Part shown: piece after piece, positions 1 to 43,065 of the stretch | Numbering within the stretch: position 1 is the stretch's first letter | Layout of the letters: each line of letters starts with the position of its first letter | NCBI GenBank assembly: GCA_030615945.1 | Contig: JAUWYG010000002.1 | Span: forward strand, 1 to 43,065 | DNA from: Candidatus Bipolaricaulota bacterium | Lineage (GTDB): Bacteria; Bipolaricaulota; Bipolaricaulia; UBA7950; UBA9294 | Direction of reading: 5' to 3' | Length of the DNA: 43,065 nt | The notes under the pieces: generated by a model | What the model was told of the DNA's origin: nothing | Database searches by the model: none | What the model saw: only the letters and a program-made list of their open reading frames with translations | Made by a program: the position numbers and the translations under genes

Positions 1-162
1 ACCCACTGCGGCAACAACAGAACTCTTTTGTTGCGACAATAGATCGCTTTTGCTGCGATACTCCCAATTGGGTTGTGAATTTAATAGATGTAAATGAGGT
101 TCGGGCTTGAAAAGAAACCAAGGAACTATCACGCCCAGGCCGTCATCCCGAGGTAATAGAAG

Positions 163-196
163 TCAAAAGAGAAGAGGCCCCCTTCGGAGCCTCTTC
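163..196 (-). terminator. Rho-independent terminator candidate downstream of the DUF4384 gene
   Basis: 8-bp GC-rich stem GAAGAGGC (171-178) / GCCTCTTC (189-196), extendable by 2 bp around a CTTC loop. On the minus strand the hairpin is followed by TCTTTTGACTT. It lies 40 nt past the stop at 238. Confidence 0.55.
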
Positions 197-237
197 AGCA
201 AGAACGTATGACGTGTTCGCTCTACCCTGATCGCTTT

Positions 238-963
238 CTATGGGTCGTAGCCAATACGGATACGAATACTAAAGCAGCATTGGCCCCTCGAGAAGCACCA
301 CCAACTCCACCCAGGGAAGCAGCTTCCAAAGAACGGTGGGCAAGAAGGACTGGGAGGAGCGGGTTTGTAGCACGGCGGAGGAGTGTAGCTGGGAGCAGGC
401 GGTTTGTAGCACGGTGGAGGAGTGTAGCTGTAGGTTGGGGCTGTAATCGTGAACGATGTCCAGGCAGTTGTCCACGTTGGCTCAGGAGTGATCCCCATAA
501 TGTGGCCTTGGATCTCCCCTGGGGTAACCCTTGGAAACGGTTCACCATAGGTGCTAGTGGTAACTGCGAGCGGACTCAGGCTAGCCAAGATCTGTAGCTT
601 TTCTACTCCCGTCGGATGGGTAACTCTGTAGTGGTACGACGGCCTATCCGGGAGAACATGCGTCCCCCCAGAGACGAAGTTACTTTGCGAATAGATGTTC
701 GGAAAGACAAGACGCACGATCCCATCTGGCTGGATATCGTACAGGTAGATGTAGGCTGGTTGGCTCACATTGAAATACACGCGCATGGTCTCGCCCACCG
801 CGTAGGTCGATTTGTCGGTCCAGACGTTGACCGTGAGAGGTCGTGGAATCGGTGTGGGGACAATCCCTAGAGGGCTCGGTGGTCCTTGTGCGACCATAAC
901 GGCCGACGTACCCACAAGCCCGATTAACAGAAGCGTTAGCGATATAGTTAGCCGTGTTTTCAT
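238..963 (-). CDS. Secreted DUF4384-domain protein with a Pro/Cys-rich repeat tail
   Basis: ATG at 963 is preceded by GAGGTGG 6 nt upstream; the ORF-track start at 981 is a TTG without an SD. Signal peptide MKTRLTISLTLLLIGLVGTSAVMVAQG. The segment DKSTYAVGETMRVYFNVSQPAYIYLYDIQPDGIVRLVFPN fits the DUF4384 pattern. The tail carries TPPPCYKP repeats. Confidence 0.6.
   Translation of the reverse strand: MKTRLTISLTLLLIGLVGTSAVMVAQGPPSPLGIVPTPIPRPLTVNVWTDKSTYAVGETMRVYFNVSQPAYIYLYDIQPDGIVRLVFPNIYSQSNFVSGGTHVLPDRPSYHYRVTHPTGVEKLQILASLSPLAVTTSTYGEPFPRVTPGEIQGHIMGITPEPTWTTAWTSFTITAPTYSYTPPPCYKPPAPSYTPPPCYKPAPPSPSCPPFFGSCFPGWSWWCFSRGQCCFSIRIRIGYDP
362..430. repeat. Direct repeat, two 30-nt copies at 39-nt period, inside the DUF4384 CDS
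   Basis: GGTTTGTAGCACGG(C/T)GGAGGAGTGTAGCTG occurs at 362-391 and 401-430 with 1 mismatch. It encodes the YTPPPCYKP repeat on the minus strand. Confidence 0.85.
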
Positions 964-1052
964 GTTTACCACCTCGGACAATCTACACCTAGCCTCTCAT
1001 CGGAGTTTCATTACAAAGGGTTCCTATCGTTGCGATAGCTCTGACAAGCCAA

Positions 1053-1087
1053 GCGGCCCTCCCACCTGGATATCATGAAAGGGCCGC
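1053..1087 (-). terminator. Hairpin immediately downstream of the small RHH gene (weak terminator candidate)
   Basis: GCGGCCCT (1053-1060) / AGGGCCGC (1080-1087) form an 8-bp stem with a 19-nt loop. On the minus strand it is followed by TTGGCTTGTC. The large loop and poor U-run make it non-canonical. Confidence 0.3.
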
Positions 1088-1104
1088 GTCTCCAAAAGGA
1101 GGTG

Positions 1105-1275
1105 CTACTTGCCTTCTTCCCGCTTCAGATACTGCAGGATCGCCTCTACTACCAGGTAGTTGACCGAGCGATCGTTTTTGTCTCCCAGCCTCATCAACCG
1201 CTGAACAGGCTTTTGATCCATCTTCGATTGCGGAATGTAGATCGACAGCTTGTCGGAGATTACCTTCTTCGCCAT
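1105..1275 (-). CDS. Ribbon-helix-helix (CopG/Arc/MetJ-type) small DNA-binding protein, 56 aa
   Basis: Below the ORF-track cutoff and found by hand: MAKKVISDKLSIYIPQSKMDQKPVQRLMRLGDKNDRSVNYLVVEAILQYLKREEGK. A GGGGG run lies 6 nt upstream of the ATG. The layout is a beta-strand (KLSIYIP) followed by two helices (RSVNYLVVEAILQYL). Confidence 0.6.
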   Translation of the reverse strand: MAKKVISDKLSIYIPQSKMDQKPVQRLMRLGDKNDRSVNYLVVEAILQYLKREEGK

Positions 1276-1411
1276 TTGTTACCCCCTTATCACTGTGGTT
1301 GCTTCATGTTGTATGATATACCGTGAGCGAGAGGATGTGCAAGGTTGGTATTGGTGGTTTTCACTATGGACTCGCTCCTAACTGAGTCCGGCTAGAGAAA
1401 GCAGGTGTCCT

Positions 1412-1780
1412 GTGGTGTGCTTTCAAGGACACGGAAATCCGCAAAACCTGGTGGCGCGGATCGTGAGGATCGGCCTGACAGATCTAGATCCGACTCGAGT
1501 ACTGAAGCACTGCAAGCACCTTTTCCTTGCCCAAGGCCCGTACGGTCTTCCAGCAAAGACACTGGGGCTTCCCTCAGCTGGCTCAAAGACTCTCTGGTGT
1601 ACTCTTCACAGCTACGGCATAGGAGGGATGGAGCTCGACTCGCTGTATGAGGAGTTCATGCAACGCGAGCACTGTGCAGAGTGTCGAGATGCCCAACCTC
1701 ATCCCGAGGGGTGGGCCTGGACTCGCGATTGGCAGGCCAAGCAACACCAGGTCTACGGCGATCGCTTCCGCGGCCTGTAG
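1412..1780 (+). CDS. Hypothetical protein; only the last ~50 codons look convincingly coding
   Basis: ORF-track frame with a GTG start. From 1628 (MELDSLYEEFMQREHCAECRD...) the codons are GC3-rich like the core genes. No family recognised, and no well-spaced SD at either candidate start. Confidence 0.25.
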   Translation: MVCFQGHGNPQNLVARIVRIGLTDLDPTRVLKHCKHLFLAQGPYGLPAKTLGLPSAGSKTLWCTLHSYGIGGMELDSLYEEFMQREHCAECRDAQPHPEGWAWTRDWQAKQHQVYGDRFRGL

Positions 1781-1821
1781 GGAAGTGGGCAGGTCAGAGT
1801 GAACGAACCCAGTTTGTAGTG

Positions 1822-1855
1822 GGTTCCGGAGGGGTTCCGGAGGGGTTCCAAGAGG
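1822..1855. repeat. Tandem 11-nt repeat (about 3 copies) in a convergent intergenic region
   Basis: GGTTCCGGAGG at 1822-1832 and 1833-1843, then a degenerate third copy GGTTCCAAGAGG. The unit length is not a multiple of 3, and each unit contains the palindrome TCCGGA. Confidence 0.8.
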
Positions 1856-1941
1856 ATCAGAGACGTTGAACTGCCTAGGACCAGACCCCTGACATTGCCG
1901 AGCGATAGGGTTGGGCAACTTGCATGTCCTTCGCAACCCGG

Positions 1942-3426
1942 TCATGTTTGTGCTAGCACGTAGTATGTGCTCGAAGAAGCGCCTCGCTTCTCGACAAGGC
2001 CGGCCTCTCGCAGCCCCCTCAACACTTCTCGTGCGTATCGTTGGGATGTAGCGAGAAGCTCAGCACACTCCTGCGACGTGATTCGTCCGTTGTGCTGAAC
2101 GAACTCGATGATACGTCTTGCATTTGCGTCTAGTTCGGTCAGTAGTTCATCGGAAACTCGGATGTTCTCCCAACCCTCTCCTTGCCCATAGATCGTGAGG
2201 ACGAAATACCCGACATCGAAGTTGAAAACAGGTTCACCAACGCCTGCAGCAACTAGCTGATCACGCATCCTCCCAATACCGGAACCGCGCTCCTCCATAT
2301 AACCCAGAAGCTTAAGCGTATTCGCTATGCGGGGATTTCGACTGATGGGTGGAGCATCGAAAGCTCTGAGGCGCGAAAGCGTGATTGGATAGACTGGGAG
2401 TCCCGGGCTCCGGATTGTGATCCTGTCCATCGAGAGCTTCACATGGACTCGGACGCCCTCCTGGTAACTGCGATGCACAAGGGCATTGACAATGGCTTCC
2501 CGAAGGGCCGCGGGGGGATACTCAGGAATGCTCTCTCTTCTCAGACTCGTGATCTCCGTGAACTGCCGCATATGCTGACAGAGGAAACCAACGACCTGCC
2601 CTATGACTGCGGCCAGTGGTCCAGAAGCCTCCTCGTAGATCATATTATTGCCTCGTTGAGCCTCAAGCATGACCGAGGCCTGGGGCAAGAAGTCTGCTGG
2701 ATGCTCACCGAAGAGCAACAAACCAGCCACTGTCGGCCTGTAGCGATTGGCGTCAGCAGTCTGAGCGACCAGACTAGCACGTGCCATGTACTCCCAAGCT
2801 TGCTCCGAGGGGACAGCCAGATCCATGCCTCTTGTGTCAATGTATTCCTTGACGTGTGGCTTCGAGAGGTCCTCAACGCTTGCTGCTCTGACCACCTCAT
2901 TCTCGATCGCTGAGCTTTCCCCAAGCGCAGTCTCTTCTTCCTCATCACCAGTGAGCTGTTCGCAGTACTCGATGAAGGATGTGTTGGCATTCTGAATCGT
3001 GGTTCTCAGGTCAGCATCGAAGAAACCGACCTCGACGGCGGCCTTATGGAGTCCCGCAATCCCTTGCCCAGTGACACCCGGATTCGGGTCAACCATGCCG
3101 ATGAAAACTCGGGATATACGTGCCTCTATGATTCGATCTGCGCACGGGGTCTTGCCTGGTCCTCTACTTGTACATGGCTCAAGAGTCACATAGAGACTTG
3201 CTCCCTCAAGATCCTGATCCCGCAAGTCACGATCGATGAGGGTGTACTCGGCATGTGCACCCACGCGCAGCCCGCCACGGTGCGTCTTGCCCAGGAGCCT
3301 GCCATCTCTATCAGCAATCACCGCACCCACAAGGGGATCAGGTTTGGCAATGTGGTCAGAGCGGGACTGCAGCATTTCCTCAACTGCTAGCTCCATGAAC
3401 TCGCGATCGTATGCGTAAAGCTCCAT
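1942..3426 (-). CDS. Fusion protein: RibD-like zinc deaminase, then partial AlbA_2-like segment, HATPase_c_4 and winged HTH (COG2865-type)
   Basis: The N-terminus has HAE...(L)EPC...PC zinc-deaminase motifs in RibD-like context (GAHAEYTLI; YVTLEPCTSRGPGKTPCADRII; VDPNPGVTGQGI). The middle has AGLLLFGEHPADFLPQA. Then EYPPAALREAIVNALVHRSY...RITIRSPG...SRNPRIANTL...EERGSGIGRM, which is HATPase_c_4-like. The C-terminus has an HTH (RIIEFVQHNGRITSQECAELL). Confidence 0.65.
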   Translation of the reverse strand: MELYAYDREFMELAVEEMLQSRSDHIAKPDPLVGAVIADRDGRLLGKTHRGGLRVGAHAEYTLIDRDLRDQDLEGASLYVTLEPCTSRGPGKTPCADRIIEARISRVFIGMVDPNPGVTGQGIAGLHKAAVEVGFFDADLRTTIQNANTSFIEYCEQLTGDEEEETALGESSAIENEVVRAASVEDLSKPHVKEYIDTRGMDLAVPSEQAWEYMARASLVAQTADANRYRPTVAGLLLFGEHPADFLPQASVMLEAQRGNNMIYEEASGPLAAVIGQVVGFLCQHMRQFTEITSLRRESIPEYPPAALREAIVNALVHRSYQEGVRVHVKLSMDRITIRSPGLPVYPITLSRLRAFDAPPISRNPRIANTLKLLGYMEERGSGIGRMRDQLVAAGVGEPVFNFDVGYFVLTIYGQGEGWENIRVSDELLTELDANARRIIEFVQHNGRITSQECAELLATSQRYAREVLRGLREAGLVEKRGASSSTYYVLAQT

Positions 3427-3512
3427 AGAACGTATCTCCCTGTCAACCCAAGACTATGATACTTGTTACGTTTCGAGAATACATACCATCTAGGTGCCAG
3501 GTGGTACACTGG

Positions 3513-4862
3513 TCACCGCATGAACTTGCGACCTATCACAAGAACCGTGAGGGCCATCATGATGCCTCCCAAGACCGCTTCTGCAGCCGCGAGGCCGCTG
3601 GGCAATCCCGCCGTAGGCCTTATATCCCCGTAACCCAGAGTGGTAAACGTGATGACGCTGAAATAGAGGGCGCCCCAAAAGCTGGTTATCGCTTGACCCA
3701 AGCCCAAAACACCTGGGGCTTCGAGCACGGAAAACCCTTTGAGAATAAGCATCGTGTACGCTCCGGCAAACCCTCCAATGATGACGGCCCATGTAATGAA
3801 GAGCCGCAATAGGCTTGCCCCATAGGCGGTGGGCCACCTGAGGAAGAGGCAATCGAAAAACCACGGAAAGAGGACGATTCGGGATCTTCTTAGTGTCTGA
3901 TAGGCTTTGTTCCGCCATCGCCCCGTAAAGGGGACTCGTCGGGGAGAGACTCGCGCGAGCCGCTCAAGGTAGTGGGCTGCATCTGCCTTCTCGCGTTCAC
4001 CCTGCCTCTCAAACGTCAAGCGTGCAAAGCTCCAGAATGATCTACTTGTCTCAACGTCATGCAATCTAACTCCGCACCTCCACCTCATCCACCATAAGAG
4101 GATCGTAGGTCTGCGATCACCCAATGAAAGAGCCCCCGCTTGGCAAAATGTAAACTCAGTCTTGCCCCCAATCGAAGCACCTCCAAAGCACACTGTTCGT
4201 CGCAGTCTAGTTCCCCCGAAGTAAGCGTTTCCCTCGATCCTGGCGTCCCGAAAGTCAGCGTCCCCCTCGATCCTGGCGTCCCGAAAGTCAGCGTCCCCCT
4301 TGATCCTGGCGTCCCCGAAGTAAGCGAACCCCTTGATCCTGGCGTCCTGGAAGTTAGCGTCCCCCTCGATCGTGGCGTCCCCGAAGTAAGCGAACCCCTC
4401 GATCGTAGCCTGCCAGAAGTAAGCGTCCCCCTCGATCCTGGCGTTCCCGAAGGAAGCGTGCCTCTCGATCGTGGCGTCCCAGAAGTTAGCGTTCCCCTCG
4501 ATCGTAGCCTGCCAGAAGTCAGCGTCCCCCTCGATCCTGGCGTCCCCGAAGTCAGCGTCCCCCTTGATTGTTGCTTCACTACCTATGAGATCTCCAGCGA
4601 TTTCTTTAGGGAGAATCAATCTACCGGCTTCTCGACTACCGCCACTGGCTACAATACCGGTGGGGAAGAAGTATCCCCGGAAGTCATATCGCGGGTTTCT
4701 CGCTTCCTCGGGTCCCTCCCCATCTATCTGTTCGTAGAACTTCTGCTTAAACCTTTGGACATCTTTCTTGCCTGGCTCATGGAAGATGCAGTAATCCGAT
4801 CCGGGCTCAGGCGAGACTCTGCAGTGGTAACCGGGGCTAAGCGCGCTTCGCCATTTGCACAT
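3513..4862 (-). CDS. Pentapeptide-repeat protein fused to a two-TM K+ channel pore (Ion_trans_2-like)
   Basis: N-terminal Cys/His motif (CKW...HCRV...YCIFH). About 25 pentapeptide units (GDADFGDARIEGDADFWQATIEGNANF...). The C-terminal pore carries the K+ selectivity filter TTLGYGD. Confidence 0.8.
   Translation of the reverse strand: MCKWRSALSPGYHCRVSPEPGSDYCIFHEPGKKDVQRFKQKFYEQIDGEGPEEARNPRYDFRGYFFPTGIVASGGSREAGRLILPKEIAGDLIGSEATIKGDADFGDARIEGDADFWQATIEGNANFWDATIERHASFGNARIEGDAYFWQATIEGFAYFGDATIEGDANFQDARIKGFAYFGDARIKGDADFRDARIEGDADFRDARIEGNAYFGGTRLRRTVCFGGASIGGKTEFTFCQAGALSLGDRRPTILLWWMRWRCGVRLHDVETSRSFWSFARLTFERQGEREKADAAHYLERLARVSPRRVPFTGRWRNKAYQTLRRSRIVLFPWFFDCLFLRWPTAYGASLLRLFITWAVIIGGFAGAYTMLILKGFSVLEAPGVLGLGQAITSFWGALYFSVITFTTLGYGDIRPTAGLPSGLAAAEAVLGGIMMALTVLVIGRKFMR
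4214..4570. repeat. About 12 contiguous, near-identical 30-nt tandem repeats inside the channel CDS
   Basis: The unit CGTCCCCCTCGATCCTGGCGTCCCGAAAGTCAG and variants repeat head-to-tail. Two adjacent copies are identical. Each unit encodes two pentapeptides on the minus strand. Confidence 0.9.
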
Positions 4863-4954
4863 GTTTAGTAACGCTATCTAGTTGCTTGTGGTCAAACCTT
4901 GCTTTTTTAACTAAACAAGCCACCCATGTTTCACCAAGTTGATGGCTCATTGGC

Positions 4955-5275
4955 CTATTCCTTCAACCTGACCGCGGTCCCATAGGCGAGGATCTCGGCA
5001 GCACCGGACATGGTCTGCGAGGTAGTGAACCGCACTCCCACAACGGCATTCGCGCCAAGGCCTGCTGCCTCCTTCACCATCCGCTCGATCGCCTGGTCGC
5101 GTGCCTGGGTGAGCATGCGCGTATAGTCCTTTATCTCGCCCCCAACGATGTTTCGCAGGCCGGCCATGACGTCTCGCCCGAGGTGGCGGGCACGGATCGT
5201 ATTCCCACGTACAAGACCAAGTACTTTCTCGATCTTACGTCCCTCTATGCACTCAGTCGTCACCAGAAGCATCAT
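4955..5275 (-). CDS. YbjQ/UPF0145 family protein
   Basis: 106 aa: ...VTTECIEGRKIEKVLGLVRGNTIRARHLGRDVMAGLRNIVGGEIKDYT...ANAVVGVRF, a typical YbjQ signature. Confidence 0.8.
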   Translation of the reverse strand: MMLLVTTECIEGRKIEKVLGLVRGNTIRARHLGRDVMAGLRNIVGGEIKDYTRMLTQARDQAIERMVKEAAGLGANAVVGVRFTTSQTMSGAAEILAYGTAVRLKE

Positions 5276-5468
5276 TTCCCTCCTTTTTTCGTTCCAAGAT
5301 CAAACCTAAAACTACGATGATCAACCCAGCTGCACCTATGAGAATCACCACCTTGAAGAAGATCCCAATCCCCGGTGCGGTGATAAGCAGGCGAATCAGA
5401 AAATAGGCGACATACCCGCCTAAAAGACTCCCTGCGACGATCATCAGCCAATAGCCAAGTTTAAGCAT
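5253..5468 (-). CDS. Small two-TM membrane protein
   Basis: 71 aa with two hydrophobic helices. It sits between polA and the ybjQ-like gene with short gaps or overlap. No family recognised. Confidence 0.5.
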   Translation of the reverse strand: MLKLGYWLMIVAGSLLGGYVAYFLIRLLITAPGIGIFFKVVILIGAAGLIIVVLGLILERKKEGNDASGDD

Positions 5469-5492
5469 CTTGCTACCTCCTTAAAGGGGATC

Positions 5493-8240
5493 TTATAGCT
5501 CGCCCCAGTTCTCACCACACGCCACCTTCACTTCCAAAGGAAGGCGAAGCTCCATCACTCCTTCCATCTCCTTTTTGATCCTCGTCATCGCTTTCTCACA
5601 GTCTTTTTCCTTTGCCTCGAAGATCAGCTCATCGTGGATCTGGAGGAGCATCTTCACCTTGAGGGCACCGCCATCGATCAATCGGTCAATCGCAAGCATG
5701 GCAAGCTTGATCAGGTCGGCAGCTCCCCCTTGAATCGGGGTGTTAACAGCGTTTCGCCGGTCAAAGTTGCGGCGAGGGACGTTTTTTGAGCTTAAATGCG
5801 GAAGCGGCCGGCGGCGACCGAGGAGCGTCTCGGCATAGCCACATTCCGTAGCAACGGCGATCATCCGATCGATATACTCCTTTGCCTTAGGGTAGGAAGA
5901 AAAGAAGCGGTCGATGTAGGCCTTGGCCTCCGCGTGGGAGATCCCCAACTCACGAGCGAGCCCATACGGGCTTATCCCGTAGATGATCCCAAAGTTGATC
6001 CGTTTGGCCGCATCGCGCAGCTTGGAATTAACCTCCTCCTCGGGAAGGGCAAAGACGCGACTGGCGGTCATACGGTGGAGGTCCTTCCCTTTCTTAAACG
6101 TCTCGATCAGGGCCTCATCCTCAGATAGATGGGCGAGGAGGCGAAGCTCAATCTGCGAGTAGTCGGCCCCGATCAAAAGCGAGCCTTGCGGGGCGACGAA
6201 GGCGCGACGGATCCGCTCCCCGACCTCCGTACGAATAGGGATGTTCTGCAAGTTGGGGTCAGAGGAGGAGAGCCGGCCCGTGGCAGTGGAGGTTTGATGA
6301 AACGATGTGTGGATCCGGCCAGTTTCCGGATTTATCGCCTCCGGCAACCGTTCGATGTAGGTGTTTAAAAGCTTCTCAAGTTCCCGGTATTCGATCAGCT
6401 TCCCCGGCAGAGGGTGCTTGACTGCCAACTCGGAGAGGACACGGGCGCTCGTAGAGGGGCCGGTCTTGGTACGCTCAATCACAGGCAGGCCAAGGCGGTC
6501 AAACAGGATAGTAGCCACTTGCTTGGGAGAGCTCGGATTGAACGACTCACCCGCGATCTCGTATAAGTCCTCCTTGATAATATTCAATTGTTCCCGAAGG
6601 TCCACTCCTTGAGCAGCGAGGATCTCGCGATCGATAAGGATTCCGTTCTGTTCCATCCGGGCCAGTACTGGGACGAGTGGAACCTCCACCTCGCGAAACA
6701 GATTAACGGCGTTCACCGCTTTAAGCGCGTTCTCCAGTGGACCCTTAGCGCGAAAGACGATCTCAGCGTCCTCGGCGGCATAGAAGGTCGCCTTCTCCAA
6801 AGGAACAGCGGCGATCTGTCCGTTCTTACCAGCAAGCTCGCTGTAGGAGAGCATCTCGTAACCTAAATAGACCCTGGCAATCTCCTCCAGGTTGTGGCGC
6901 CGCTCCTGCGGACGGGCAAGGTGAGAGGCGATCATGGCGTCAAAGGAAATCCCACGCGGATGTAGCCCGTACCGCCTGAGGATAACAAGGTCATACTTAA
7001 GGTTCTGCCCGAGAATCCGTGGGGCCTCTTCCTCAATCAGGGGGCGCAGTGCATCCATAACCTCGTCTAACGCGAGTTGAGCGGGAACCCCGAGGTAGTC
7101 GTGACCGACCGGGATATAGTACCCCTCATACGGCTGCGGAGAAAGAGCAATACCAACTATTTTAGCCCGCATCGGGTCACGACTCGTCGTCTCCAGATCA
7201 AGTGAGAATTCCTCCCCTTTTAAAATCTCCGTCACTAGGCGGTCGAGTTCGCTTTGTTTCAGGATCGTTTTATAGGTCGCTTTTCTCTCATCTTTTGTCA
7301 CTTTTTTAGGAGCGGCCGTTTCTTTAAATCCAAGCTCGTTTAGTACAGAATGAAACTCAAGCTCGCTTAGAAGTTGGGTCAACCCCTGAAGATCAACTTT
7401 GTCCAGGCGACAGTCCTCAGGGATCTTCCCCACAGAAACGTCCTTCTTAAGAGTGATCAACCGGCGGGCGAGAAGGGCGTCAGCGGTATGGGTCTTAAGG
7501 TTCTCCCGTACGCGTGCGTTTTTCACCTGTTCGATGTTCTGCAAGATCGCATCAAGGGAGCCAAACTGTGCGAGAAGGCGGGAGGCGGTCTTCGGACCGA
7601 CGGAAGGGACCCCAGGGATGTTGTCCGAGGTGTCACCGACAAGAGAGAGTAAATCGACAATCTCCTCCGGTAGGACCCCGAACTTATTGCGCACCTTCTC
7701 TTTATCGAGGATTTCACCTTCACTATCCGGTCGATGGCCGGTCGGTTGGATGAGGGCCACCCGCTCGCCCACAAGCTGCGCTAGGTCCTTGTCCGAGGTG
7801 GCGATCAACACTGTCAACCCCTTCTCTGCAGCGCGGCGGGTGATGCTGGCCAGGATGTCGTCGGCCTCTATTCCCTCCTCAAACCGCACGTTCACGCCTA
7901 ACAGATCGAGCAACTCCTGGATAATTGGAAATTGCGAGGCGAGCTCCTCTGGCATCTCCTTGCGGGTCGCCTTGTACGATGGAAGAAGCTCGTGGCGGAA
8001 GGTCTTCCCCCCAGCATCGAAAACGACGGCAACATAGGCGGAAGGGAATGAGCGCATGATCTTAAGCAAAGCCCGCCAGAAGCCGTAGACCGCGTTCACA
8101 GGCCGGCCATCGCGTGTGGAGAGCTCGCGGATGGCGTAGAACGAGCGGTAGGCGAGCGAGTGCCCATCAAAGAGCAAAAGCCTCTTTTCGTCGGGTTCCT
8201 GCGGCAAGTTGAGAAGTTCTTTATAGGTAGGCACTTTCAC
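5493..8240 (-). CDS. polA: DNA polymerase I
   Basis: 915 aa. It has a 5' nuclease domain (LLLFDGHSLAYRSFYA), an exonuclease-like domain (SLDLETTS), and polymerase motifs (RRAAKRINFGIIYG; QIHDELIFE). GTG start. Confidence 0.97.
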   Translation of the reverse strand: MKVPTYKELLNLPQEPDEKRLLLFDGHSLAYRSFYAIRELSTRDGRPVNAVYGFWRALLKIMRSFPSAYVAVVFDAGGKTFRHELLPSYKATRKEMPEELASQFPIIQELLDLLGVNVRFEEGIEADDILASITRRAAEKGLTVLIATSDKDLAQLVGERVALIQPTGHRPDSEGEILDKEKVRNKFGVLPEEIVDLLSLVGDTSDNIPGVPSVGPKTASRLLAQFGSLDAILQNIEQVKNARVRENLKTHTADALLARRLITLKKDVSVGKIPEDCRLDKVDLQGLTQLLSELEFHSVLNELGFKETAAPKKVTKDERKATYKTILKQSELDRLVTEILKGEEFSLDLETTSRDPMRAKIVGIALSPQPYEGYYIPVGHDYLGVPAQLALDEVMDALRPLIEEEAPRILGQNLKYDLVILRRYGLHPRGISFDAMIASHLARPQERRHNLEEIARVYLGYEMLSYSELAGKNGQIAAVPLEKATFYAAEDAEIVFRAKGPLENALKAVNAVNLFREVEVPLVPVLARMEQNGILIDREILAAQGVDLREQLNIIKEDLYEIAGESFNPSSPKQVATILFDRLGLPVIERTKTGPSTSARVLSELAVKHPLPGKLIEYRELEKLLNTYIERLPEAINPETGRIHTSFHQTSTATGRLSSSDPNLQNIPIRTEVGERIRRAFVAPQGSLLIGADYSQIELRLLAHLSEDEALIETFKKGKDLHRMTASRVFALPEEEVNSKLRDAAKRINFGIIYGISPYGLARELGISHAEAKAYIDRFFSSYPKAKEYIDRMIAVATECGYAETLLGRRRPLPHLSSKNVPRRNFDRRNAVNTPIQGGAADLIKLAMLAIDRLIDGGALKVKMLLQIHDELIFEAKEKDCEKAMTRIKKEMEGVMELRLPLEVKVACGENWGEL

Positions 8241-8727
8241 CCTTGTCTATCCCTTGCAGGTCGAGCAGGTAGCAGAGCGCAAGGGCAAGCCCGTCGGCGA
8301 CGTCATCCGGCTGAGGGATCTCATTAAGGTGAAGGAGCTGCTTCACCATCGCCTGCACCTGCCCCTTGCTTGCCTTCCCGTAGCCGGTGATGCGTTTCTT
8401 TACCTGAAGTGGGGTATAGCCACGCACCGGGACGCCTACCGTGGCCATAAGGAGCGCCCCACGCGCTTCCACGGTGAGCATCGCCGTGCGGGCGTTCCTC
8501 GCCAGGAAGACCTCCTCGATTGCCACTCCATATGGATGATAGGTCGAAATCAGGGCACACGCCTCCTCGTAGATCTCCCGCAGCCGCTGCGCCCGAGGTA
8601 CTCCCTTCGTGGTCTCAATAATCCCCCCGGAGATCACCTCCCAGCCATCAGAAAGCGCGTGCACGACCCCATAGCCGGTAACAGCAAGGCCGGGGTCAAA
8701 TCCAAGGGTAATCGCCTCACCCTTCAT
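8221..8727 (-). CDS. ruvC: Holliday junction resolvase RuvC
   Basis: 168 aa: TLGFDPGLAVTGYGV...EEVF...DVADGLALALC. It overlaps polA by 20 nt and DUF177 by 4 nt. Confidence 0.92.
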   Translation of the reverse strand: MKGEAITLGFDPGLAVTGYGVVHALSDGWEVISGGIIETTKGVPRAQRLREIYEEACALISTYHPYGVAIEEVFLARNARTAMLTVEARGALLMATVGVPVRGYTPLQVKKRITGYGKASKGQVQAMVKQLLHLNEIPQPDDVADGLALALCYLLDLQGIDKGESAYL

Positions 8728-9188
8728 GGCAAGAAATCCCGCAGCTTGTGATGCTCCTCATCCGCATCACTACAAGTGTGGTCAGGATGCTCGTTTAGAT
8801 TGGCACCGCAAACCGGACACAGCCCGCGACAATCGGGCCGACAGAGCGGATGCGGGTCGAGCGAGGCGAGGATAAACCCCACGATCCGATGTAGCGGATC
8901 GACGGCATCCACCCCCGGAGAGGCGACAATCTCGAAACTCTCGCGCAGATCTACCTGCAAGTGCACTAGGGCGAGGCAACGGCGACACGGTCGCTCGATC
9001 ACGGTCTTGATCTGTGTGTCGAAGTAAAGGGTGCCAAGCTGGGCGAACGCCTTCCCACTCACTACAATATCCTCCAGGAAGCGAACATCCTCAGACAATG
9101 ACGCTGTTTCCTCCGCGATCAGTCGAAGGTTAACCGGAAATCTCTTACCAGGGTTGTTGAGAAACTTGACCACGTTAAGGTTCATCAT
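8724..9188 (-). CDS. DUF177 (YceD-like) protein
   Basis: CRRCL...and C-terminal CRPDCRGLCPVCGANLN...C motifs. The start is trimmed to the MMNLNVVKFL methionines; the ORF-track start at 9239 would overlap folP by 65 nt. Confidence 0.75.
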   Translation of the reverse strand: MMNLNVVKFLNNPGKRFPVNLRLIAEETASLSEDVRFLEDIVVSGKAFAQLGTLYFDTQIKTVIERPCRRCLALVHLQVDLRESFEIVASPGVDAVDPLHRIVGFILASLDPHPLCRPDCRGLCPVCGANLNEHPDHTCSDADEEHHKLRDFLP

Positions 9189-10008
9189 TTCGTAGACGGC
9201 GTGCGACATCCGCCGTCCTCCTCCCCTCCTTAACATCATGCACTCGGATGATATCCGCGCCGTTGATCACTGCCACAGCGTTTGCCGCAATCGTTCCCTC
9301 CAGTCGCTCACCTGCCGGTAGGTTAAGAATTTCACCGAGGAACGACTTGCGCGAAAGACCGATCAAAACCGGCACGTCAAGGTCGGTGAAACTGGAAAGC
9401 CCCCTCAGGATCGTGAGGTTATGTTCTAATCTCTTCCCAAAGCCAATCCCTGGGTCGATAATGATCCGCTCGCGGGGGATCCCCGAACGGAGTGCTGCCT
9501 CAATCCGCTCAGCGAGAAAGGATTTTATCTCCTCGACCGGGTCGGCGTAAACAGGGTTATCCTGCATCGTCTCCGGCGTTCCCAACATGTGCATCAACAC
9601 CACAAACACTCCGCCCCCAGCAATTATGCCAGCCATCTCAGGATCAAAGCGAAGGGCGCTGATGTCGTTCACGATCGACGCCCCGCACGCGATCGCCTCT
9701 TTGGCTACCGATGCTCTGGTTGTGTCGACAGAAAGGAGGACATCACTTCGAGTGCGGACCCCCTCGATCACTGGCATGACCCGCTCAAGTTCTTCAATGG
9801 ATGAAAGCGGTTTTACACCTGGCCGGCTCGACGCACCGCCGACGTCAATTATATCAGCCCCCTCCTTTTCCATCTGGAGGGCACGCTCAATAGCGTCAGT
9901 TGGCGTGAGATACCTTCCGCCATCATAGAAGGAATCTGGGGTGACATTCAACGCCCCCATCACCAACACCCGGTCCCTCTCTTTCACCCAGCTTGCTAGT
10001 CGTCTCAT
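9175..10008 (-). CDS. folP: Dihydropteroate synthase
   Basis: MRRLASW...VMGALNVTPDSFYDGG...DIIDVGG...IVNDIS...DPGIGFGK. The start is trimmed from 10161 to the ATG at 10008. Confidence 0.9.
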   Translation of the reverse strand: MRRLASWVKERDRVLVMGALNVTPDSFYDGGRYLTPTDAIERALQMEKEGADIIDVGGASSRPGVKPLSSIEELERVMPVIEGVRTRSDVLLSVDTTRASVAKEAIACGASIVNDISALRFDPEMAGIIAGGGVFVVLMHMLGTPETMQDNPVYADPVEEIKSFLAERIEAALRSGIPRERIIIDPGIGFGKRLEHNLTILRGLSSFTDLDVPVLIGLSRKSFLGEILNLPAGERLEGTIAANAVAVINGADIIRVHDVKEGRRTADVARRLRNDEP

Positions 10009-10054
10009 CTTCCGAAATCCAAGTATACCACAGGGCGGCGGATGGTGACGGCGT

Positions 10055-10083
10055 TTGACGGCACAGCCAACGCTCACTACAAT
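10055..10083 (+). promoter_or_regulatory. Sigma70-type promoter candidate for rplI
   Basis: TTGACG (10055-10060), 17-nt spacer, TACAAT (10078-10083). It lies about 25 nt upstream of the AAGGGG SD and the ATG at 10109. Confidence 0.5.
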
Positions 10084-10108
10084 CCCTTGCAAGAGAGCAA
10101 AAGGGGTG

Positions 10109-10594
10109 ATGACAATCGTTAGGGTATTGTTGACAACAACCATTGAGTCGTTAGGGCACATCGGTGAAGTAGTGAACGTGGCCGATGGATATGCGCGGAA
10201 TTACCTGTTCCCACGTGGGCTCGCCACGAAGCCAACACAGCACAACATCGCCCGCTATGGAAAGCCAAAGGCATCTCACAAAGCGGAGCTTCAAGAACGG
10301 GAGGAAAAAGCACTCCACCTGCGCGACACGCTTGCCGATCACACACTCGTCTTCACGCGCAAGGCCCACGACGACGATCGTCTCTACGGGTCGGTGCGGG
10401 TAGAGGATATCGTCTCACAGATCGCGGAAGAGCTAGGCGAGCACATTGAGCCTTCACGGGTACTGCTAGAACAGCCAATCGAGACCCTCGGCCCACATGC
10501 AGTGACGATCAACCTGTACAAGGACATCGCTGTGGAGCTACGCATCCGCGTCGATAATGAGACTAGCCTCGAGGGGACTAACAAGGAGGAATAA
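10109..10594 (+). CDS. rplI: 50S ribosomal protein L9
   Basis: MTIVRVLLTTTIESLGHIGEVVNVADGYARNYLFPRGLA matches the L9 N-terminal signature. An SD precedes the ATG at 10109. Confidence 0.9.
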   Translation: MTIVRVLLTTTIESLGHIGEVVNVADGYARNYLFPRGLATKPTQHNIARYGKPKASHKAELQEREEKALHLRDTLADHTLVFTRKAHDDDRLYGSVRVEDIVSQIAEELGEHIEPSRVLLEQPIETLGPHAVTINLYKDIAVELRIRVDNETSLEGTNKEE

Positions 10595-10600
10595 CCCGCG

Positions 10601-12307
10601 ATGAGAAGCGGGCGATCAGGAGGAATTGTCATCGTTTGCCTCCTTGTGTTTGCGTTTGTCGCAAGCGGCAACGAGGTTCCCCTATTCGTCTGCGGCGAAC
10701 CGGTGTCCCTCATTCATAAAGCCTTTTGGGATGATGATCAACTACTGGTCCCTTTGAGTGAGTTTGGTCTTAAGTTGGGAATCGAGGCCACATACATTGA
10801 TGAGGAGGACTCGATCAGTCTCCGCTTTGGCGGGGGAAGACAGTTCTTCCCCACTGATCACTTTAAAACCTACGCCGGAGTTTACTATATCCCGCTTGAC
10901 GAATTGGCCGACCTCGTCGGGGCGAGGATACATACGATCGGCAAGGAGATCTACGTCGAGGCCGAACCTTCGTACCTCACTTCGCTTGAGGCAACCGCGG
11001 AACAAGTGACCGTTCGTTTCGATACTTTCACCCCCTACGAAACGATTGAGGGAGGACCGGGGACGATTCACCTTCGCTTTTACCACTGCTCCCTTGCTAC
11101 CGCCCCACGTCGACTCGCTGTGACCGGCGGACCAATCCTCTCGGTCAAGCTAATGGCAGGTCCGCAAAGCACGGTTGAGCTGGTAATCGAGGTATCTAGC
11201 GACTCCCTTCCTCAGACAAGGCGTTTCGAGGCACCTGGGTTCTATTCGGTCTCGCTCACCTTCGACCATCAACTTCTAACCGAGACACAGAAGGAAATCT
11301 CACCTTACATCACCTCCCACGAGATCGAGACCGACTTGGGTGAGGGACCGGTGAAGATCAAATACCTGTACGTAAAGGAATGGCACAATCACTACCGCTT
11401 AACCCCTGCGGTTCCTGAAGGCGGCGTGGGCACTATATCACCCTTAAAGGAGATGGCCCGTGCACACGGCGCGCACGCTGCGATTAACGCCAACTTCTTC
11501 GACACAGCAACCAATAATCCGGTCGGACTTCTGATCGTGAATGGGGTAGTTCTAAGCTCCAACTACGAACGCCGCGCAGCGTTGGGGATCGATTTATTTG
11601 GCCGGTTAACCTTTTTCAATCCGATCGTTAATCTCTACTTACGCTGTGGCGCGGAGAAGATCACAATCGACGATGTGAACCGGCCGATCAAGGCAGATGA
11701 ACTGATCGTCTACACTGAAGGCTACACTGGTCTTACTGCGCGCAGTGCTTCTCAATCCTTCCGTGTTGTCAAGGTGCGCGGCGATCGCGTCGTCGCTGCC
11801 CAATATTGCCCGTACGTAGTTGAAGATCGCTCCGCCACCCTCCTTGTGGCAAGTGGTACGGCGCGCGCGCGGTTGATAGGCATAACCGTTGGAGAAGAGG
11901 TGAACATAGAGTTCACTCTCGACCAAGGGGATCTCCTCGTCACCAACGTGGTTAGCGCCGGTCCACTCCTCATCTTAAACGGGAAGGATGTTCTCAACCT
12001 CAAAAGCGAGAGCTTTCAGCCGCAGTCCCATTTAGCAAGCGGCCTCGCCGCTCGTAGCGTGTTCGCCACTGACTACTACGGTGGATTGATCCTGCTCACG
12101 GTGGTGAAGGATGAAGAAAGCGCGGGAGCGAATTTCGACAACCTACTGAGTGTCCTTCACAGTCTGCCACAAAAGGTGAAGGACGCAATCGCGTTCGACG
12201 GTGGTCATTCAAGTTCGCTCGTGCTCAAGGACGGTGGCACTTACTGGGAGATCTTAAGTGGAGGACGGGTCGCGGTCGGCCTCCTCCTCGTCCCCACTGA
12301 TCGATGA
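10601..12307 (+). CDS. Secreted phosphodiester glycosidase-family protein with an N-terminal copper-amine-oxidase-like (stalk) domain
   Basis: Signal peptide. The C-terminal region has AAINANFFD...GLLIVNG...FDGGHSS, typical of the NAGPA-like/DUF2233 domain. Confidence 0.6.
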   Translation: MRSGRSGGIVIVCLLVFAFVASGNEVPLFVCGEPVSLIHKAFWDDDQLLVPLSEFGLKLGIEATYIDEEDSISLRFGGGRQFFPTDHFKTYAGVYYIPLDELADLVGARIHTIGKEIYVEAEPSYLTSLEATAEQVTVRFDTFTPYETIEGGPGTIHLRFYHCSLATAPRRLAVTGGPILSVKLMAGPQSTVELVIEVSSDSLPQTRRFEAPGFYSVSLTFDHQLLTETQKEISPYITSHEIETDLGEGPVKIKYLYVKEWHNHYRLTPAVPEGGVGTISPLKEMARAHGAHAAINANFFDTATNNPVGLLIVNGVVLSSNYERRAALGIDLFGRLTFFNPIVNLYLRCGAEKITIDDVNRPIKADELIVYTEGYTGLTARSASQSFRVVKVRGDRVVAAQYCPYVVEDRSATLLVASGTARARLIGITVGEEVNIEFTLDQGDLLVTNVVSAGPLLILNGKDVLNLKSESFQPQSHLASGLAARSVFATDYYGGLILLTVVKDEESAGANFDNLLSVLHSLPQKVKDAIAFDGGHSSSLVLKDGGTYWEILSGGRVAVGLLLVPTDR

Positions 12308-13818
12308 AACGCCTGGCTCGCGATGTCCTGTTAATGGCCCTGGCGACCGGCATCTCGCGAGTCTTTGGTCTCTTCCGCGACGTTACGATCGCTGATCGAT
12401 TCGGGGCTAGCGGGGCCTACGACGCATTCCTCGTCGCTTTCTTTCTCCCTCACTTTCTCCGCCAGCTCCTCGCGGAAGGGGCACTCTCCACCGCATTTGT
12501 TCCTGTCTTCACCGAGTCGCTTATCGCCGACAAGGAGGCAAACCGGTTTGCCAGCAACGTCCTCTCTATACTTATCATCCTCTTCCCGATCATCGTCGCT
12601 TTAGGAATCCTTCTTGCCCCGTACTATCTCCCGTTTTTGGCAAGTGGCTTCTCTGAAGAGAAGCTTGCTTTATCCATCCACCTGGCGCGCATTCTTTTCC
12701 CGTTTATCGCTCTTATGGGATTCGCTGCGGTGTTCATGGGGATCCTGAACGCGCACCATCGCTTCTTCGCCGCGTCGTTCGCACCGGTGTTGTTCAACCT
12801 GGGTATGATCAGCGGCGCCCTCTTCCTCTCTTCCAGTTTCTCGCTTGAACCGATCTATGGATTGGCCCTGGGGGCCCTGCTCGGTGGCGCAGGACAGCTC
12901 CTATTTCAGATCCCAGCCCTGCGCGGGGTTGGGTTCCATTTTCACTTCACCCTGACACCGCTTCATCCGGGAATCCGCCAAATGGGAAGATTGATGATTC
13001 CAGCACTCCTCGGGCTGGCCGTCACCCAAATTAACCTCCTCGTCGACAACAAGATTGCCTCACACCTGGGGGATGGAGGAATCTCCTCCCTGCAGTATGC
13101 GATGCGCCTGTTTCAACTCCCGCTGGGAGTGTTCGCAGTGAGCATCGCTTCCGCTCTCCTACCGCGTTTCTCGGCCGCCCTCGCCCGTGGGGAGCATGAT
13201 CGCTTCTCGGCACACATCAAGGATGGAATCAGTTCCAGCACGTTCATCCTGCTCCCAGCCATGGTCGGCCTGTACGCCATCGGCCCTGACGTCATTCGTC
13301 TGTTATTCGAGCATGGCAGCTTCTCCTTGCCCGATACGTTGCGCACAGCGCACGCCCTCTCATATTACCTCGTCGGTGTCCTCCCCTATGGGCTCATGTA
13401 CATATTCACCCGTGCTTTCTACGCTACAGGACGCACTACCCTCCCACTTCTCGCCTCCTGCTGCGCGGTGGCAGCGAACATCGCCTTCGATCTACTTCTT
13501 GTCGGACCGATGCGCGAAGGAGGACTCGCCTTGGCAACCTCGATCGCTGGGACCGTCAACGTTGCGATCCTCTTCCTGTTCTTATGGCGGACGATCCATC
13601 CTGATGGCATGCTGTTAAGGCGATTGGGAAAGATTGCTCTTGGTTCTGGGCTTGTCTTTGCCGTCGCCTGGGCAACGCGACAGTCAATCGGTGAGGGATC
13701 ACGAGCGCTGGCGGTCTTTCTCCCCACGCTTCTAGGAATCACGTTCTACCTGGTTTACGCCCGCGCAAGCGGCCTATGGGATCTGGTCAGATCAAGCGGC
13801 GAAGATCACTCGGGGTAA
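12304..13818 (+). CDS. murJ: Lipid II flippase MurJ
   Basis: 504 aa, polytopic: SRVFGLFRDVTIADRFGA...AFLVAFFLPHFLRQLLAEGALSTAFVPVF. ATGA overlap with the upstream gene. Confidence 0.88.
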   Translation: MKRLARDVLLMALATGISRVFGLFRDVTIADRFGASGAYDAFLVAFFLPHFLRQLLAEGALSTAFVPVFTESLIADKEANRFASNVLSILIILFPIIVALGILLAPYYLPFLASGFSEEKLALSIHLARILFPFIALMGFAAVFMGILNAHHRFFAASFAPVLFNLGMISGALFLSSSFSLEPIYGLALGALLGGAGQLLFQIPALRGVGFHFHFTLTPLHPGIRQMGRLMIPALLGLAVTQINLLVDNKIASHLGDGGISSLQYAMRLFQLPLGVFAVSIASALLPRFSAALARGEHDRFSAHIKDGISSSTFILLPAMVGLYAIGPDVIRLLFEHGSFSLPDTLRTAHALSYYLVGVLPYGLMYIFTRAFYATGRTTLPLLASCCAVAANIAFDLLLVGPMREGGLALATSIAGTVNVAILFLFLWRTIHPDGMLLRRLGKIALGSGLVFAVAWATRQSIGEGSRALAVFLPTLLGITFYLVYARASGLWDLVRSSGEDHSG

Positions 13819-14410
13819 CGATTAAGCCGCTTTGTTCCTGTTGTTTCTCTTCGGGAAGAAGTTCCTCCAGGTGAGCGAAGAGCCCACGCAGAAAGGCGCG
13901 CGGTACCTCCGGCTCTCGTAATGAGGCGACCATCTTCGCCAGGCGGGTCAGTCCCTCCTTGAGAGGCTCCCGCAGCAGTCTCCCTTCCTCTAGCTGGGGT
14001 GCTAATTCCTCCCATAGGAGGCGTCCAAGCAAGGAGGGAGCCTGAGTGACAAGTTCAATCGGGCCCACGCGCGCGGTGAGTTCGGCAAGTGCTACTTCTA
14101 CGTCGGCGTCGGTCAGCCCCTCAACCCCTTCAGCCACCCGCTTTAACAGGTATTCAAGGGCGATAATCAGTTTAAGGTCTGCTTCCCGCCCGCGCAGGTC
14201 CTCGTTGACTTTTAGCCATACCTCGTGGTAGCGGGAGCCCTGCTTATCACGTTGGAACGCCTCGTGCCGCAAAAGATGCGAGCAAGTAGATGGACAGGAG
14301 ATTTTCACAAGGCGGTTCTCCCCACAGCAGCGGCTGCAGATCGGTCCAGCGAGAACCGGACAGTAACGATTGCCCCGCCTTTTACCACAGCGAAGGCACT
14401 TCTCCGCCAT
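13787..14410 (-). CDS. Hypothetical protein with an N-terminal 8-Cys cluster
   Basis: MAEKCLRCGKRRGNRYCPVLAGPICSRCCGENRLVKISCPSTCSHL followed by a helical region. The start is trimmed to the ATG at 14410, 8 nt after the DUF59 stop. Confidence 0.5.
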   Translation of the reverse strand: MAEKCLRCGKRRGNRYCPVLAGPICSRCCGENRLVKISCPSTCSHLLRHEAFQRDKQGSRYHEVWLKVNEDLRGREADLKLIIALEYLLKRVAEGVEGLTDADVEVALAELTARVGPIELVTQAPSLLGRLLWEELAPQLEEGRLLREPLKEGLTRLAKMVASLREPEVPRAFLRGLFAHLEELLPEEKQQEQSGLIVTPSDLRRLI

Positions 14411-14417
14411 ATTTATT

Positions 14418-14723
14418 CTAGCCGCTGTAGCCGAGCTGTTCCTTGGCCGTGTCAGAGAGCAGATCTGGGGTCCATGGCGGGTCCCACACCAGGCTGACCT
14501 CCACGTCGACCTCCTCAAACGCCTCACGAATGGCCTGTTCGACGCTCCCAGCAAGCATCCCTGCCATCGGGCACCCTGGGGTTGTGAGGGTCATATCGAC
14601 ACCGATCTTGTTTCCTTGTATCTGAATGTTATAGATAAGTCCCAGATCGACCACGTTAATCCCCAGTTCCGGGTCAATCACATCCTCTAAGCAAGATATC
14701 ACCATATCAGTAGTGATATTCAT
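14418..14723 (-). CDS. DUF59 (MIP18/SufT-like) Fe-S assembly family protein
   Basis: DVIDPELGINVVDLGLIY...MTLTTPGCPMAG. AAGGAG lies 6 nt upstream of the ATG at 14723. Confidence 0.8.
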   Translation of the reverse strand: MNITTDMVISCLEDVIDPELGINVVDLGLIYNIQIQGNKIGVDMTLTTPGCPMAGMLAGSVEQAIREAFEEVDVEVSLVWDPPWTPDLLSDTAKEQLGYSG

Positions 14724-14773
14724 CGTCCGCTCCTTTGGTTCCGCCACCATTATAAAGGGGATGAAGCTACCGA

Positions 14774-15982
14774 TCAAAAGGAAAGATACCTTGCCTCTTT
14801 GCGGGCCCAGCGGTCGGCAGCAAGAAGCGTGGAGAGAATCACCTCGTCTTGGTTTCCCGCATCGGAACTAATTTCCTTGAGGTCAGCTTCGGCAGATTCC
14901 CAGCGGGAAAGGATCGTCTGCAGCCCACTGGCAATCCCGGTAAAGGGGATCTCCTCTTCCAAGAACCGCTCCACGAGGACTTCATCTACGGCGTTGATTA
15001 CCGCAGGCGAGGTTCCTCCCTGCTTTGCCGCCTCCAGCACTGTCGCAAACGCAGGGAAGTGCTCATGGTCAAGCGGCTCAAACTCCATCCTCGATATCTC
15101 CTCAAGGTCAAGTCGGGGAAGCCCCGTCTCCACGCGTTTTGGGTAGGTGAGAGCGTACTGGATTGGGATACGCATATCCGGTGAGGCAAGCTCGGCAAGA
15201 AGGGAGCCGTCGTGGTACTCGACGAAGGAATGAATCACCGAATCGGGGTGAATAATGACTGAAATCCTCTCGTAGGGAAGATGAAACAGGAAGTGAGCCT
15301 CGATCACTTCAAACCCCTTGTTCACCATCGTCGCCGAGTCGATGGTGATGCGAGATCCCATCGCCCAGTTGGGATGACAAAGTGCCTCCTCCGGGCGCAT
15401 TCGATCCAGTGCTCCCTTTTGGACATGCAGGAACGGTCCCCCCGAGGCAGTGAGGATCACCCGCCGCACCTCGGAGGGCCTCCCCGCACGCAGGCACTGG
15501 AAGATGGCGTTGTGCTCGCTGTCGATCGGCAGGATCGCTCCCCCATACTCAGAGAGGAACTTGGTCACTAACTCCCCACCGATCACCAAACTCTCCTTAT
15601 TTGCAAGAGCAACGGTGCGACCAAGGGAGAGCCCATCCAGGGTTGGAGGAAGGCCGATCGCTCCAACGAGAGCATTCACGATCAGGTCAACCTCATCGAG
15701 TCGAGCGAGTTCCCGCAGACCTTTCTCACCGGTGAAGACCCGCACTTCGGGAAACCGCTGTCGCAGGATCTCCCCCTCTGATTCCTTTCCTATACAGACG
15801 GCGCGAGGGTGGTAGCGTTTGATCTGTTCGGCTAACCGCTCAACATTCTTCCCAGCAGCGAGCCCTACCACTGAGAACGCGCAGCCTCTCTGGTTAAGAC
15901 GCTCGATTATGTCGATTGTCTGCGTGCCGATCGAGCCGGTTGAGCCGAGGATGATAACATGGCGTTCAGGGCAAGGCATCAA
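14774..15982 (-). CDS. dxr: 1-deoxy-D-xylulose-5-phosphate reductoisomerase
   Basis: ILGSTGSIGTQT...LANKESLV...DSEHNAIFQC...HPNWAMG. Confidence 0.95.
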   Translation of the reverse strand: MMPCPERHVIILGSTGSIGTQTIDIIERLNQRGCAFSVVGLAAGKNVERLAEQIKRYHPRAVCIGKESEGEILRQRFPEVRVFTGEKGLRELARLDEVDLIVNALVGAIGLPPTLDGLSLGRTVALANKESLVIGGELVTKFLSEYGGAILPIDSEHNAIFQCLRAGRPSEVRRVILTASGGPFLHVQKGALDRMRPEEALCHPNWAMGSRITIDSATMVNKGFEVIEAHFLFHLPYERISVIIHPDSVIHSFVEYHDGSLLAELASPDMRIPIQYALTYPKRVETGLPRLDLEEISRMEFEPLDHEHFPAFATVLEAAKQGGTSPAVINAVDEVLVERFLEEEIPFTGIASGLQTILSRWESAEADLKEISSDAGNQDEVILSTLLAADRWARKEARYLSF

Positions 15983-17823
15983 ACAGCGGGTGCAGGCATC
16001 AACTCGGCAAAGAGGGCATCAAGTTCGCTCCCTGTGATCTCTTCGCGCTTGAGCACCTCACTAGCAAGCCGGTCGAGGGCCGCGCGATGCTTCTTGAGAA
16101 GCTGTTTTGCCTTTTCATAGGAGCGGATTAGAAGCCCCCGAATCTCGCGATCTGCCAAAGACGCGATCTCCTCGGAGTGCTCGTGGCTTTTGACGATCTC
16201 CTCACCGAGGAAGACATCGACCCGCTCGCGCCCCAGGCTGATAGGTCCGAGCTCCTCATTCATGCCCAATTTGATCACCATCCTTGTAGCAAGACTTGTC
16301 GCGTCCCTGAGATCGCTACTCGATCCAGCCGTGAACTCGTTAAACACCAACTCCTCGGCGGCTCGACCCCCGAGAGTACAGACTAGCTCGTTCTTGTACT
16401 CTTCCTGGGTAGGCAAGTACTTTTCCTCCAAAGGCAAGGACTGAGTTACCCCCATTGAGTAAGAACGAGGAAGGATGGATATTTTGTGGACTGAGCGATC
16501 CTCCCTTTGCAGCAAGTGGCCGAGCAGAGCGTGGCCGCTCTCGTGGTAGGCGGTGATCCGCCGTTCCTTCTCCGTGGGCACAACACTCTTGCGCTTGAGG
16601 CCGAGCCACACACGATCGGTAGCTTCCTCAAAATCGGTCATGTCGACGACGGCTTTGTTCTTCCGGGCGGCCAGCAACGCCGCCTCATTACACAGGTTTC
16701 GCAGGTCCGCACCGACGAAGCCGGGCGTTTGCCGGGCGAGTACCCCTGTATCGACGTCCTCAGCGATCGTCTTACCACGAAGGTGGACCTTGAGAATCTC
16801 CTCACGGTCCTTTAGAACGGGGTAGGGAACAAGGATCCGGCGATCGAACCGCCCCGGACGAAGGAGTGCCGGATCGAGGACGTCCGGTCGGTTGGTCGCT
16901 GCGAGAATGATAATCCCTTTATTCGGCTGAAACCCGTCCATTTCCGCCAAGAGTTGGTTTAGGGTCTGTTCACGCTCATCGTGCCCGCCGCCCAGGCCCG
17001 CGCCCCGTTTTCTGCCCACTGCATCAAGCTCATCGATGAAGATGATGCACGGGGCGCTAGCCTTAGCTTTTTCGAACATATCACGCACTCGCGCCGCCCC
17101 GACGCCGACAAACATCTCCACAAAGTCCGACCCGCTGATGGAGAAGAAGGGAACGTGCGCCTCACCGGCGATCGCCTTCGCCAGCAGGGTCTTCCCGGTC
17201 CCCGGCGCTCCGACGAGGAGGATCCCCTTAGGAATCTCCGCCCCCAGACGGGAGAAGCGCTTCTGATCCTCCAGGTAATCGATGATTTCCCCCACCTCTT
17301 CCTTCACCTCGACTAACCCAGCAACGTCGTCGAATGTCACCTTAGTCGTGTCAGGACGGACTAGTTTTGCCTTCGACTGGCCGAAGGCAAGAGCCCCACC
17401 GCCCTGCGTTCGGCGCATGATGTACATAAAGACAGCAAAGATAAGGAGCACAGGGAGCAACGAGATAACGATAGTAAGGAACCAGTTGCTCTCCGTTGCG
17501 GGTTCAAAACTCACCTGGATTCCATGCTCCTCTAATAGGGGCATATAGATGCTCGTGCCATCGGGGGAGAGTTGGACGAAGATTGTCCCTCCGTCAACCG
17601 TCGTCGCCTCGGCACGGTTGTCCTTGATCGAGACTGAGACAATCTGGTCATTCTCCACCAAGGTAGTAAACAACGTATACTGAATCTCGTTCTTTGTCTT
17701 GCCGCCGCCAAGCCAGGACTGAAGAAGGATTAGCCCTAGGATGACGATGACGGTGATAAACGCGATATTCCGTAAGTTTCTATTACGTAGATCTCTCAAC
17801 GGGTCCTTTTCCATGATCCACAC
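15979..17823 (-). CDS. ftsH: ATP-dependent zinc metalloprotease FtsH
   Basis: Two N-terminal TM helices. Walker A GAPGTGKT, Walker B IIFIDELD, and HESGHAL zinc motif. Confidence 0.97.
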
Positions 17824-17968
17824 CTCAAGGTATCAAAGAAGATTGTAGCACCATACATCCTATCCGTCAAACCCACTTCTGCACCGAGATTTCTCGTCCC
17901 TGACTGGGGCTTTTAAAAAGACTCACGTACCCTTTAAGAGTGCCCTATAAGGAAAGGATAGGAGATGA

Positions 17969-18619
17969 CTACCGATGAAAAACCCGCCTTAAAATCTGCA
18001 CGCGGGGAAAAGAGCGTTCTTTGCCCTGGAAGAGGCGGACGATGTTCCCACGATGGGTGAAGAGGATGAACGCTGCCAAGGCCGCGGTCAGCCCGATCAG
18101 CAAGGAGGGGTAGTGAGCGGCGGTGTAGCGGTTAAGCAATGCGATGACCAGCGGCACGGTGATCGCCCCAAGGAGTGAGCCAACGGAGACACGGCCGGTG
18201 AGGATGAGGGAAAGCGCGAAGACCGGGACTGCGATGGCGACTGGAATCGGGGCAGTGGCAAGGAGAATTCCGGCTCCGGTGGCTACTCCTTTCCCCCCAC
18301 GAAAACCGATATAGACCGGGAAGACATGACCGATTACCGCGGAAAGGCCGCAGAGGATCGGCACAATCGCAGGGTCGATCGGAAGCGGACCGAACGGAAG
18401 GTCACAGATCACCGTTGCCGCAATCACTCCCTTCCCCAGGTCGATCGCCGCCACCGGCACGCCACCCTTCCAGCCGAGGACCCGCCAAGCGTTGGTCCCC
18501 CCGGCGCTCTTGCTCCCGTGCTGGCGAATGTCAATTCCCCTAAGAATCTTCCCCACGATCACTGCCGTGGGGAAGGCTCCGATGAGATAAGAGATCAGAA
18601 GCAATCCTGCAAGCGCCAC
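17969..18619 (-). CDS. plsY: Glycerol-3-phosphate acyltransferase PlsY (acyl-phosphate dependent)
   Basis: 216 aa membrane protein: GSKSAGGTNAWR...FRGGKGVATG. The GTG start overlaps the upstream stop by 1 nt (TAGTG). Confidence 0.9.
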   Translation of the reverse strand: MALAGLLLISYLIGAFPTAVIVGKILRGIDIRQHGSKSAGGTNAWRVLGWKGGVPVAAIDLGKGVIAATVICDLPFGPLPIDPAIVPILCGLSAVIGHVFPVYIGFRGGKGVATGAGILLATAPIPVAIAVPVFALSLILTGRVSVGSLLGAITVPLVIALLNRYTAAHYPSLLIGLTAALAAFILFTHRGNIVRLFQGKERSFPRVQILRRVFHR

Positions 18620-20481
18620 TAGCCCTCCCCCCCATTTTTTGCTGCTTCGATCATCTGCTCGATCGGCTCGGTGTCAAGGACAGCGATCGCCGCGCCGCCC
18701 GGGCCGGCATGGGACCCCAGAGCCGGGGCGGCGTCGGTCACCATCACCGTTGAGGCAGGAAACCCCCGGTGAAGCGCCCCGGCGTAGTGCTGCGCGAGCT
18801 TGGGAGCAGCGGCGTGAGCCACGATGAATATCGGCGCCCCCATCTCCTGCGCGAGTTCCGTGACAAAGGAGAGCGCCTTTCTTACTGCGCGACGTCGCCC
18901 GATCGTCTTGCCGGCCGGGGCCACTTTTCCGTCTCTGACAGTGAGGATCGGTTTCAGACGAAGCAGTTCAGCGATCCTCCCTTGAATGGGCGAGAGCCGC
19001 CCCCCACGCACAAAGTACTCGACAGTGGGGACGAACACGAAGATACTCACTCCGGCTGCGGCTTTCTGGGCAACTGCACTGCATGTATCAAGTGGGAGGT
19101 CAGCGTCAATCGCGCGTGCAGCCGCCCACACCGCGAGCCCCTGCGCTGCCGAAGCGGTCCGACTGTCTACCACCTCAATCGGTACTCCGGTCTCCTCGCT
19201 TACTGTTCGGGCAGCGGCAAGGGCCGTCTGGTAAGTCCCAGAGACCTCAGCGGAAAGGTGGATCGACAGGACCCCCGCGTAGTGGCGGGACAGATATCGA
19301 TAAAGGAGAAGGACCTCGGCGGGGGTCGGCTGCGAGGTCTTGGGGAGGATCTTCGAAGTGGCGAGCCTCGCGTAGAACTGGTTCGGAGTGATCTCTACCC
19401 GGTCGAGGAGCTCTTCCTCGCCGAACGCCACCCGCGCCGGGATCACGCGAATCCGCTGAGTCGTGAGGAACGACTGGGGAAGATCGCAGATCGAATCGGT
19501 CACTAAAGCGACCCCAGCCCGCTCCACTTCGGTCGGATACGCTTTCAGTTGCACGAGCATGTCCTCGACCCTCTGCGAACGGATCTTTCCTGCCTCAGCA
19601 AGGATCTCTAGGACGTGCGCTGGGGCGTTTGTGTGAACATGAACGTGCACCTCTTGCTCAGTTCCTGCGACCACCACCGAGTCTCCAAACTGGGTGAGGC
19701 GCTGCTTTAGCGCCATCCGGTCGATCCCTTCTCCGATGAGAATCCCCTCCGTACAATAGCGGAAATCGACGCATTCCGGCACATAGCCTGTGGCGATATC
19801 GAAGTCTCTCTCTAGAACCTCGACCGCAACGGCCTCCTCTTCCTCACTGCACTCGAGGGATTCGACAAACCCCTCGAGGAAATTGACGAACCCAAGCGCA
19901 CCAGCGTCGACCACACCTGCCTTCCGCAAGACAGCCAAACGGTCTGTCGTCTCAGCGAGCGACCGCCGCGCTATCTGCAGTCCTTCCTCCAACAGGGAAA
20001 GGAAGTCACTGAGCCGCTCCGCGTTTCTCGCAATGTGATCCGCAAAATCGCTCATCACGGTGAGAATCGTCCCCTCCTGGGGATTGGCTAACGCCTCCCG
20101 CGCGCGGGTAGCGGCGCGCTTTGCTGCTTCAACGAAGTGCGTGACCGAAATCTGGATCTGATCTGCGATCCCCTCTCGCAAGCCCTGGAAGAACTGGGCC
20201 ATGATCACCCCGGAGTTCCCCCGCGCGCCGGCAAGGGCTGAGGAGGCTATCGTCGAACTGACCATAACAAGGGAGGGCTTAGAGAGATTAAGCCCGCGGA
20301 TCACCCCGCGCATCGTCGCCGCCAAGTTGGAACCGGCGTCCAAGTCGGGCACAGGAAAAACGTTGATCCGATCTAGGAGATCCTTATTCGCTATGATGCG
20401 CTGAGCGCCGGTGATCACCGCCCGACGCAGACGCTCCCCGTTCAGATAGTGTATCTTTTCCCGCCCTTCCTTTTGCACCAC
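18619..20481 (-). CDS. Dak2 (DhaL/FakA-like kinase) plus FakA central region fused to a DegV (FakB-like) fatty-acid-binding domain
   Basis: N-terminal Dak2 domain (DLDAGSNLAATM...ARGNSGVI). Central FakA/YloV-like block (YCTEGIL...GDSVVVAG...VHVHVHTNAP...RVEDM). C-terminal DegV signature (VALVTDSICDLP...PKTSQPTP). Confidence 0.7.
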   Translation of the reverse strand: MVQKEGREKIHYLNGERLRRAVITGAQRIIANKDLLDRINVFPVPDLDAGSNLAATMRGVIRGLNLSKPSLVMVSSTIASSALAGARGNSGVIMAQFFQGLREGIADQIQISVTHFVEAAKRAATRAREALANPQEGTILTVMSDFADHIARNAERLSDFLSLLEEGLQIARRSLAETTDRLAVLRKAGVVDAGALGFVNFLEGFVESLECSEEEEAVAVEVLERDFDIATGYVPECVDFRYCTEGILIGEGIDRMALKQRLTQFGDSVVVAGTEQEVHVHVHTNAPAHVLEILAEAGKIRSQRVEDMLVQLKAYPTEVERAGVALVTDSICDLPQSFLTTQRIRVIPARVAFGEEELLDRVEITPNQFYARLATSKILPKTSQPTPAEVLLLYRYLSRHYAGVLSIHLSAEVSGTYQTALAAARTVSEETGVPIEVVDSRTASAAQGLAVWAAARAIDADLPLDTCSAVAQKAAAGVSIFVFVPTVEYFVRGGRLSPIQGRIAELLRLKPILTVRDGKVAPAGKTIGRRRAVRKALSFVTELAQEMGAPIFIVAHAAAPKLAQHYAGALHRGFPASTVMVTDAAPALGSHAGPGGAAIAVLDTEPIEQMIEAAKNGGEG

Positions 20482-20487
20482 GTCCGT

Positions 20488-20515
20488 ATCATACCACCTT
20501 CAGTACCGGGTGCAA
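20488..20515 (-). promoter_or_regulatory. Promoter candidate placed for a leaderless or near-leaderless Dak2-DegV/plsY transcript
   Basis: On the minus strand: TTGCAC, 16 nt, TGgTATGAT (extended -10), then 6 nt to the GTG start. Confidence 0.35.
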
Positions 20516-20546
20516 AAACAGACCGGCGACTCTTTCCCAAGTCGCC
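20512..20546 (-). terminator. Orphan intrinsic-terminator-like hairpin on the minus strand
   Basis: GGCGACT (20525-20531) / AGTCGCC (20540-20546) with an 8-nt loop. On the minus strand it is followed by GGTCTGTTTTTGC. No annotated minus-strand gene lies upstream of it. Confidence 0.4.
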
Positions 20547-20804
20547 TCTGTCCCTTGATACGCACTGGGAGTTATGCTAGTCTAGGTTATCTCTGACAGA
20601 GGGGTGGTCGTGATGAAGACGTCTCGTATCGATGTGGTAGACTCATTTGCCGTTCTCACGGTGAATCACCCCAACCCCACTGTAAGACCGCAGGTCAATA
20701 CAAACGCCCCCTACGGGGCGCAATACTAATCTCTTTGCATCTTCATTCATTCCCAATTCTAACCTGAACCTTGGACAGTATTTTCATCTACAAAGGAGGT
20801 ATTG

Positions 20805-21713
20805 ATGCATATTTCTACTGCTAGCAAGCGCCTTTGTGTGTTAGTGATCAAAAGCGAGATCATGCGCTCAGCCGGAGCTTACCTGCGCGAGCAGGGGTTC
20901 ATCGAGATCCTCCCGGTGATCCTCTCGCCGGTGACCGACCCGCTTCACCATGAGACATACGGCGGCGCAATCGACTACTACGGCCGCCCCTATCAGTTGA
21001 CCAAGAGCATGATCTTGCACAAGCAGATCGCCCTACGAACAGCCCCAAAGATCTTTTGTTTCTCGCCGAATGTCCGCATGGAGCCTGAAGAGCGTGCCAG
21101 CTTAGGCCGCTACCTCGCTGAGTTCGTCCAGCTCGACCTTGAGGTGCGGGACGGAACACGGGATGAGCTCATAGAAATCGGAGAGGGCCTCTTGCTCGCC
21201 ATCCTCCGGGGGGTCAAGGAACGTTGCCCCCGAGAGCTTGAACTTCTAAAGCGGGACTTGGCAATTCCCCAACGCCCATTCAGACAGATCACTTACCAGG
21301 AAGCAAAACAACGGTTCGGGGAGAAGTTCGATGATGCTCTCTCCAAATCCCTGGCGGCACCGAGCTGGGTGATCGACTTCCCGCGGGAGGTGCGAGAGTT
21401 CTATGATCGCGAGGACACTTCCCGCCCAGGGACGCTCATCGACATAGACCTGATCTATCCCGAGGGCTACGCAGAGGCTCTCTCCGGGGGCGAGCGGGAA
21501 CATACCCTCTCGCGCATCCTGCGGCGATTTGAGCAGGACGGGATCGACCCACAGCGGTTCTCGGAGTACCTTAAAGCAGTAGAAGAAGGGATCCCCCCAT
21601 CGGCCGGGTTCGGAATTGGGATTGAACGGTTGACCCGCTATATCTGCGGCCTCGATCATGTCAAGGAGGCACGCCTCTTTGCCAAGGTCCCGGGAGCGGT
21701 CGGATCGATCTAG
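20805..21713 (+). CDS. Class IIb aaRS catalytic-core paralog lacking an anticodon-binding domain; archaeal-type AsnRS-like asparagine synthetase A candidate
   Basis: About 300 aa. Motif 2-like region IFCFSPNVRMEP...YLAEFVQLDLE and motif 3 GFGIGIERLTRYICG. AAGGAGG lies 5 nt before the ATG at 20805. Confidence 0.6.
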   Translation: MHISTASKRLCVLVIKSEIMRSAGAYLREQGFIEILPVILSPVTDPLHHETYGGAIDYYGRPYQLTKSMILHKQIALRTAPKIFCFSPNVRMEPEERASLGRYLAEFVQLDLEVRDGTRDELIEIGEGLLLAILRGVKERCPRELELLKRDLAIPQRPFRQITYQEAKQRFGEKFDDALSKSLAAPSWVIDFPREVREFYDREDTSRPGTLIDIDLIYPEGYAEALSGGEREHTLSRILRRFEQDGIDPQRFSEYLKAVEEGIPPSAGFGIGIERLTRYICGLDHVKEARLFAKVPGAVGSI

Positions 21714-22395
21714 CTCTTAGGATATAGGGCGCGACTCCGGCCTCAGAGTATCGGCTAGGGTCGCGCATCCACTCGCGGTAACCCGTTAAGAGAGGAGAAG
21801 GAACGGAGCGAGACCGTTAGTTTCAAAGGGGAGAACAACTACCAGCGGATGTCCCACCCCACTATCCACTCCCAAATCGGATCCGAGGTCGAATCGCGTC
21901 ACGGTCTGCCAGGAGTTGAAGAAACCGGGCTCGCTCGGATCGGAAGCCAGAGTGAATCTTATCGTTATTCCTCCAAGCGGGAGACCGACGACAAGCGTCA
22001 AGGAGAAGAATGAATCGTCCGTCCAGGTAGCATCTCACTGATAGAGATCCTAGTTCTCTTGGTGCCCCTGTAAGGGAGATGAAGATTGAACTCGAGCGAG
22101 ATCTGCAACGCGCAGCTCGGAGTGACCGTTGAGAAGAAGCAAGCACGTCGATCAATGCTGCAAGCGTAGAGAGCGATCGCTTCGTCGTCAACCTCCCCCT
22201 TTTGATTCTCCTGCACTTGATGTTGACGGCAAGCGGCCAGTTAAACCGAAGCTCCGGAGCTGAGATCGATCCCTGTTCTTAGCGTGCCCCTCCCTTCGGC
22301 GTAGGATTCAAAACGGCGGAGAAGTTCATCACCTAAAGCGGGTTATTCGGCGTGTAACAAAGACCGTCGTTGTCCACCCCCGGCCAACCACAGGG

Positions 22396-22404
22396 TGTTA
22401 TGCT
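22396..22404 (+). promoter_or_regulatory. Extended -10 element candidate for the cohesin/dockerin gene
   Basis: TGtTATGCT lies 31 nt upstream of the ATG at 22436, and the AAGGGGTGG SD sits between them. Confidence 0.3.
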
Positions 22405-22435
22405 AAACCAATGAAACAGGAATAAGGGGTGGACT

Positions 22436-23833
22436 ATGAATCATGACCGGGTTTGTTTACGAGACAAAAGAAAGGGGTTGGTCGTCCTCGTCTTAACCCT
22501 GTGGATCCTGGTTCTTCCCCTTGGATATCAGACACGCGCCGATACCAATGGCGATACTCCAGTTATTATCCTGGAGAAGAAACAGGGGGAGGAGGGGACA
22601 CTTCAACTCATCCTTGCAAGCGCTCCCGAGGGAGTGTACATGTACGATATTACGATTTCTGTGAGGGATAGTCGCATCGTGCACATCCGCTCGGCCAGGG
22701 GAATAGCGATCGCAGGGTTCTACTTTCAAGTGGTAAAGACAAGCGGGGACTCGATCGAGTTTCGCGCGTTGGACCTTGATCGGAGCGGTGTGTTGCCAGG
22801 AGCTCGGGATGTCATCCTGGCGGAGATCGACGTGGTAGGATTGGCGAGGGGACGAACGGGAATCGATGTGGAGGTCAATAAATTTATCGACCATCGGGAC
22901 CACAGGGTTGTCCCCCGGGTGGAGTCAATCTCGTTGGAGGTGTTTACCCCCGCTCCCCAATTATCCCCGATCGGAAGCTCTGTGAAGGTTCCTCAGGACC
23001 TGGACGGGGATGGTCTCTATGAAGATATCAATGGGGATGGGAGGCTCACCCCAGAGGATGTCTCCCTGTTTGCCCTTGATATCAACAGTGAGGCCATCCA
23101 GACGCATGAAGAATCTTTTGATTTTAATGAGGATGGGAAGATAGACCTTGAGGATGTCCAAGCATTGGCCGCCTTGGCCGAGAAGGCTAGTCCCATGCTT
23201 ACTAGCCTGCGGCTGGAACAGGGAAGAGGGGAAACAGGAAAGGAGGTTGCCCTCGAATTGCTCTTGGTCAGAGGAGCTCGTGGACTGCAGACCTACGATC
23301 TGGTTCTCTCTGTATCTGACCCCCGAGTGGCCCAGATCAAGGGAATAAAAAGTGATGCGATAGATCAGCGGTTCTTTCAGATCGTTCATCAGGACCCTGG
23401 TTCCATCGAGTTTCGGGCCGCGGACTTCAGGGATCAGATCCAGCCTGGGACGGATGGCGTTACCCTGGCGACGGTTATCCTCACAGGCATGAGCAAGGGC
23501 GAGGCGAAGCTCGACATCAAGGCCAGGGTGATGACGGATGATGAAGGAAACCTGATAGAGCCGTTGGTTCAGTCAGGCGGGGTAACGATAACCGTCTCCC
23601 TCTCACCGATTGGCGACTCAACCCACCGTCCACAGGATTTGGACTACGACGGACTCTACGAGGATGTGAATGGAGATGGGAGATTGACCTTTGCCGATCC
23701 GCTTTTGTTGGCCTTCAATCTTGGTAGCGAGGTGATCCAGGGAAACCCGGCTCTGTTTGATTTCAATGGCGATGGAAGGGTCGATTTCAATGACGCGGGC
23801 ACCTTGGCCACGCTCGTCGAAAAGTTTGAATAA
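22436..23833 (+). CDS. Secreted protein with two tandem units, each a cohesin-like beta domain followed by a dockerin-type Ca-binding repeat pair
   Basis: Signal peptide. Unit 1 is about aa 43-248 and unit 2 about aa 254-465. Each ends with SPIG(S/D)S..PQDLD(G/Y)DGLYED(I/V)NGDGRLT...FDFN(E/G)DG(K/R)(I/V)D(L/F)(E/N)D, which are duplicated EF-hand-like dockerin loops. Confidence 0.6.
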   Translation: MNHDRVCLRDKRKGLVVLVLTLWILVLPLGYQTRADTNGDTPVIILEKKQGEEGTLQLILASAPEGVYMYDITISVRDSRIVHIRSARGIAIAGFYFQVVKTSGDSIEFRALDLDRSGVLPGARDVILAEIDVVGLARGRTGIDVEVNKFIDHRDHRVVPRVESISLEVFTPAPQLSPIGSSVKVPQDLDGDGLYEDINGDGRLTPEDVSLFALDINSEAIQTHEESFDFNEDGKIDLEDVQALAALAEKASPMLTSLRLEQGRGETGKEVALELLLVRGARGLQTYDLVLSVSDPRVAQIKGIKSDAIDQRFFQIVHQDPGSIEFRAADFRDQIQPGTDGVTLATVILTGMSKGEAKLDIKARVMTDDEGNLIEPLVQSGGVTITVSLSPIGDSTHRPQDLDYDGLYEDVNGDGRLTFADPLLLAFNLGSEVIQGNPALFDFNGDGRVDFNDAGTLATLVEKFE

Positions 23834-24227
23834 CCGGATGCAGGCCTTATCACTCGCTATTCTTGCAATCTTAGATTGAAGGCCTTCCTCGAACAGGGAA
23901 GCGCGCGTTCTTATAGCCTTTTGCGGGAGGATATAGCAAAGTCCCTGTTAAAGGAGTCTTCCCGATGTTGATGGCGAAATAGACTCCTCTTATCGTGAGG
24001 TGTCCTTTCCATATCACGTTGGTGGCGCTGATTCTCTTCAATGGGACTTGCGTTCTCATCCTGATCCCCTCCTGTTTATCGGTGTAGCCCTTTGCCCCTT
24101 TCCTTTAAGTAGTGGAGTCGATCGGCCCTTGGGACTTGCTTTCCCTGCGGTATTGCGGCATGAGGGATTATTGATGCCGAATTTGCGTAAAAAACCACGC
24201 TGAATGGGATACATATTACAGACACGG

Positions 24228-24261
24228 GTGGAGGCTTGTGTTATGTGGAGGCTTGTGTTAT
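24228..24261. repeat. Perfect 17-nt tandem duplication in a long intergenic region
   Basis: GTGGAGGCTTGTGTTAT occurs at 24228-24244 and again at 24245-24261. Confidence 0.95.
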
Positions 24262-24264
24262 ACT
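24237..24264 (+). promoter_or_regulatory. Promoter-like arrangement created by the 17-nt duplication
   Basis: TTGTGT (24237-24242, copy 1), 16 nt, TGtTATACT (extended -10; TATACT at 24259-24264, end of copy 2). Confidence 0.3.
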
Positions 24265-24823
24265 GCGCTCACATTATATCTGAAAAAGGCATAGCCATCG
24301 TGAGGTGGCAGCGCAAAACCGTGGGTCTCTTAGAGACAGCCAGGTTGCCAGAGACAGGGAGGCTAGGATTTAATGTTGACTCTGTCGGGGGCGACCTTGA
24401 TTGTAGCTAGGAGATCTTTTTCTTTACCCCGTATTATTTTCGATGTGTGGTCCCCCTGGCTTTCCGGAGTTAGGTACGTTAAAACATTCACCGAACCTCC
24501 ACATCCCCTTCACGGTAGCTTTACAACTGAGAAGTAAAGTAGCGATGTACGAGAGCAACAATTCAGTATTGTGCCATTATGCTCTTGAATTCCGGAGCTT
24601 CTTGTACTGTAGATCGCAGTTCAGGAGTAGATTTACGCAGAGGAGAGCGAGGCTAGTCTAGGAAGAAGGAGGCACACAGCTATGACTGTTTTCCGGAAGC
24701 GTCCCCACGCTAGTAACCGAATTGAGTTATTCACTGTGTGCCTTCGTCATTATACCACAAAAGCCATCGTTTTGCCGTAATGGCAGTTACAACAGCAGAA
24801 AGAGAAAAAAGGAGATATCAAGA

Positions 24824-26698
24824 ATGAAGGAATTGATGTGGAGAATCGGGAGTCGAATGGAGTCTGGACAAGGGAAGGGACAGCACAGAAGGCGGTTGGT
24901 TCTGCTAGTTGGGATCGCGCTGCTTCTCCTCTTCTCACAGGCGCCGGCCCATCGTGTGCAAGCGGCACCGCCTCTGTGTGTCATGGAGATAGCGACGGAC
25001 AAGTCCGTATACCATCCGGATGAGCCCGTTCAGCTCAATATGTGGATTAAGGTAAATGCCAATCTAGACCTACCAGCAATAGAGAATGCACGCCTGGAGG
25101 TGGAATTAAAGCAGCCGTTCGGGACCTTTGTAACCCTAACCCATCGAGGAGGCATCTCCCTGCGCAAGGGAGCGGAGTGGGAGGAGCAGTTGCTCTCCCT
25201 TCCCATAACCGGAGAACCCTTCCGAAACATGGGCAACTATGAAGCCCATGCGGTGCTCCTCTCGCAGGCCGGTGAGATCTATTGCGAGGCCTATACTGTC
25301 TTCGCTATTGAAAGTATCTTTGGGAGGATGCCCGGCACGCGGACGCTCATCGTCACCTCAAGAAGGACGGAGCTGACGGAGCCGTTCGTATCCAAGTTGG
25401 CTGTCTGGCTTGAAGCAGCTTACCAAACCAAGGTCCAGGTACTCTATCAGGAAGGAGTCTATGAGGCCTATCAGAGCGGGCTCTATCGGGACTTTGATGT
25501 GCTCATCTATTACGCGACGGACTATCAGCAGTCCCCGCCCCCGGAGTTGATCAAGGACATCTTCGAAGGCGAAGGGAGAACCAAGAAGAAGGTGGTCTGG
25601 ATCGGTTACCACCTGGATAAGGTTCAGGCCTACCTGCGGCTGTATGGCTTAAGTTATGGAACGCTCTCTGGGGGGAATGAGCCGGGGAAACTGCTCTACC
25701 TCGATTCCGGAGTGAGCTACGACCTGCGCAACCCTGATTGCATCTCCGTTGAGGTGATCAACGACGACCTCGCTCGCGTCCGTGCCACCGTGGATGATGC
25801 CCCAATCATCGTCAGCGCCAAGCAGACCTATTATCCGGAGGACGGTGAGTGCTTCTACTTCGTCGGCTTCCATCCCACCTCCTACATTGCTCCCTTCGGC
25901 GCGCATCTCGTCTTCTGTGACATCCTAAATGAGGTCTATGGGATCGAGCGAGGGAAGATAGCCCTGGTGAGGCTGGAGGACATTCATGCCTTTACCGATT
26001 CTCAACAGTTACTCTCCATTACCGGCTTCTTGAGAAGCGAACGTGTTCCCTTCACCCTGGCCTTGATCCCGGTATACGTGGGTGGAGATGAGATAGAGAT
26101 CCGCTTAAGCCAGGATAGGGACTTCAGAATCAAGGTTAAGAACGCCCTCTTAGATGGAGGAGAGATCGTCCTCCATGGAGCTACCCACCAATATGATGAG
26201 GTGACCGCTGTGGATTATGAGTTCTGGGATGAGAAAACCGGCACTCCCATAGGCGGCACGGAATATGCCGAACAGCGCGTGGCAGATGCGCTGATGGAGA
26301 TCGAGTTCTCCGGACTTAGACCCTATCTTGCTGGCTGGGAGACCCCGCATTATAAAGCTGATGAAGAGGCCTATACCGTGTTTGAAAGATACTTTGAACT
26401 GATGTATGAGGACCCCCGTTGGGGGTTCGACCTGAAACGCATCCCCTATCCGGTGGAGACTGAGCGCAACTTGTATGTCCGCTCGCAATTGAGCTATGTG
26501 CGGGCGGACTCCCCAGATACGGATGTGAGCACGATACTCCAGGAGGCAACTCTACTAGCCGGCCTGGAACATGGCGCATTGGCCTCTTTCCACTACCATC
26601 CGGAGATGGGGCTCGAAAGGTTAAGGACTATCATCCAGGGCTTAAAGGAGCAAGGCTGGACCTTCAAACCGATCTCCTCCTTGCTAGGCACTGAATAA
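24824..26698 (+). CDS. Secreted DUF2334 (polysaccharide-deacetylase-like) protein with an N-terminal Ig-like domain
   Basis: AGGAG lies 7 nt before the ATG at 24824; the ORF-track extension to 24722 has no support. Signal peptide. LVRLEDIHAFT...VPFTLALIPVY...EIVLHGATHQYDE...EFWDE fits DUF2334. Confidence 0.65.
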   Translation: MKELMWRIGSRMESGQGKGQHRRRLVLLVGIALLLLFSQAPAHRVQAAPPLCVMEIATDKSVYHPDEPVQLNMWIKVNANLDLPAIENARLEVELKQPFGTFVTLTHRGGISLRKGAEWEEQLLSLPITGEPFRNMGNYEAHAVLLSQAGEIYCEAYTVFAIESIFGRMPGTRTLIVTSRRTELTEPFVSKLAVWLEAAYQTKVQVLYQEGVYEAYQSGLYRDFDVLIYYATDYQQSPPPELIKDIFEGEGRTKKKVVWIGYHLDKVQAYLRLYGLSYGTLSGGNEPGKLLYLDSGVSYDLRNPDCISVEVINDDLARVRATVDDAPIIVSAKQTYYPEDGECFYFVGFHPTSYIAPFGAHLVFCDILNEVYGIERGKIALVRLEDIHAFTDSQQLLSITGFLRSERVPFTLALIPVYVGGDEIEIRLSQDRDFRIKVKNALLDGGEIVLHGATHQYDEVTAVDYEFWDEKTGTPIGGTEYAEQRVADALMEIEFSGLRPYLAGWETPHYKADEEAYTVFERYFELMYEDPRWGFDLKRIPYPVETERNLYVRSQLSYVRADSPDTDVSTILQEATLLAGLEHGALASFHYHPEMGLERLRTIIQGLKEQGWTFKPISSLLGTE

Positions 26699-26718
26699 CA
26701 CCTTGAGAGGAAGAGACT

Positions 26719-26979
26719 GTGAAGAAAACTAACACGGCGGCAAAGAGAAGGGTCCAGTTCATCTTCCCCAGCCAGACCATCGAGGAGCTTGACCGGCTGA
26801 AGGAGCAGATGGGGGCCTCCTCGCGAACCGAGGTGTTGAAGACCGCCATCGAGCTTATGCATTGGGCTATGGCACGGCTGGCAAAAGGTGAGAAGATCGC
26901 GGCGGTAGGGAATGATGAGATATCGGAGACCATCGCTATTCCCGGTGCTCACTCCTTTACAAAAGAGCCGAGGCCGTGA
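26719..26979 (+). CDS. Ribbon-helix-helix protein embedded in the polysaccharide operon
   Basis: 86 aa with a GTG start: RRVQFIFPSQTIEELDRLKEQMGASSRTEVLKTAIELMHWA, a strand-helix-helix pattern. Its stop overlaps the GT2 start by 4 nt. Confidence 0.55.
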   Translation: MKKTNTAAKRRVQFIFPSQTIEELDRLKEQMGASSRTEVLKTAIELMHWAMARLAKGEKIAAVGNDEISETIAIPGAHSFTKEPRP

Positions 26980-28307
26980 CCATCCCGACTGATTTCCTCA
27001 CCTTCTTCTTCCTTTTCTACTGCGTCCTATACAACCTCTTCCTCTGTCTATGCTTCCTCGTCTTCCAATTGTTTTCCAGAAAGGGGAATCGGGCTGGTAA
27101 AGGCGTGGCTGCAACAGATTCAGTTAAAGAGCCGCCGATCATCACGGTGATGATCCCCGCACTGAATGAGGAGCAGGTCTTGAAAGAGACGGTCCAAAGA
27201 TTGCTCGCCCTCCCCTATCCTGGTCGGTTAGAGATCCTAATCATCGACGACTACAGCGACGATAACACGGCAGCCATCGCAGACAGGCTGAGCCTTGCAT
27301 CTGAGAGGGTCTATATTTTGCGCAGAGGCCCCTCTTGTTCGCGGCGCGGAAAGGGGGATGCCTTGAACCATGCCTTCTCTCACCTACTTGCCAGCTTCCC
27401 CAAACGAGATAGGGAAAACTGGGTCATCGGGGTCTTCGATGCCGACGGCCGGGCAGTCGAGGACGACTTTCTCATCGAGGTTGGGAGAGTATTCGGAGAC
27501 GATTCGGTAGCTGCTGCCCAGTGCGGGGTACGGATCAGGAACGGCCATCATCTGCTTGCCGCCCTTCAGGATGTCGAGTTTGCCACCTTCTCGTTTATCA
27601 CCCAAACCGTCCGTGACCGAACCTCAGGGGCGGTGGCTCTGGGAGGCAACGGGCAGTTCATCCGCGCCGCCGTTCTAAATCGGCTGAGCCAAGAGGGAGG
27701 CTGCTGGGATGTTTCAGCCCTCACCGAGGATTTGGATATCGGGGTCCGTATTCATTTAGCTGGTGGACGGATCAGGTTTATCAATCGATGGGTGGAGCAA
27801 GAGGGAGTAGAGTCCTTTAAAGCGCTCTTCAAGCAGCGGCATCGCTGGGCGTGGGGAACGCTGCAGGTCTTCTCAAAGCACCTCTTGAGTGGGAGAGTTT
27901 TTTTAGCCAAGCTTCCTCTAGTCAAGAAACTGGATTTGCACTACTACCTGAGCTTCTGGATAGTGCCCTTTGTCGTTCTCTTCTCCTTTCTCCTCTCCCT
28001 TCTTGACCTCACAGGGATTTTGAAGATCACGAATACTTTCGGCGTGGCTTTCCTGCTGGCTAACTCATTCAGCTTTATTCCAATGATGGTCTTGGGATTG
28101 GTGTGGGCCAAGGTGCCAACACATAAGATATTGTATTTGGTCCCCTTGGCAGTGATCTATGCCTATCACTGGATTCCTGTGCTCCTGGCAGGATTAGTGA
28201 GTATTCTTACCCATAGGCAGCCGCACTGGGTGAAGACCAAACGCTACGCGCTTGTGGAAATGAGCACAGAAAAGGAAACGATCGCAGTGGAGGTAATAGC
28301 AAAGTGA
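26976..28307 (+). CDS. Processive family-2 glycosyltransferase (PgaC/IcaA/cellulose-synthase-like, membrane-embedded)
   Basis: N- and C-terminal TM helices. Motifs IPALNEE, IIDDYSDDNT, FDADG, TEDLD and QRHRWAWG (D,D,D,QxxRW). Confidence 0.8.
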   Translation: MTIPTDFLTFFFLFYCVLYNLFLCLCFLVFQLFSRKGNRAGKGVAATDSVKEPPIITVMIPALNEEQVLKETVQRLLALPYPGRLEILIIDDYSDDNTAAIADRLSLASERVYILRRGPSCSRRGKGDALNHAFSHLLASFPKRDRENWVIGVFDADGRAVEDDFLIEVGRVFGDDSVAAAQCGVRIRNGHHLLAALQDVEFATFSFITQTVRDRTSGAVALGGNGQFIRAAVLNRLSQEGGCWDVSALTEDLDIGVRIHLAGGRIRFINRWVEQEGVESFKALFKQRHRWAWGTLQVFSKHLLSGRVFLAKLPLVKKLDLHYYLSFWIVPFVVLFSFLLSLLDLTGILKITNTFGVAFLLANSFSFIPMMVLGLVWAKVPTHKILYLVPLAVIYAYHWIPVLLAGLVSILTHRQPHWVKTKRYALVEMSTEKETIAVEVIAK

Positions 28308-30421
28308 GATCCGAAAAAGTGCTCATCGTCGTTTCCCTACTACTCGGCCTGGGATTGATGCCCTTCAGCGCAGTGGCTTCTGTCTCGCCTCAACACCTGG
28401 CCCTCTCATTCATCCTGACCGAGATGATGAACGAAGAAGGGGGCATCTATACTCAATATCGGACTCTCCCCAGTTCTGAAGAAGGAGCAGCCGCGGGCCA
28501 CGAGGTCCTGCTCCAGAACAATAGCCTGTTGATGCTCTACGCCGCTCGAACAGGAGACCAGCAACTCCTCGATCAACAAGTGGAGGTAATCAAGGATTAC
28601 TTCCTGGAAGAGAACCTCGGGTTGCTCCACTGGAAGTTGGCCTCCACGATGCACCACTCGGAGAGTTCCTGGGGGACCTATTCCAATTCCCCGGGGGACA
28701 GCCTGCGGGTGGCGGAGGTTCTCCTCCTGGCCTATGAGTATTGGGAAGATGAGACCTATGAAGAACTAGCCCTCAAGATTGGCGAGGGGCTCAAAAGATA
28801 TAACATCGCGCCGGATAAGACGCTGCGCTATTATGCTTCCTGGACCCCGGCGCTCGAGTCAGCGGGATATGGCGATAGAGTCGTTCTGGCGCAGCTCGAC
28901 TTTGGGGCTATGGCCAGATTGACTCAGCAGGATAGGGCTTGGGAAGAGTTCATCGTCGTGAACCTAGAGATAGCTCTCTCGGGGATGACCGATAAAGGAC
29001 TATACTATCAAGACTATCTTCCTGAGCAGCAGAAGTATGAAACAGGCAACGGTAGCATGATCGAGATGGCCCGGGTTGCATATCATCTTGCCGTCTATGG
29101 TCGAAGTCTTGGTGATCCTGCTGCGTCAGATGCAGCGCAAAAATTTCTTGCCTTTGTCAAAGAGGAGTATACAACCAAGGACAGGATACCCGGACGATAT
29201 GATCCTGAGACCGGCATACCGCTGACAACCTGGGAGAACATCGCTGTATATGCGCTGATCGCCCGAATTGCTCTAGAGCTTGAGGACTCCTCGTTTGCTG
29301 AGGAGATCGTCGAGGAGAAGATCCTGCCTCTCCAACAACTGGACCCGCAGTCTCCTGTCTATGGTGCGTTTACAGTTAGATTCGACGATGCCTATGTCTC
29401 GGACACACTTGAGGCTCTTCTGGCCCTAGTGACCCGTGGAGGTCCTGCGGCTGTGACAGAGCAGGAGCCCATTCATGCTGTATGGTATCTTGGTTGGCAA
29501 AAGGAAAGCTATCTTCAACCCAGTGTAGTAGATGATCTACGGCAGATTCAGTCAAGGCTTTGCCCGAACTATATCGGTCTCTCCGCCATCGTTTATCAAG
29601 ATAAGAAGACCTCCTCCGACCCCTATCGCGATCCAGAGAGAACCGCAAGCGATGAGGCCCTCCGCCACGTGATCTCCCAAATCCATCGGATGGGGATGGG
29701 GGTAATCCTTCTCACTCCCCTATTGCCCGACGACGGAACATGGGAGGGGGCAATCACGCCCGAAGATGTCAGCGTATGGTTCGAGCACTGGCGAGAGATC
29801 CTCCTGCATTACGCCGAGCTGGCGGAAGAGACCCGCGTAGAGATCCTGCTCCTGGGCTCGGAGCTCGTCACCCTGCGCGACCGAACGAATGATTGGAACA
29901 GGCTAATAGTGGCCATCCGAAATCGTTATCACGGCAAGCTCAGCTACTCGGTCAACTTCTGGCTCAATCGCGATGGATATCGGCAGGTCCTGAAGATGTC
30001 CCAATGGAAGCACATGGATTACATTGGAGTGACGGGCTACTTTGAACTTACCGACAAGAACGATCCTTCCGTAGAAGAACTTGAGGCAGCTTGGCATAAT
30101 GATCGCCATGACCAGGACATCTTGGCTGATCTAGAGGGCTTGAACAGGAAATATGAAAAACCGGTCGTCTTTTGGGAGATCGGTTACTTTAGTAAGGATG
30201 AGACTAACGTCTATCCCTGGAACTACCCTCGCCCAGGTGAGGTGGATGAGGGTGAGCAGACTGACTGTTGGACTGCATTTCTGAATGTATTTCAAGGTAT
30301 CGATTGGTTCAAAGGATACGGGATTTATGCCGAGCAAGTAGGGCTGCCGCCGAAGCCCCTAGGTTATGATGTGCTAGGGAAACTAGCAGAAGAGCTGCTG
30401 AGAAGGGAGTGCAGTGAATAA
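28304..30421 (+). CDS. Large secreted two-domain glycosidase-like protein (helical N-terminal half plus TIM-barrel-like C-terminal half)
   Basis: Signal/anchor sequence. The C-terminal half has clan GH-A-style strand-end motifs (ILLLGSELV; VVFWEIGYFS) and conserved aromatic residues. The family cannot be assigned by eye. 4-nt overlap with the GT2 gene. Confidence 0.5.
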   Translation: MRSEKVLIVVSLLLGLGLMPFSAVASVSPQHLALSFILTEMMNEEGGIYTQYRTLPSSEEGAAAGHEVLLQNNSLLMLYAARTGDQQLLDQQVEVIKDYFLEENLGLLHWKLASTMHHSESSWGTYSNSPGDSLRVAEVLLLAYEYWEDETYEELALKIGEGLKRYNIAPDKTLRYYASWTPALESAGYGDRVVLAQLDFGAMARLTQQDRAWEEFIVVNLEIALSGMTDKGLYYQDYLPEQQKYETGNGSMIEMARVAYHLAVYGRSLGDPAASDAAQKFLAFVKEEYTTKDRIPGRYDPETGIPLTTWENIAVYALIARIALELEDSSFAEEIVEEKILPLQQLDPQSPVYGAFTVRFDDAYVSDTLEALLALVTRGGPAAVTEQEPIHAVWYLGWQKESYLQPSVVDDLRQIQSRLCPNYIGLSAIVYQDKKTSSDPYRDPERTASDEALRHVISQIHRMGMGVILLTPLLPDDGTWEGAITPEDVSVWFEHWREILLHYAELAEETRVEILLLGSELVTLRDRTNDWNRLIVAIRNRYHGKLSYSVNFWLNRDGYRQVLKMSQWKHMDYIGVTGYFELTDKNDPSVEELEAAWHNDRHDQDILADLEGLNRKYEKPVVFWEIGYFSKDETNVYPWNYPRPGEVDEGEQTDCWTAFLNVFQGIDWFKGYGIYAEQVGLPPKPLGYDVLGKLAEELLRRECSE

Positions 30422-31226
30422 AGCTATGAGAGTATCTACATTAAGCAACCTGGGTGGATATCACTATATATCCAGGAGTAGATATGAATTCAAATACTTG
30501 GTTAGGCCGGAGGTTGCTGAAAGAGTGGTCGATTTCCTAGCACCCCATCTTGAAATGGATGAGCATTGTCGCGGAAGGGACAGCAATTCCTATACCGTCA
30601 GAAGTATATATTTTGATAGCCCTGATTTTGAATGTTTTCACGAAAAGCTTGGAGGGCAGAAACACAGGGAGAAATTTAGAATCAGAACTTACAACAATCC
30701 GGGCTCCAGACCCCTCTTTTTGGAGAATAAGATAAAGGACGGTTTATCCTACGTAAAAGACAAAGTCACTCTCAATGCGGATACCCTGAAAGCAATAAAG
30801 AACCTGGACTATGACAGTTTAAGCGAGGTGGATAGGCATGACAAAGATAAGCGGATCCTTGACAAGTTCTTTTTCTATATTTATCGCAAGGCCTACTCTC
30901 CTGTCGTGCTAGTAGTATATGACCGAGAGGCGTATGTCTATCCGGGGCAAGATACGATTAGAGTAACATTGGATAAAAATCTCAGGGCGAGGATGTTTCC
31001 CAATTTGGCACAGATATATGACGAAGAGAGATTAGAGTATCTGCTTTACCACTGGATCATTTTAGAGATTAAGTTTACCGATATTTTGCCGCGATGGATG
31101 ATGCCGCTGAACTCCCTCTTTTATCTGAAGCGACAAGCTTGCTCCAAATACTGCACATCTGTGGCTCATTTCATCGGTGAAATCCCCTCTTTCAAGGATG
31201 GTTTGGCCTATGTTCGGAGAATCTGA
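30414..31226 (+). CDS. VTC-domain (CYTH-like triphosphate tunnel, polyphosphate-polymerase-like) protein
   Basis: RYEFKYLV...YTVRSIYFDSPDF...REKFRIRTYN...LFLENKIKDG...KDKV is the characteristic tunnel-strand pattern. The GTG at 30414 follows AAGGGAG and overlaps the upstream stop by 8 nt. Confidence 0.75.
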   Translation: MNKAMRVSTLSNLGGYHYISRSRYEFKYLVRPEVAERVVDFLAPHLEMDEHCRGRDSNSYTVRSIYFDSPDFECFHEKLGGQKHREKFRIRTYNNPGSRPLFLENKIKDGLSYVKDKVTLNADTLKAIKNLDYDSLSEVDRHDKDKRILDKFFFYIYRKAYSPVVLVVYDREAYVYPGQDTIRVTLDKNLRARMFPNLAQIYDEERLEYLLYHWIILEIKFTDILPRWMMPLNSLFYLKRQACSKYCTSVAHFIGEIPSFKDGLAYVRRI

Positions 31227-31896
31227 ACCTATCGTAGTTGCCTGGATTGACGTACTCAGCACCATATCGCTGAGTCTGCTGCTTGGAATTTATGTAGCTT
31301 TCGTATATAGAACAGTGACTCCTGGATTTAACTACTCAGTCTCCATTTTGCATACTCTTCTGTACCTTTCCATGATTGTTTCCCTAGTGATGCTGATAAT
31401 CTCAAATCAAATCGCACGCGCATTCACCCTTGTCGGGGCGCTTGCCGTCATCCGCTTTAGGACGCCGATTAAGGATGCCAAGGATGCGGCGTTCATATTT
31501 CTCGCCCTTGCCGCAGGCATGGGGGCAGGGGTAGGCATGTATCTAGAAACAGCCTTGGGTACAACTCTTATCGGCGTCTTCATGTTGCTGATACATTACG
31601 CAAAATTCGGCTTGCGCGCGAAGAGAGAGACTCTGGTCAAGTTCACCGTACCCCTTAACGGCGAAGAGACTTCTCTTTATCACAGGGGGATTTTTGAACG
31701 CTTCCTTCGAGAGTACAAGCTCATAAATGCCCGGTCTTTGCATGAAAGCAGGAGACTGGAGCTAACATTTCTTGTCAAACCTCAGAAGGCGACGGACATG
31801 ATCAAGTTCTCCCAGGCGCTCTCTTCCATACCGCAGATCGAGAAGGTATCCGTAATAGTTAGTGAAGATGAGGAGCTGACTCAGAATATCTTTTAA
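31177..31896 (+). CDS. DUF4956 multi-pass membrane protein
   Basis: About 5 TM helices with the family motif LVGALAVIRFRTPIKDAKDAAFIF. The start is uncertain (GTG 31177, ATG 31198 or ATG 31210), and every option overlaps the VTC stop at 31226. Confidence 0.7.
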   Translation: MKSPLSRMVWPMFGESEPIVVAWIDVLSTISLSLLLGIYVAFVYRTVTPGFNYSVSILHTLLYLSMIVSLVMLIISNQIARAFTLVGALAVIRFRTPIKDAKDAAFIFLALAAGMGAGVGMYLETALGTTLIGVFMLLIHYAKFGLRAKRETLVKFTVPLNGEETSLYHRGIFERFLREYKLINARSLHESRRLELTFLVKPQKATDMIKFSQALSSIPQIEKVSVIVSEDEELTQNIF

Positions 31897-31916
31897 TGGC
31901 TACAAAGGAGGGTAAG

Positions 31917-34625
31917 ATGAACTCTTCATTGAGCGTTGGAAACTTGCAACTGAGATGGTGCATAGTAGGCGCACTTTTGAGCCTTTTTCTGGCAGCTACT
32001 GTCGTTCCTGCCCAGACGCAATCGGTCGTCATAAATGAGTTCTTGGCCTCTAACGGCACGATATTAGCCGATGAAGATGGAGACTACGAAGATTGGATCG
32101 AGTTTTATAACCCGACAACCGAGCCAATAAACCTGGACGGCTATACCCTGACCGACAAGCCGGATATCCCTAATAAGTGGACGTTCCCAGCAGTCACGAT
32201 CCAACCGAATGGATTTCTGCTCATCTGGGCCTCCGGCAAGGATCGCCGCACGCCAGGTAACTGGGATTTCAAAAGACCGCTCATCCTAGAGTTTGAAAGT
32301 GCGGGCTACTATGACGGAGATTTTGCGAGGATCTTGGTCAATGGCGAGGACAAGTCCCTGAACCTCAGGGGCACGAATATTGTGAGGCTTGATGAGCAGG
32401 GCGACTATATAGAAAGCACAGTGTATGATACTTTTGAATCCCCCGATGCTGATGATGATATGGTTCGCTATTTCGAGAACTTGTCGAATGGAGAGATCGT
32501 CATCTTTGCGATCAGAGATGAAGCGTCCGACAATTTGAACTCACAAGCGAGATCTGCCTTAGAAGCTTTAGGCAGTAAATATATAGGGCAATTAGGGCAT
32601 CAGGATTCTTGGGGCATGATTAGCGTAGTGGGGCAGGGGAAGCTCGCAGAAGACTATCAGCCTAGCAGTGAGGGCCCTGCTATGGCCAAGCTTGCAAGTA
32701 AGATGACTTTGCACACCAATTTCAAGATCAACAAGGATGGCGAGTTTTTGGGCCTTTACGCCCCCGATGGGACTGAAATCGACTCTGGGAAGTTCGTTAG
32801 TCAGGTGCGTGATGTCTCCTTCGGCCGTCAGCCTGACGGAGGGGAAGGCTGGTGTCTCTTCTCCGAACCGACCCCGAGCGCCCCGAACGATACAGCCTGC
32901 GCAACTGGGATTGCCGAGCCACCTGAACCTTCCACGAGCAGCGGATTCTACGAGGGGCCCATTACAGTAACATTGTCCGCAATGCCAGAGGAGGTAGCGA
33001 TCTATTACACTCTGGATGGTTCAATACCAACAGAGGCCAGCCCGCGATACATTGATCCCTTAGTCATCGACAGGACGCAAGTCCTCCGAGCCCGCGCCTT
33101 CAAGGATGGTCTGATTCCAAGCCCAATCAGGACATATACCTATCTCATAGACGAAGACGTCCATCTGCCGGTCCTCTCATTGGTGTCCGATCCGGCAAAC
33201 TTATGGGACGATGAGATCGGTATTTATGTAGAAGGATGCTACCCAGCTCATCCCAACTATGTGCAGCACGGTCGAGAATGGGAACGACCGGTGTCAGTAC
33301 AATTCTTCGAAAAGGATGGCTCACTAGGGTTCGCATTGGGCGCAGGCATTCGCATCTTTGGAGGATACACTAGAATTTACCCGAAAAAGAGCTTTGTCTT
33401 GCATTTTCGCGAGCGATATGGCCAAGATCGGCTGGACTACCCCGTGTTCTCCGGGGATGAACCAGGTAAGCCTGACCTGCAAAGTTTGAAGAGTCTTGTA
33501 GTAAGAAATGCTGGGGAAGACGGCTATTGCAGCAATCCCCGAATCCGCGATCCTCTAATGCATACTCTATGGTCAGAGGAAGGCGGGCTAGTTTCAGCGA
33601 AAAGGTCTGTTTCCGTCTATCTCAACGGAGTACCATGGGGCATTTACAACCTCCGTGAGCATATCGACACAGATTATATCGCCACAAACTTCGGCGTTAA
33701 AGACTTTGATTTGATCACTGAGGAAAGAACTGTTAAGGCAGGTGATGCAGTCCACTGGGACGCCACGCTTTCATTCTTCGAAGGCCATGATTTATCCTCA
33801 GATGTTAATTACGCCCAAGCACAAAAGCTCATCGACGTCAAGAACTTTACAGATTTCCAGATCTTCCAGATATATGGTGCAAATATCGATCTAGTAGCCA
33901 ATCTAGTAAAATTCAGGCCTAGGACCCCCGAGGGAAAATGGCAGTGGATCATGTGGGATACAGATCATGCCTTCGCGCTGGAATCATACAATCCCGTTTC
34001 ACACAACACGCTTGCTTGGGGAACGCGGACCAGACCACAGCCCGATCTCGGACCGCCTTGGGATGATGAAAGCACTTCGTGGTCAACCCTGATACTAAGG
34101 AAGTTGCTGGAAAACGAGGAATATTGTAATTACTTCATCAATCGTTTCGCGGATTTATTGAACACCACATTGCACCCGAAGAATGTCATCGCCAAAATCG
34201 ATGCGCTGGCCTCGATCATCGAGCCGGACATCCCTCTGGAGATGGCTCGTTGGAGCAGCGAGTGGGGAGGAACTCTTGAAGAATGGTTAGCGAATGTTCA
34301 AGGGCTTAGAGACTTTGCAAAACAGCGCCCGGGCTTTGTACGAGAACACATCATCGAGGAGTTTGGGCTTATGGGCACAGCGCTTCTGACCATCGAACCG
34401 CCATCAGGTGAAGGCTCCGTTAGGGTAAACACGATCTTACCAACGACCTACCCTTGGCATGGCTCGTACTTTCAAGGCATCCCGGTGAAGTTACAGGCTG
34501 AACCAGCGCCAGGTTATAAATTTACCGGTTGGGGTGATGCTTCCCTGCCCAGGAGCGCCATCGTCGTTGTTTCGTTGCCCGAATCCTACAGCGTTCAGGC
34601 TCTCTTCCTCCCATATGAGAAATAA
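31917..34625 (+). CDS. Secreted CotH-family kinase-like protein: split lamin-tail domain with a nested FAM3/ILEI-like domain, chitobiase-C/Fn3-associated domain, CotH domain, C-terminal Ig-like repeat
   Basis: AGGAGG lies 5 nt before the ATG at 31917; an alternative ATG at 31896 overlaps the upstream stop. Signal peptide. LTD (INEFLASN...DWIEFYNP...LDGYTLTD). CotH core ([10 protein letters not shown]...[9 protein letters not shown]..PKKSF...LVVRNAGED...IRDPLMH). Confidence 0.8.
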   Translation: [902 protein letters not shown]

Positions 34626-34683
34626 AATGAAGATTCTCTTCTCTTTCCTCAAGCCAAGCTGTAGCGTATAGCGGAGGCATTTT

Positions 34684-35802
34684 GTGAAGATTCTAACGAT
34701 TTTCGGCACAAGGCCTGAGGCGATCAAACTTGCTCCGGTTATCAAGGAATTGCAAAAGTCCCCGCTGGTCGAACCGCGGGTGTGCGTCACGGCACAGCAC
34801 CGTGAGATGCTCGACCAGGTGTTGGAGGTGTTCCACATTGTACCCGACTGTGATCTGGACATTATGCACGAAGATCAGAGCCTGTTTGACATCACATCTC
34901 ACGCCCTCCGATTGCTCGAGGATGTGCTAAAGGAAGAAGGGCCTGACATCGTATTGATCCAGGGGGACACCACGACGGCATTTGTCGCCAGCCTTGCTGC
35001 CTACTACTTAAAGATCAAGATCGGCCATGTGGAGGCTGGTCTGCGTACAGCTGATAAGTTCAACCCCTTCCCTGAGGAGATCAATCGGAGGCTTGTGGAT
35101 GTTCTGTCCGATCTCTGGTTTGCCCCCACACAAAAAGCTGAAGCAAACCTGCTCCGGGAAGGATTCCCTTCCGGAAACATCTTTGTCACGGGAAACACGG
35201 TGATCGATGCCCTATTTTTCACCTTGAATCGAGAAGTCCCGATCGCGCGCCAGCAGTGGCTCAGCGATCTGGGGCTATCGAGGGGAGATTCGCGACTGAT
35301 CTTGGTCACCGGCCATCGAAGAGAGAGTTTCGGTGAGGGCTTTAAGCAGATCTGCTACGGGTTGCAGAAGATCGCAGAGCACAACAAGGATCTTCAGATC
35401 GTCTACCCCGTACACTTAAATCCCCGTGTTCAAGAACCGGTACATCGTATCTTAGGAGGAATAGAGAACATCAGCCTGATCGAACCGTTAGACTATGAAC
35501 GGTTTGTATGGTTGATGAATCAGTGCTATCTGGTATTGACCGACTCCGGAGGAATTCAAGAGGAGGCCTCCTCATTGGGGAAACCGATCCTTGTGATGCG
35601 GGAGAAGACCGAGCGTCCGGAGGCGGTTGAAGCAGGTATTGCTAGGCTAGTCGGAACAGATTGCGACAAGATATTCACAGAAACGCAGCGGCTGTTAGAC
35701 AATTCTGCCATCTATGAGAAGATGGGAAAAGCAATAAGCACGTTTGGCGATGGCCGGGCAGCTGAGCGGATCGTTGAAATACTGCTAAACCATGTTAAGT
35801 GA
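34684..35802 (+). CDS. wecB: UDP-N-acetylglucosamine 2-epimerase (non-hydrolysing)
   Basis: MKILTIFGTRPEAIKLAPV...QGDTTT...HVEAGLRT...PFPEE...LTDSGGIQEE. Confidence 0.92.
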   Translation: MKILTIFGTRPEAIKLAPVIKELQKSPLVEPRVCVTAQHREMLDQVLEVFHIVPDCDLDIMHEDQSLFDITSHALRLLEDVLKEEGPDIVLIQGDTTTAFVASLAAYYLKIKIGHVEAGLRTADKFNPFPEEINRRLVDVLSDLWFAPTQKAEANLLREGFPSGNIFVTGNTVIDALFFTLNREVPIARQQWLSDLGLSRGDSRLILVTGHRRESFGEGFKQICYGLQKIAEHNKDLQIVYPVHLNPRVQEPVHRILGGIENISLIEPLDYERFVWLMNQCYLVLTDSGGIQEEASSLGKPILVMREKTERPEAVEAGIARLVGTDCDKIFTETQRLLDNSAIYEKMGKAISTFGDGRAAERIVEILLNHVK

Positions 35803-36183
35803 GGGGGATGTATTCACGCCTTTGCTTTTTTGAAAAAGGGAGAAAGCTGTTTCAAGAGGCTGGGACTCATAAGCGATGGCAAGACGCACTTTGCTCATTC
35901 CCATTTACCTCCTGAATGTGTTTTTTGCGCATCCAGGGAGGCTTTCGGTAACCCGGCTATCTCTTTACTTTGAGACCCGTGGCTTTGCGCGCCTGGATCG
36001 CTCCAGTGTTACCATTTCGTTGTCTCCCGCAAGCAAGTGACCCTTTCGGGGTCGAAAGGACTGCTCTTCTTCTACCACCTCCTTTGCCTTAGTATTGCTA
36101 TAAATGCCCGCTCACCTTTGTGAAAGGCGAAGGGGTACACCGATCAATTGCTCGTGCATCTTCGTCACTGTAGTAGATCGTCG

Positions 36184-36211
36184 GTAACTGTCCAGCTAGC
36201 TGAACAGTTAC
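36184..36211. promoter_or_regulatory. 28-nt near-perfect palindrome (operator-like) upstream of nfeD
   Basis: GTAACTGT-C-CAGCTAGCTG-A-ACAGTTAC has 26 of 28 symmetric positions. There is no U-run on either side, so it is not a terminator. It lies 36 nt upstream of the putative -35. Confidence 0.35.
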
Positions 36212-36246
36212 AAAAAATTCATATGGAAGAAATATGCAAATAGCAG

Positions 36247-36275
36247 TTGCACCGAAGGGCGCGGGTGGGTAATGT
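36247..36275 (+). promoter_or_regulatory. Promoter candidate positioned for a leaderless nfeD mRNA
   Basis: TTGCAC (36247-36252), 17 nt, TAATGT (36270-36275), then 9 nt to the ATG at 36285. There is no SD. Confidence 0.35.
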
Positions 36276-36284
36276 CAGATCGTC

Positions 36285-37565
36285 ATGAAACGACGAATAG
36301 TCACTCTATTGATCGCAGTCACTCTCACTAGCTCCCTCGCCGTTTGGGGAAACGGCGGGATTGTCCACCTTCCGCTGACCGGTTCGATCAACCCGGTGAG
36401 CAAGGACCTAGTCCTGCGCGTGATCGCCCAGGCTGAAGAGTCACAGGCGTCGCTTTTGGTAATCGAGCTTAACACCCCCGGCGGGCTGGGTGAGTCAATG
36501 CGTGACATCGTCATGGCCGAACTCGCCTCCGCGGTCCCGATTGTCGTCTTCGTGGGGCCGGCCGGTGCACGCGCCGCCTCGGCAGGGGTTCTTATCACCC
36601 TGGCCGCCGATGTGGCGATAATGGCCCCAGGGACGAACATCGGGGCTGCCCACCCGGTCGACCTGATGGGAGGCGGGCAGGATCAGGACGAAACGATGGC
36701 CGAGAAGATGACCAATGACGCTGTCGCCTTCGCCAAGTCGATCGCCGAGGAGCGCGGCCGCAACGTAGAGTGGGCAGAAGCTGCGGTGCGTGAGTCGAGC
36801 TCGCTCACCGCCTCGGAGGCCCTTGCCAAGGGGGTAATCGATCTGGTTGTCGCCGACTTCGATGAACTGCTGGAGCGCCTCGATGGCTACACCCTCCCCG
36901 ACGGCCGTGTGCTACGGACAGCTGGGCTGCCCGTAAAAGAGGTCAAACCGAGCTTGCGCGAGCGGCTTCTGGGTTACCTCGCCGATCCTAATATCGTCTA
37001 CATCCTGTTTATCCTCGGCCTCTACGGATTGATCTACGAGTTCTTCCACCCAGGGATCGGCTTTGGCCTCGCCGCCGGCGGGATCTGTCTTGCCCTCGCC
37101 TTCCTCGGGTTGCAGATCCTCCCTGTAAATGTCGTTGGGGTCGTGCTTGTCCTGTTTGGAGTCGTGCTGATGGTCCTAGACGCATTCACACCGACAAACG
37201 GGATCCTGACCACTGGGGGGGTGGTTTCACTCCTCGTTGGTTCGTTCACCTTGTTCAACATCCCCAACCGGGCGATCGGCCTTTCCTGGTCGACGATCCT
37301 CATCACTGTTGGGACAATGACCGCCCTGTTTGTGTTCATCATCTCCAAGGGACTCCTAATCCAACGCAGGCAACCGGTCACTGGAAAGAGTGGAATGATA
37401 GGGGCAATCGGGAACGCCCGCAGCGACCTCGATCCCAATGGAAAGGTGTTCATCAAGGGTGAGTACTGGGAGGCTCGCTCCCTCGAAGGGCGAATCCACG
37501 CCGGTGACCCAGTTGTCGTTGAACGCCTCGAAGGGCGCACACTCCTTGTCCACCGGAAACGATGA
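36285..37565 (+). CDS. nfeD: NfeD-family membrane-bound serine protease (ClpP-class domain, TM segment, C-terminal OB-fold)
   Basis: Signal peptide. IELNTPGGLGESMRDIV...GPAGARAASAGV; 4-5 TM helices; C-terminal GMIGAIGNARSDLDPNGKVFIKGEYWEARS. Confidence 0.85.
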   Translation: MKRRIVTLLIAVTLTSSLAVWGNGGIVHLPLTGSINPVSKDLVLRVIAQAEESQASLLVIELNTPGGLGESMRDIVMAELASAVPIVVFVGPAGARAASAGVLITLAADVAIMAPGTNIGAAHPVDLMGGGQDQDETMAEKMTNDAVAFAKSIAEERGRNVEWAEAAVRESSSLTASEALAKGVIDLVVADFDELLERLDGYTLPDGRVLRTAGLPVKEVKPSLRERLLGYLADPNIVYILFILGLYGLIYEFFHPGIGFGLAAGGICLALAFLGLQILPVNVVGVVLVLFGVVLMVLDAFTPTNGILTTGGVVSLLVGSFTLFNIPNRAIGLSWSTILITVGTMTALFVFIISKGLLIQRRQPVTGKSGMIGAIGNARSDLDPNGKVFIKGEYWEARSLEGRIHAGDPVVVERLEGRTLLVHRKR

Positions 37566-37812
37566 TCATCCGGGTAGTGCGGTACCGTTAGTGCTTACAA
37601 GCTCGTGAGAACACGTGAACCGATCATCGTCACGATGCCCTTAAGAATAAGTGCCCCCAGGATCGTTGCCCTCCACCTCAAGAATGGGGATGATCCCCGT
37701 GGCTTAGGCACAGGAGACGCTAACGTTAAAGGCAGAGCGTCTTGAGTGGGGTACAATTCTTATCAAGGAAAGTTAAATTTTCCTTCCCTGTCGCGCGGGA
37801 AAGGAGGAGAGA

Positions 37813-38169
37813 ATGCGACAGATCGCACTTTCGGTCGCCTTTATCACGCTGATCGGCCTGTTGGTTGGGATGTTGTTTATCTTGGTGCAAATCAACCGTC
37901 AAGGCCTCACCATAAACATCAAAGGGCAGGTTAAGCTGGCAGACGCCACCACAGGCGTAATGGGCAAGGTCAGCCTGGTCATGGAAGAACCCGTGAACCT
38001 GATTGCCACAGGCCCGGACAAGGAGGCAATACCAGCAAACCTTTCGGTTGCGCCCTGCCCTCAGTGCGGGGGAAGCATGGTCCCTGTTCGTTGGTACCCA
38101 CTGAGCGGGGAGATCGAGTGGCGTTGCCTTGAGTGTGGCTACACAAGTGAAGCACCGGAAACGCCTTGA
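37813..38169 (+). CDS. Small membrane-anchored protein with a C-terminal zinc ribbon
   Basis: A strong SD (AAAGGAGGAG) lies upstream. One TM helix. CPQCGG...x17...CLECG. Confidence 0.6.
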   Translation: MRQIALSVAFITLIGLLVGMLFILVQINRQGLTINIKGQVKLADATTGVMGKVSLVMEEPVNLIATGPDKEAIPANLSVAPCPQCGGSMVPVRWYPLSGEIEWRCLECGYTSEAPETP

Positions 38170-38273
38170 TAAATTAAGGGCAAACCTCCGACTCCTCCTG
38201 ATCGTCCTTAGGAAGAGCCAAGCGACCTCAAAGAGTGAAAACTCAAGTGCTTTCCGGCCAGAGGAGAGTCCCT

Positions 38274-39368
38274 CTACTCGTCGAGGCGTCTTCCTTCTTC
38301 CCACAAAACGTGGAAGAACTGCTCATAAGGAGCGGCAACGAGTGGAAGACCGATGAGTGCGAGGTCGACCTCGTTGTTCTTCTCCAAGGCGTAGTAATTC
38401 CAATTCGTCGAGCCCACAAGAACCGTCTCTTCATCTATAATTACCAGCTTGCAGTGGGTCGTCTCTGAGGGATCGTCAAGGCGGATCTTGACCCCATGTA
38501 AGTGTAGGTAAAGCGCTGCTTCCAGATTCTCCTCGGCCGAGCCAGGATAGAAGGCACAGTCATCGATTAAGACTTTAACATCTAGCCCGCGAGCGGCCGC
38601 ATCGACCAAGGCGCCCAGGATTTCGTTTGAAAGGCTTCCTTTGTACTGCGGATAGTAGGAAATCCGGTACATCACGACATGGATCGATCGCTTGACCCGG
38701 TGGAGGAGTTCGAGGAGCAGGGAGGCGTAGTTTGCAGTACCCACAGTCTCCGGTATTGGAATAAGGAGCGGACCCTCTCCGGTTAGGAGGCCCAGATCAA
38801 GCCTGATCCCGCCAGGTGGCAGGTTCCCCCTCCACAACCTGTCAAAGTATGTCGCAAACACTTCCCCCACCTGCTCGTCTTGCACCTTCACGTTTGCCTG
38901 TTCCTGATCGGTGAAAGCGTAGTGGTTCCAGTTTGAAGAACCAAGGATTACCACCCGCCGATCGACGATCACCAGCTTGGCGTGGATGGTAACTGCAGGA
39001 TCATCGAAGCGAGCCTCAATCCCATGTACCTTAAGAAATTCAATTGTCGGCCGGTTCTTTTCAGTGATCGATGTGGACCATTCGCTCTCATCGAGAAGGA
39101 CGCGTACCCGTACTCCGCGGGAGGCCGCCGCGAGTAGCTCATCCCATAGGGGTACCTCATCAAGCTGGGCGTTGGAGAGCAAAAGGTCGATCGACTCCTC
39201 CGCCGCGGCGAACGTCTCTTTGACGCAACAGCAATAAATGTTCTCCCCCGGTCGATCGATCACTGGACAAACGAGCGTCTGGGCGATGAGGCCCGCCCCA
39301 ACCGCGAATAGAACGAGGAAAAAGAGAGCCGTCTCTCCCATAATCCGCCATTGCAGCCGTCGATTCAT
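38274..39368 (-). CDS. Membrane-anchored/secreted phospholipase D superfamily protein with two HKD motifs
   Basis: HAKLVIVDRRVVILGSSNWN and HCKLVIIDEETVLVGSTNWN, plus an N-terminal TM helix. Confidence 0.85.
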   Translation of the reverse strand: MNRRLQWRIMGETALFFLVLFAVGAGLIAQTLVCPVIDRPGENIYCCCVKETFAAAEESIDLLLSNAQLDEVPLWDELLAAASRGVRVRVLLDESEWSTSITEKNRPTIEFLKVHGIEARFDDPAVTIHAKLVIVDRRVVILGSSNWNHYAFTDQEQANVKVQDEQVGEVFATYFDRLWRGNLPPGGIRLDLGLLTGEGPLLIPIPETVGTANYASLLLELLHRVKRSIHVVMYRISYYPQYKGSLSNEILGALVDAAARGLDVKVLIDDCAFYPGSAEENLEAALYLHLHGVKIRLDDPSETTHCKLVIIDEETVLVGSTNWNYYALEKNNEVDLALIGLPLVAAPYEQFFHVLWEEGRRLDE

Positions 39369-39380
39369 CTGTGCTACAAT
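39351..39380 (+). promoter_or_regulatory. Promoter candidate for the Lon-like gene
   Basis: TTGCAG (39351-39356), 18 nt, TACAAT (39375-39380), followed by the AGGAGG SD and the ATG at 39401. Confidence 0.45.
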
Positions 39381-39408
39381 TCTAATGTCAGGAGGAAGAG
39401 ATGGTCAA
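39379..39408 (-). promoter_or_regulatory. Promoter candidate for the PLD gene (leaderless geometry), overlapping the Lon promoter
   Basis: On the minus strand: TTGACC (39408-39403), 18 nt, TAGAAT (39384-39379), then 10 nt to the ATG (39368). There is no SD. Confidence 0.4.
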
Positions 39409-41827
39409 AGAACTCGATGCAACAAAGCTTCGCTACACATGTGATCCCGCGATATTTGACTTTGAGACGAGCGCTGAACTGGAGCCCCTCGACCACATCA
39501 TCGGTCAAAAGCGGGCGATCGCGGCACTCAAACTCGGTTTGGGAATCAAGGACGCCAAGAATCGCTACAACATCTACGTGGCCGGCGGACCAGGAACTGG
39601 GAAGATGTCCGCGGTAGAGTACTTTTTAAGCCATGTGAGCAAAGATGAGCCCAGGCCTCCAGACCTCTGCTACGTACACAACTTCGACAATCCCTACAGC
39701 CCTCGCTACCTGGAGCTCCCCGCCGGCATGGGATGCCAGTTGCGTACAGACATGGAACACCTGATCGTACGGCTCAAGCGCGACATCCCCAAGGTCTTCG
39801 AGTCGGACGAGTTCAAGGCACGCAGCAAGAAGATCAACGAGCGACACAGCGAGAAGCGAGCAAAGCTTTTAGAGGAGATGGAGTCAAAGTCGCGCGAGCA
39901 TGGCTTCGCAATCCAGCGCACCCCGATCGGGATCAATACCCTCCCGCTGCACAAGAAGGGCGAACCGCTCAGCCAGGAAGAGTACGAGGCTCTCTCCGAG
40001 GAGGAGCGCGCGAAGATCCTTGAGAGACAAGGCGAGGTACAGACCCTAATTCAGGAGAGCTTGCAGGAGATCACTCGCGTGGAAGAGGAGCGAGAGGACG
40101 AGATCAAAAAACTGGCCAAGGAAGCTGTTCTGTTCATGATCGAGCCGCACTTTAACCAGCTGAAGGGCCGCTACGGCGAGCTCGACAAAGTGGCCACCTT
40201 CCTCGAAAACGTTAAGGCCGACATCGTTGAGCACCTGGAGGGGTTCAAAGGGGGAGGTAACCAAGGGACCAAGACGGTGCCTTTCCCGTTTCCTATTCCC
40301 CAGGCCGATCCATTCAAGCGCTACTATGTTAACGTCCTGGTTGACAACTCGCCGACTGAGGGCGCTCCAGTGATTGTTGAGCAGAATGCGACCTACACCA
40401 ATCTGTTCGGCTCGATCGAACGGCGTGTGCAGATGGGGGTCGCCATCACCGACTTTTCTATGATCAAGCCAGGCTCACTCCACCGGGCCAACGGAGGCTA
40501 CCTGGTTCTAAACGCGAATAACCTCTTTCGCGTCGGCCTCAGTTGGGAGGCGCTGAAGATTGCGATCAAGCGACGGGAGATCCGAATTGAGGACCCGTTG
40601 CAGATGCTCGGCTATTCTACGACCGAGGGGTTGAAGCCGGAGCCAATCCCGTTCCGGATGAAGGTGATCATAATCGGTAGTCCCCAGATCTATGAGCTCT
40701 TACACTACTACGATGAGGACTTCCCCAAGTTGTTTTCCGTCAAGAGTGACTTCGGAACGGAGATGGAGCGTACCCCTGAGCACGAGCAGGAGATCGCGCG
40801 CTTCTTACGCGCCCGTTGTCAGGAGGATGAAAGCCTGCTCCCGTTCGACGCTAACGGTGTGGCAAAGATCGTCGAGTACTCCTCAGAGCTCGCTTGTGAT
40901 CAGAAGAAGCTCTCCTGCCAATTCGGGAATCTAACCTCGATCGTCAAGGAGGCCTCCTATTGGGCACGCATCGAGGAATCGCCATACGTCACCGGCGAAC
41001 ACGTCCGCCGTGCGCTCAAGGAGCGTGACGATCGACGCAACCGGATCGAGGAAAAGATACGCGAGATGATCGCCCGCGACCAGATCCTGGTCGATACCGA
41101 AGGGGCGAAGACCGGACAGGTAAACGGACTGGCTATAGTGCAGTTTGGAAACTACGCCTTCGGAAAGCCATCGCGGATCACGGCGACGGTCCATACCGGC
41201 AAAGGTGGGATCGTCGACATTGAGCGCGAGGCCGAGCTCGGCGGGCATACTCACACCAAAGGAATCATGATCCTAAAAGGGTTCCTCGGCGAGCGGTTCG
41301 CCAGGGAGAAACCCTTGAGCCTCTCTGCCAGCCTCGCCTTCGAGCAAAGCTACTCGATGATCGATGGAGACAGTGCATCTAGTACCGAGCTCTACGCTCT
41401 TCTCTCCAGCCTGGCCGACCTTCCGATCAAACAGGGGATTGCCGTCACCGGCTCGGTCAACCAGAAGGGAGAGATCCAACCGATCGGCGGGGTGAATGAG
41501 AAGATTGAGGGGTTCTTCAAGGTCTGCCAAGCAAAGGGATTAACGGGTGAACAAGGGGTGTTGATCCCTGTGCAGAACGTCGATAACCTGATGCTCTCCG
41601 AGGAGGTTGTTGAGGCCGTTGACAAGGGGGAGTTTCACATCTATCCCGTCTCCACCGTGGAAGAGGGGATCGAGATCCTGGCCGGCGTCCCTGCCGGAAC
41701 TCTGAAAGCAGACGGCACCTTCCCGGAAGGGACGGTCTTTGCCCGCATCGCTACGCGCCTGGAGCAGATCCGCAAGGTGCTGAAGGAAGAGGCGGAAAAG
41801 GAAGAAGAAAAGGAAAAATCCGCCTAA
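39401..41827 (+). CDS. LonB/LonC-type Lon-like protease with a coiled-coil insertion and degenerate Walker motifs
   Basis: IIGQKRAIAALKLGLGI...NIYVAGGPGTGKMS. A long charged helical insert (about aa 130-250). LHRANGGYLVLNANNLF sits where Walker B is expected. The S16 protease domain has DGDSASS (Ser) and KIEGFFKVC (Lys). Confidence 0.75.
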   Translation: MVKELDATKLRYTCDPAIFDFETSAELEPLDHIIGQKRAIAALKLGLGIKDAKNRYNIYVAGGPGTGKMSAVEYFLSHVSKDEPRPPDLCYVHNFDNPYSPRYLELPAGMGCQLRTDMEHLIVRLKRDIPKVFESDEFKARSKKINERHSEKRAKLLEEMESKSREHGFAIQRTPIGINTLPLHKKGEPLSQEEYEALSEEERAKILERQGEVQTLIQESLQEITRVEEEREDEIKKLAKEAVLFMIEPHFNQLKGRYGELDKVATFLENVKADIVEHLEGFKGGGNQGTKTVPFPFPIPQADPFKRYYVNVLVDNSPTEGAPVIVEQNATYTNLFGSIERRVQMGVAITDFSMIKPGSLHRANGGYLVLNANNLFRVGLSWEALKIAIKRREIRIEDPLQMLGYSTTEGLKPEPIPFRMKVIIIGSPQIYELLHYYDEDFPKLFSVKSDFGTEMERTPEHEQEIARFLRARCQEDESLLPFDANGVAKIVEYSSELACDQKKLSCQFGNLTSIVKEASYWARIEESPYVTGEHVRRALKERDDRRNRIEEKIREMIARDQILVDTEGAKTGQVNGLAIVQFGNYAFGKPSRITATVHTGKGGIVDIEREAELGGHTHTKGIMILKGFLGERFAREKPLSLSASLAFEQSYSMIDGDSASSTELYALLSSLADLPIKQGIAVTGSVNQKGEIQPIGGVNEKIEGFFKVCQAKGLTGEQGVLIPVQNVDNLMLSEEVVEAVDKGEFHIYPVSTVEEGIEILAGVPAGTLKADGTFPEGTVFARIATRLEQIRKVLKEEAEKEEEKEKSA

Positions 41828-41881
41828 CGCCCTTCCACTTAGGTGCCCCTTTAAGCTGCGCCACGAGCCGCTCCGCTGTAG

Positions 41882-42451
41882 CCAGCCCTCTCTTCCACAG
41901 CGGCCGAGGCGACAAAAGAGGCGGTTCGTGTAGCGAGGAAGGCAGGCATCAAGGTATCGATCGATCTCAACTACCGAGCACTGCTATGGTCACAAGAAAA
42001 AGCGCGTGAGGTCATGTCAGAGTTGGTGGATGCAGCCGACATCCTCATCACCACTGAGGAGGACACAGAGCGGGTGTTCGGGATCAAGAAGGATAATTAC
42101 GAAGAGGTTGCCAAGGCTCTGGCTGATCAGTTTCACCTTGAGGCAATGGCAATCACCTTGCGCGAGACACCATCGGTGCGGCAAAACACCTGGACCGCCA
42201 TTGCATACGCCAATGGGAAAATCCACCGCGGGCCGAAGTTTAAGATCGAGATCGTGGATCGAGTCGGTGCCGGGGATTCCTTCACCGGTGGGTTTCTTTT
42301 CGGTTACCTGCACGACGGCCCTGCTGCTGCGGTGCGCTATGGCGTAGCCATCTCCGCCCTCAAACAGACCAACCCTGGCGACCTTTGTTGGGCGACCCGC
42401 GAGGAGACCGAACGCCTCCTTGAGGGTGGTGGCTTGCGCATCGTGCGCTGA
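41882..42451 (+). pseudogene. 5'-truncated PfkB-family sugar kinase (2-dehydro-3-deoxygluconokinase-like) remnant
   Basis: The frame is open from the TAG at 41879-41881 and reads ...EAVRVARKAGIKVSIDLNYRALLWSQEKAREVMSELVDAADILITTEED...VDRVGAGDSFTGGF. This is only the C-terminal ~190 aa of a ~320-aa fold. There is no ATG/GTG/TTG before 42014, and only 54 nt separate it from the Lon stop. Confidence 0.6.
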
Positions 42452-42475
42452 TGTAGAACCGAAAGCACGATGGCC

Positions 42476-43065
42476 TTAAGAAGTCAACCTCTCCACCAAC
42501 CCCTCGAGGCCGAGTCGCCGCGATCCCTTCACAAGGAGCAGATTCCTGTCCCCTTCTAGACTGCGCCTGATACAACCCGCCAATTCCTGGCGGTCAGAGT
42601 AGATAATCGTACTGCGCGGAACCTCCTCCAACACATCCTGCACTGCCTGGTTTGCAAGCTCTCCCACTGGGAAGATCGGGGAGACGCCAAGGCCAAGCGC
42701 GAGATCGATAATCTCGCGATGGAAACGTGCTGACTCCTCTCCTAGCTCGAGCATGTCGCCAAAGACGAACGATCGTCGACTCACCGGCAATTCAAGCTCA
42801 GCCAGGGTTCGCAGAGCCGCCTCCATTGAGTCGGGGTTGGCATTATAGGTGTCGTCGAGGAGATAGCCGAATGGGACACGCAAAAGCTGTAATCGGTGCG
42901 ATACTGGCTCAAACGTCGCAACCCGCCGCTCGATCGTTTGCGGAGGCACGCCGAGGTGTAGCGCGCAGCTAACCGCCCCGAGAAGATTGGTCGCGTTGTG
43001 GCGGCCGATAAGCGGGCAAATCAAGCCAAGCGGCGGCTCGGCGATCTTCACGTGCAAATTGGGAA
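42476..43065 (-). CDS. murF: UDP-N-acetylmuramoyl-tripeptide--D-alanyl-D-alanine ligase, C-terminal part (5' end outside the window)
   Basis: GRHNATNLLGAVSCALHLG...PVSHRLQL...LLDDTYNANPDSMEAAL...LLVKGSR. The frame stays open to the window edge. Confidence 0.85.
   Translation of the reverse strand, partial: PNLHVKIAEPPLGLICPLIGRHNATNLLGAVSCALHLGVPPQTIERRVATFEPVSHRLQLLRVPFGYLLDDTYNANPDSMEAALRTLAELELPVSRRSFVFGDMLELGEESARFHREIIDLALGLGVSPIFPVGELANQAVQDVLEEVPRSTIIYSDRQELAGCIRRSLEGDRNLLLVKGSRRLGLEGLVERLTS

Follow-up and report, generated by a model that had tools for sequence, protein, structure and literature searches.

Why should an operon for a synthase-dependent exopolysaccharide (EPS) carry genes for a predicted polyphosphate (polyP) polymerase and a predicted secreted kinase? 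This question is raised by the window, a stretch of 43,065 nt which was analysed here. The region is an eight-gene operon for synthase-dependent biofilm EPS in a Bipolaricaulota-type host, and it is led by a c-di-GMP-I riboswitch. We consider it somewhat better than an even chance that a polyP/CotH cassette (VTC-DUF4956-CotH, here called the trio) has been spliced into this EPS operon and acts on the matrix.

Operon layout and leader riboswitch

The features of the window are:

22436..23833, plus: secreted protein carrying a pair of dockerin/EF-hand Ca-binding modules (Pfam Dockerin_1, 2.8e-13)
24278..24352, plus: c-di-GMP-I (GEMM-I) riboswitch aptamer, operon leader (Rfam RF01051)
24323..24430, plus: long alternative hairpin and then a U-run (GAUCUUUUUCUUU), a putative expression platform
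24824..26698, plus: DUF2334 protein, 624 aa, N-terminal signal/anchor (Pfam DUF2334, 1.1e-34)
26719..26979, plus: small ribbon-helix-helix (RHH) protein, 86 aa (Pfam RHH_1, 4e-4, weak, at the cutoff)
26976..28307, plus: processive family-2 glycosyltransferase (GT2), membrane-embedded synthase-translocase (Pfam GT2, 1.5e-31)
28304..30421, plus: secreted two-domain glycoside hydrolase, GH126-like and GH113-like (Pfam GH113, 1.6e-43; PDB phmmer)
30414..31226, plus: cytoplasmic VTC/triphosphate-tunnel protein, Vtc4-like polyP polymerase candidate (Pfam VTC, 2.7e-47)
31210..31896 (longest ORF from 31177), plus: DUF4956 membrane protein, five TM helices and a C-terminal ACT-like domain (Pfam DUF4956, 8e-12)
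31896..34625, plus: secreted multidomain CotH-family kinase, 909 aa (Pfam CotH, 6.5e-44)
34684..35802, plus: WecB, non-hydrolysing UDP-GlcNAc 2-epimerase (Pfam Epimerase_2, 9e-118)
35785..35904, minus: 39-codon ORF preceded by an AGGAGG Shine-Dalgarno and lying 3' of the minus-strand riboswitch (sequence reading, translation)
35944..36023, minus: second c-di-GMP-I riboswitch, convergent with the operon 3' end (RF01051)

The operon at 24824-35802 has eight plus-strand ORFs. The first-pass annotation had counted nine genes, while its own list names eight. The genes and their order agreed with ORF coordinates and Pfam profile matches, and profile search of all eight ORFs returned the domain calls made before. 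The junctions were likewise as described, at +20, -4, -4, -8, -17 (-50 if the longest ORF is taken), -1 and +58 nt, and the 8-nt overlap between the hydrolase and VTC genes was read directly at 30414-30421 (GTGAATAA). This tight gene coupling supports the single coupled operon proposed earlier, and the sequence at the 30.4 kb junction showed no sign of an internal promoter or terminator. In a topology scan the DUF2334 protein, the hydrolase and CotH had N-terminal signals, and VTC and WecB were soluble.

The window arrangement is repeated in many independent contigs at 50-95% protein identity, and this recurrence is far beyond chance. The two halves of the operon occur together repeatedly elsewhere (L015, L016, L092, L094, L106, L108 and others).

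The leader riboswitch, which the first-pass annotation missed, scored 58.9 bits with RF01051 (gathering score 35) and lies about 470 nt upstream of the first operon gene. Aptamer homologues are found 5' of the DUF2334 gene in nearly every related bacterial locus, about 20 related loci (L001, L003, L005, L008, L015, L016, L092-94, L098, L102, L103, L105-108, L110, L111 and L121-123). In the minimum-free-energy fold of 24270-24450 (z = -3.2) the alternative hairpin shares sequence with the aptamer's 3' half. We infer that the hairpin is a terminator and that c-di-GMP acts as an ON switch.

The exopolysaccharide core

The synthase has the D,D,D,QxxRW signature noted before, here as DDxSxD, DAD, TED and QRHRW, which are invariant among homologues. 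Its AF2 model (pLDDT 89) gave BcsA, hyaluronan synthases and chitin synthase as best Foldseek matches (1e-14), consistent with a BcsA/HAS-like synthase. The DUF2334 protein, with a single N-terminal hydrophobic segment, is encoded always beside GT2 in the loci compared, and is a putative polysaccharide-modifying enzyme, deacetylase-like. Sequence and profile searches found no PDB relative of it, and the PDB searches gave no tie to deacetylase folds, which counts against the preferred reading. Between these two genes, the RHH gene is kept in the clade of at least 60% identity; its soluble product has no hydrophobic segment and is probably an operon regulator.

The earlier call of a large glycosidase held, but is refined to a fusion of GH126 and GH113. 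By PDB phmmer, residues 30-375 are GH126-like (3REN, 8.5e-21; PssZ 6R2M, 7.3e-5) and residues ~400-700 resemble GH113 beta-mannanase (4CD6, 3.8e-19); the GH126 part is thus of the PssZ/CPF_2247 type. A signal-like segment is present at the N-terminus. The wecB call stands as a TIGR00236 equivalog (508 bits against a cutoff of 210), and the gene stays linked with GT2-DUF2334 in bacterial as well as in distant archaeal-type loci.

The analogy with PNAG/cellulose-type systems is loose (PgaC_IcaA scores 106 bits, where the cutoff is 422). Like the PNAG system (pgaABCD/icaADBC), the window has a small GT2 with D,D,D,QxxRW, a putative modifying enzyme outside the cytoplasm and an associated hydrolase; unlike it, PgaD/IcaD, a CE4 domain and PgaA are absent. 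BcsB and PilZ are also absent from the operon. The presence of wecB with GH113/GH126 leads away from beta-1,6-GlcNAc, and the GH126 domain with conserved wecB suggests a ManNAc-type system like Listeria Pss or B. subtilis Yda. Judged from sequence, the closest systems in module logic are Listeria Pss and B. subtilis YdaJ-N. The Pss system of Listeria, which includes PssB, PssC and PssZ, makes a beta-1,4-ManNAc polymer; of these proteins, PssB is listed as EPS deacetylase. Common to the window and to L. monocytogenes Pss (pssA-E, pssZ) or B. subtilis ydaJKLMN are dependence on c-di-GMP and a synthase, a GT2 synthase, a GH126-type hydrolase (PssZ/YdaJ class), a putative polymer-modifying enzyme (PssB in Pss) and the ManNAc chemistry implied by wecB. 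In contrast to them, the window lacks the BcsB-like PssD/YdaN and the GGDEF-type receptor PssE/YdaK, uses a riboswitch for c-di-GMP control, has its hydrolase fused to GH113 and an RHH gene inside the operon, and carries the VTC-DUF4956-CotH cassette.

The VTC-DUF4956-CotH cassette

The VTC protein matched Vtc4 (3G3Q) at 1.5e-21 by profile, and the alignment keeps 9/9 Vtc4 catalytic residues: K27, R89, R91, K106, Y169, R171, E218, S244 and K245, equal to Vtc4 K200, R264, R266, K281, Y359, R361, E426, S457 and K458. All nine are invariant in 21 diverse homologues. By this alignment, nothing of the Vtc4 polyP-polymerase active site is missing from the protein. The yeast VTC complex (Vtc4/Vtc3/Vtc1) couples polyP synthesis to membrane translocation. 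The window shares with it the Vtc4-like tunnel domain, the complete catalytic set and an obligatory small multi-helix membrane partner, but differs in lacking SPX and in having MgtC-like DUF4956, not DUF202, as the partner. Foldseek found no similarity of the DUF4956 model to the yeast VTC channel, which counts against the preferred reading, and translocation here is only putative.

DUF4956 has a faint MgtC/SapB profile match and resembles MgtC/YhiD, and its AF2 model gave weak Foldseek matches to ACT domains. This MgtC/ACT-like look would suit a regulator no less than a transporter. The gene follows VTC in 77/79 informative loci, and across phyla the two genes form a near-invariant pair whose third partner varies. 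A periplasmic-adaptor gene lies directly upstream of the pair in at least 29 Bacteroidota-type loci, and CotH and Cthe_2159 are secreted partners at other loci.

CotH is built of a signal, LTD, ILEI, CHB_HEX_C/Fn3_assoc, CotH and InlB-B-repeat-like modules. Its profile matched B. cereus CotH 5JD9 at 9e-40, and its D665, N669 and D688 fall, in the alignment, on the positions knocked out by D228Q/D251A in B. subtilis. On this alignment it is predicted to be a secreted kinase whose catalytic Asp residues are intact and which carries glycan-binding-type modules. The B. subtilis/B. cereus spore-coat CotH is of the same Pfam family with the D228 and D251 equivalents conserved; unlike it, the window protein is secreted, 909 aa long with multiple such modules, and belongs to a non-sporulating candidate phylum.

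The trio and the GT2 synthase system were found together in >15 contigs, with identical or permuted synteny (L008, L009, L013-16, L092, L094, L096, L102, L106, L108, L111, L120, L125). In the close clade the cassette is intact in 9/14 informative contigs, with remnants in 2/14. Its placement between the hydrolase gene and wecB is conserved, with overlaps of 8 nt and 1 nt, and where the locus is split (L008) GH113 stays with the VTC unit. A GT2::VTC fusion (P0044) exists in two assemblies, 100% identical; no further one was found among 1.84 billion representatives, and its restriction to a single lineage counts against the preferred reading. So do the GC3 of the cassette (0.49-0.55, against 0.60-0.71 in the remaining operon), the trio without nearby EPS genes in Acidobacteriota and other Bipolaricaulota (L010, L017-19, L021/22), and the clean deletion of the cassette in L101 and L110 and its absence in L095, L107 and L123. 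L101 is also a mosaic in identity (98% versus 76%). Because of the lower GC3, lone occurrence and deletion in some relatives, we regard the cassette as a mobile accessory; it is compositionally distinct and separable, which was missed before.

The earlier claim that no described EPS pathway includes CotH or VTC does not hold, since the trio has been published at Pel loci with deletion phenotypes (PMC7112168; PMC12345266). In Gram-positive bacteria pelDEADAFG is contiguous with cotH, a polyP polymerase gene and DUF4956 (Whitfield et al. 2020, PMC7112168; PMC12345266), and the accessory genes cotH, polyP polymerase, DUF4956 and DUF4832 are known from Pel loci of streptococci, clostridia and bifidobacteria (PMC7112168; PMC12345266). 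At both kinds of locus CotH, the VTC-type polymerase and DUF4956/MgtC-ACT are contiguous with and 3' of an operon for synthase-dependent production of a hexosamine polymer, a glycoside hydrolase adjoins the trio, and the polymer can be made without the cassette. The window differs in its core (GT2, DUF2334, GH126/GH113 and WecB in place of PelD/E/A/F/G), in the gene order VTC-DUF4956-CotH, in a CotH with LTD-ILEI-CHB_HEX_C rather than FN3, in its c-di-GMP-I riboswitch and in its Bipolaricaulota host. A 2025 study did not find the trio synteny outside Pel loci (PMC12345266), but it does exist in the window and >15 related contigs. What is new is that the trio is joined to a second, unrelated synthase family; the GT2::VTC fusion in one lineage, the retained catalytic residues of VTC and CotH, and the VTC-DUF4956 pair with its changing third partner are new as well.

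Proposed mechanism, alternatives and flanking elements

In the reading we prefer, WecB would make UDP-ManNAc, and the BcsA/HAS-like GT2 would polymerise the sugar and thread the chain across the membrane. On the outside, the polymer would be modified by the DUF2334 protein, probably by de-N-acetylation, and trimmed by the GH126+GH113 hydrolase. The likely product is beta-linked, ManNAc-containing and partly cationic, of the Listeria Pss/B. subtilis Yda kind. VTC may produce polyP from ATP at the membrane inner face beside the synthase, and DUF4956 may anchor VTC or pass polyP outward. Polyanionic polyP and phosphorylation by CotH could alter the cationic matrix or cross-link it, or else adjust how much of it builds up. 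The cassette is optional, and would enhance or modulate the EPS pathway without being essential to it. A phosphate-linked matrix role of the cassette is possible.

The cassette might instead be regulatory, not structural: CotH, secreted or at the surface, would phosphorylate a secretion-machinery or matrix protein, and the MgtC-like DUF4956 and VTC would adjust ATP/phosphate status, so that EPS level is set post-translationally, in place of c-di-GMP control or in addition to it, with the polymer unchanged and no matrix polyP. Whitfield et al. put forward a role of this kind for Pel (PMC7112168), and in S. intermedius deletion of the CotH gene gave less Pel and that of the DUF4956 gene more, with the polymer still made (PMC12345266). 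The MgtC and ACT ligand-sensing resemblance and the relatives which do without the cassette agree with it. We nevertheless hold it to be fairly unlikely, as the operon is already c-di-GMP-controlled at the RNA level, CotH has glycan-binding-type modules and is predicted to be exported away from cytoplasmic machinery, VTC keeps K458, the residue separating polymerising Vtc4 from inactive Vtc2/3, and the periplasmic-adaptor context in diderms suggests export of something.

Distinctly less probable is an independent mobile unit, e.g. for envelope or extracellular polyP in stress, metal or phosphate handling, which was inserted and co-transcribed with no mechanistic link to the polymer. Stand-alone trios, the distinct GC3, the L101 mosaic, the clean deletions and the non-EPS partners of VTC-DUF4956 in most phyla would suit it, but independent capture by two unrelated EPS machineries (GT4/PelF-type Pel and GT2 loci), the conserved overlapping placement, GH113 travelling with VTC in L008 and the GT2::VTC fusion would not. 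The triphosphate-tunnel superfamily is functionally diverse, and the VTC-domain protein, which unlike yeast VTC subunits has neither SPX nor DUF202, could instead of a polyP polymerase be a triphosphatase, a nucleotide cyclase or a phosphotransferase to nascent glycan or lipid carrier, with CotH using ordinary surface-released ATP. The S. intermedius VTC deletion had no aggregation phenotype (PMC12345266), which favours such an activity and counts against the preferred reading. The invariant Vtc4 polyP-synthesis residues, K458 included, speak against it and we think it improbable.

The second riboswitch scored 51.4 bits with RF01051 (against 35) and is present also in L101. The 39-codon ORF shares 18 nt with the wecB 3' end, and may instead mark an antisense transcript. 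The dockerin gene is a transcription unit separate from the operon; tblastn relatives of its product adjoin EPS or trio genes (L001, L003, L008, L011, L012, L016), and it is possibly a matrix protein.

Operon structure and predicted riboswitch control

The operon at 24824-35802 (+) is real and well conserved. It combines a CotH/VTC/DUF4956 cassette of the type known beside Pel, another sugar-polymer system, with a Pss-like GT2 exopolysaccharide (EPS) operon under predicted riboswitch control, and is no categorically new pathway. Eight ORFs lie on the forward strand in this region; the first-pass annotation had claimed nine genes, with eight names in its own list. The tight junctions that it had described were recovered (+20, -4, -4, -8, -17, -1 and +58 nt; the -17 becomes -50 with the longest ORF), and so was the overlap between the hydrolase stop and the VTC start, GTGAATAA. 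Pfam supports every domain assignment it had made, and RHH is borderline.

Genes of the operon in their order, with Pfam matches
DUF2334 gene: DUF2334, 1e-34
RHH gene: RHH_1, 4e-4 (borderline)
synthase gene: GT2, 1.5e-31
hydrolase gene: GH113, 1.6e-43
VTC gene: VTC, 2.7e-47
DUF4956 gene: DUF4956, 8e-12
CotH gene: CotH, 6.5e-44; also LTD, ILEI and CHB_HEX_C modules
wecB: Epimerase_2, 9e-118; above the NCBIfam equivalog cutoff

Hydrophobic-segment prediction gave N-terminal signal or anchor segments for the DUF2334 protein, the hydrolase and CotH, while VTC, WecB and the RHH protein appeared soluble. The genes around the operon (PolA, MurJ, FtsH, DXR) are bacterial, and the named homologues belong to Candidatus Bipolaricaulota/Acetothermia. 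A promoter and terminator scan of 23.8-36.4 kb was uninformative, with counts at or below the shuffled expectation, and a tRNA scan found none.

A c-di-GMP-I (GEMM-I) riboswitch, overlooked by the first-pass annotation, was identified at 24278-24352 (+), about 470 nt 5' of the first gene, and its match to the Rfam covariance model RF01051 reached 58.9 bits against a gathering score of 35. Using Rfam and a model built from the matches, we found the same aptamer 5' of DUF2334 in about 20 loci. Among the related bacterial loci with sufficient upstream sequence, essentially all carry it; the sole exception is L091 (L numbers denote contigs or loci of relatives), in which the region 5' of DUF2334 is unrelated. 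The aptamer alignment shows covariation in the stems. Folding of the leader gave a long alternative hairpin which takes up the 3' half of the aptamer and is followed by a U-run. This is the anatomy of a predicted transcription-terminating platform that would be relieved by the ligand, and we infer the ON direction.

A second c-di-GMP-I riboswitch is located at 35944-36023 (-), convergent with wecB (RF01051, 51.4 bits against 35), and is also present in L101. A small ORF comes after it:

35785-35904 (-): 39-codon ORF with an AGGAGG Shine-Dalgarno sequence, overlapping the 3' end of wecB by 18 nt

A CCUCCC upstream of this ORF could sequester its Shine-Dalgarno sequence. The second riboswitch may regulate a micro-protein or else an antisense transcript that runs into the operon. 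Further c-di-GMP-I riboswitches occur in relatives, in the stretches 18493-18935 (-) of L016 and 1720-2942 (+) of L123, and are followed by genes for proteins of about 103-115 aa, with an RHH-like N-terminus and repeats, and by a run of secreted proteins. This suggests that riboswitches serve a c-di-GMP regulon of some size in these Bipolaricaulota. The GT2 orthologues P0039 and P0040 (clade of L009, L013 and L014) have neither riboswitch nor DUF2334. They carry a C-terminal extension of about 90 aa with two LGxILVxxGxxxxxxLxxALxxQ-like repeats, which by eye look like MshEN, a c-di-GMP-binding domain; Pfam did not recognize the extension as MshEN. If the likeness is real, c-di-GMP control has shifted from RNA to protein in this clade.

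Synthase module and the likely polymer

The D, DxD, TED and QRHRW (QxxRW) motifs of the GT2 are invariant in its homologues, and its AF2 model (pLDDT 89) matched BcsA and HAS (cellulose, hyaluronan and chitin synthases) at 1e-14 in Foldseek. On these grounds the GT2 is a processive synthase-translocase of the BcsA/HAS/PgaC class, in which the GT-A domain is joined to a transmembrane channel. The processive synthase class survives from the PNAG/cellulose-type logic proposed earlier, but membership of the PNAG systems does not: the score against the PgaC/IcaA equivalog TIGR03937 was 105.9 bits against a trusted cutoff of 422.3, a PgaD/IcaD-type subunit is absent (the small gene encodes the RHH protein, which is soluble and lacks any hydrophobic segment), and no operon ORF matched a CE4 deacetylase (PgaB/IcaB) in Pfam.

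The hydrolase has 705 aa and two domains. In the PDB sequence search its residues 30-375, GH126-like (for the family, PMC7479077), matched CPF_2247 (3REN, 8.5e-21) and Listeria PssZ (6R2M, 7.3e-5), and its GH113-like domain resembles beta-1,4-mannanases. In Listeria, the GT2 PssC makes Pss, a polymer of beta-1,4-ManNAc, which PssZ cleaves and for which PssB is listed as the deacetylase; ydaJKLMN of B. subtilis is an analogous c-di-GMP-dependent system. The GH126-type EPS hydrolase (PssZ/YdaJ) is common to these systems and the operon, whereas their BcsB-like PssD/YdaN and their degenerate-GGDEF receptor PssE/YdaK have no counterpart by Pfam in any operon ORF.

GT2 and DUF2334 form the conserved core of the EPS module, and their link with wecB extends to distant loci on contigs of archaeal appearance, in the order wecB-GT2-DUF2334. 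From this linkage and the GH126/GH113 domains, our best guess is a beta-linked, ManNAc-type polymer, for which wecB itself is only suggestive. The DUF2334 protein had no significant match in the PDB by single sequence or by profile, so the name "deacetylase" is only an assumption.

GT2 and DUF2334 also occur in L004 (10001-13187) and L006, whose contigs bear archaeal markers (Topo VI, RNase P p29, SUI1 and RNA polymerase Rpb subunits); wecB-GT2-DUF2334 is the usual arrangement on contigs of this type. The L004 proteins are 77% (GT2) and 73% (DUF2334) identical to those of the window, levels that point to recent transfer between domains.

The VTC-DUF4956-CotH cassette

The first-pass annotation knew of no described EPS pathway with CotH or VTC. 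This claim fails because the trio is already described next to Gram-positive Pel genes: cotH, a polyphosphate (polyP) polymerase and DUF4956, plus DUF4832, are accessory genes contiguous with pelDEADAFG (PMC7112168), and they were studied in S. intermedius (PMC12345266). In the window, CotH, polyP polymerase and DUF4956 are likewise contiguous and on the same strand with a synthase-dependent EPS operon, but none of its ORFs belongs by Pfam to the Pel core families (PelF GT4, PelG, PelD, PelE, PelA). The trio thus stands outside Pel loci here, which contradicts the report that its synteny was not found elsewhere (PMC12345266). Both the Pel machinery and the unrelated GT2 machinery of the window have taken it up.

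The VTC profile matched Vtc4 at 1.5e-21. In Vtc4, nine tunnel residues are needed for polyP synthesis (K200, R264, R266, K281, Y359, R361, E426, S457 and K458), and K458 is lost in the inactive Vtc2/3. All nine have counterparts in the window protein (K27, R89, R91, K106, Y169, R171, E218, S244 and K245), invariant in 21 homologues. So, judged by its residues, the VTC active site is intact and the protein is a candidate Vtc4-type polyP polymerase. The yeast VTC complex has an SPX domain and a DUF202 three-helix channel subunit, whereas Pfam found neither SPX nor DUF202 in the window proteins. DUF4956 was considered as a VTC-type channel and rejected: Foldseek with its model found no VTC chain, only weak ACT-domain matches (E at least 8e-3). 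The AF2 model (pLDDT 71) has five helices and a C-terminal, ACT-like beta-alpha-beta-beta-alpha-beta element. The match to NCBIfam MgtC/SapB (E = 0.008) is far below the cutoff, and one homologue has both PF16316 and PF02308. DUF4956 may be described as MgtC/YhiD-like.

CotH as a single sequence had no match in the PDB, so a 23-sequence profile was needed, which matched B. cereus CotH (5JD9) at 9e-40. D665, N669 and D688 are conserved and align with the residues of the inactivating B. subtilis mutations D228Q and D251A, which affect the catalytic and the metal-binding Asp, respectively. It is therefore a secreted protein with the CotH fold and intact catalytic residues, a predicted atypical kinase.

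A VTC-anchored search matched 484 species-level genomes, and the best 80 loci were analysed. DUF4956 follows VTC in 77 of the 79 informative loci among these 80, and CotH lies within 10 kb of VTC in 22 of the 80. At least 29 loci of Bacteroidota/Calditrichota type have instead a conserved ORF of about 355 aa directly 5' of VTC-DUF4956, and iterated HMM searches found no CotH in most Bacteroidota-type loci. The profile of this ORF matches periplasmic adaptors (ZneB 2.7e-8, MacA 4e-8, EmrA 1.7e-7). The trio alone, with no EPS genes nearby, occurs in other Bipolaricaulota (L010, L017-19) and in Vicinamibacterales.

The adaptor-VTC-DUF4956 unit of L027-L089 (for example, the adaptor at 8935-9990 of L040), with its membrane-fusion protein-type adaptor, is an undescribed three-gene arrangement; by its gene content, it suggests export of the VTC product. 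On contig L171, which is like Ca. Bipolaricaulis anaerobius, Cthe_2159, a carbohydrate-binding beta-helix protein, precedes VTC-DUF4956 (7159-10687) and is a third kind of partner for this pair.

In a GT2-anchored comparison the loci were split by GT2 identity into clades of at least 60%, 52-56% and below 45%. The two halves which the first-pass annotation had joined do co-occur elsewhere: in the closest clade the cassette stands 3' of the hydrolase in 9 of 14 informative contigs, is reduced to deletion remnants in two (L101, L110) and is absent from three (L095, L107, L123).

Cassette remnants
L101 7469-8148: 72-aa VTC fragment joined to a 3' fragment of CotH
L110 11117-11536: 140-aa VTC fragment abutting wecB

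In the 52-56% clade the cassette is present in some loci (L008, L009/13/14, L001) and not in others; in the clade below 45% it is never present. L101 is a mosaic, with 98% identity to the window over the stretch of CotH 3' end, wecB and riboswitch, only 76% over the synthase part, and no equivalent of window 30650-34143. GC3 is 0.49-0.55 in the cassette (0.49 in VTC, next to operon genes with 0.64-0.71) against 0.60-0.71 in the other operon genes and 0.67-0.72 in housekeeping genes, and GC falls to 0.45-0.49 across VTC and DUF4956 (30001-34000), a drop consistent with separate acquisition. The patchy presence, the remnants, the mosaic L101 and the distinct GC3 together indicate a separable accessory, which probably moves horizontally.

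Proposed function of the cassette and neighbouring genes

Bacterial polyphosphate is attributed to the cytoplasmic PPK1/PPK2, and to our knowledge bacterial VTC-type polymerases are essentially unstudied. In the order of events that we favour, c-di-GMP would switch on the operon and the cell would extrude a polymer of ManNAc type with part of its acetyl groups removed. VTC would make polyP next to the synthase at the membrane, DUF4956 would anchor VTC or export the polyP, and polyP and CotH would act on the matrix. The adaptor genes in diderms and the secreted partners in other loci speak for an exported VTC product, though only through guilt by association. A bolder proposal, to which we give a rather small chance, is that VTC-DUF4956 would be the bacterial counterpart of the VTC machine, a synthase-coupled exporter of polyP to the surface, helped in diderms by periplasmic adaptors, co-induced with a cationic hexosamine polymer here and at Pel loci, and fused to the synthase in one lineage. 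The exported polyP would serve as a polyanionic cross-linker of the matrix and as phosphoryl donor for the secreted CotH, which would phosphorylate glycan or matrix proteins without ATP.

Three rival explanations stand against the order of events that we favour. The cassette could be an independent, hitch-hiking unit, a reading to be weighed with its optional presence on one side and its physical ties to the EPS module on the other. Its uptake beside two EPS machineries speaks for a functional link, and so does its position, conserved with overlaps of 8 nt and 1 nt. In the split locus L008, GH113 stays with VTC-DUF4956-CotH, and the riboswitch with DUF2334-GT2. In one lineage GT2 and VTC are fused in a single protein, P0044, followed by DUF4956 and CotH; it is counted as one lineage because its two contigs are 100% identical, and among 1.84 billion representatives only P0044 spans both domains.

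The cassette could also be purely regulatory, or VTC could have a non-polymerase triphosphate-tunnel activity. In S. intermedius, loss of the CotH gene gives less Pel and loss of the DUF4956 gene more, each of the two halves aggregation, and loss of the VTC gene is without phenotype (PMC12345266). The trio is now seen with a second EPS machinery, behind a c-di-GMP riboswitch and with intact catalytic sites; its VTC is fused to the synthase in one lineage, and its VTC-DUF4956 core is paired with export adaptors in other phyla. Taken together, this makes it more than a peculiarity of Pel operons in streptococci and leads to a broader hypothesis that can be tested: phosphate chemistry in biofilm matrices, perhaps with polyP and kinase activity outside the cell. 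For the uncultivated phylum Bipolaricaulota, the operon offers a first functional entry point to a matrix system.

A secreted protein is encoded 5' of the operon:

22436-23833 (+): dockerin protein of 465 aa, made of two repeats with a dockerin/EF-hand calcium module at the end of each

This protein could belong to the matrix or be a substrate of CotH. A cohesin-like reading was dropped, as the PDB search gave no support for it. Relatives of this protein lie beside EPS or trio genes in L001, L003, L008, L011, L012 and L016. At 10601-13818 (+), a 568-aa protein with an NAGPA phosphodiester-glycosidase domain is encoded, overlapping the start of the MurJ flippase gene; this sugar-phosphodiester-cleaving enzyme is 12 kb from the EPS locus and may or may not be related to it. 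The gene at 1942-3426 (-) joins a cytidine/dCMP deaminase domain to HATPase_c_4 and a winged-helix domain, an unusual combination.

Follow-up and report, generated by a model that had tools for sequence, protein, structure and literature searches.

A conserved VTC-DUF4956-CotH gene module in a c-di-GMP-riboswitch exopolysaccharide operon and its possible role in polyphosphate export

The operon and its riboswitches

The window, by which we mean the whole 43,065-nucleotide stretch of Candidatus Bipolaricaulota DNA that was analysed, contains three closely packed plus-strand open reading frames for a VTC protein, a DUF4956 membrane protein and a CotH-family protein (Table 1). This triad is a conserved module inside an eight-gene c-di-GMP-riboswitch exopolysaccharide operon, with the order DUF2334, ribbon-helix-helix (RHH) gene, GT2 synthase, GH8/GH113 glycanase, VTC, DUF4956, CotH and WecB. 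An earlier note on this DNA had described the VTC protein as soluble with the tunnel pattern of Vtc4, the DUF4956 protein as multi-pass with its gene overlapping that of VTC, and the third protein as a signal-bearing CotH, and our analysis agrees with all three descriptions.

Table 1. Features of the operon and its surroundings, with positions counted from the first letter of the window.
Feature	Position	Strand	Evidence
c-di-GMP-I riboswitch aptamer, upstream of DUF2334	24278..24352	+	Rfam RF01051, 58.9 bits (gathering score 35)
DUF2334 protein, membrane-anchored or exported, first operon gene	24722..26698, start may be ATG 24824	+	Pfam 120 bits; N-terminal hydrophobic segment
Small RHH (CopG-like) protein	26719..26979	+	Pfam RHH_1 20.6 bits, at threshold
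GT2 processive glycosyltransferase, membrane-embedded, PgaC/IcaA-like synthase	26976..28307	+	Pfam Glyco_tranf_2_3 110 bits; four hydrophobic segments
Secreted glycanase, GH8-like (aa 30-375) and GH113 beta-1,4-mannanase-like (aa ~396-701)	28304..30421	+	Pfam GH113 149.6 bits
VTC/TTM protein, predicted Vtc4-type polyP polymerase, soluble	30414..31226	+	Pfam VTC, tunnel residues, AF2/Foldseek
DUF4956 (MgtC/YhiD-like) membrane protein, proposed polyP conduit	31177..31896, likely start ATG 31210	+	Pfam, homologue length, AF2
Exported multidomain CotH-family phosphotransferase	31896..34625, likely start ATG 31917	+	Pfam, profile vs 5jd9, hydrophobic N-terminus
WecB, non-hydrolysing UDP-GlcNAc 2-epimerase (makes UDP-ManNAc), last operon gene	34684..35802	+	TIGR00236 507.8 bits (cut-off 210)
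Second c-di-GMP-I riboswitch, convergent on operon 3' end	35944..36023	-	Rfam RF01051, 51.4 bits

When the DUF2334 protein was compared with the PDB, a three-sequence profile reached weak CE4-deacetylase-like matches (best E=7e-4) and phmmer reached none; the protein is possibly a polysaccharide deacetylase-like enzyme. The RHH gene follows after a gap of 20 nt and overlaps the next gene by 4 nt. That gene, the GT2 synthase, matched the NCBIfam models for the XrtP-associated glycosyltransferase and for PgaC_IcaA, both below the equivalog cut-offs. The glycanase has a hydrophobic signal at its N-terminus and matched 3ren (GH8) at E=8.5e-21 and GH113 mannanases at E about 1e-19 in the PDB. WecB also follows CotH in L009, one of two full-length related operons (L009 and L010) used for comparison. 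No other gene in the window has a GC3 as low as those of the triad, a hint that the triad moves as a unit.

In the fold of 24270-24620, the first aptamer is followed by a long hairpin and a U-run, which looks like the expression platform of a transcription terminator. A riboswitch of the same clan lies upstream of DUF2334 in both related operons, and we predict that the operon is under c-di-GMP riboswitch control. A scan of the operon for sigma-70 promoters and terminators returned sites no more frequently than in shuffled sequence. On its own strand, the second riboswitch is followed by AGGAGG and a 39-codon ORF (35904 to 35785), which runs into the end of wecB, and the minus-strand riboswitch in L010 precedes a different gene, for a 103-aa RHH-like protein. 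We are uncertain whether the second riboswitch belongs to the system.

The VTC and DUF4956 proteins

The VTC protein is a single domain of 270 aa without a hydrophobic segment, and it matched Pfam PF09359 at 161.7 bits (cut-off 23) over model positions 2-234 of 235. The basic tunnel residues, on which the earlier note had made its reading depend, are all present: in the alignment K27, R89, R91, K106, Y169, R171, R183, E218, S244 and K245 correspond to Vtc4 K200, R264, R266, K281, Y359, R361, R373, E426, S457 and K458, and all are identical. Nine of these ten are invariant in 29 bacterial homologues, and K27 (Vtc4 K200) is kept in at least 90% of them. The Vtc4 triple mutant R264A/R266A/E426N is published as inactive. 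The AF2 model of VTC (pLDDT 86.1) has eight long strands, and its top 13 Foldseek matches are all yeast VTC TTM domains (3g3q, TM 0.69, E=2e-15). VTC is predicted from the alignment and the model to be a Vtc4-type polyP polymerase.

We also considered that VTC might not be a polymerase and might instead be a tri- or polyphosphatase, a nucleotide cyclase or another TTM enzyme, with the module handling or sensing some other phosphorylated ligand. The TTM superfamily is catalytically diverse, the lower-ranked Foldseek matches are triphosphatases and cyclases, and the bacterial proteins retain a glutamate (E25) from the ExExK-like motif of the ancestral first strand, at a position that is threonine in Vtc4. 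The window VTC also has neither the SPX sensor nor the fused C-terminal three-helix membrane domain, and the 120 listed homologues are all single-domain. However, all residues known to be necessary for the polymerase activity of Vtc4 are conserved, and the hydrolytic TTMs matched the model at E about 1e-7 with TM below 0.5, so that the fold match to VTC is better by about eight orders of magnitude in E-value. We consider a non-polymerase role quite improbable.

The DUF4956 protein matched Pfam PF16316 at 45.6 bits (cut-off 30.6), as do all of its 119 homologues to that model. Because these homologues are almost all 228 aa long, the start is probably ATG 31210, and the overlap with VTC is therefore 17 nt and not 50 nt. 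The protein has four to five membrane helices (five in the model) and then a C-terminal cytoplasmic ACT-like domain; the AF2 model is of moderate confidence, with a pLDDT of 70.7. The motif IRFRTPIKD that the earlier note had picked out is present, and its R-F-R is invariant in 32 homologues. The invariant positions are R70, R82-F-R84, G103 and G107, with a glycine-rich helix, and the invariant arginines sit at the ends of the short third helix. Foldseek found no solved counterpart or transporter for the membrane domain and only weak ACT/ferredoxin-like matches for the C-terminus. Clustered at 50% identity, this widespread family has 7,759 representatives (E<=1e-3), and the length of each of the best 150 corresponds to a single domain. 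We found no natural VTC-DUF4956 fusions among the 120 VTC homologues, the 119 DUF4956 homologues or these best 150 representatives.

We sampled 80 loci, many of them from related Bacteroidota MAGs. In 73 of the 75 evaluable loci the gene immediately after VTC is DUF4956, the distant DUF4956 genes adjoin VTC in four cases out of four, and the adjacency is kept even in the permuted order CotH-DUF4956-VTC. The pair spans at least eight phylum-level lineage labels, including Bipolaricaulota, Bacillota, Bacteroidota, Calditrichota, Acidobacteriota, Chloroflexota and Alphaproteobacteria, and it looks like an obligate unit. CotH is linked to the pair less universally. The density of CotH genes is about 18 times higher within 500 nt of VTC-DUF4956 than beyond 5 kb, and of 44 CotH genes, 19 lie no more than 500 nt away and 35 share the strand of the pair. 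CotH is present in 17 of 39 fully flanked loci and absent within 10 kb in more than half, and two of four sampled LTD-CotH genes had no pair nearby. CotH is an accessory part, frequently and tightly linked but not universal. The co-occurrence on which the earlier note had made its reading depend is conserved, with VTC-DUF4956 as the obligate unit.

This arrangement is far beyond chance. One could argue that the genes share no function and are adjacent by chance or through inherited synteny, given how many of the loci are from related MAGs and that lineage synteny is visible in neighbours such as DnaA and cysteine synthase. That explanation leaves a pair found across so many lineages, a triad found in three gene orders and the lowest GC3 in the window unexplained, and we regard it as effectively refuted by the distribution data. 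Apart from the adaptor described below and CotH/LTD proteins, the recurrent neighbours are housekeeping genes (DnaA, cysteine synthase, LMW phosphatase, NTP transferase and PD-(D/E)XK), which were rejected as parts of the system and attributed to lineage synteny. A weak 'Phytase-like' gene upstream of the adaptor in 5 loci was too weak and too rare to include.

The adaptor is an HlyD/MFP-like gene directly upstream of VTC-DUF4956 in 63 of 76 evaluable loci, mostly from Bacteroidota, Calditrichota and other phyla that are presumed to be diderm. None of the 39 fully flanked loci lacks both CotH and the adaptor. Five adaptor proteins that we tested matched several HlyD/RND/ABC adaptor NCBIfam models at E 1e-6 to 1e-14, all below the curated cut-offs. 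Pfam HlyD_3 was at threshold only in the L050 and L054 adaptors, and L085 and L087 had weak HH_YBHG and Beta-barrel_RND_2 matches. A TolC-like OEP gene is downstream of the pair in one locus, L004, and clustering of the neighbouring ORFs across loci found no other conserved transporter gene beside the pair. An export role for DUF4956 is suggested because an HlyD-like adaptor is directly upstream in most of these loci.

CotH and the proposed polyphosphate pathway

ATG 31917, with AGGAGG 7 nt upstream, is probably the start of CotH. From there the protein has a single hydrophobic signal or anchor, then LTD, ILEI/POMGnT1-stem-like, CHB_HEX_C, CotH kinase and InlB-B-like domains. PF08757 matched at 151.2 bits (cut-off 23.8) over model positions 1-321 of 322, and the further Pfam matches were LTD, ILEI, CHB_HEX_C_1/Fn3_assoc and a weak InlB-B-like domain. 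The POMGnT1 stem domain matched at E=3.6e-9, and a CotH profile matched 5jd9 at E=5.4e-25. The earlier note had left its reading open to refutation if CotH lacked catalytic residues or was cytoplasmic, and both the residues and the export signal are present. D665 and D688 align with B. subtilis D228 and D251, where D228Q and D251A are inactive, and their 23-residue spacing is that of B. cereus D224 and D247. The catalytic aspartates are kept in 29 of 35 linked CotH domains, although some extra CotH paralogues lack catalytic residues. An N-terminal hydrophobic signal is found in 34 of 38 complete linked CotH ORFs, and the Bacteroidota CotH proteins that were checked by Pfam carry T9SS sorting domains.

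The mechanism that we propose has three steps. The soluble VTC protein, as a triphosphate-tunnel polymerase of the Vtc4 type, would build polyP from ATP in the cytoplasm, which strong homology supports. DUF4956, its obligate membrane partner judging by comparative genomics, would take the nascent chain and conduct it outward. The outside-positive membrane potential would help polyP to exit, as the lumen-positive vacuole does for yeast VTC, and where there is an outer membrane, the product would be handed on by a dedicated HlyD-like adaptor. In a third and speculative step, exported CotH, with its glycan-binding-type modules and an intact catalytic core, would modify the operon's polysaccharide or matrix proteins outside the cell, and exported polyP could be its phosphoryl source, which would solve the absence of extracellular ATP. 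We regard polyP export as the best-supported reading of the module. The idea of polyP as the phosphodonor of CotH is speculative; the characterised CotH kinases all use ATP, and we saw no sequence sign of a switch from ATP to polyP in CotH. We hold the whole reading, in which VTC makes polyP, DUF4956 conducts it out and exported CotH uses it on the matrix, tentatively and with a little less than even confidence.

Published deletions in Streptococcus intermedius bear on this reading. Loss of DUF4956 or CotH reduced Pel-dependent aggregation and loss of VTC had no aggregation phenotype, while Pel itself was raised by the DUF4956 deletion and lowered by the CotH deletion (PMC12345266). The reduced aggregation, like the riboswitches ahead of this operon and its two relatives, speaks for a matrix context. 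Because the VTC deletion has no aggregation phenotype, a strictly linear pathway from VTC through DUF4956 to CotH is argued against, and the opposite shifts in Pel also count against the main reading. So do the lack of a solved-transporter match for the DUF4956 membrane domain, with its model of moderate confidence, an adaptor assignment built on sub-threshold HMM matches, the many loci without CotH and the LTD-CotH genes without a pair nearby. Of the polyP synthesis and export proposed in the earlier note, the export part has gained independent support from the upstream adaptor and the linear order has lost ground.

DUF4956 could instead be a membrane anchor and regulator (MgtC-like, with an ACT sensor) and not a conduit. 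The polyP made by VTC would then remain cytoplasmic, where it would store phosphate or energy or regulate polysaccharide synthesis, and colocation with CotH and matrix genes would be due only to co-regulation. The effects on Pel look regulatory, the C-terminal domain is ACT-like, the membrane domain has no match among solved transporters, and one VTC-DUF4956 locus lies beside pstSCAB-phoU, a phosphate-homeostasis context. There is also a likeness to MgtC/YhiD, colinear over nearly the full length at an NCBIfam E of 0.008; JGI names some members YhiD, and a few homologues also match Pfam MgtC. However, this reading accounts neither for the adaptor directly upstream in most loci and the TolC-like gene of L004, nor for the invariant arginines at the membrane edge, nor for an association that is exclusively with secreted or surface proteins. 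We judge it unlikely.

If polyP is exported, it need not serve CotH. It could be a structural matrix polyanion that cross-links a partly deacetylated, cationic hexosamine polysaccharide, as eDNA does for Pel, which the title of a cited reference describes as a cationic polymer cross-linking eDNA. CotH would then work without polyP: it would either be a kinase that uses ATP before or at export, or bind glycan or matrix with no catalytic role. The triad accompanies loci with hexosamine-type synthases (Pel, a 'chitin synthase' glycosyltransferase in C. perfringens NELoc-2, and here the PgaC-like GT2 with DUF2334, GH8-like and WecB proteins), and some extra CotH paralogues are without catalytic residues. 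Since CotH is lacking near many adaptor-VTC-DUF4956 loci, export must be of use without it. On the other side, CotH is tightly and repeatedly beside the pair in three gene orders, which points to a direct functional tie, the window CotH keeps its catalytic residues, many triad loci have no polysaccharide synthase gene, and the deacetylase assignment of DUF2334 is weak. We see the structural role as rather doubtful.

The boldest form of our preferred reading is that VTC-DUF4956, with the HlyD-like adaptor in diderms, is the first dedicated bacterial polyP secretion system and that the linked CotH proteins are the first extracellular polyP-driven kinases, which would phosphorylate exopolysaccharide or matrix proteins or attach polyP to them. 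We put this forward as a possibility that is probably too strong. If it is true, polyP would be an exported energy or phosphoryl currency for biofilm-matrix chemistry under c-di-GMP control. To our knowledge, PPK1 and PPK2 are credited with essentially all bacterial polyP synthesis, and the way in which polyP reaches the bacterial surface or surroundings is not understood. A Vtc4-like polymerase that has an obligate membrane partner and, in many phyla, also a periplasmic adaptor offers a concrete candidate polyP exporter that can be tested, and the coupling to CotH is a testable answer to how an extracellular kinase is supplied with phosphoryl groups. The module could also account for the accessory genes, so far without an explanation, that Pel loci carry in streptococci, clostridia and bifidobacteria, some of them pathogens. 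In the literature that we searched, we found no biochemical assay of a bacterial VTC, a DUF4956 protein or a secreted CotH.

Comparison with known systems

Gram-positive Pel loci. The triad was described beside these loci as accessory genes, without a mechanism, in 2020 (PMC7112168), and its genes were deleted in 2025 in S. intermedius (PMC12345266), where the accessory set is cotH, 'PPP', DUF4956 and DUF4832 (SIR_1591-1594), so the earlier note's statement that it knew of no functional study is out of date. In both settings a synthase-dependent exopolysaccharide operon is extended by the same three families and a secreted glycoside hydrolase, and both are linked to c-di-GMP signalling. In contrast to Pel loci, whose accessory genes adjoin pelDEADAFG, the 43-kb window has no Pel families, its synthase is a GT2 and not PelF/PelG, and its GH8+GH113 hydrolase has no DUF4832 match at E<=0.01. 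The 2025 study states that the synteny of the triad is confined to Pel loci (PMC12345266), which is contradicted by the many related loci without polysaccharide genes. What we add to the published description is the triad outside Pel loci, an adaptor association that favours export, and predicted c-di-GMP riboswitch control in this lineage.

Bacillus CotH. The window protein shares with 5jd9/5jda a homologous kinase domain and both inactivation-sensitive aspartates at the same spacing. It differs in its export, in its length of about 900 aa and in its LTD, ILEI and CHB_HEX_C modules, and the catalytic loop in its clade is one residue shorter (D-x3-N). The window has no sporulation genes and no gene for a CotB/CotG-like Ser/Lys/Arg-rich substrate.

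Glycan kinases. CotH has been described as distantly related to Fam20C-type secretory kinases. The window CotH joins such a kinase domain to a POMGnT1-stem/ILEI-type carbohydrate-binding-like module in a polysaccharide operon; its likeness to Fam20B and POMK, secretory-pathway glycan kinases of the kinase-like fold, is by analogy, and the eukaryotic enzymes use lumenal ATP. We know of no CotH with glycan-kinase activity.

MgtC/SapB/YhiD. DUF4956 is of similar size, has the layout of about five helices with an ACT-like cytoplasmic domain behind them and shows weak colinear similarity. However, it scores 15.8 bits against a cut-off of 214 (NF007431), PF02308 is found in 2 of 119 homologues, and it has its own invariant RAF...GA...RFR signature and is encoded beside VTC. 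Although the layout is similar, we do not claim membership of the MgtC family. MgtC, the nearest family to DUF4956, has a known role in regulation and not as a channel, which also counts against a conduit.

Tripartite exporters. In Bacteroidota and similar phyla an adaptor-like gene precedes VTC-DUF4956, as in these systems, and the OEP gene of L004 comes after it. Unlike them, the presumed inner-membrane part is not ABC, RND or MFS, the adaptors score below curated cut-offs and the window operon has no adaptor gene.

The yeast VTC complex. The bacterial VTC lacks the SPX sensor and the fused transmembrane domain of the yeast complex, in which the Vtc1/2/3 membrane channel accompanies Vtc4; its partner DUF4956 has no fold-search match to VTC chains or to another solved membrane protein, and its activity and export are predicted. 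Its regulation would use c-di-GMP, and perhaps the ACT domain, in place of inositol pyrophosphates. What the two have in common is the tunnel fold with identical catalytic residues and a cytoplasmic polymerase with genetic coupling to a membrane protein. Translocation in yeast depends on basic residues along the VTC channel, and the proposed DUF4956 conduit has basic residues as well. In both cases the destination compartment would be topologically equivalent and electrically positive.

The triad and the operon around it

The VTC, DUF4956 and CotH ORFs lie where the earlier note had placed them, and all three proteins match their Pfam families above the curated thresholds (table). They belong to an operon of eight same-strand genes that covers roughly 24.7-35.8 kb; neighbouring genes overlap by 4-17 nt or are separated by at most 58 nt. 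The locus is set in a chromosomal stretch with the housekeeping genes polA, ruvC, folP, murJ, dxr, ftsH and plsY around the triad, and the nearest named relatives of all three triad proteins come from Candidatus Bipolaricaulota/Acetothermia MAGs (55-66% identity). GC and GC3 are 0.42 and 0.49 for VTC, 0.48 and 0.55 for DUF4956, and 0.51 and 0.55 for CotH. This GC3 range of 0.49-0.55, against 0.60-0.73 in every other window gene, hints that the triad travels as a unit and was perhaps acquired together.

Features of the window, with Pfam or riboswitch scores where available
Feature	Position	Strand	Details
Deaminase fusion	1942-3426	-	cytidine/dCMP deaminase domain, HATPase_c_4, winged helix
Channel fusion	3513-4862	-	pentapeptide-repeat protein, potassium-channel pore domain
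NAGPA-domain protein	10601-12307	+	568 aa; phosphodiester-glycosidase domain
murJ	12304-13818	+	lipid II flippase
Dak2-DegV protein	18619-20481	-	one 620-aa ORF; FakA-like Dak2 and middle domains, DegV fatty-acid-binding domain
Dockerin protein	22436-23833	+	dockerin type I and EF-hand-like calcium-binding repeats
c-di-GMP-I riboswitch	24278-24352		operon leader; 58.9 bits
Operon gene 1			anchored DUF2334 protein
Operon gene 2			small RHH protein
Operon gene 3			membrane GT2 synthase, PgaC/IcaA type
Operon gene 4	28304-30421	+	secreted GH8-like and GH113-like glycanase
Operon gene 5, VTC	30414-31226	+	Pfam VTC, 161.7 bits (cut-off 23)
Operon gene 6, DUF4956	31177-31896	+	Pfam DUF4956, 45.6 bits (cut-off 30.6)
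Operon gene 7, CotH	31896-34625	+	Pfam CotH, 151.2 bits (cut-off 23.8)
Operon gene 8			WecB, UDP-GlcNAc 2-epimerase
39-codon ORF	35785-35904	-	preceded by AGGAGG; overlaps wecB end
Second c-di-GMP-I riboswitch	35944-36023	-	51.4 bits; just beyond operon 3' end
PLD-superfamily protein	38274-39368	-	two HKD motifs, N-terminal hydrophobic segment

Two of the raw ORF starts are probably wrong. Homologues of DUF4956 are near-uniformly 228 aa long, which points to the ATG at 31210 as the start; with it, 17 nt of overlap with the VTC stop remain, in line with the overlap of these two genes that the earlier note had claimed. The CotH gene has a strong Shine-Dalgarno before the ATG at 31917, which is probably its true start.

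The leader riboswitch has a hairpin with a U-run downstream, and a riboswitch of the same clan occupies the equivalent place in L009 and L010, the two related loci with the full operon. Together with the GT2 synthase gene set, this leads us to read the operon as a c-di-GMP-controlled, synthase-dependent exopolysaccharide operon in which the triad is embedded. No pel genes were found anywhere in the window, and judged from its gene content the locus is a non-Pel variant of the triad under predicted riboswitch control. Pfam labels the glycanase as GH113 only, yet it is a two-domain enzyme, with a GH8-like domain at aa 30-375 (PDB 3ren, E=8.5e-21) and a GH113 beta-1,4-mannanase-like domain C-terminal to it. 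Taken with WecB (UDP-ManNAc) and the PgaC-like GT2, it hints at a beta-linked hexosamine polymer as the operon product.

The second riboswitch could control either the small protein behind it or antisense transcription into wecB/cotH; its minus-strand analogue in L010 stands before another gene, which encodes a 103-aa RHH-like protein. The L010 riboswitches (2976-3051 and 18856-18935) flank the operon of Acetothermia JdFR-48 and have their highest score with the c-di-GMP-I-GGC variant (RF03167), not with canonical c-di-GMP-I, so the ligand may differ in this lineage.

Some other window genes were recorded as well. The dockerin protein is encoded directly upstream of the riboswitch-controlled operon. 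The PLD-superfamily protein weakly matches polyphosphate kinase C-terminal domain 1 (E=5e-8), probably through the shared PLD fold alone, although this is notable near a polyphosphate (polyP) locus. The NAGPA-domain gene overlaps the murJ start by 4 nt, so translation of the two may be coupled. The deaminase and channel proteins are unusual fusions, and the Dak2-DegV ORF is, from its domains, a predicted fusion of both fatty-acid kinase components.

Features of the three proteins

We aligned a profile of 29 bacterial VTC homologues to yeast Vtc4 in full length (PDB 8i6v_E, in which chain and residue numbers coincide). The catalytic residues, with the basic tunnel residues among them, are present: K200, R264/R266, E279/K281, K294, Y359/R361, R373, E426/K428 and S457/K458 of Vtc4 correspond to K27, R89/R91, E104/K106, K115, Y169/R171, R183, E218/K220 and S244/K245 of the window protein. 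K27 is kept in at least 90% of the bacterial set, and all the others are invariant there. The substitutions in deposited inactive Vtc4 mutants (R264A/R266A, E426N) map to the same alignment columns, and the R264A/R266A/E426N triple mutant is a published catalytically impaired form. The AlphaFold model of the window protein is confident (pLDDT 86, pTM 0.83) and has eight long strands; yeast VTC tunnel domains fill the first 13 places among its PDB matches (E 3e-16 to 3e-12, TM at most 0.69), with hydrolytic tunnel enzymes ranking after them (E about 1e-7, TM below 0.5). The earlier note had described a soluble protein with the tunnel-strand pattern of the Vtc4 catalytic domain; the model agrees with the pattern, and the sequence has no hydrophobic segment.

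DUF4956 is a multi-pass membrane protein, as had been claimed for it, with four to five membrane helices. Its AF2 model (pLDDT 70.7, moderate) places helices at 12-36, 44-64, 68-82 (short), 90-108 and 111-131, followed by a C-terminal beta-alpha-beta-beta-alpha-beta domain with weak ACT-like or ferredoxin-like structural matches; a structure search with this model returned no solved counterpart of the membrane part. Residues R70, A71, F72, G76, A77, R82, F83, R84, F97, G103 and G107 are invariant, and the positive-inside rule would place the RFRTPIK loop and the ACT-like domain in the cytoplasm. The family has 7,759 representatives at 50% identity, and the best 150 of these include no fusion proteins.

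The linked-CotH-domain profile matches B. cereus CotH (5jd9) with E=5e-25, and D665 and D688 of the window protein, whose kinase domain covers roughly aa 470-830, align to D224 and D247 of the B. cereus protein. The common 23-residue spacing makes them the counterparts of D228 and D251 in B. subtilis CotH, where substituting either residue inactivates the kinase. The catalytic loop of the window clade is one residue shorter (D-x3-N). Each catalytic aspartate is kept in 29 of 35 CotH domains encoded near VTC genes, and the domains that lack them are extra paralogues in multi-CotH loci. The window protein starts with a single hydrophobic signal, so that it has both the catalytic residues and the export signal expected of the exported kinase proposed earlier. 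Further modules are a lamin-tail domain, an ILEI domain (E=3.6e-9 to the carbohydrate-binding stem domain of POMGnT1), CHB_HEX_C/Fn3_assoc and a weak InlB-B-like repeat. Hydrophobic signals begin 34 of 38 complete linked CotH ORFs, and T9SS sorting domains end the Bacteroidota ones checked by Pfam, which argues that the linked CotH proteins are extracytoplasmic. In locus L090 (10001-22979), an LTD-CotH protein without VTC or DUF4956 nearby is encoded some 2 kb upstream of the first gene in a cluster (Pvc16, sheath, tube, baseplate spike, PAAR) for an extracellular contractile injection system.

Gene order and the periplasmic adaptor

A pattern scan covering 185,579 species, with one genome for each, gave 438 VTC relatives, and we analysed the loci of the best 80, plus loci from protein look-ups, with HMMs built for the analysis. 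VTC is directly upstream of DUF4956 in 73 of the 75 loci with enough sequence, and in the reverse look-up four of four distant DUF4956 proteins were encoded beside VTC. In the two remaining loci of the 75, the gene is a second VTC paralogue (CotH-VTC, then LytS/LytTR genes), and both genomes also have a complete adaptor-VTC-DUF4956 locus. In L039 (7693-12644) and L052 (Bacteroidales), an extra VTC paralogue without DUF4956 is flanked by a gene for a T9SS-secreted LTD-CotH protein on one side and a LytS/LytTR two-component system on the other, and the adaptor-VTC-DUF4956 set is found elsewhere in these genomes.

The flanks contain CotH in 28 of 82 loci; within the clade closest to the window the figure is 11 of 12. 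Nineteen of the 44 CotH genes are at most 500 nt from the pair (2.5 per 10 kb, against at most 0.14 beyond 5 kb), and 35 share its strand. In a look-up from the CotH side, DUF4956-VTC, with the order swapped, follows two of four distant LTD-CotH relatives, one of them from Bacillota; around the remaining two, no pair lies within 10 kb. With these and other loci the triad is found in three gene orders, and many of its loci have no polysaccharide synthase. The co-occurrence of the three families, which the earlier note had mentioned for some Firmicutes and Bacteroidetes annotations, is seen across genomes, and the distribution rules out chance adjacency. On a 3.7-Mb contig, L003 has a group II intron at 4208-6104 (D1-D4 and D5/D6 models, reverse transcriptase ORF), with a VTC-DUF4956-CotH triad a few kb downstream.

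Directly upstream of VTC, 63 of 76 evaluable loci have a conserved gene of about 355 aa. Its Pfam matches are patchy; all five members scanned match several HlyD/RND/ABC periplasmic-adaptor models (E 1e-6 to 1e-14, all below curated cut-offs). These loci span Bacteroidota, Calditrichota, Chlorobiota/Ignavibacteria, KSB1, Latescibacterota, Rhodothermales and one Hyphomicrobiales MAG, and the adaptor is missing from Bipolaricaulota, Bacillota and Anaerolineae loci. Where at least 9 kb is available on each side (39 loci), 17 loci have CotH, 31 the adaptor, 9 both and 0 neither. One Cytophagaceae locus (L004) has a TolC-like OEP gene directly after DUF4956. Since no other transporter gene is conserved in adaptor-VTC-DUF4956 loci, DUF4956 is the simplest inner-membrane partner for the adaptor. 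The adaptor association is absent from the literature we retrieved on the triad, and it makes the export hypothesis directly testable.

On L085, a metagenomic contig (1-10906), adaptor-VTC-DUF4956 lies about 1.7 kb downstream of a pst/phoU cluster, with two opposite-strand genes between, and is followed by a 710-aa alkaline-phosphatase-superfamily protein (Sulfatase/Phosphodiest). We read this arrangement as a direct genomic link to phosphate homeostasis.

Proposed mechanism and known systems

The best-supported mechanism has three steps, with certainty falling from the first to the third. VTC would make polyP, on strong homology. DUF4956 would then move it across the cytoplasmic membrane, a step suggested by comparative genomics, chiefly the obligate pairing and the adaptor. 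Against this, the second rival reading is that DUF4956 is an MgtC-like regulator and that polyP stays inside the cell. In the third, speculative step, extracellular CotH would use the exported polyP; the motive is that there is no ATP outside cells and that CotH is placed tightly and repeatedly beside the pair. In the window, CotH would likely act on what the surrounding operon makes or on its protein matrix.

The triad gene set has already been published, but its mechanism has not. For Gram-positive pel operons of streptococci, clostridia and bifidobacteria, Whitfield et al. 2020 (PMC7112168) gave a list of contiguous accessory genes: cotH, a 'poly-phosphate polymerase', DUF4956 and DUF4832. 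In NELoc-2 of C. perfringens, VTC genes occur with CotH and a 'chitin synthase', and each VTC gene is followed by a gene annotated 'tubulin/FtsZ', predicted cytoplasmic-membrane, in the place expected for DUF4956. In S. intermedius each accessory gene was deleted singly (mBio 2025, PMC12345266): loss of the DUF4956 or CotH gene lowered aggregation by >50% in sputum medium and shifted Pel levels in opposite directions, and no effect was reported for the VTC gene. The study proposed that the genes may be tied to phosphate metabolism and described the synteny as confined to Pel loci.

The strongest argument against a simple linear pathway comes from these S. intermedius deletions. The earlier proposal of polyP synthesis and export feeding an extracytoplasmic kinase is supported in part: the tunnel residues favour the polymerase, and the obligate pairing and adaptor favour export, while the linear pathway is disfavoured. 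In the main rival, polyP is made and exported too, but serves as a matrix polyanion, and CotH acts independently.

Our literature search turned up no biochemical work on a bacterial VTC or DUF4956 protein, and a review of Vtc4 distribution gives eukaryotes only. Bacterial VTC proteins lack the SPX and membrane domains of yeast Vtc4, and have a glutamate (E25) at a first-strand position where Vtc4 has threonine. The yeast VTC channel is lined by basic residues required for translocation, which depends on a lumen-positive potential. The bacterial exterior is positive, as the yeast lumen is, so the two geometries would be equivalent for translocation.

Follow-up and report, generated by a model that had tools for sequence, protein, structure and literature searches.

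Why does a bacterial CotH-family protein carry, within its lamin-tail domain (LTD), a domain of the type found in FAM3 proteins and in the stem of POMGnT1, and what does this domain tell us about the target of the kinase? The question is posed by a 909-residue protein encoded in the window, by which we mean the whole 43,065-nt stretch of contig JAUWYG010000002.1 that was analyzed; all coordinates are forward-strand positions in this stretch (Table 1). From the N-terminus onward, the protein comprises a hydrophobic signal or anchor sequence, the split LTD with its GG-type insert, a CHB_HEX_C/Fn3_assoc domain, the CotH kinase domain, and a C-terminal β domain. The hydrophobic stretch, recognized by eye, is probably a Sec signal peptide or signal anchor, which suggests that the protein works outside the cytoplasm. 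The C-terminal domain is conserved across the orthologues at loci L001–L014, as judged by tblastn. All parts of the protein belong to known families, and it does not represent a new kind of system. No NCBIfam model matched the protein or its insert, and our literature search found no description of CotH combined with ILEI or a lamin tail.

Table 1. Features of the CotH locus, in order of position within the window.
Feature	Position	Strand	Evidence
Polysaccharide-type genes: DUF2334 (24722-26698), GT2 (26976-28307), GH113-like (28304-30421)	24722..30421	+	Pfam
VTC (polyphosphate-polymerase-type) domain protein, first of triad	30414..31226	+	PF09359, 161.7 bits
DUF4956 membrane protein, second of triad	31177..31896	+	PF16316, 45.6 bits
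Whole gene, CotH-family protein, 909 aa	31896..34625	+	ORF and Pfam architecture
N-terminal region, aa 1-38, hydrophobic stretch then PAQTQ	31896..32009	+	Read by eye from sequence
LTD N-terminal half, aa 39-120, ending in conserved WASGKDR	32010..32255	+	Pfam LTD profile 4-71, 51.5 bits alone
GG-type (ILEI/FAM3/POMGnT1-stem) insert with two linkers, aa 121-270, folded core ~aa 128-267	32256..32705	+	Pfam, phmmer, Foldseek, model
LTD C-terminal half, aa 271-322, beginning at conserved LHTNFK motif	32706..32861	+	Extends joined LTD match to profile 104
CHB_HEX_C_1/Fn3_assoc β-sandwich domain, aa 348-416	32937..33143	+	PF13290, 62.1 bits; PF13287, 52.5 bits
CotH kinase domain, Pfam aa 485-814, homologous region aa 421-830	33348..34337	+	PF08757, 151.2 bits, profile 1-321/322
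C-terminal ~79-aa domain, weak InlB B-repeat-like match	34386..34622	+	Flg_new_2, E 6.5e-4, below cutoff
UDP-N-acetylglucosamine 2-epimerase, WecB type, 59 nt downstream of CotH gene	34684..35802	+	PF02350, 393.5 bits

The original prediction, whose quoted peptides are present in the CotH reading frame, had placed a FAM3-type domain inside the LTD of a CotH protein, and this nesting is borne out by profile, structure comparison and conservation; the ILEI/FAM3 and LTD profiles score above their Pfam cutoffs, and the CotH profile is matched over practically its whole length. The ILEI profile (PF15711) matches residues 158–247 over its entire length (positions 1–90 of 90) with 74.9 bits (cutoff 27) and an E-value of 7.2e-21. 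When the insert was compared with the PDB by phmmer, the POMGnT1 stem (1.3e-9), FAM3B (3.6e-8) and FAM3C (1.8e-5) were found, as well as FAM3A and TMEM2. For structural comparison, an alignment-based AlphaFold model with an overall pLDDT of 91.3 was used; its insert region scores 90–97, and its only dips in confidence are the two linkers (block means of 54, and of 83 and 77). A single-sequence model of residues 38–327 was discarded at a pLDDT of 36. Using the alignment-based model, Foldseek retrieved the POMGnT1 stem (5ggj/5ggl) with an E-value of 5e-9, TM-scores of 0.80–0.82 and an rmsd of 1.8–2.7 Å over ~152 columns, and FAM3A, FAM3B and FAM3C with TM-scores of 0.66–0.72. As modeled, then, the insert has the β-β-α fold of FAM3 and the POMGnT1 stem. 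With these proteins and CEMIP/TMEM2 (PF15711; FAM3A-D are included) it shares a full-length profile match, the fold, and the RG, DE[AG]S and DSW motifs, but unlike the POMGnT1 stem and FAM3, it is bacterial and sits in a loop of another domain rather than standing alone or forming a stem region. The extent first proposed, 32274–32645 (residues 127–250), captures a real domain, which scores 79.7 bits with PF15711 on these coordinates, but ends too early: the folded core continues to about residue 267, so that the last two strands were cut off.

How the host domain accommodates this insert can be seen from its two halves. In the native protein, the LTD profile (PF00932) scores 55.1 bits over positions 3–87, and the Pfam envelope (residues 39–150) reaches into the insert; the C-terminal half alone gives no Pfam match. 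When residues 121–270 are excised in silico, joining residues 39–120 to 271–325, the match becomes 65 bits over positions 4–104 of 109. The composite domain aligns end to end (positions ~5–137) with 174 uninterrupted LTDs, and the two halves together have the length of one LTD, with a median gap of 0 to the contiguous domains. Both halves are confidently modeled (pLDDT 87–96 and ~95, respectively), and the N-terminal half is 54–99% identical in orthologous loci. Superposition onto lamin B1 (3jt0) by Foldseek is weak, with a probability of 0.57 and a TM-score of 0.45, because the 150-residue insert breaks the sequential alignment. Judged by its sequence, this is one LTD, interrupted by a complete GG domain in the loop between the WASGKDR and LHTNFK strands.

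Ordinary bacterial LTD–CHB_HEX_C–CotH proteins (PF00932, PF13290/PF13287 and PF08757) have the same domain order, and their LTDs are 45–56% identical to the two halves described here. Their LTD is, however, uninterrupted and ~135 residues long, whereas the 909-residue protein carries ~150 residues of GG domain between WASGKDR and LHTNFK. A homologue search with the LTD plus insert was dominated by plain LTD proteins, and none of the best 120 matches listed was annotated with PF15711. The WASGKDR/LHTNFK loop of bacterial LTDs is thereby shown to take in whole domains repeatedly. This matters for annotation, since LTD matches at this site come out truncated in Pfam, and is useful for protein engineering. 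In other proteins, an unrelated insert of ~188 residues with no Pfam or PDB sequence match occupies the same loop.

A survey of homologues found the collinear arrangement of LTD-N, GG, LTD-C, CHB_HEX_C and CotH in at least 13 independent contigs, and in a single frame at loci L003–L007 and L009–L014 as well as in the proteins P0243 (903 aa) and P0183 (957 aa). Carriers are labeled Acetothermia, "Thermotogaceae", Caldithrix and Vicinamibacterales, and thus span at least three phyla; a pattern-based scan recovered the arrangement in only 6 of 185,579 species genomes. The nested layout is real, conserved and rare. GG domains as such are fairly common in bacteria: an exhaustive representative search with the insert yielded 1086 clusters, whereas a word-index search gave no match to the insert by itself. 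Homologous GG domains with 30–47% identity occur in tandem arrays, in Peptidase_C25 + T9SS proteins and in a phage Tal module, where, in contrast to the protein studied here, they are arranged in series, not nested, and have no kinase attached. All 12 nested domains fall within a clade of 15 in a rough neighbor-joining tree of 300 GG domains, built on p-distances and without bootstrap, and their clustering suggests a single old insertion event with later spread.

The enzymatic part of the protein displays the catalytic-loop motifs N663-x-D665...N669 and W687-D688-x-D690. Although a single-sequence phmmer search of the domain against the PDB gave no match, a profile of six CotH sequences reached B. 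cereus CotH (5jd9) with an E-value of 1.3e-5, aligning N-F-D...N and W-D-Y-D. The spacing between D665 and D688, 23 residues, equals that between D228 and D251 of the B. subtilis enzyme, its catalytic and metal-binding aspartates, respectively (PMC7821199), and the equivalents of both residues are invariant in seven orthologues. The protein can be classed as a CotH-family kinase with both catalytic residues intact and is predicted to be active. Its relationship to the Bacillus spore-coat kinase (5jd9/5jda) is nevertheless very distant: the Pfam family is the same and the N-x-D...N and WDxD motifs align, but the N-terminal modules are all missing from Bacillus CotH, which works within the spore coat as it forms. 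We know of no substrates of CotH kinases outside spore-formers. All CotH enzymes characterized so far phosphorylate Ser in proteins (PMC7821199).

The gene neighborhood offers a second view of the likely target. The CotH gene is the last of an adjacent, co-oriented VTC–DUF4956–CotH triad with overlapping gene ends, its ATG overlapping the DUF4956 stop codon (TAATG). Upstream, start and stop codons also overlap between the GT2 and GH113-like genes and between the latter and the VTC gene. Pfam matches and synteny place the CotH gene among polysaccharide-type genes, and a dockerin/EF-hand protein is also encoded nearby: the order DUF2334–GT2–GH113-like is repeated at L005, L009, L011 and L014, WecB occupies the same position at L009 and L010, and the synteny of polysaccharide genes and triad is maintained at 57% to 97% identity. 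VTC, DUF4956 and CotH genes are adjacent at L001–L003, L005, L007–L011, L013 and L014; the contigs of L004 and L012 break off a short distance upstream of CotH, and in every related locus with recovered upstream DNA, except L006, VTC precedes DUF4956. Polysaccharide genes flank the triad only in the clade of the 909-residue protein and are absent from the Vicinamibacterales loci, and the Caldithrix locus has neither VTC nor DUF4956 within 8 kb.

A module of cotH, polyphosphate polymerase and DUF4956 genes has been described as contiguous with Gram-positive pel operons (Whitfield 2020, PMC7112168), and in S. intermedius, where it comprises SIR_1592-1594, mutants in the CotH and DUF4956-like genes show reduced Pel and aggregation (PMC12345266). 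The module is important for Pel-dependent aggregation in streptococci. Both settings combine the same three adjacent families, a location beside exopolysaccharide genes, and a secreted CotH, predicted to be so in the present case. They differ in that pel loci have pelDEADAFG and DUF4832, whereas the neighbors here are GT2, DUF2334, GH113-like and WecB genes, and a Pfam scan of ORFs lying from 18619 to 41827 gave no Pel-family or DUF4832 match. Streptococcal CotH, moreover, has a C-terminal FN3 domain, and neither an LTD nor a GG domain has been described for it.

To judge whether the insert could recognize a sugar, we inspected the residues equivalent to those with which the POMGnT1 stem contacts GlcNAc, Arg129, Asp179 and Arg207 (PMC9802357). 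GlcNAc is bound by the POMGnT1 stem, FAM3C, FAM3A and Fam3L2, and the phage Tal module, whose fold resembles that of the POMGnT1 stem, has been interpreted as a carbohydrate-binding module (PMC9437275); Fam3L1, a FAM3-like domain that lacks both Asp179 and Arg207, bound no sugar in vitro (PMC9802357). In the 909-residue protein, R158 and D208 are retained, but the position of Arg207 is taken by Q236, so that the full triad is absent. Among the nested members, R-D-R is found in the Caldithrix clade only; L005 has R-D-W, and six sequences of the Vicinamibacterales clade have A/T-G-D, having lost all three contacts. Because that clade has lost the triad yet retains the insert, classical GlcNAc binding cannot be what is conserved throughout the nested family. 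Most other bacterial GG proteins, in contrast, keep the triad (R-D-R in 200 of 286 domains). The three natural versions, R-D-R, R-D-Q and lost, provide a ready comparison series.

Taken with the gene neighborhood, these features lead us to lean, with modest confidence, toward a CotH kinase that is docked extracellularly by its LTD and GG domain and acts within the VTC–DUF4956–CotH module. The LTD+GG unit would serve as a docking module that keeps the kinase on an extracellular target, and the GG-bearing unit probably helps to aim the kinase; sugar binding is a prediction. In the clade of the 909-residue protein, an exopolysaccharide containing HexNAc would be the likeliest target, or else a glycosylated component of the matrix, produced in either case by the co-oriented GT2, DUF2334, GH113-like and WecB genes, and the docked kinase would phosphorylate a nearby substrate, either protein or glycan. 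We counted in favor of docking on a glycan the retained R158 and D208, the R-D-R of the Caldithrix orthologue, the tight synteny, and the lectin precedent of the POMGnT1 stem and FAM3. Counted against it were the third contact, which is Gln here and Trp in L005, the loss of the triad in Vicinamibacterales, and the restriction of the polysaccharide genes to one clade. The recognizable lectin-fold module, located in a defined loop at the surface, offers a starting point for finding where the CotH enzyme docks.

The same degenerate triad (R-D-Q, R-D-W or A/T-G-D, set against the R-D-R of most other bacterial GG domains) also makes it possible, though less probable, that the insert has a lectin fold but is no lectin, being instead a protein-interaction surface or a rigid spacer on an ordinary protein Ser kinase like that of Bacillus. 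Fam3L1 sets a precedent for the lack of sugar binding, the characterized CotH enzymes phosphorylate proteins, and unrelated inserts in the same LTD loop of other proteins indicate that this site may simply tolerate cargo domains. On the other hand, two of the three contacts are kept in the 909-residue protein and all three in the Caldithrix orthologue, a Gln should still be able to hydrogen-bond a sugar hydroxyl, and the operon coupling to polysaccharide genes is tight in the clade of the 909-residue protein.

The original prediction had gone further than docking and called the enzyme a carbohydrate-directed rather than a protein-directed kinase, partly on account of its chitobiase-C-like domain. 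The evidence does not support this step in the form proposed. CHB_HEX_C_1/Fn3_assoc domains are standard in LTD-CotH proteins without a GG insert and so provide no specific evidence for sugar, the triad is incomplete, and the characterized enzymes act on protein Ser. A lectin-fold targeting module tells where an enzyme docks, not which acceptor it phosphorylates. Secretory-pathway kinases do include glycan kinases, such as the xylose kinase Fam20B and the O-mannose kinase POMK. By analogy with these, the GG domain might bind the sugar substrate and the CotH domain itself phosphorylate an exopolysaccharide, which would fit the polysaccharide gene context, the lectin-fold module carried on the enzyme, and the altered Pel levels of the S. 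intermedius CotH mutant (PMC12345266). We regard this as unlikely: sugars are not among the known substrates of any CotH enzyme, no sequence feature tells a glycan acceptor from a protein one, most nested members have an incomplete triad or have lost it, and orthologues outside the clade of the 909-residue protein lack polysaccharide neighbors. More speculative still, and in our estimation improbable, is a scheme of extracellular phosphorylation by the triad, in which VTC and DUF4956 would make and export a polyphosphate donor, the GG-docked CotH would phosphorylate a HexNAc exopolysaccharide, and the LTD loop would act as a swappable cargo slot. If true, this would amount to a lectin-guided bacterial glycan kinase that could be retargeted by changing its LTD-loop cargo.

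An artefact, be it an assembly chimera, a frameshift or two independent degenerate LTD fragments flanking a GG domain, might be suspected from short related gene calls (P0258, P0271, P0272 and P0232; 261–358 aa) and from the LTD envelope that runs partly into the insert, but has a negligible chance of being correct and was ruled out, since the ORF is single and uninterrupted, at least 11 independent contigs, drawn from different samples, show the same collinear single-frame layout, the short fragments are frame-shifted gene calls in assemblies where the complete protein can still be read from the DNA across frames, and excision restores one exact LTD that aligns with the contiguous ones. As a minor observation on the wider family, the L001 locus, labeled Vicinamibacterales, has PSD-domain neighbors.

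The region at 32274-32645 (residues 127-250) lies within a single unbroken open reading frame that encodes a CotH-family protein, in which all peptides cited in the original prediction are found. A Pfam scan of this protein gave four matches exceeding the cutoffs (see table); no NCBIfam model matches it. Judged by eye, its N-terminus, where PAQTQ comes after a hydrophobic stretch, resembles a signal peptide or signal anchor. A C-terminal domain of about 79 residues is conserved, and its only match, InlB B-repeat-like, stays below the threshold (Flg_new_2, E 6.5e-4); in P0183, a Caldithrix-type homologue, a T9SS sorting domain comes after the equivalent domain.

Features of the CotH-family protein and its gene neighbourhood
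Feature	Window position (nt)	Residues	Details
Dockerin-repeat protein	22436-23833 (+)		465 aa
DUF2334	24722-26698		farther upstream
GT2	26976-28307		upstream, overlapping or abutting next coding region
GH113-like protein	28304-30421		upstream, overlapping or abutting neighbours
VTC polyphosphate-polymerase-type protein	30414-31226		upstream, overlapping or abutting neighbours
DUF4956	31177-31896		upstream, overlapping or abutting CotH gene
CotH-family gene	31896..34625 (+)	1-909	909 aa
LTD (PF00932)		39-150	profile 3-87 of 109; 55 bits
Loop equivalent to LTD insertion site	about 32250-32710
Insert including linkers	32256-32705	121-270
GG domain core		~128-267	from homology and strands of model
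ILEI (PF15711)		158-247	profile 1-90 of 90; 74.9 bits (cutoff 27); E 7e-21
CHB_HEX_C_1 / Fn3_assoc		348-416	62.1 / 52.5 bits
CotH (PF08757)		485-814	151 bits
C-terminal domain	34386-34622	831-909	~79 aa
WecB-type UDP-GlcNAc 2-epimerase			59 nt downstream of CotH gene

Three independent routes identify the insert as a GG/FAM3-type domain. Its sequence matches those of solved structures (POMGnT1 stem 1.3e-9, FAM3B 3.6e-8, FAM3A 1.4e-5, FAM3C 1.8e-5, TMEM2 3.3e-4), and the ILEI/GG profile is matched over its full length. An AlphaFold model built from an 80-row alignment of nested orthologues, free-standing bacterial GG domains and contiguous LTDs (lamin-tail domains) reached a mean pLDDT of 91.3, against 36 from the single sequence. 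With this model as query, the POMGnT1 stem was among the top two Foldseek hits (E 5e-9; TM 0.80-0.82, target-normalised; rmsd 1.8-2.7 Å over ~152 columns), followed by FAM3B, FAM3C and FAM3A (TM 0.66-0.72). The GG domain had thus been correctly recognized, but since its core extends to about residue 267, the end originally placed at residue 250 came too early and misses the final two strands.

The sequence evidence that this domain is nested within one LTD, as had been proposed, is strong. By itself, the N-terminal half (residues 39-120) matches LTD profile positions 4-71 with 51.5 bits and the C-terminal half (residues 269-325) gives no match to the profile, while excision of the insert restores a match over positions 4-104 of 109 with 65 bits. 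The composite can be aligned over its whole length (~5-137) to 174 LTDs without interruption, drawn from 142 proteins, and the multiple alignment places the GG block exactly between the WASGKDR and LHTNFK of contiguous LTDs; over 189 pairings of N and C halves, the median length excess over the composite is 0. In the alignment-based model, pLDDT is 87-96 in both halves, and confidence dips only where insert and LTD meet on either side (means over 10-residue blocks of 54, and of 83/77). The sequential Foldseek alignment recovers lamin B1 only weakly across the 150-residue gap. The halves very likely assemble physically into one sandwich.

At least ten other LTD proteins (P0028, P0044, P0094, P0293, P0038, P0101, P0118, P0068, P0061 and P0283) carry an unrelated insert of 164-247 residues in exactly the same loop, after SGKDR and before LHTNFK. 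The typical insert has about 188 residues and the conserved motifs W..Y / YDD..W..G.SGFGYGD.DD / VDYDDGFVAY.NG.EIAR; Pfam gave no match within the insert of the three proteins scanned (P0028, P0044, P0094), nor did the P0044 insert match any PDB sequence. The GG insertion is thus one case of a wider bacterial LTD habit, and from these sequences the loop appears to act as a general site for cargo domains.

An exhaustive HMMER search of 1.84 billion cluster representatives with the insert as query matched 1086 proteins at E <= 1e-3, so bacterial GG/ILEI domains are not rare. Most sit in other settings: in series of 5-6 tandem copies, in gingipain-type Peptidase_C25 proteins carrying T9SS tails, or in fusions to an acyltransferase or to Laminin_G_3. 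Homologues P0121, P0122, P0139, P0144, P0150 and P0176 are of the tandem, Peptidase_C25 + CARDB + T9SS, Acyl_transf_3 and Laminin_G_3 types. The nested layout recurs among CotH homologues, being matched domain for domain by two full-length proteins, P0243 (903 aa) and P0183 (957 aa, with an additional Por_Secre_tail), and over their extent by fragments P0232, P0258, P0271, P0272 and P0273. A pattern-based scan of 185,579 species genomes found six nested loci: a MAG labelled Thermotogaceae (78%), another MAG (77%), Ca. Acetothermia JdFR-48 (68%), a Caldithrix sp. (41%) and two Vicinamibacterales (37% and 34%). JGI metagenomes yielded seven loci, six of which are relatives of the window (68-96%). 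In tblastn, both LTD halves and the GG, CHB, CotH and C-terminal domains are collinear in a single frame in loci L003-L007 and L009-L014; in L001/L008 (8001-10702) and L002 (8001-10741) frame shifts split the gene calls into two or three pieces, although the otherwise collinear DNA encodes the complete nested protein. Such gene calls may be why several database entries are short fragments of 261-358 residues.

In a rough neighbour-joining tree of 300 GG domains, computed without support values, all 12 nested domains fall within a clade of 15, as would fit a single ancestral insertion that later spread across phyla. Judging from its nearest labelled relatives, the window itself is probably from an Acetothermia/Bipolaricaulota-like organism. 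The labels of L003 (CAYUWL010000037.1, 'uncultured Thermotogaceae bacterium', 78%) and L005 (MTNJ01000052.1, 'Candidatus Acetothermia', 68%) conflict, which could reflect either a mislabelled MAG or transfer of the locus. Compared with window 32010-34622, L011:5737-8328 and L012:12-2618 are 89-99% identical over LTD-N and GG and 65-75% over the CotH domain, a mosaic that suggests within-gene recombination or a kinase half that diverges more quickly; the flanking DUF4956 of L011 is 99% identical.

Every part of the protein is a known family, bacterial GG domains were already known, as the matches to the insert show, and the original 2006 GG-domain description reportedly noted phage tail-fibre proteins. 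Automatic Pfam annotation already labels family fragments PF15711 + PF00932. A POMGnT1-stem-like module is known in phage proteins (PMC9437275). A CotH kinase with a GG domain nested in its LTD loop, the conservation of this nesting in three phyla and the LTD-loop insertion hot-spot appear to be undescribed, none being found in the literature searched.

With a six-sequence CotH profile, which was needed for a match, the kinase domain aligned to Bacillus cereus CotH (5jd9) at E 1.3e-5, pairing N663-I-D665...N669 with N-F-D...N and W687-D688-T-D690 with W-D-Y-D. D665 and D688 lie 23 residues apart, just as D228 and D251, the catalytic residues of B. subtilis CotH, do (PMC7821199), and the motif positions are invariant across orthologues. 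On these grounds, the kinase is predicted to be active.

The original prediction also invoked glycan binding by the POMGnT1 stem, which is indeed established: Arg129, Asp179 and Arg207 bind beta-linked GlcNAc, GlcNAc is also bound by FAM3C, FAM3A and C. elegans Fam3L2, and it is not bound by Fam3L1, in which Asp179 and Arg207 are missing (PMC9802357). The alignment maps these contacts to R158, D208 and Q236. This R-D-Q combination is shared by L003 and L004; L005 has R-D-W, the Caldithrix clade R-D-R, and six Vicinamibacterales-clade sequences A/T-G-D, while R-D-R occurs in 200 of 286 other bacterial GG domains. Because the contacts are lost in one clade, a sugar-binding role cannot hold for the nested domain in general. 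We infer that the LTD and GG domains would form a unit that docks the kinase onto an extracellular target; for the window's clade, a HexNAc-containing polymer or glycoconjugate that the neighbouring genes produce would be the probable one. Secretory-pathway kinases such as Fam20B and POMK offer some precedent for a carbohydrate-directed kinase, yet the proposal that this one acts on carbohydrate rather than protein found no direct support in our analysis, and the CHB_HEX_C domain enlisted for it occurs in LTD-CotH proteins generally. That the enzyme is an extracellular glycan kinase guided by a lectin and supplied by exported polyphosphate is very improbable.

The VTC, DUF4956 and CotH genes lie tight against DUF2334, GT2, GH113-like and WecB genes (24722-35802), with overlapping start and stop codons. 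This order is retained in L005, L009, L010, L011, L013 and L014 at 57% to 97% identity. VTC and DUF4956 are present at the Vicinamibacterales loci among otherwise unrelated neighbours; neither was found within 8 kb at the Caldithrix locus. In Gram-positive bacteria, the cotH, polyphosphate polymerase and DUF4956 trio is an accessory module contiguous with pel operons (PMC7112168), and in S. intermedius, Pel and aggregation drop when the CotH or DUF4956-like gene is lost (PMC12345266). Unlike that trio, which its authors did not find outside pel loci (PMC12345266), the window's triad lies outside them. A few kb upstream of the cluster, a protein with type I dockerin repeats and EF-hand-like calcium loops is encoded, possibly a secreted partner or matrix protein.
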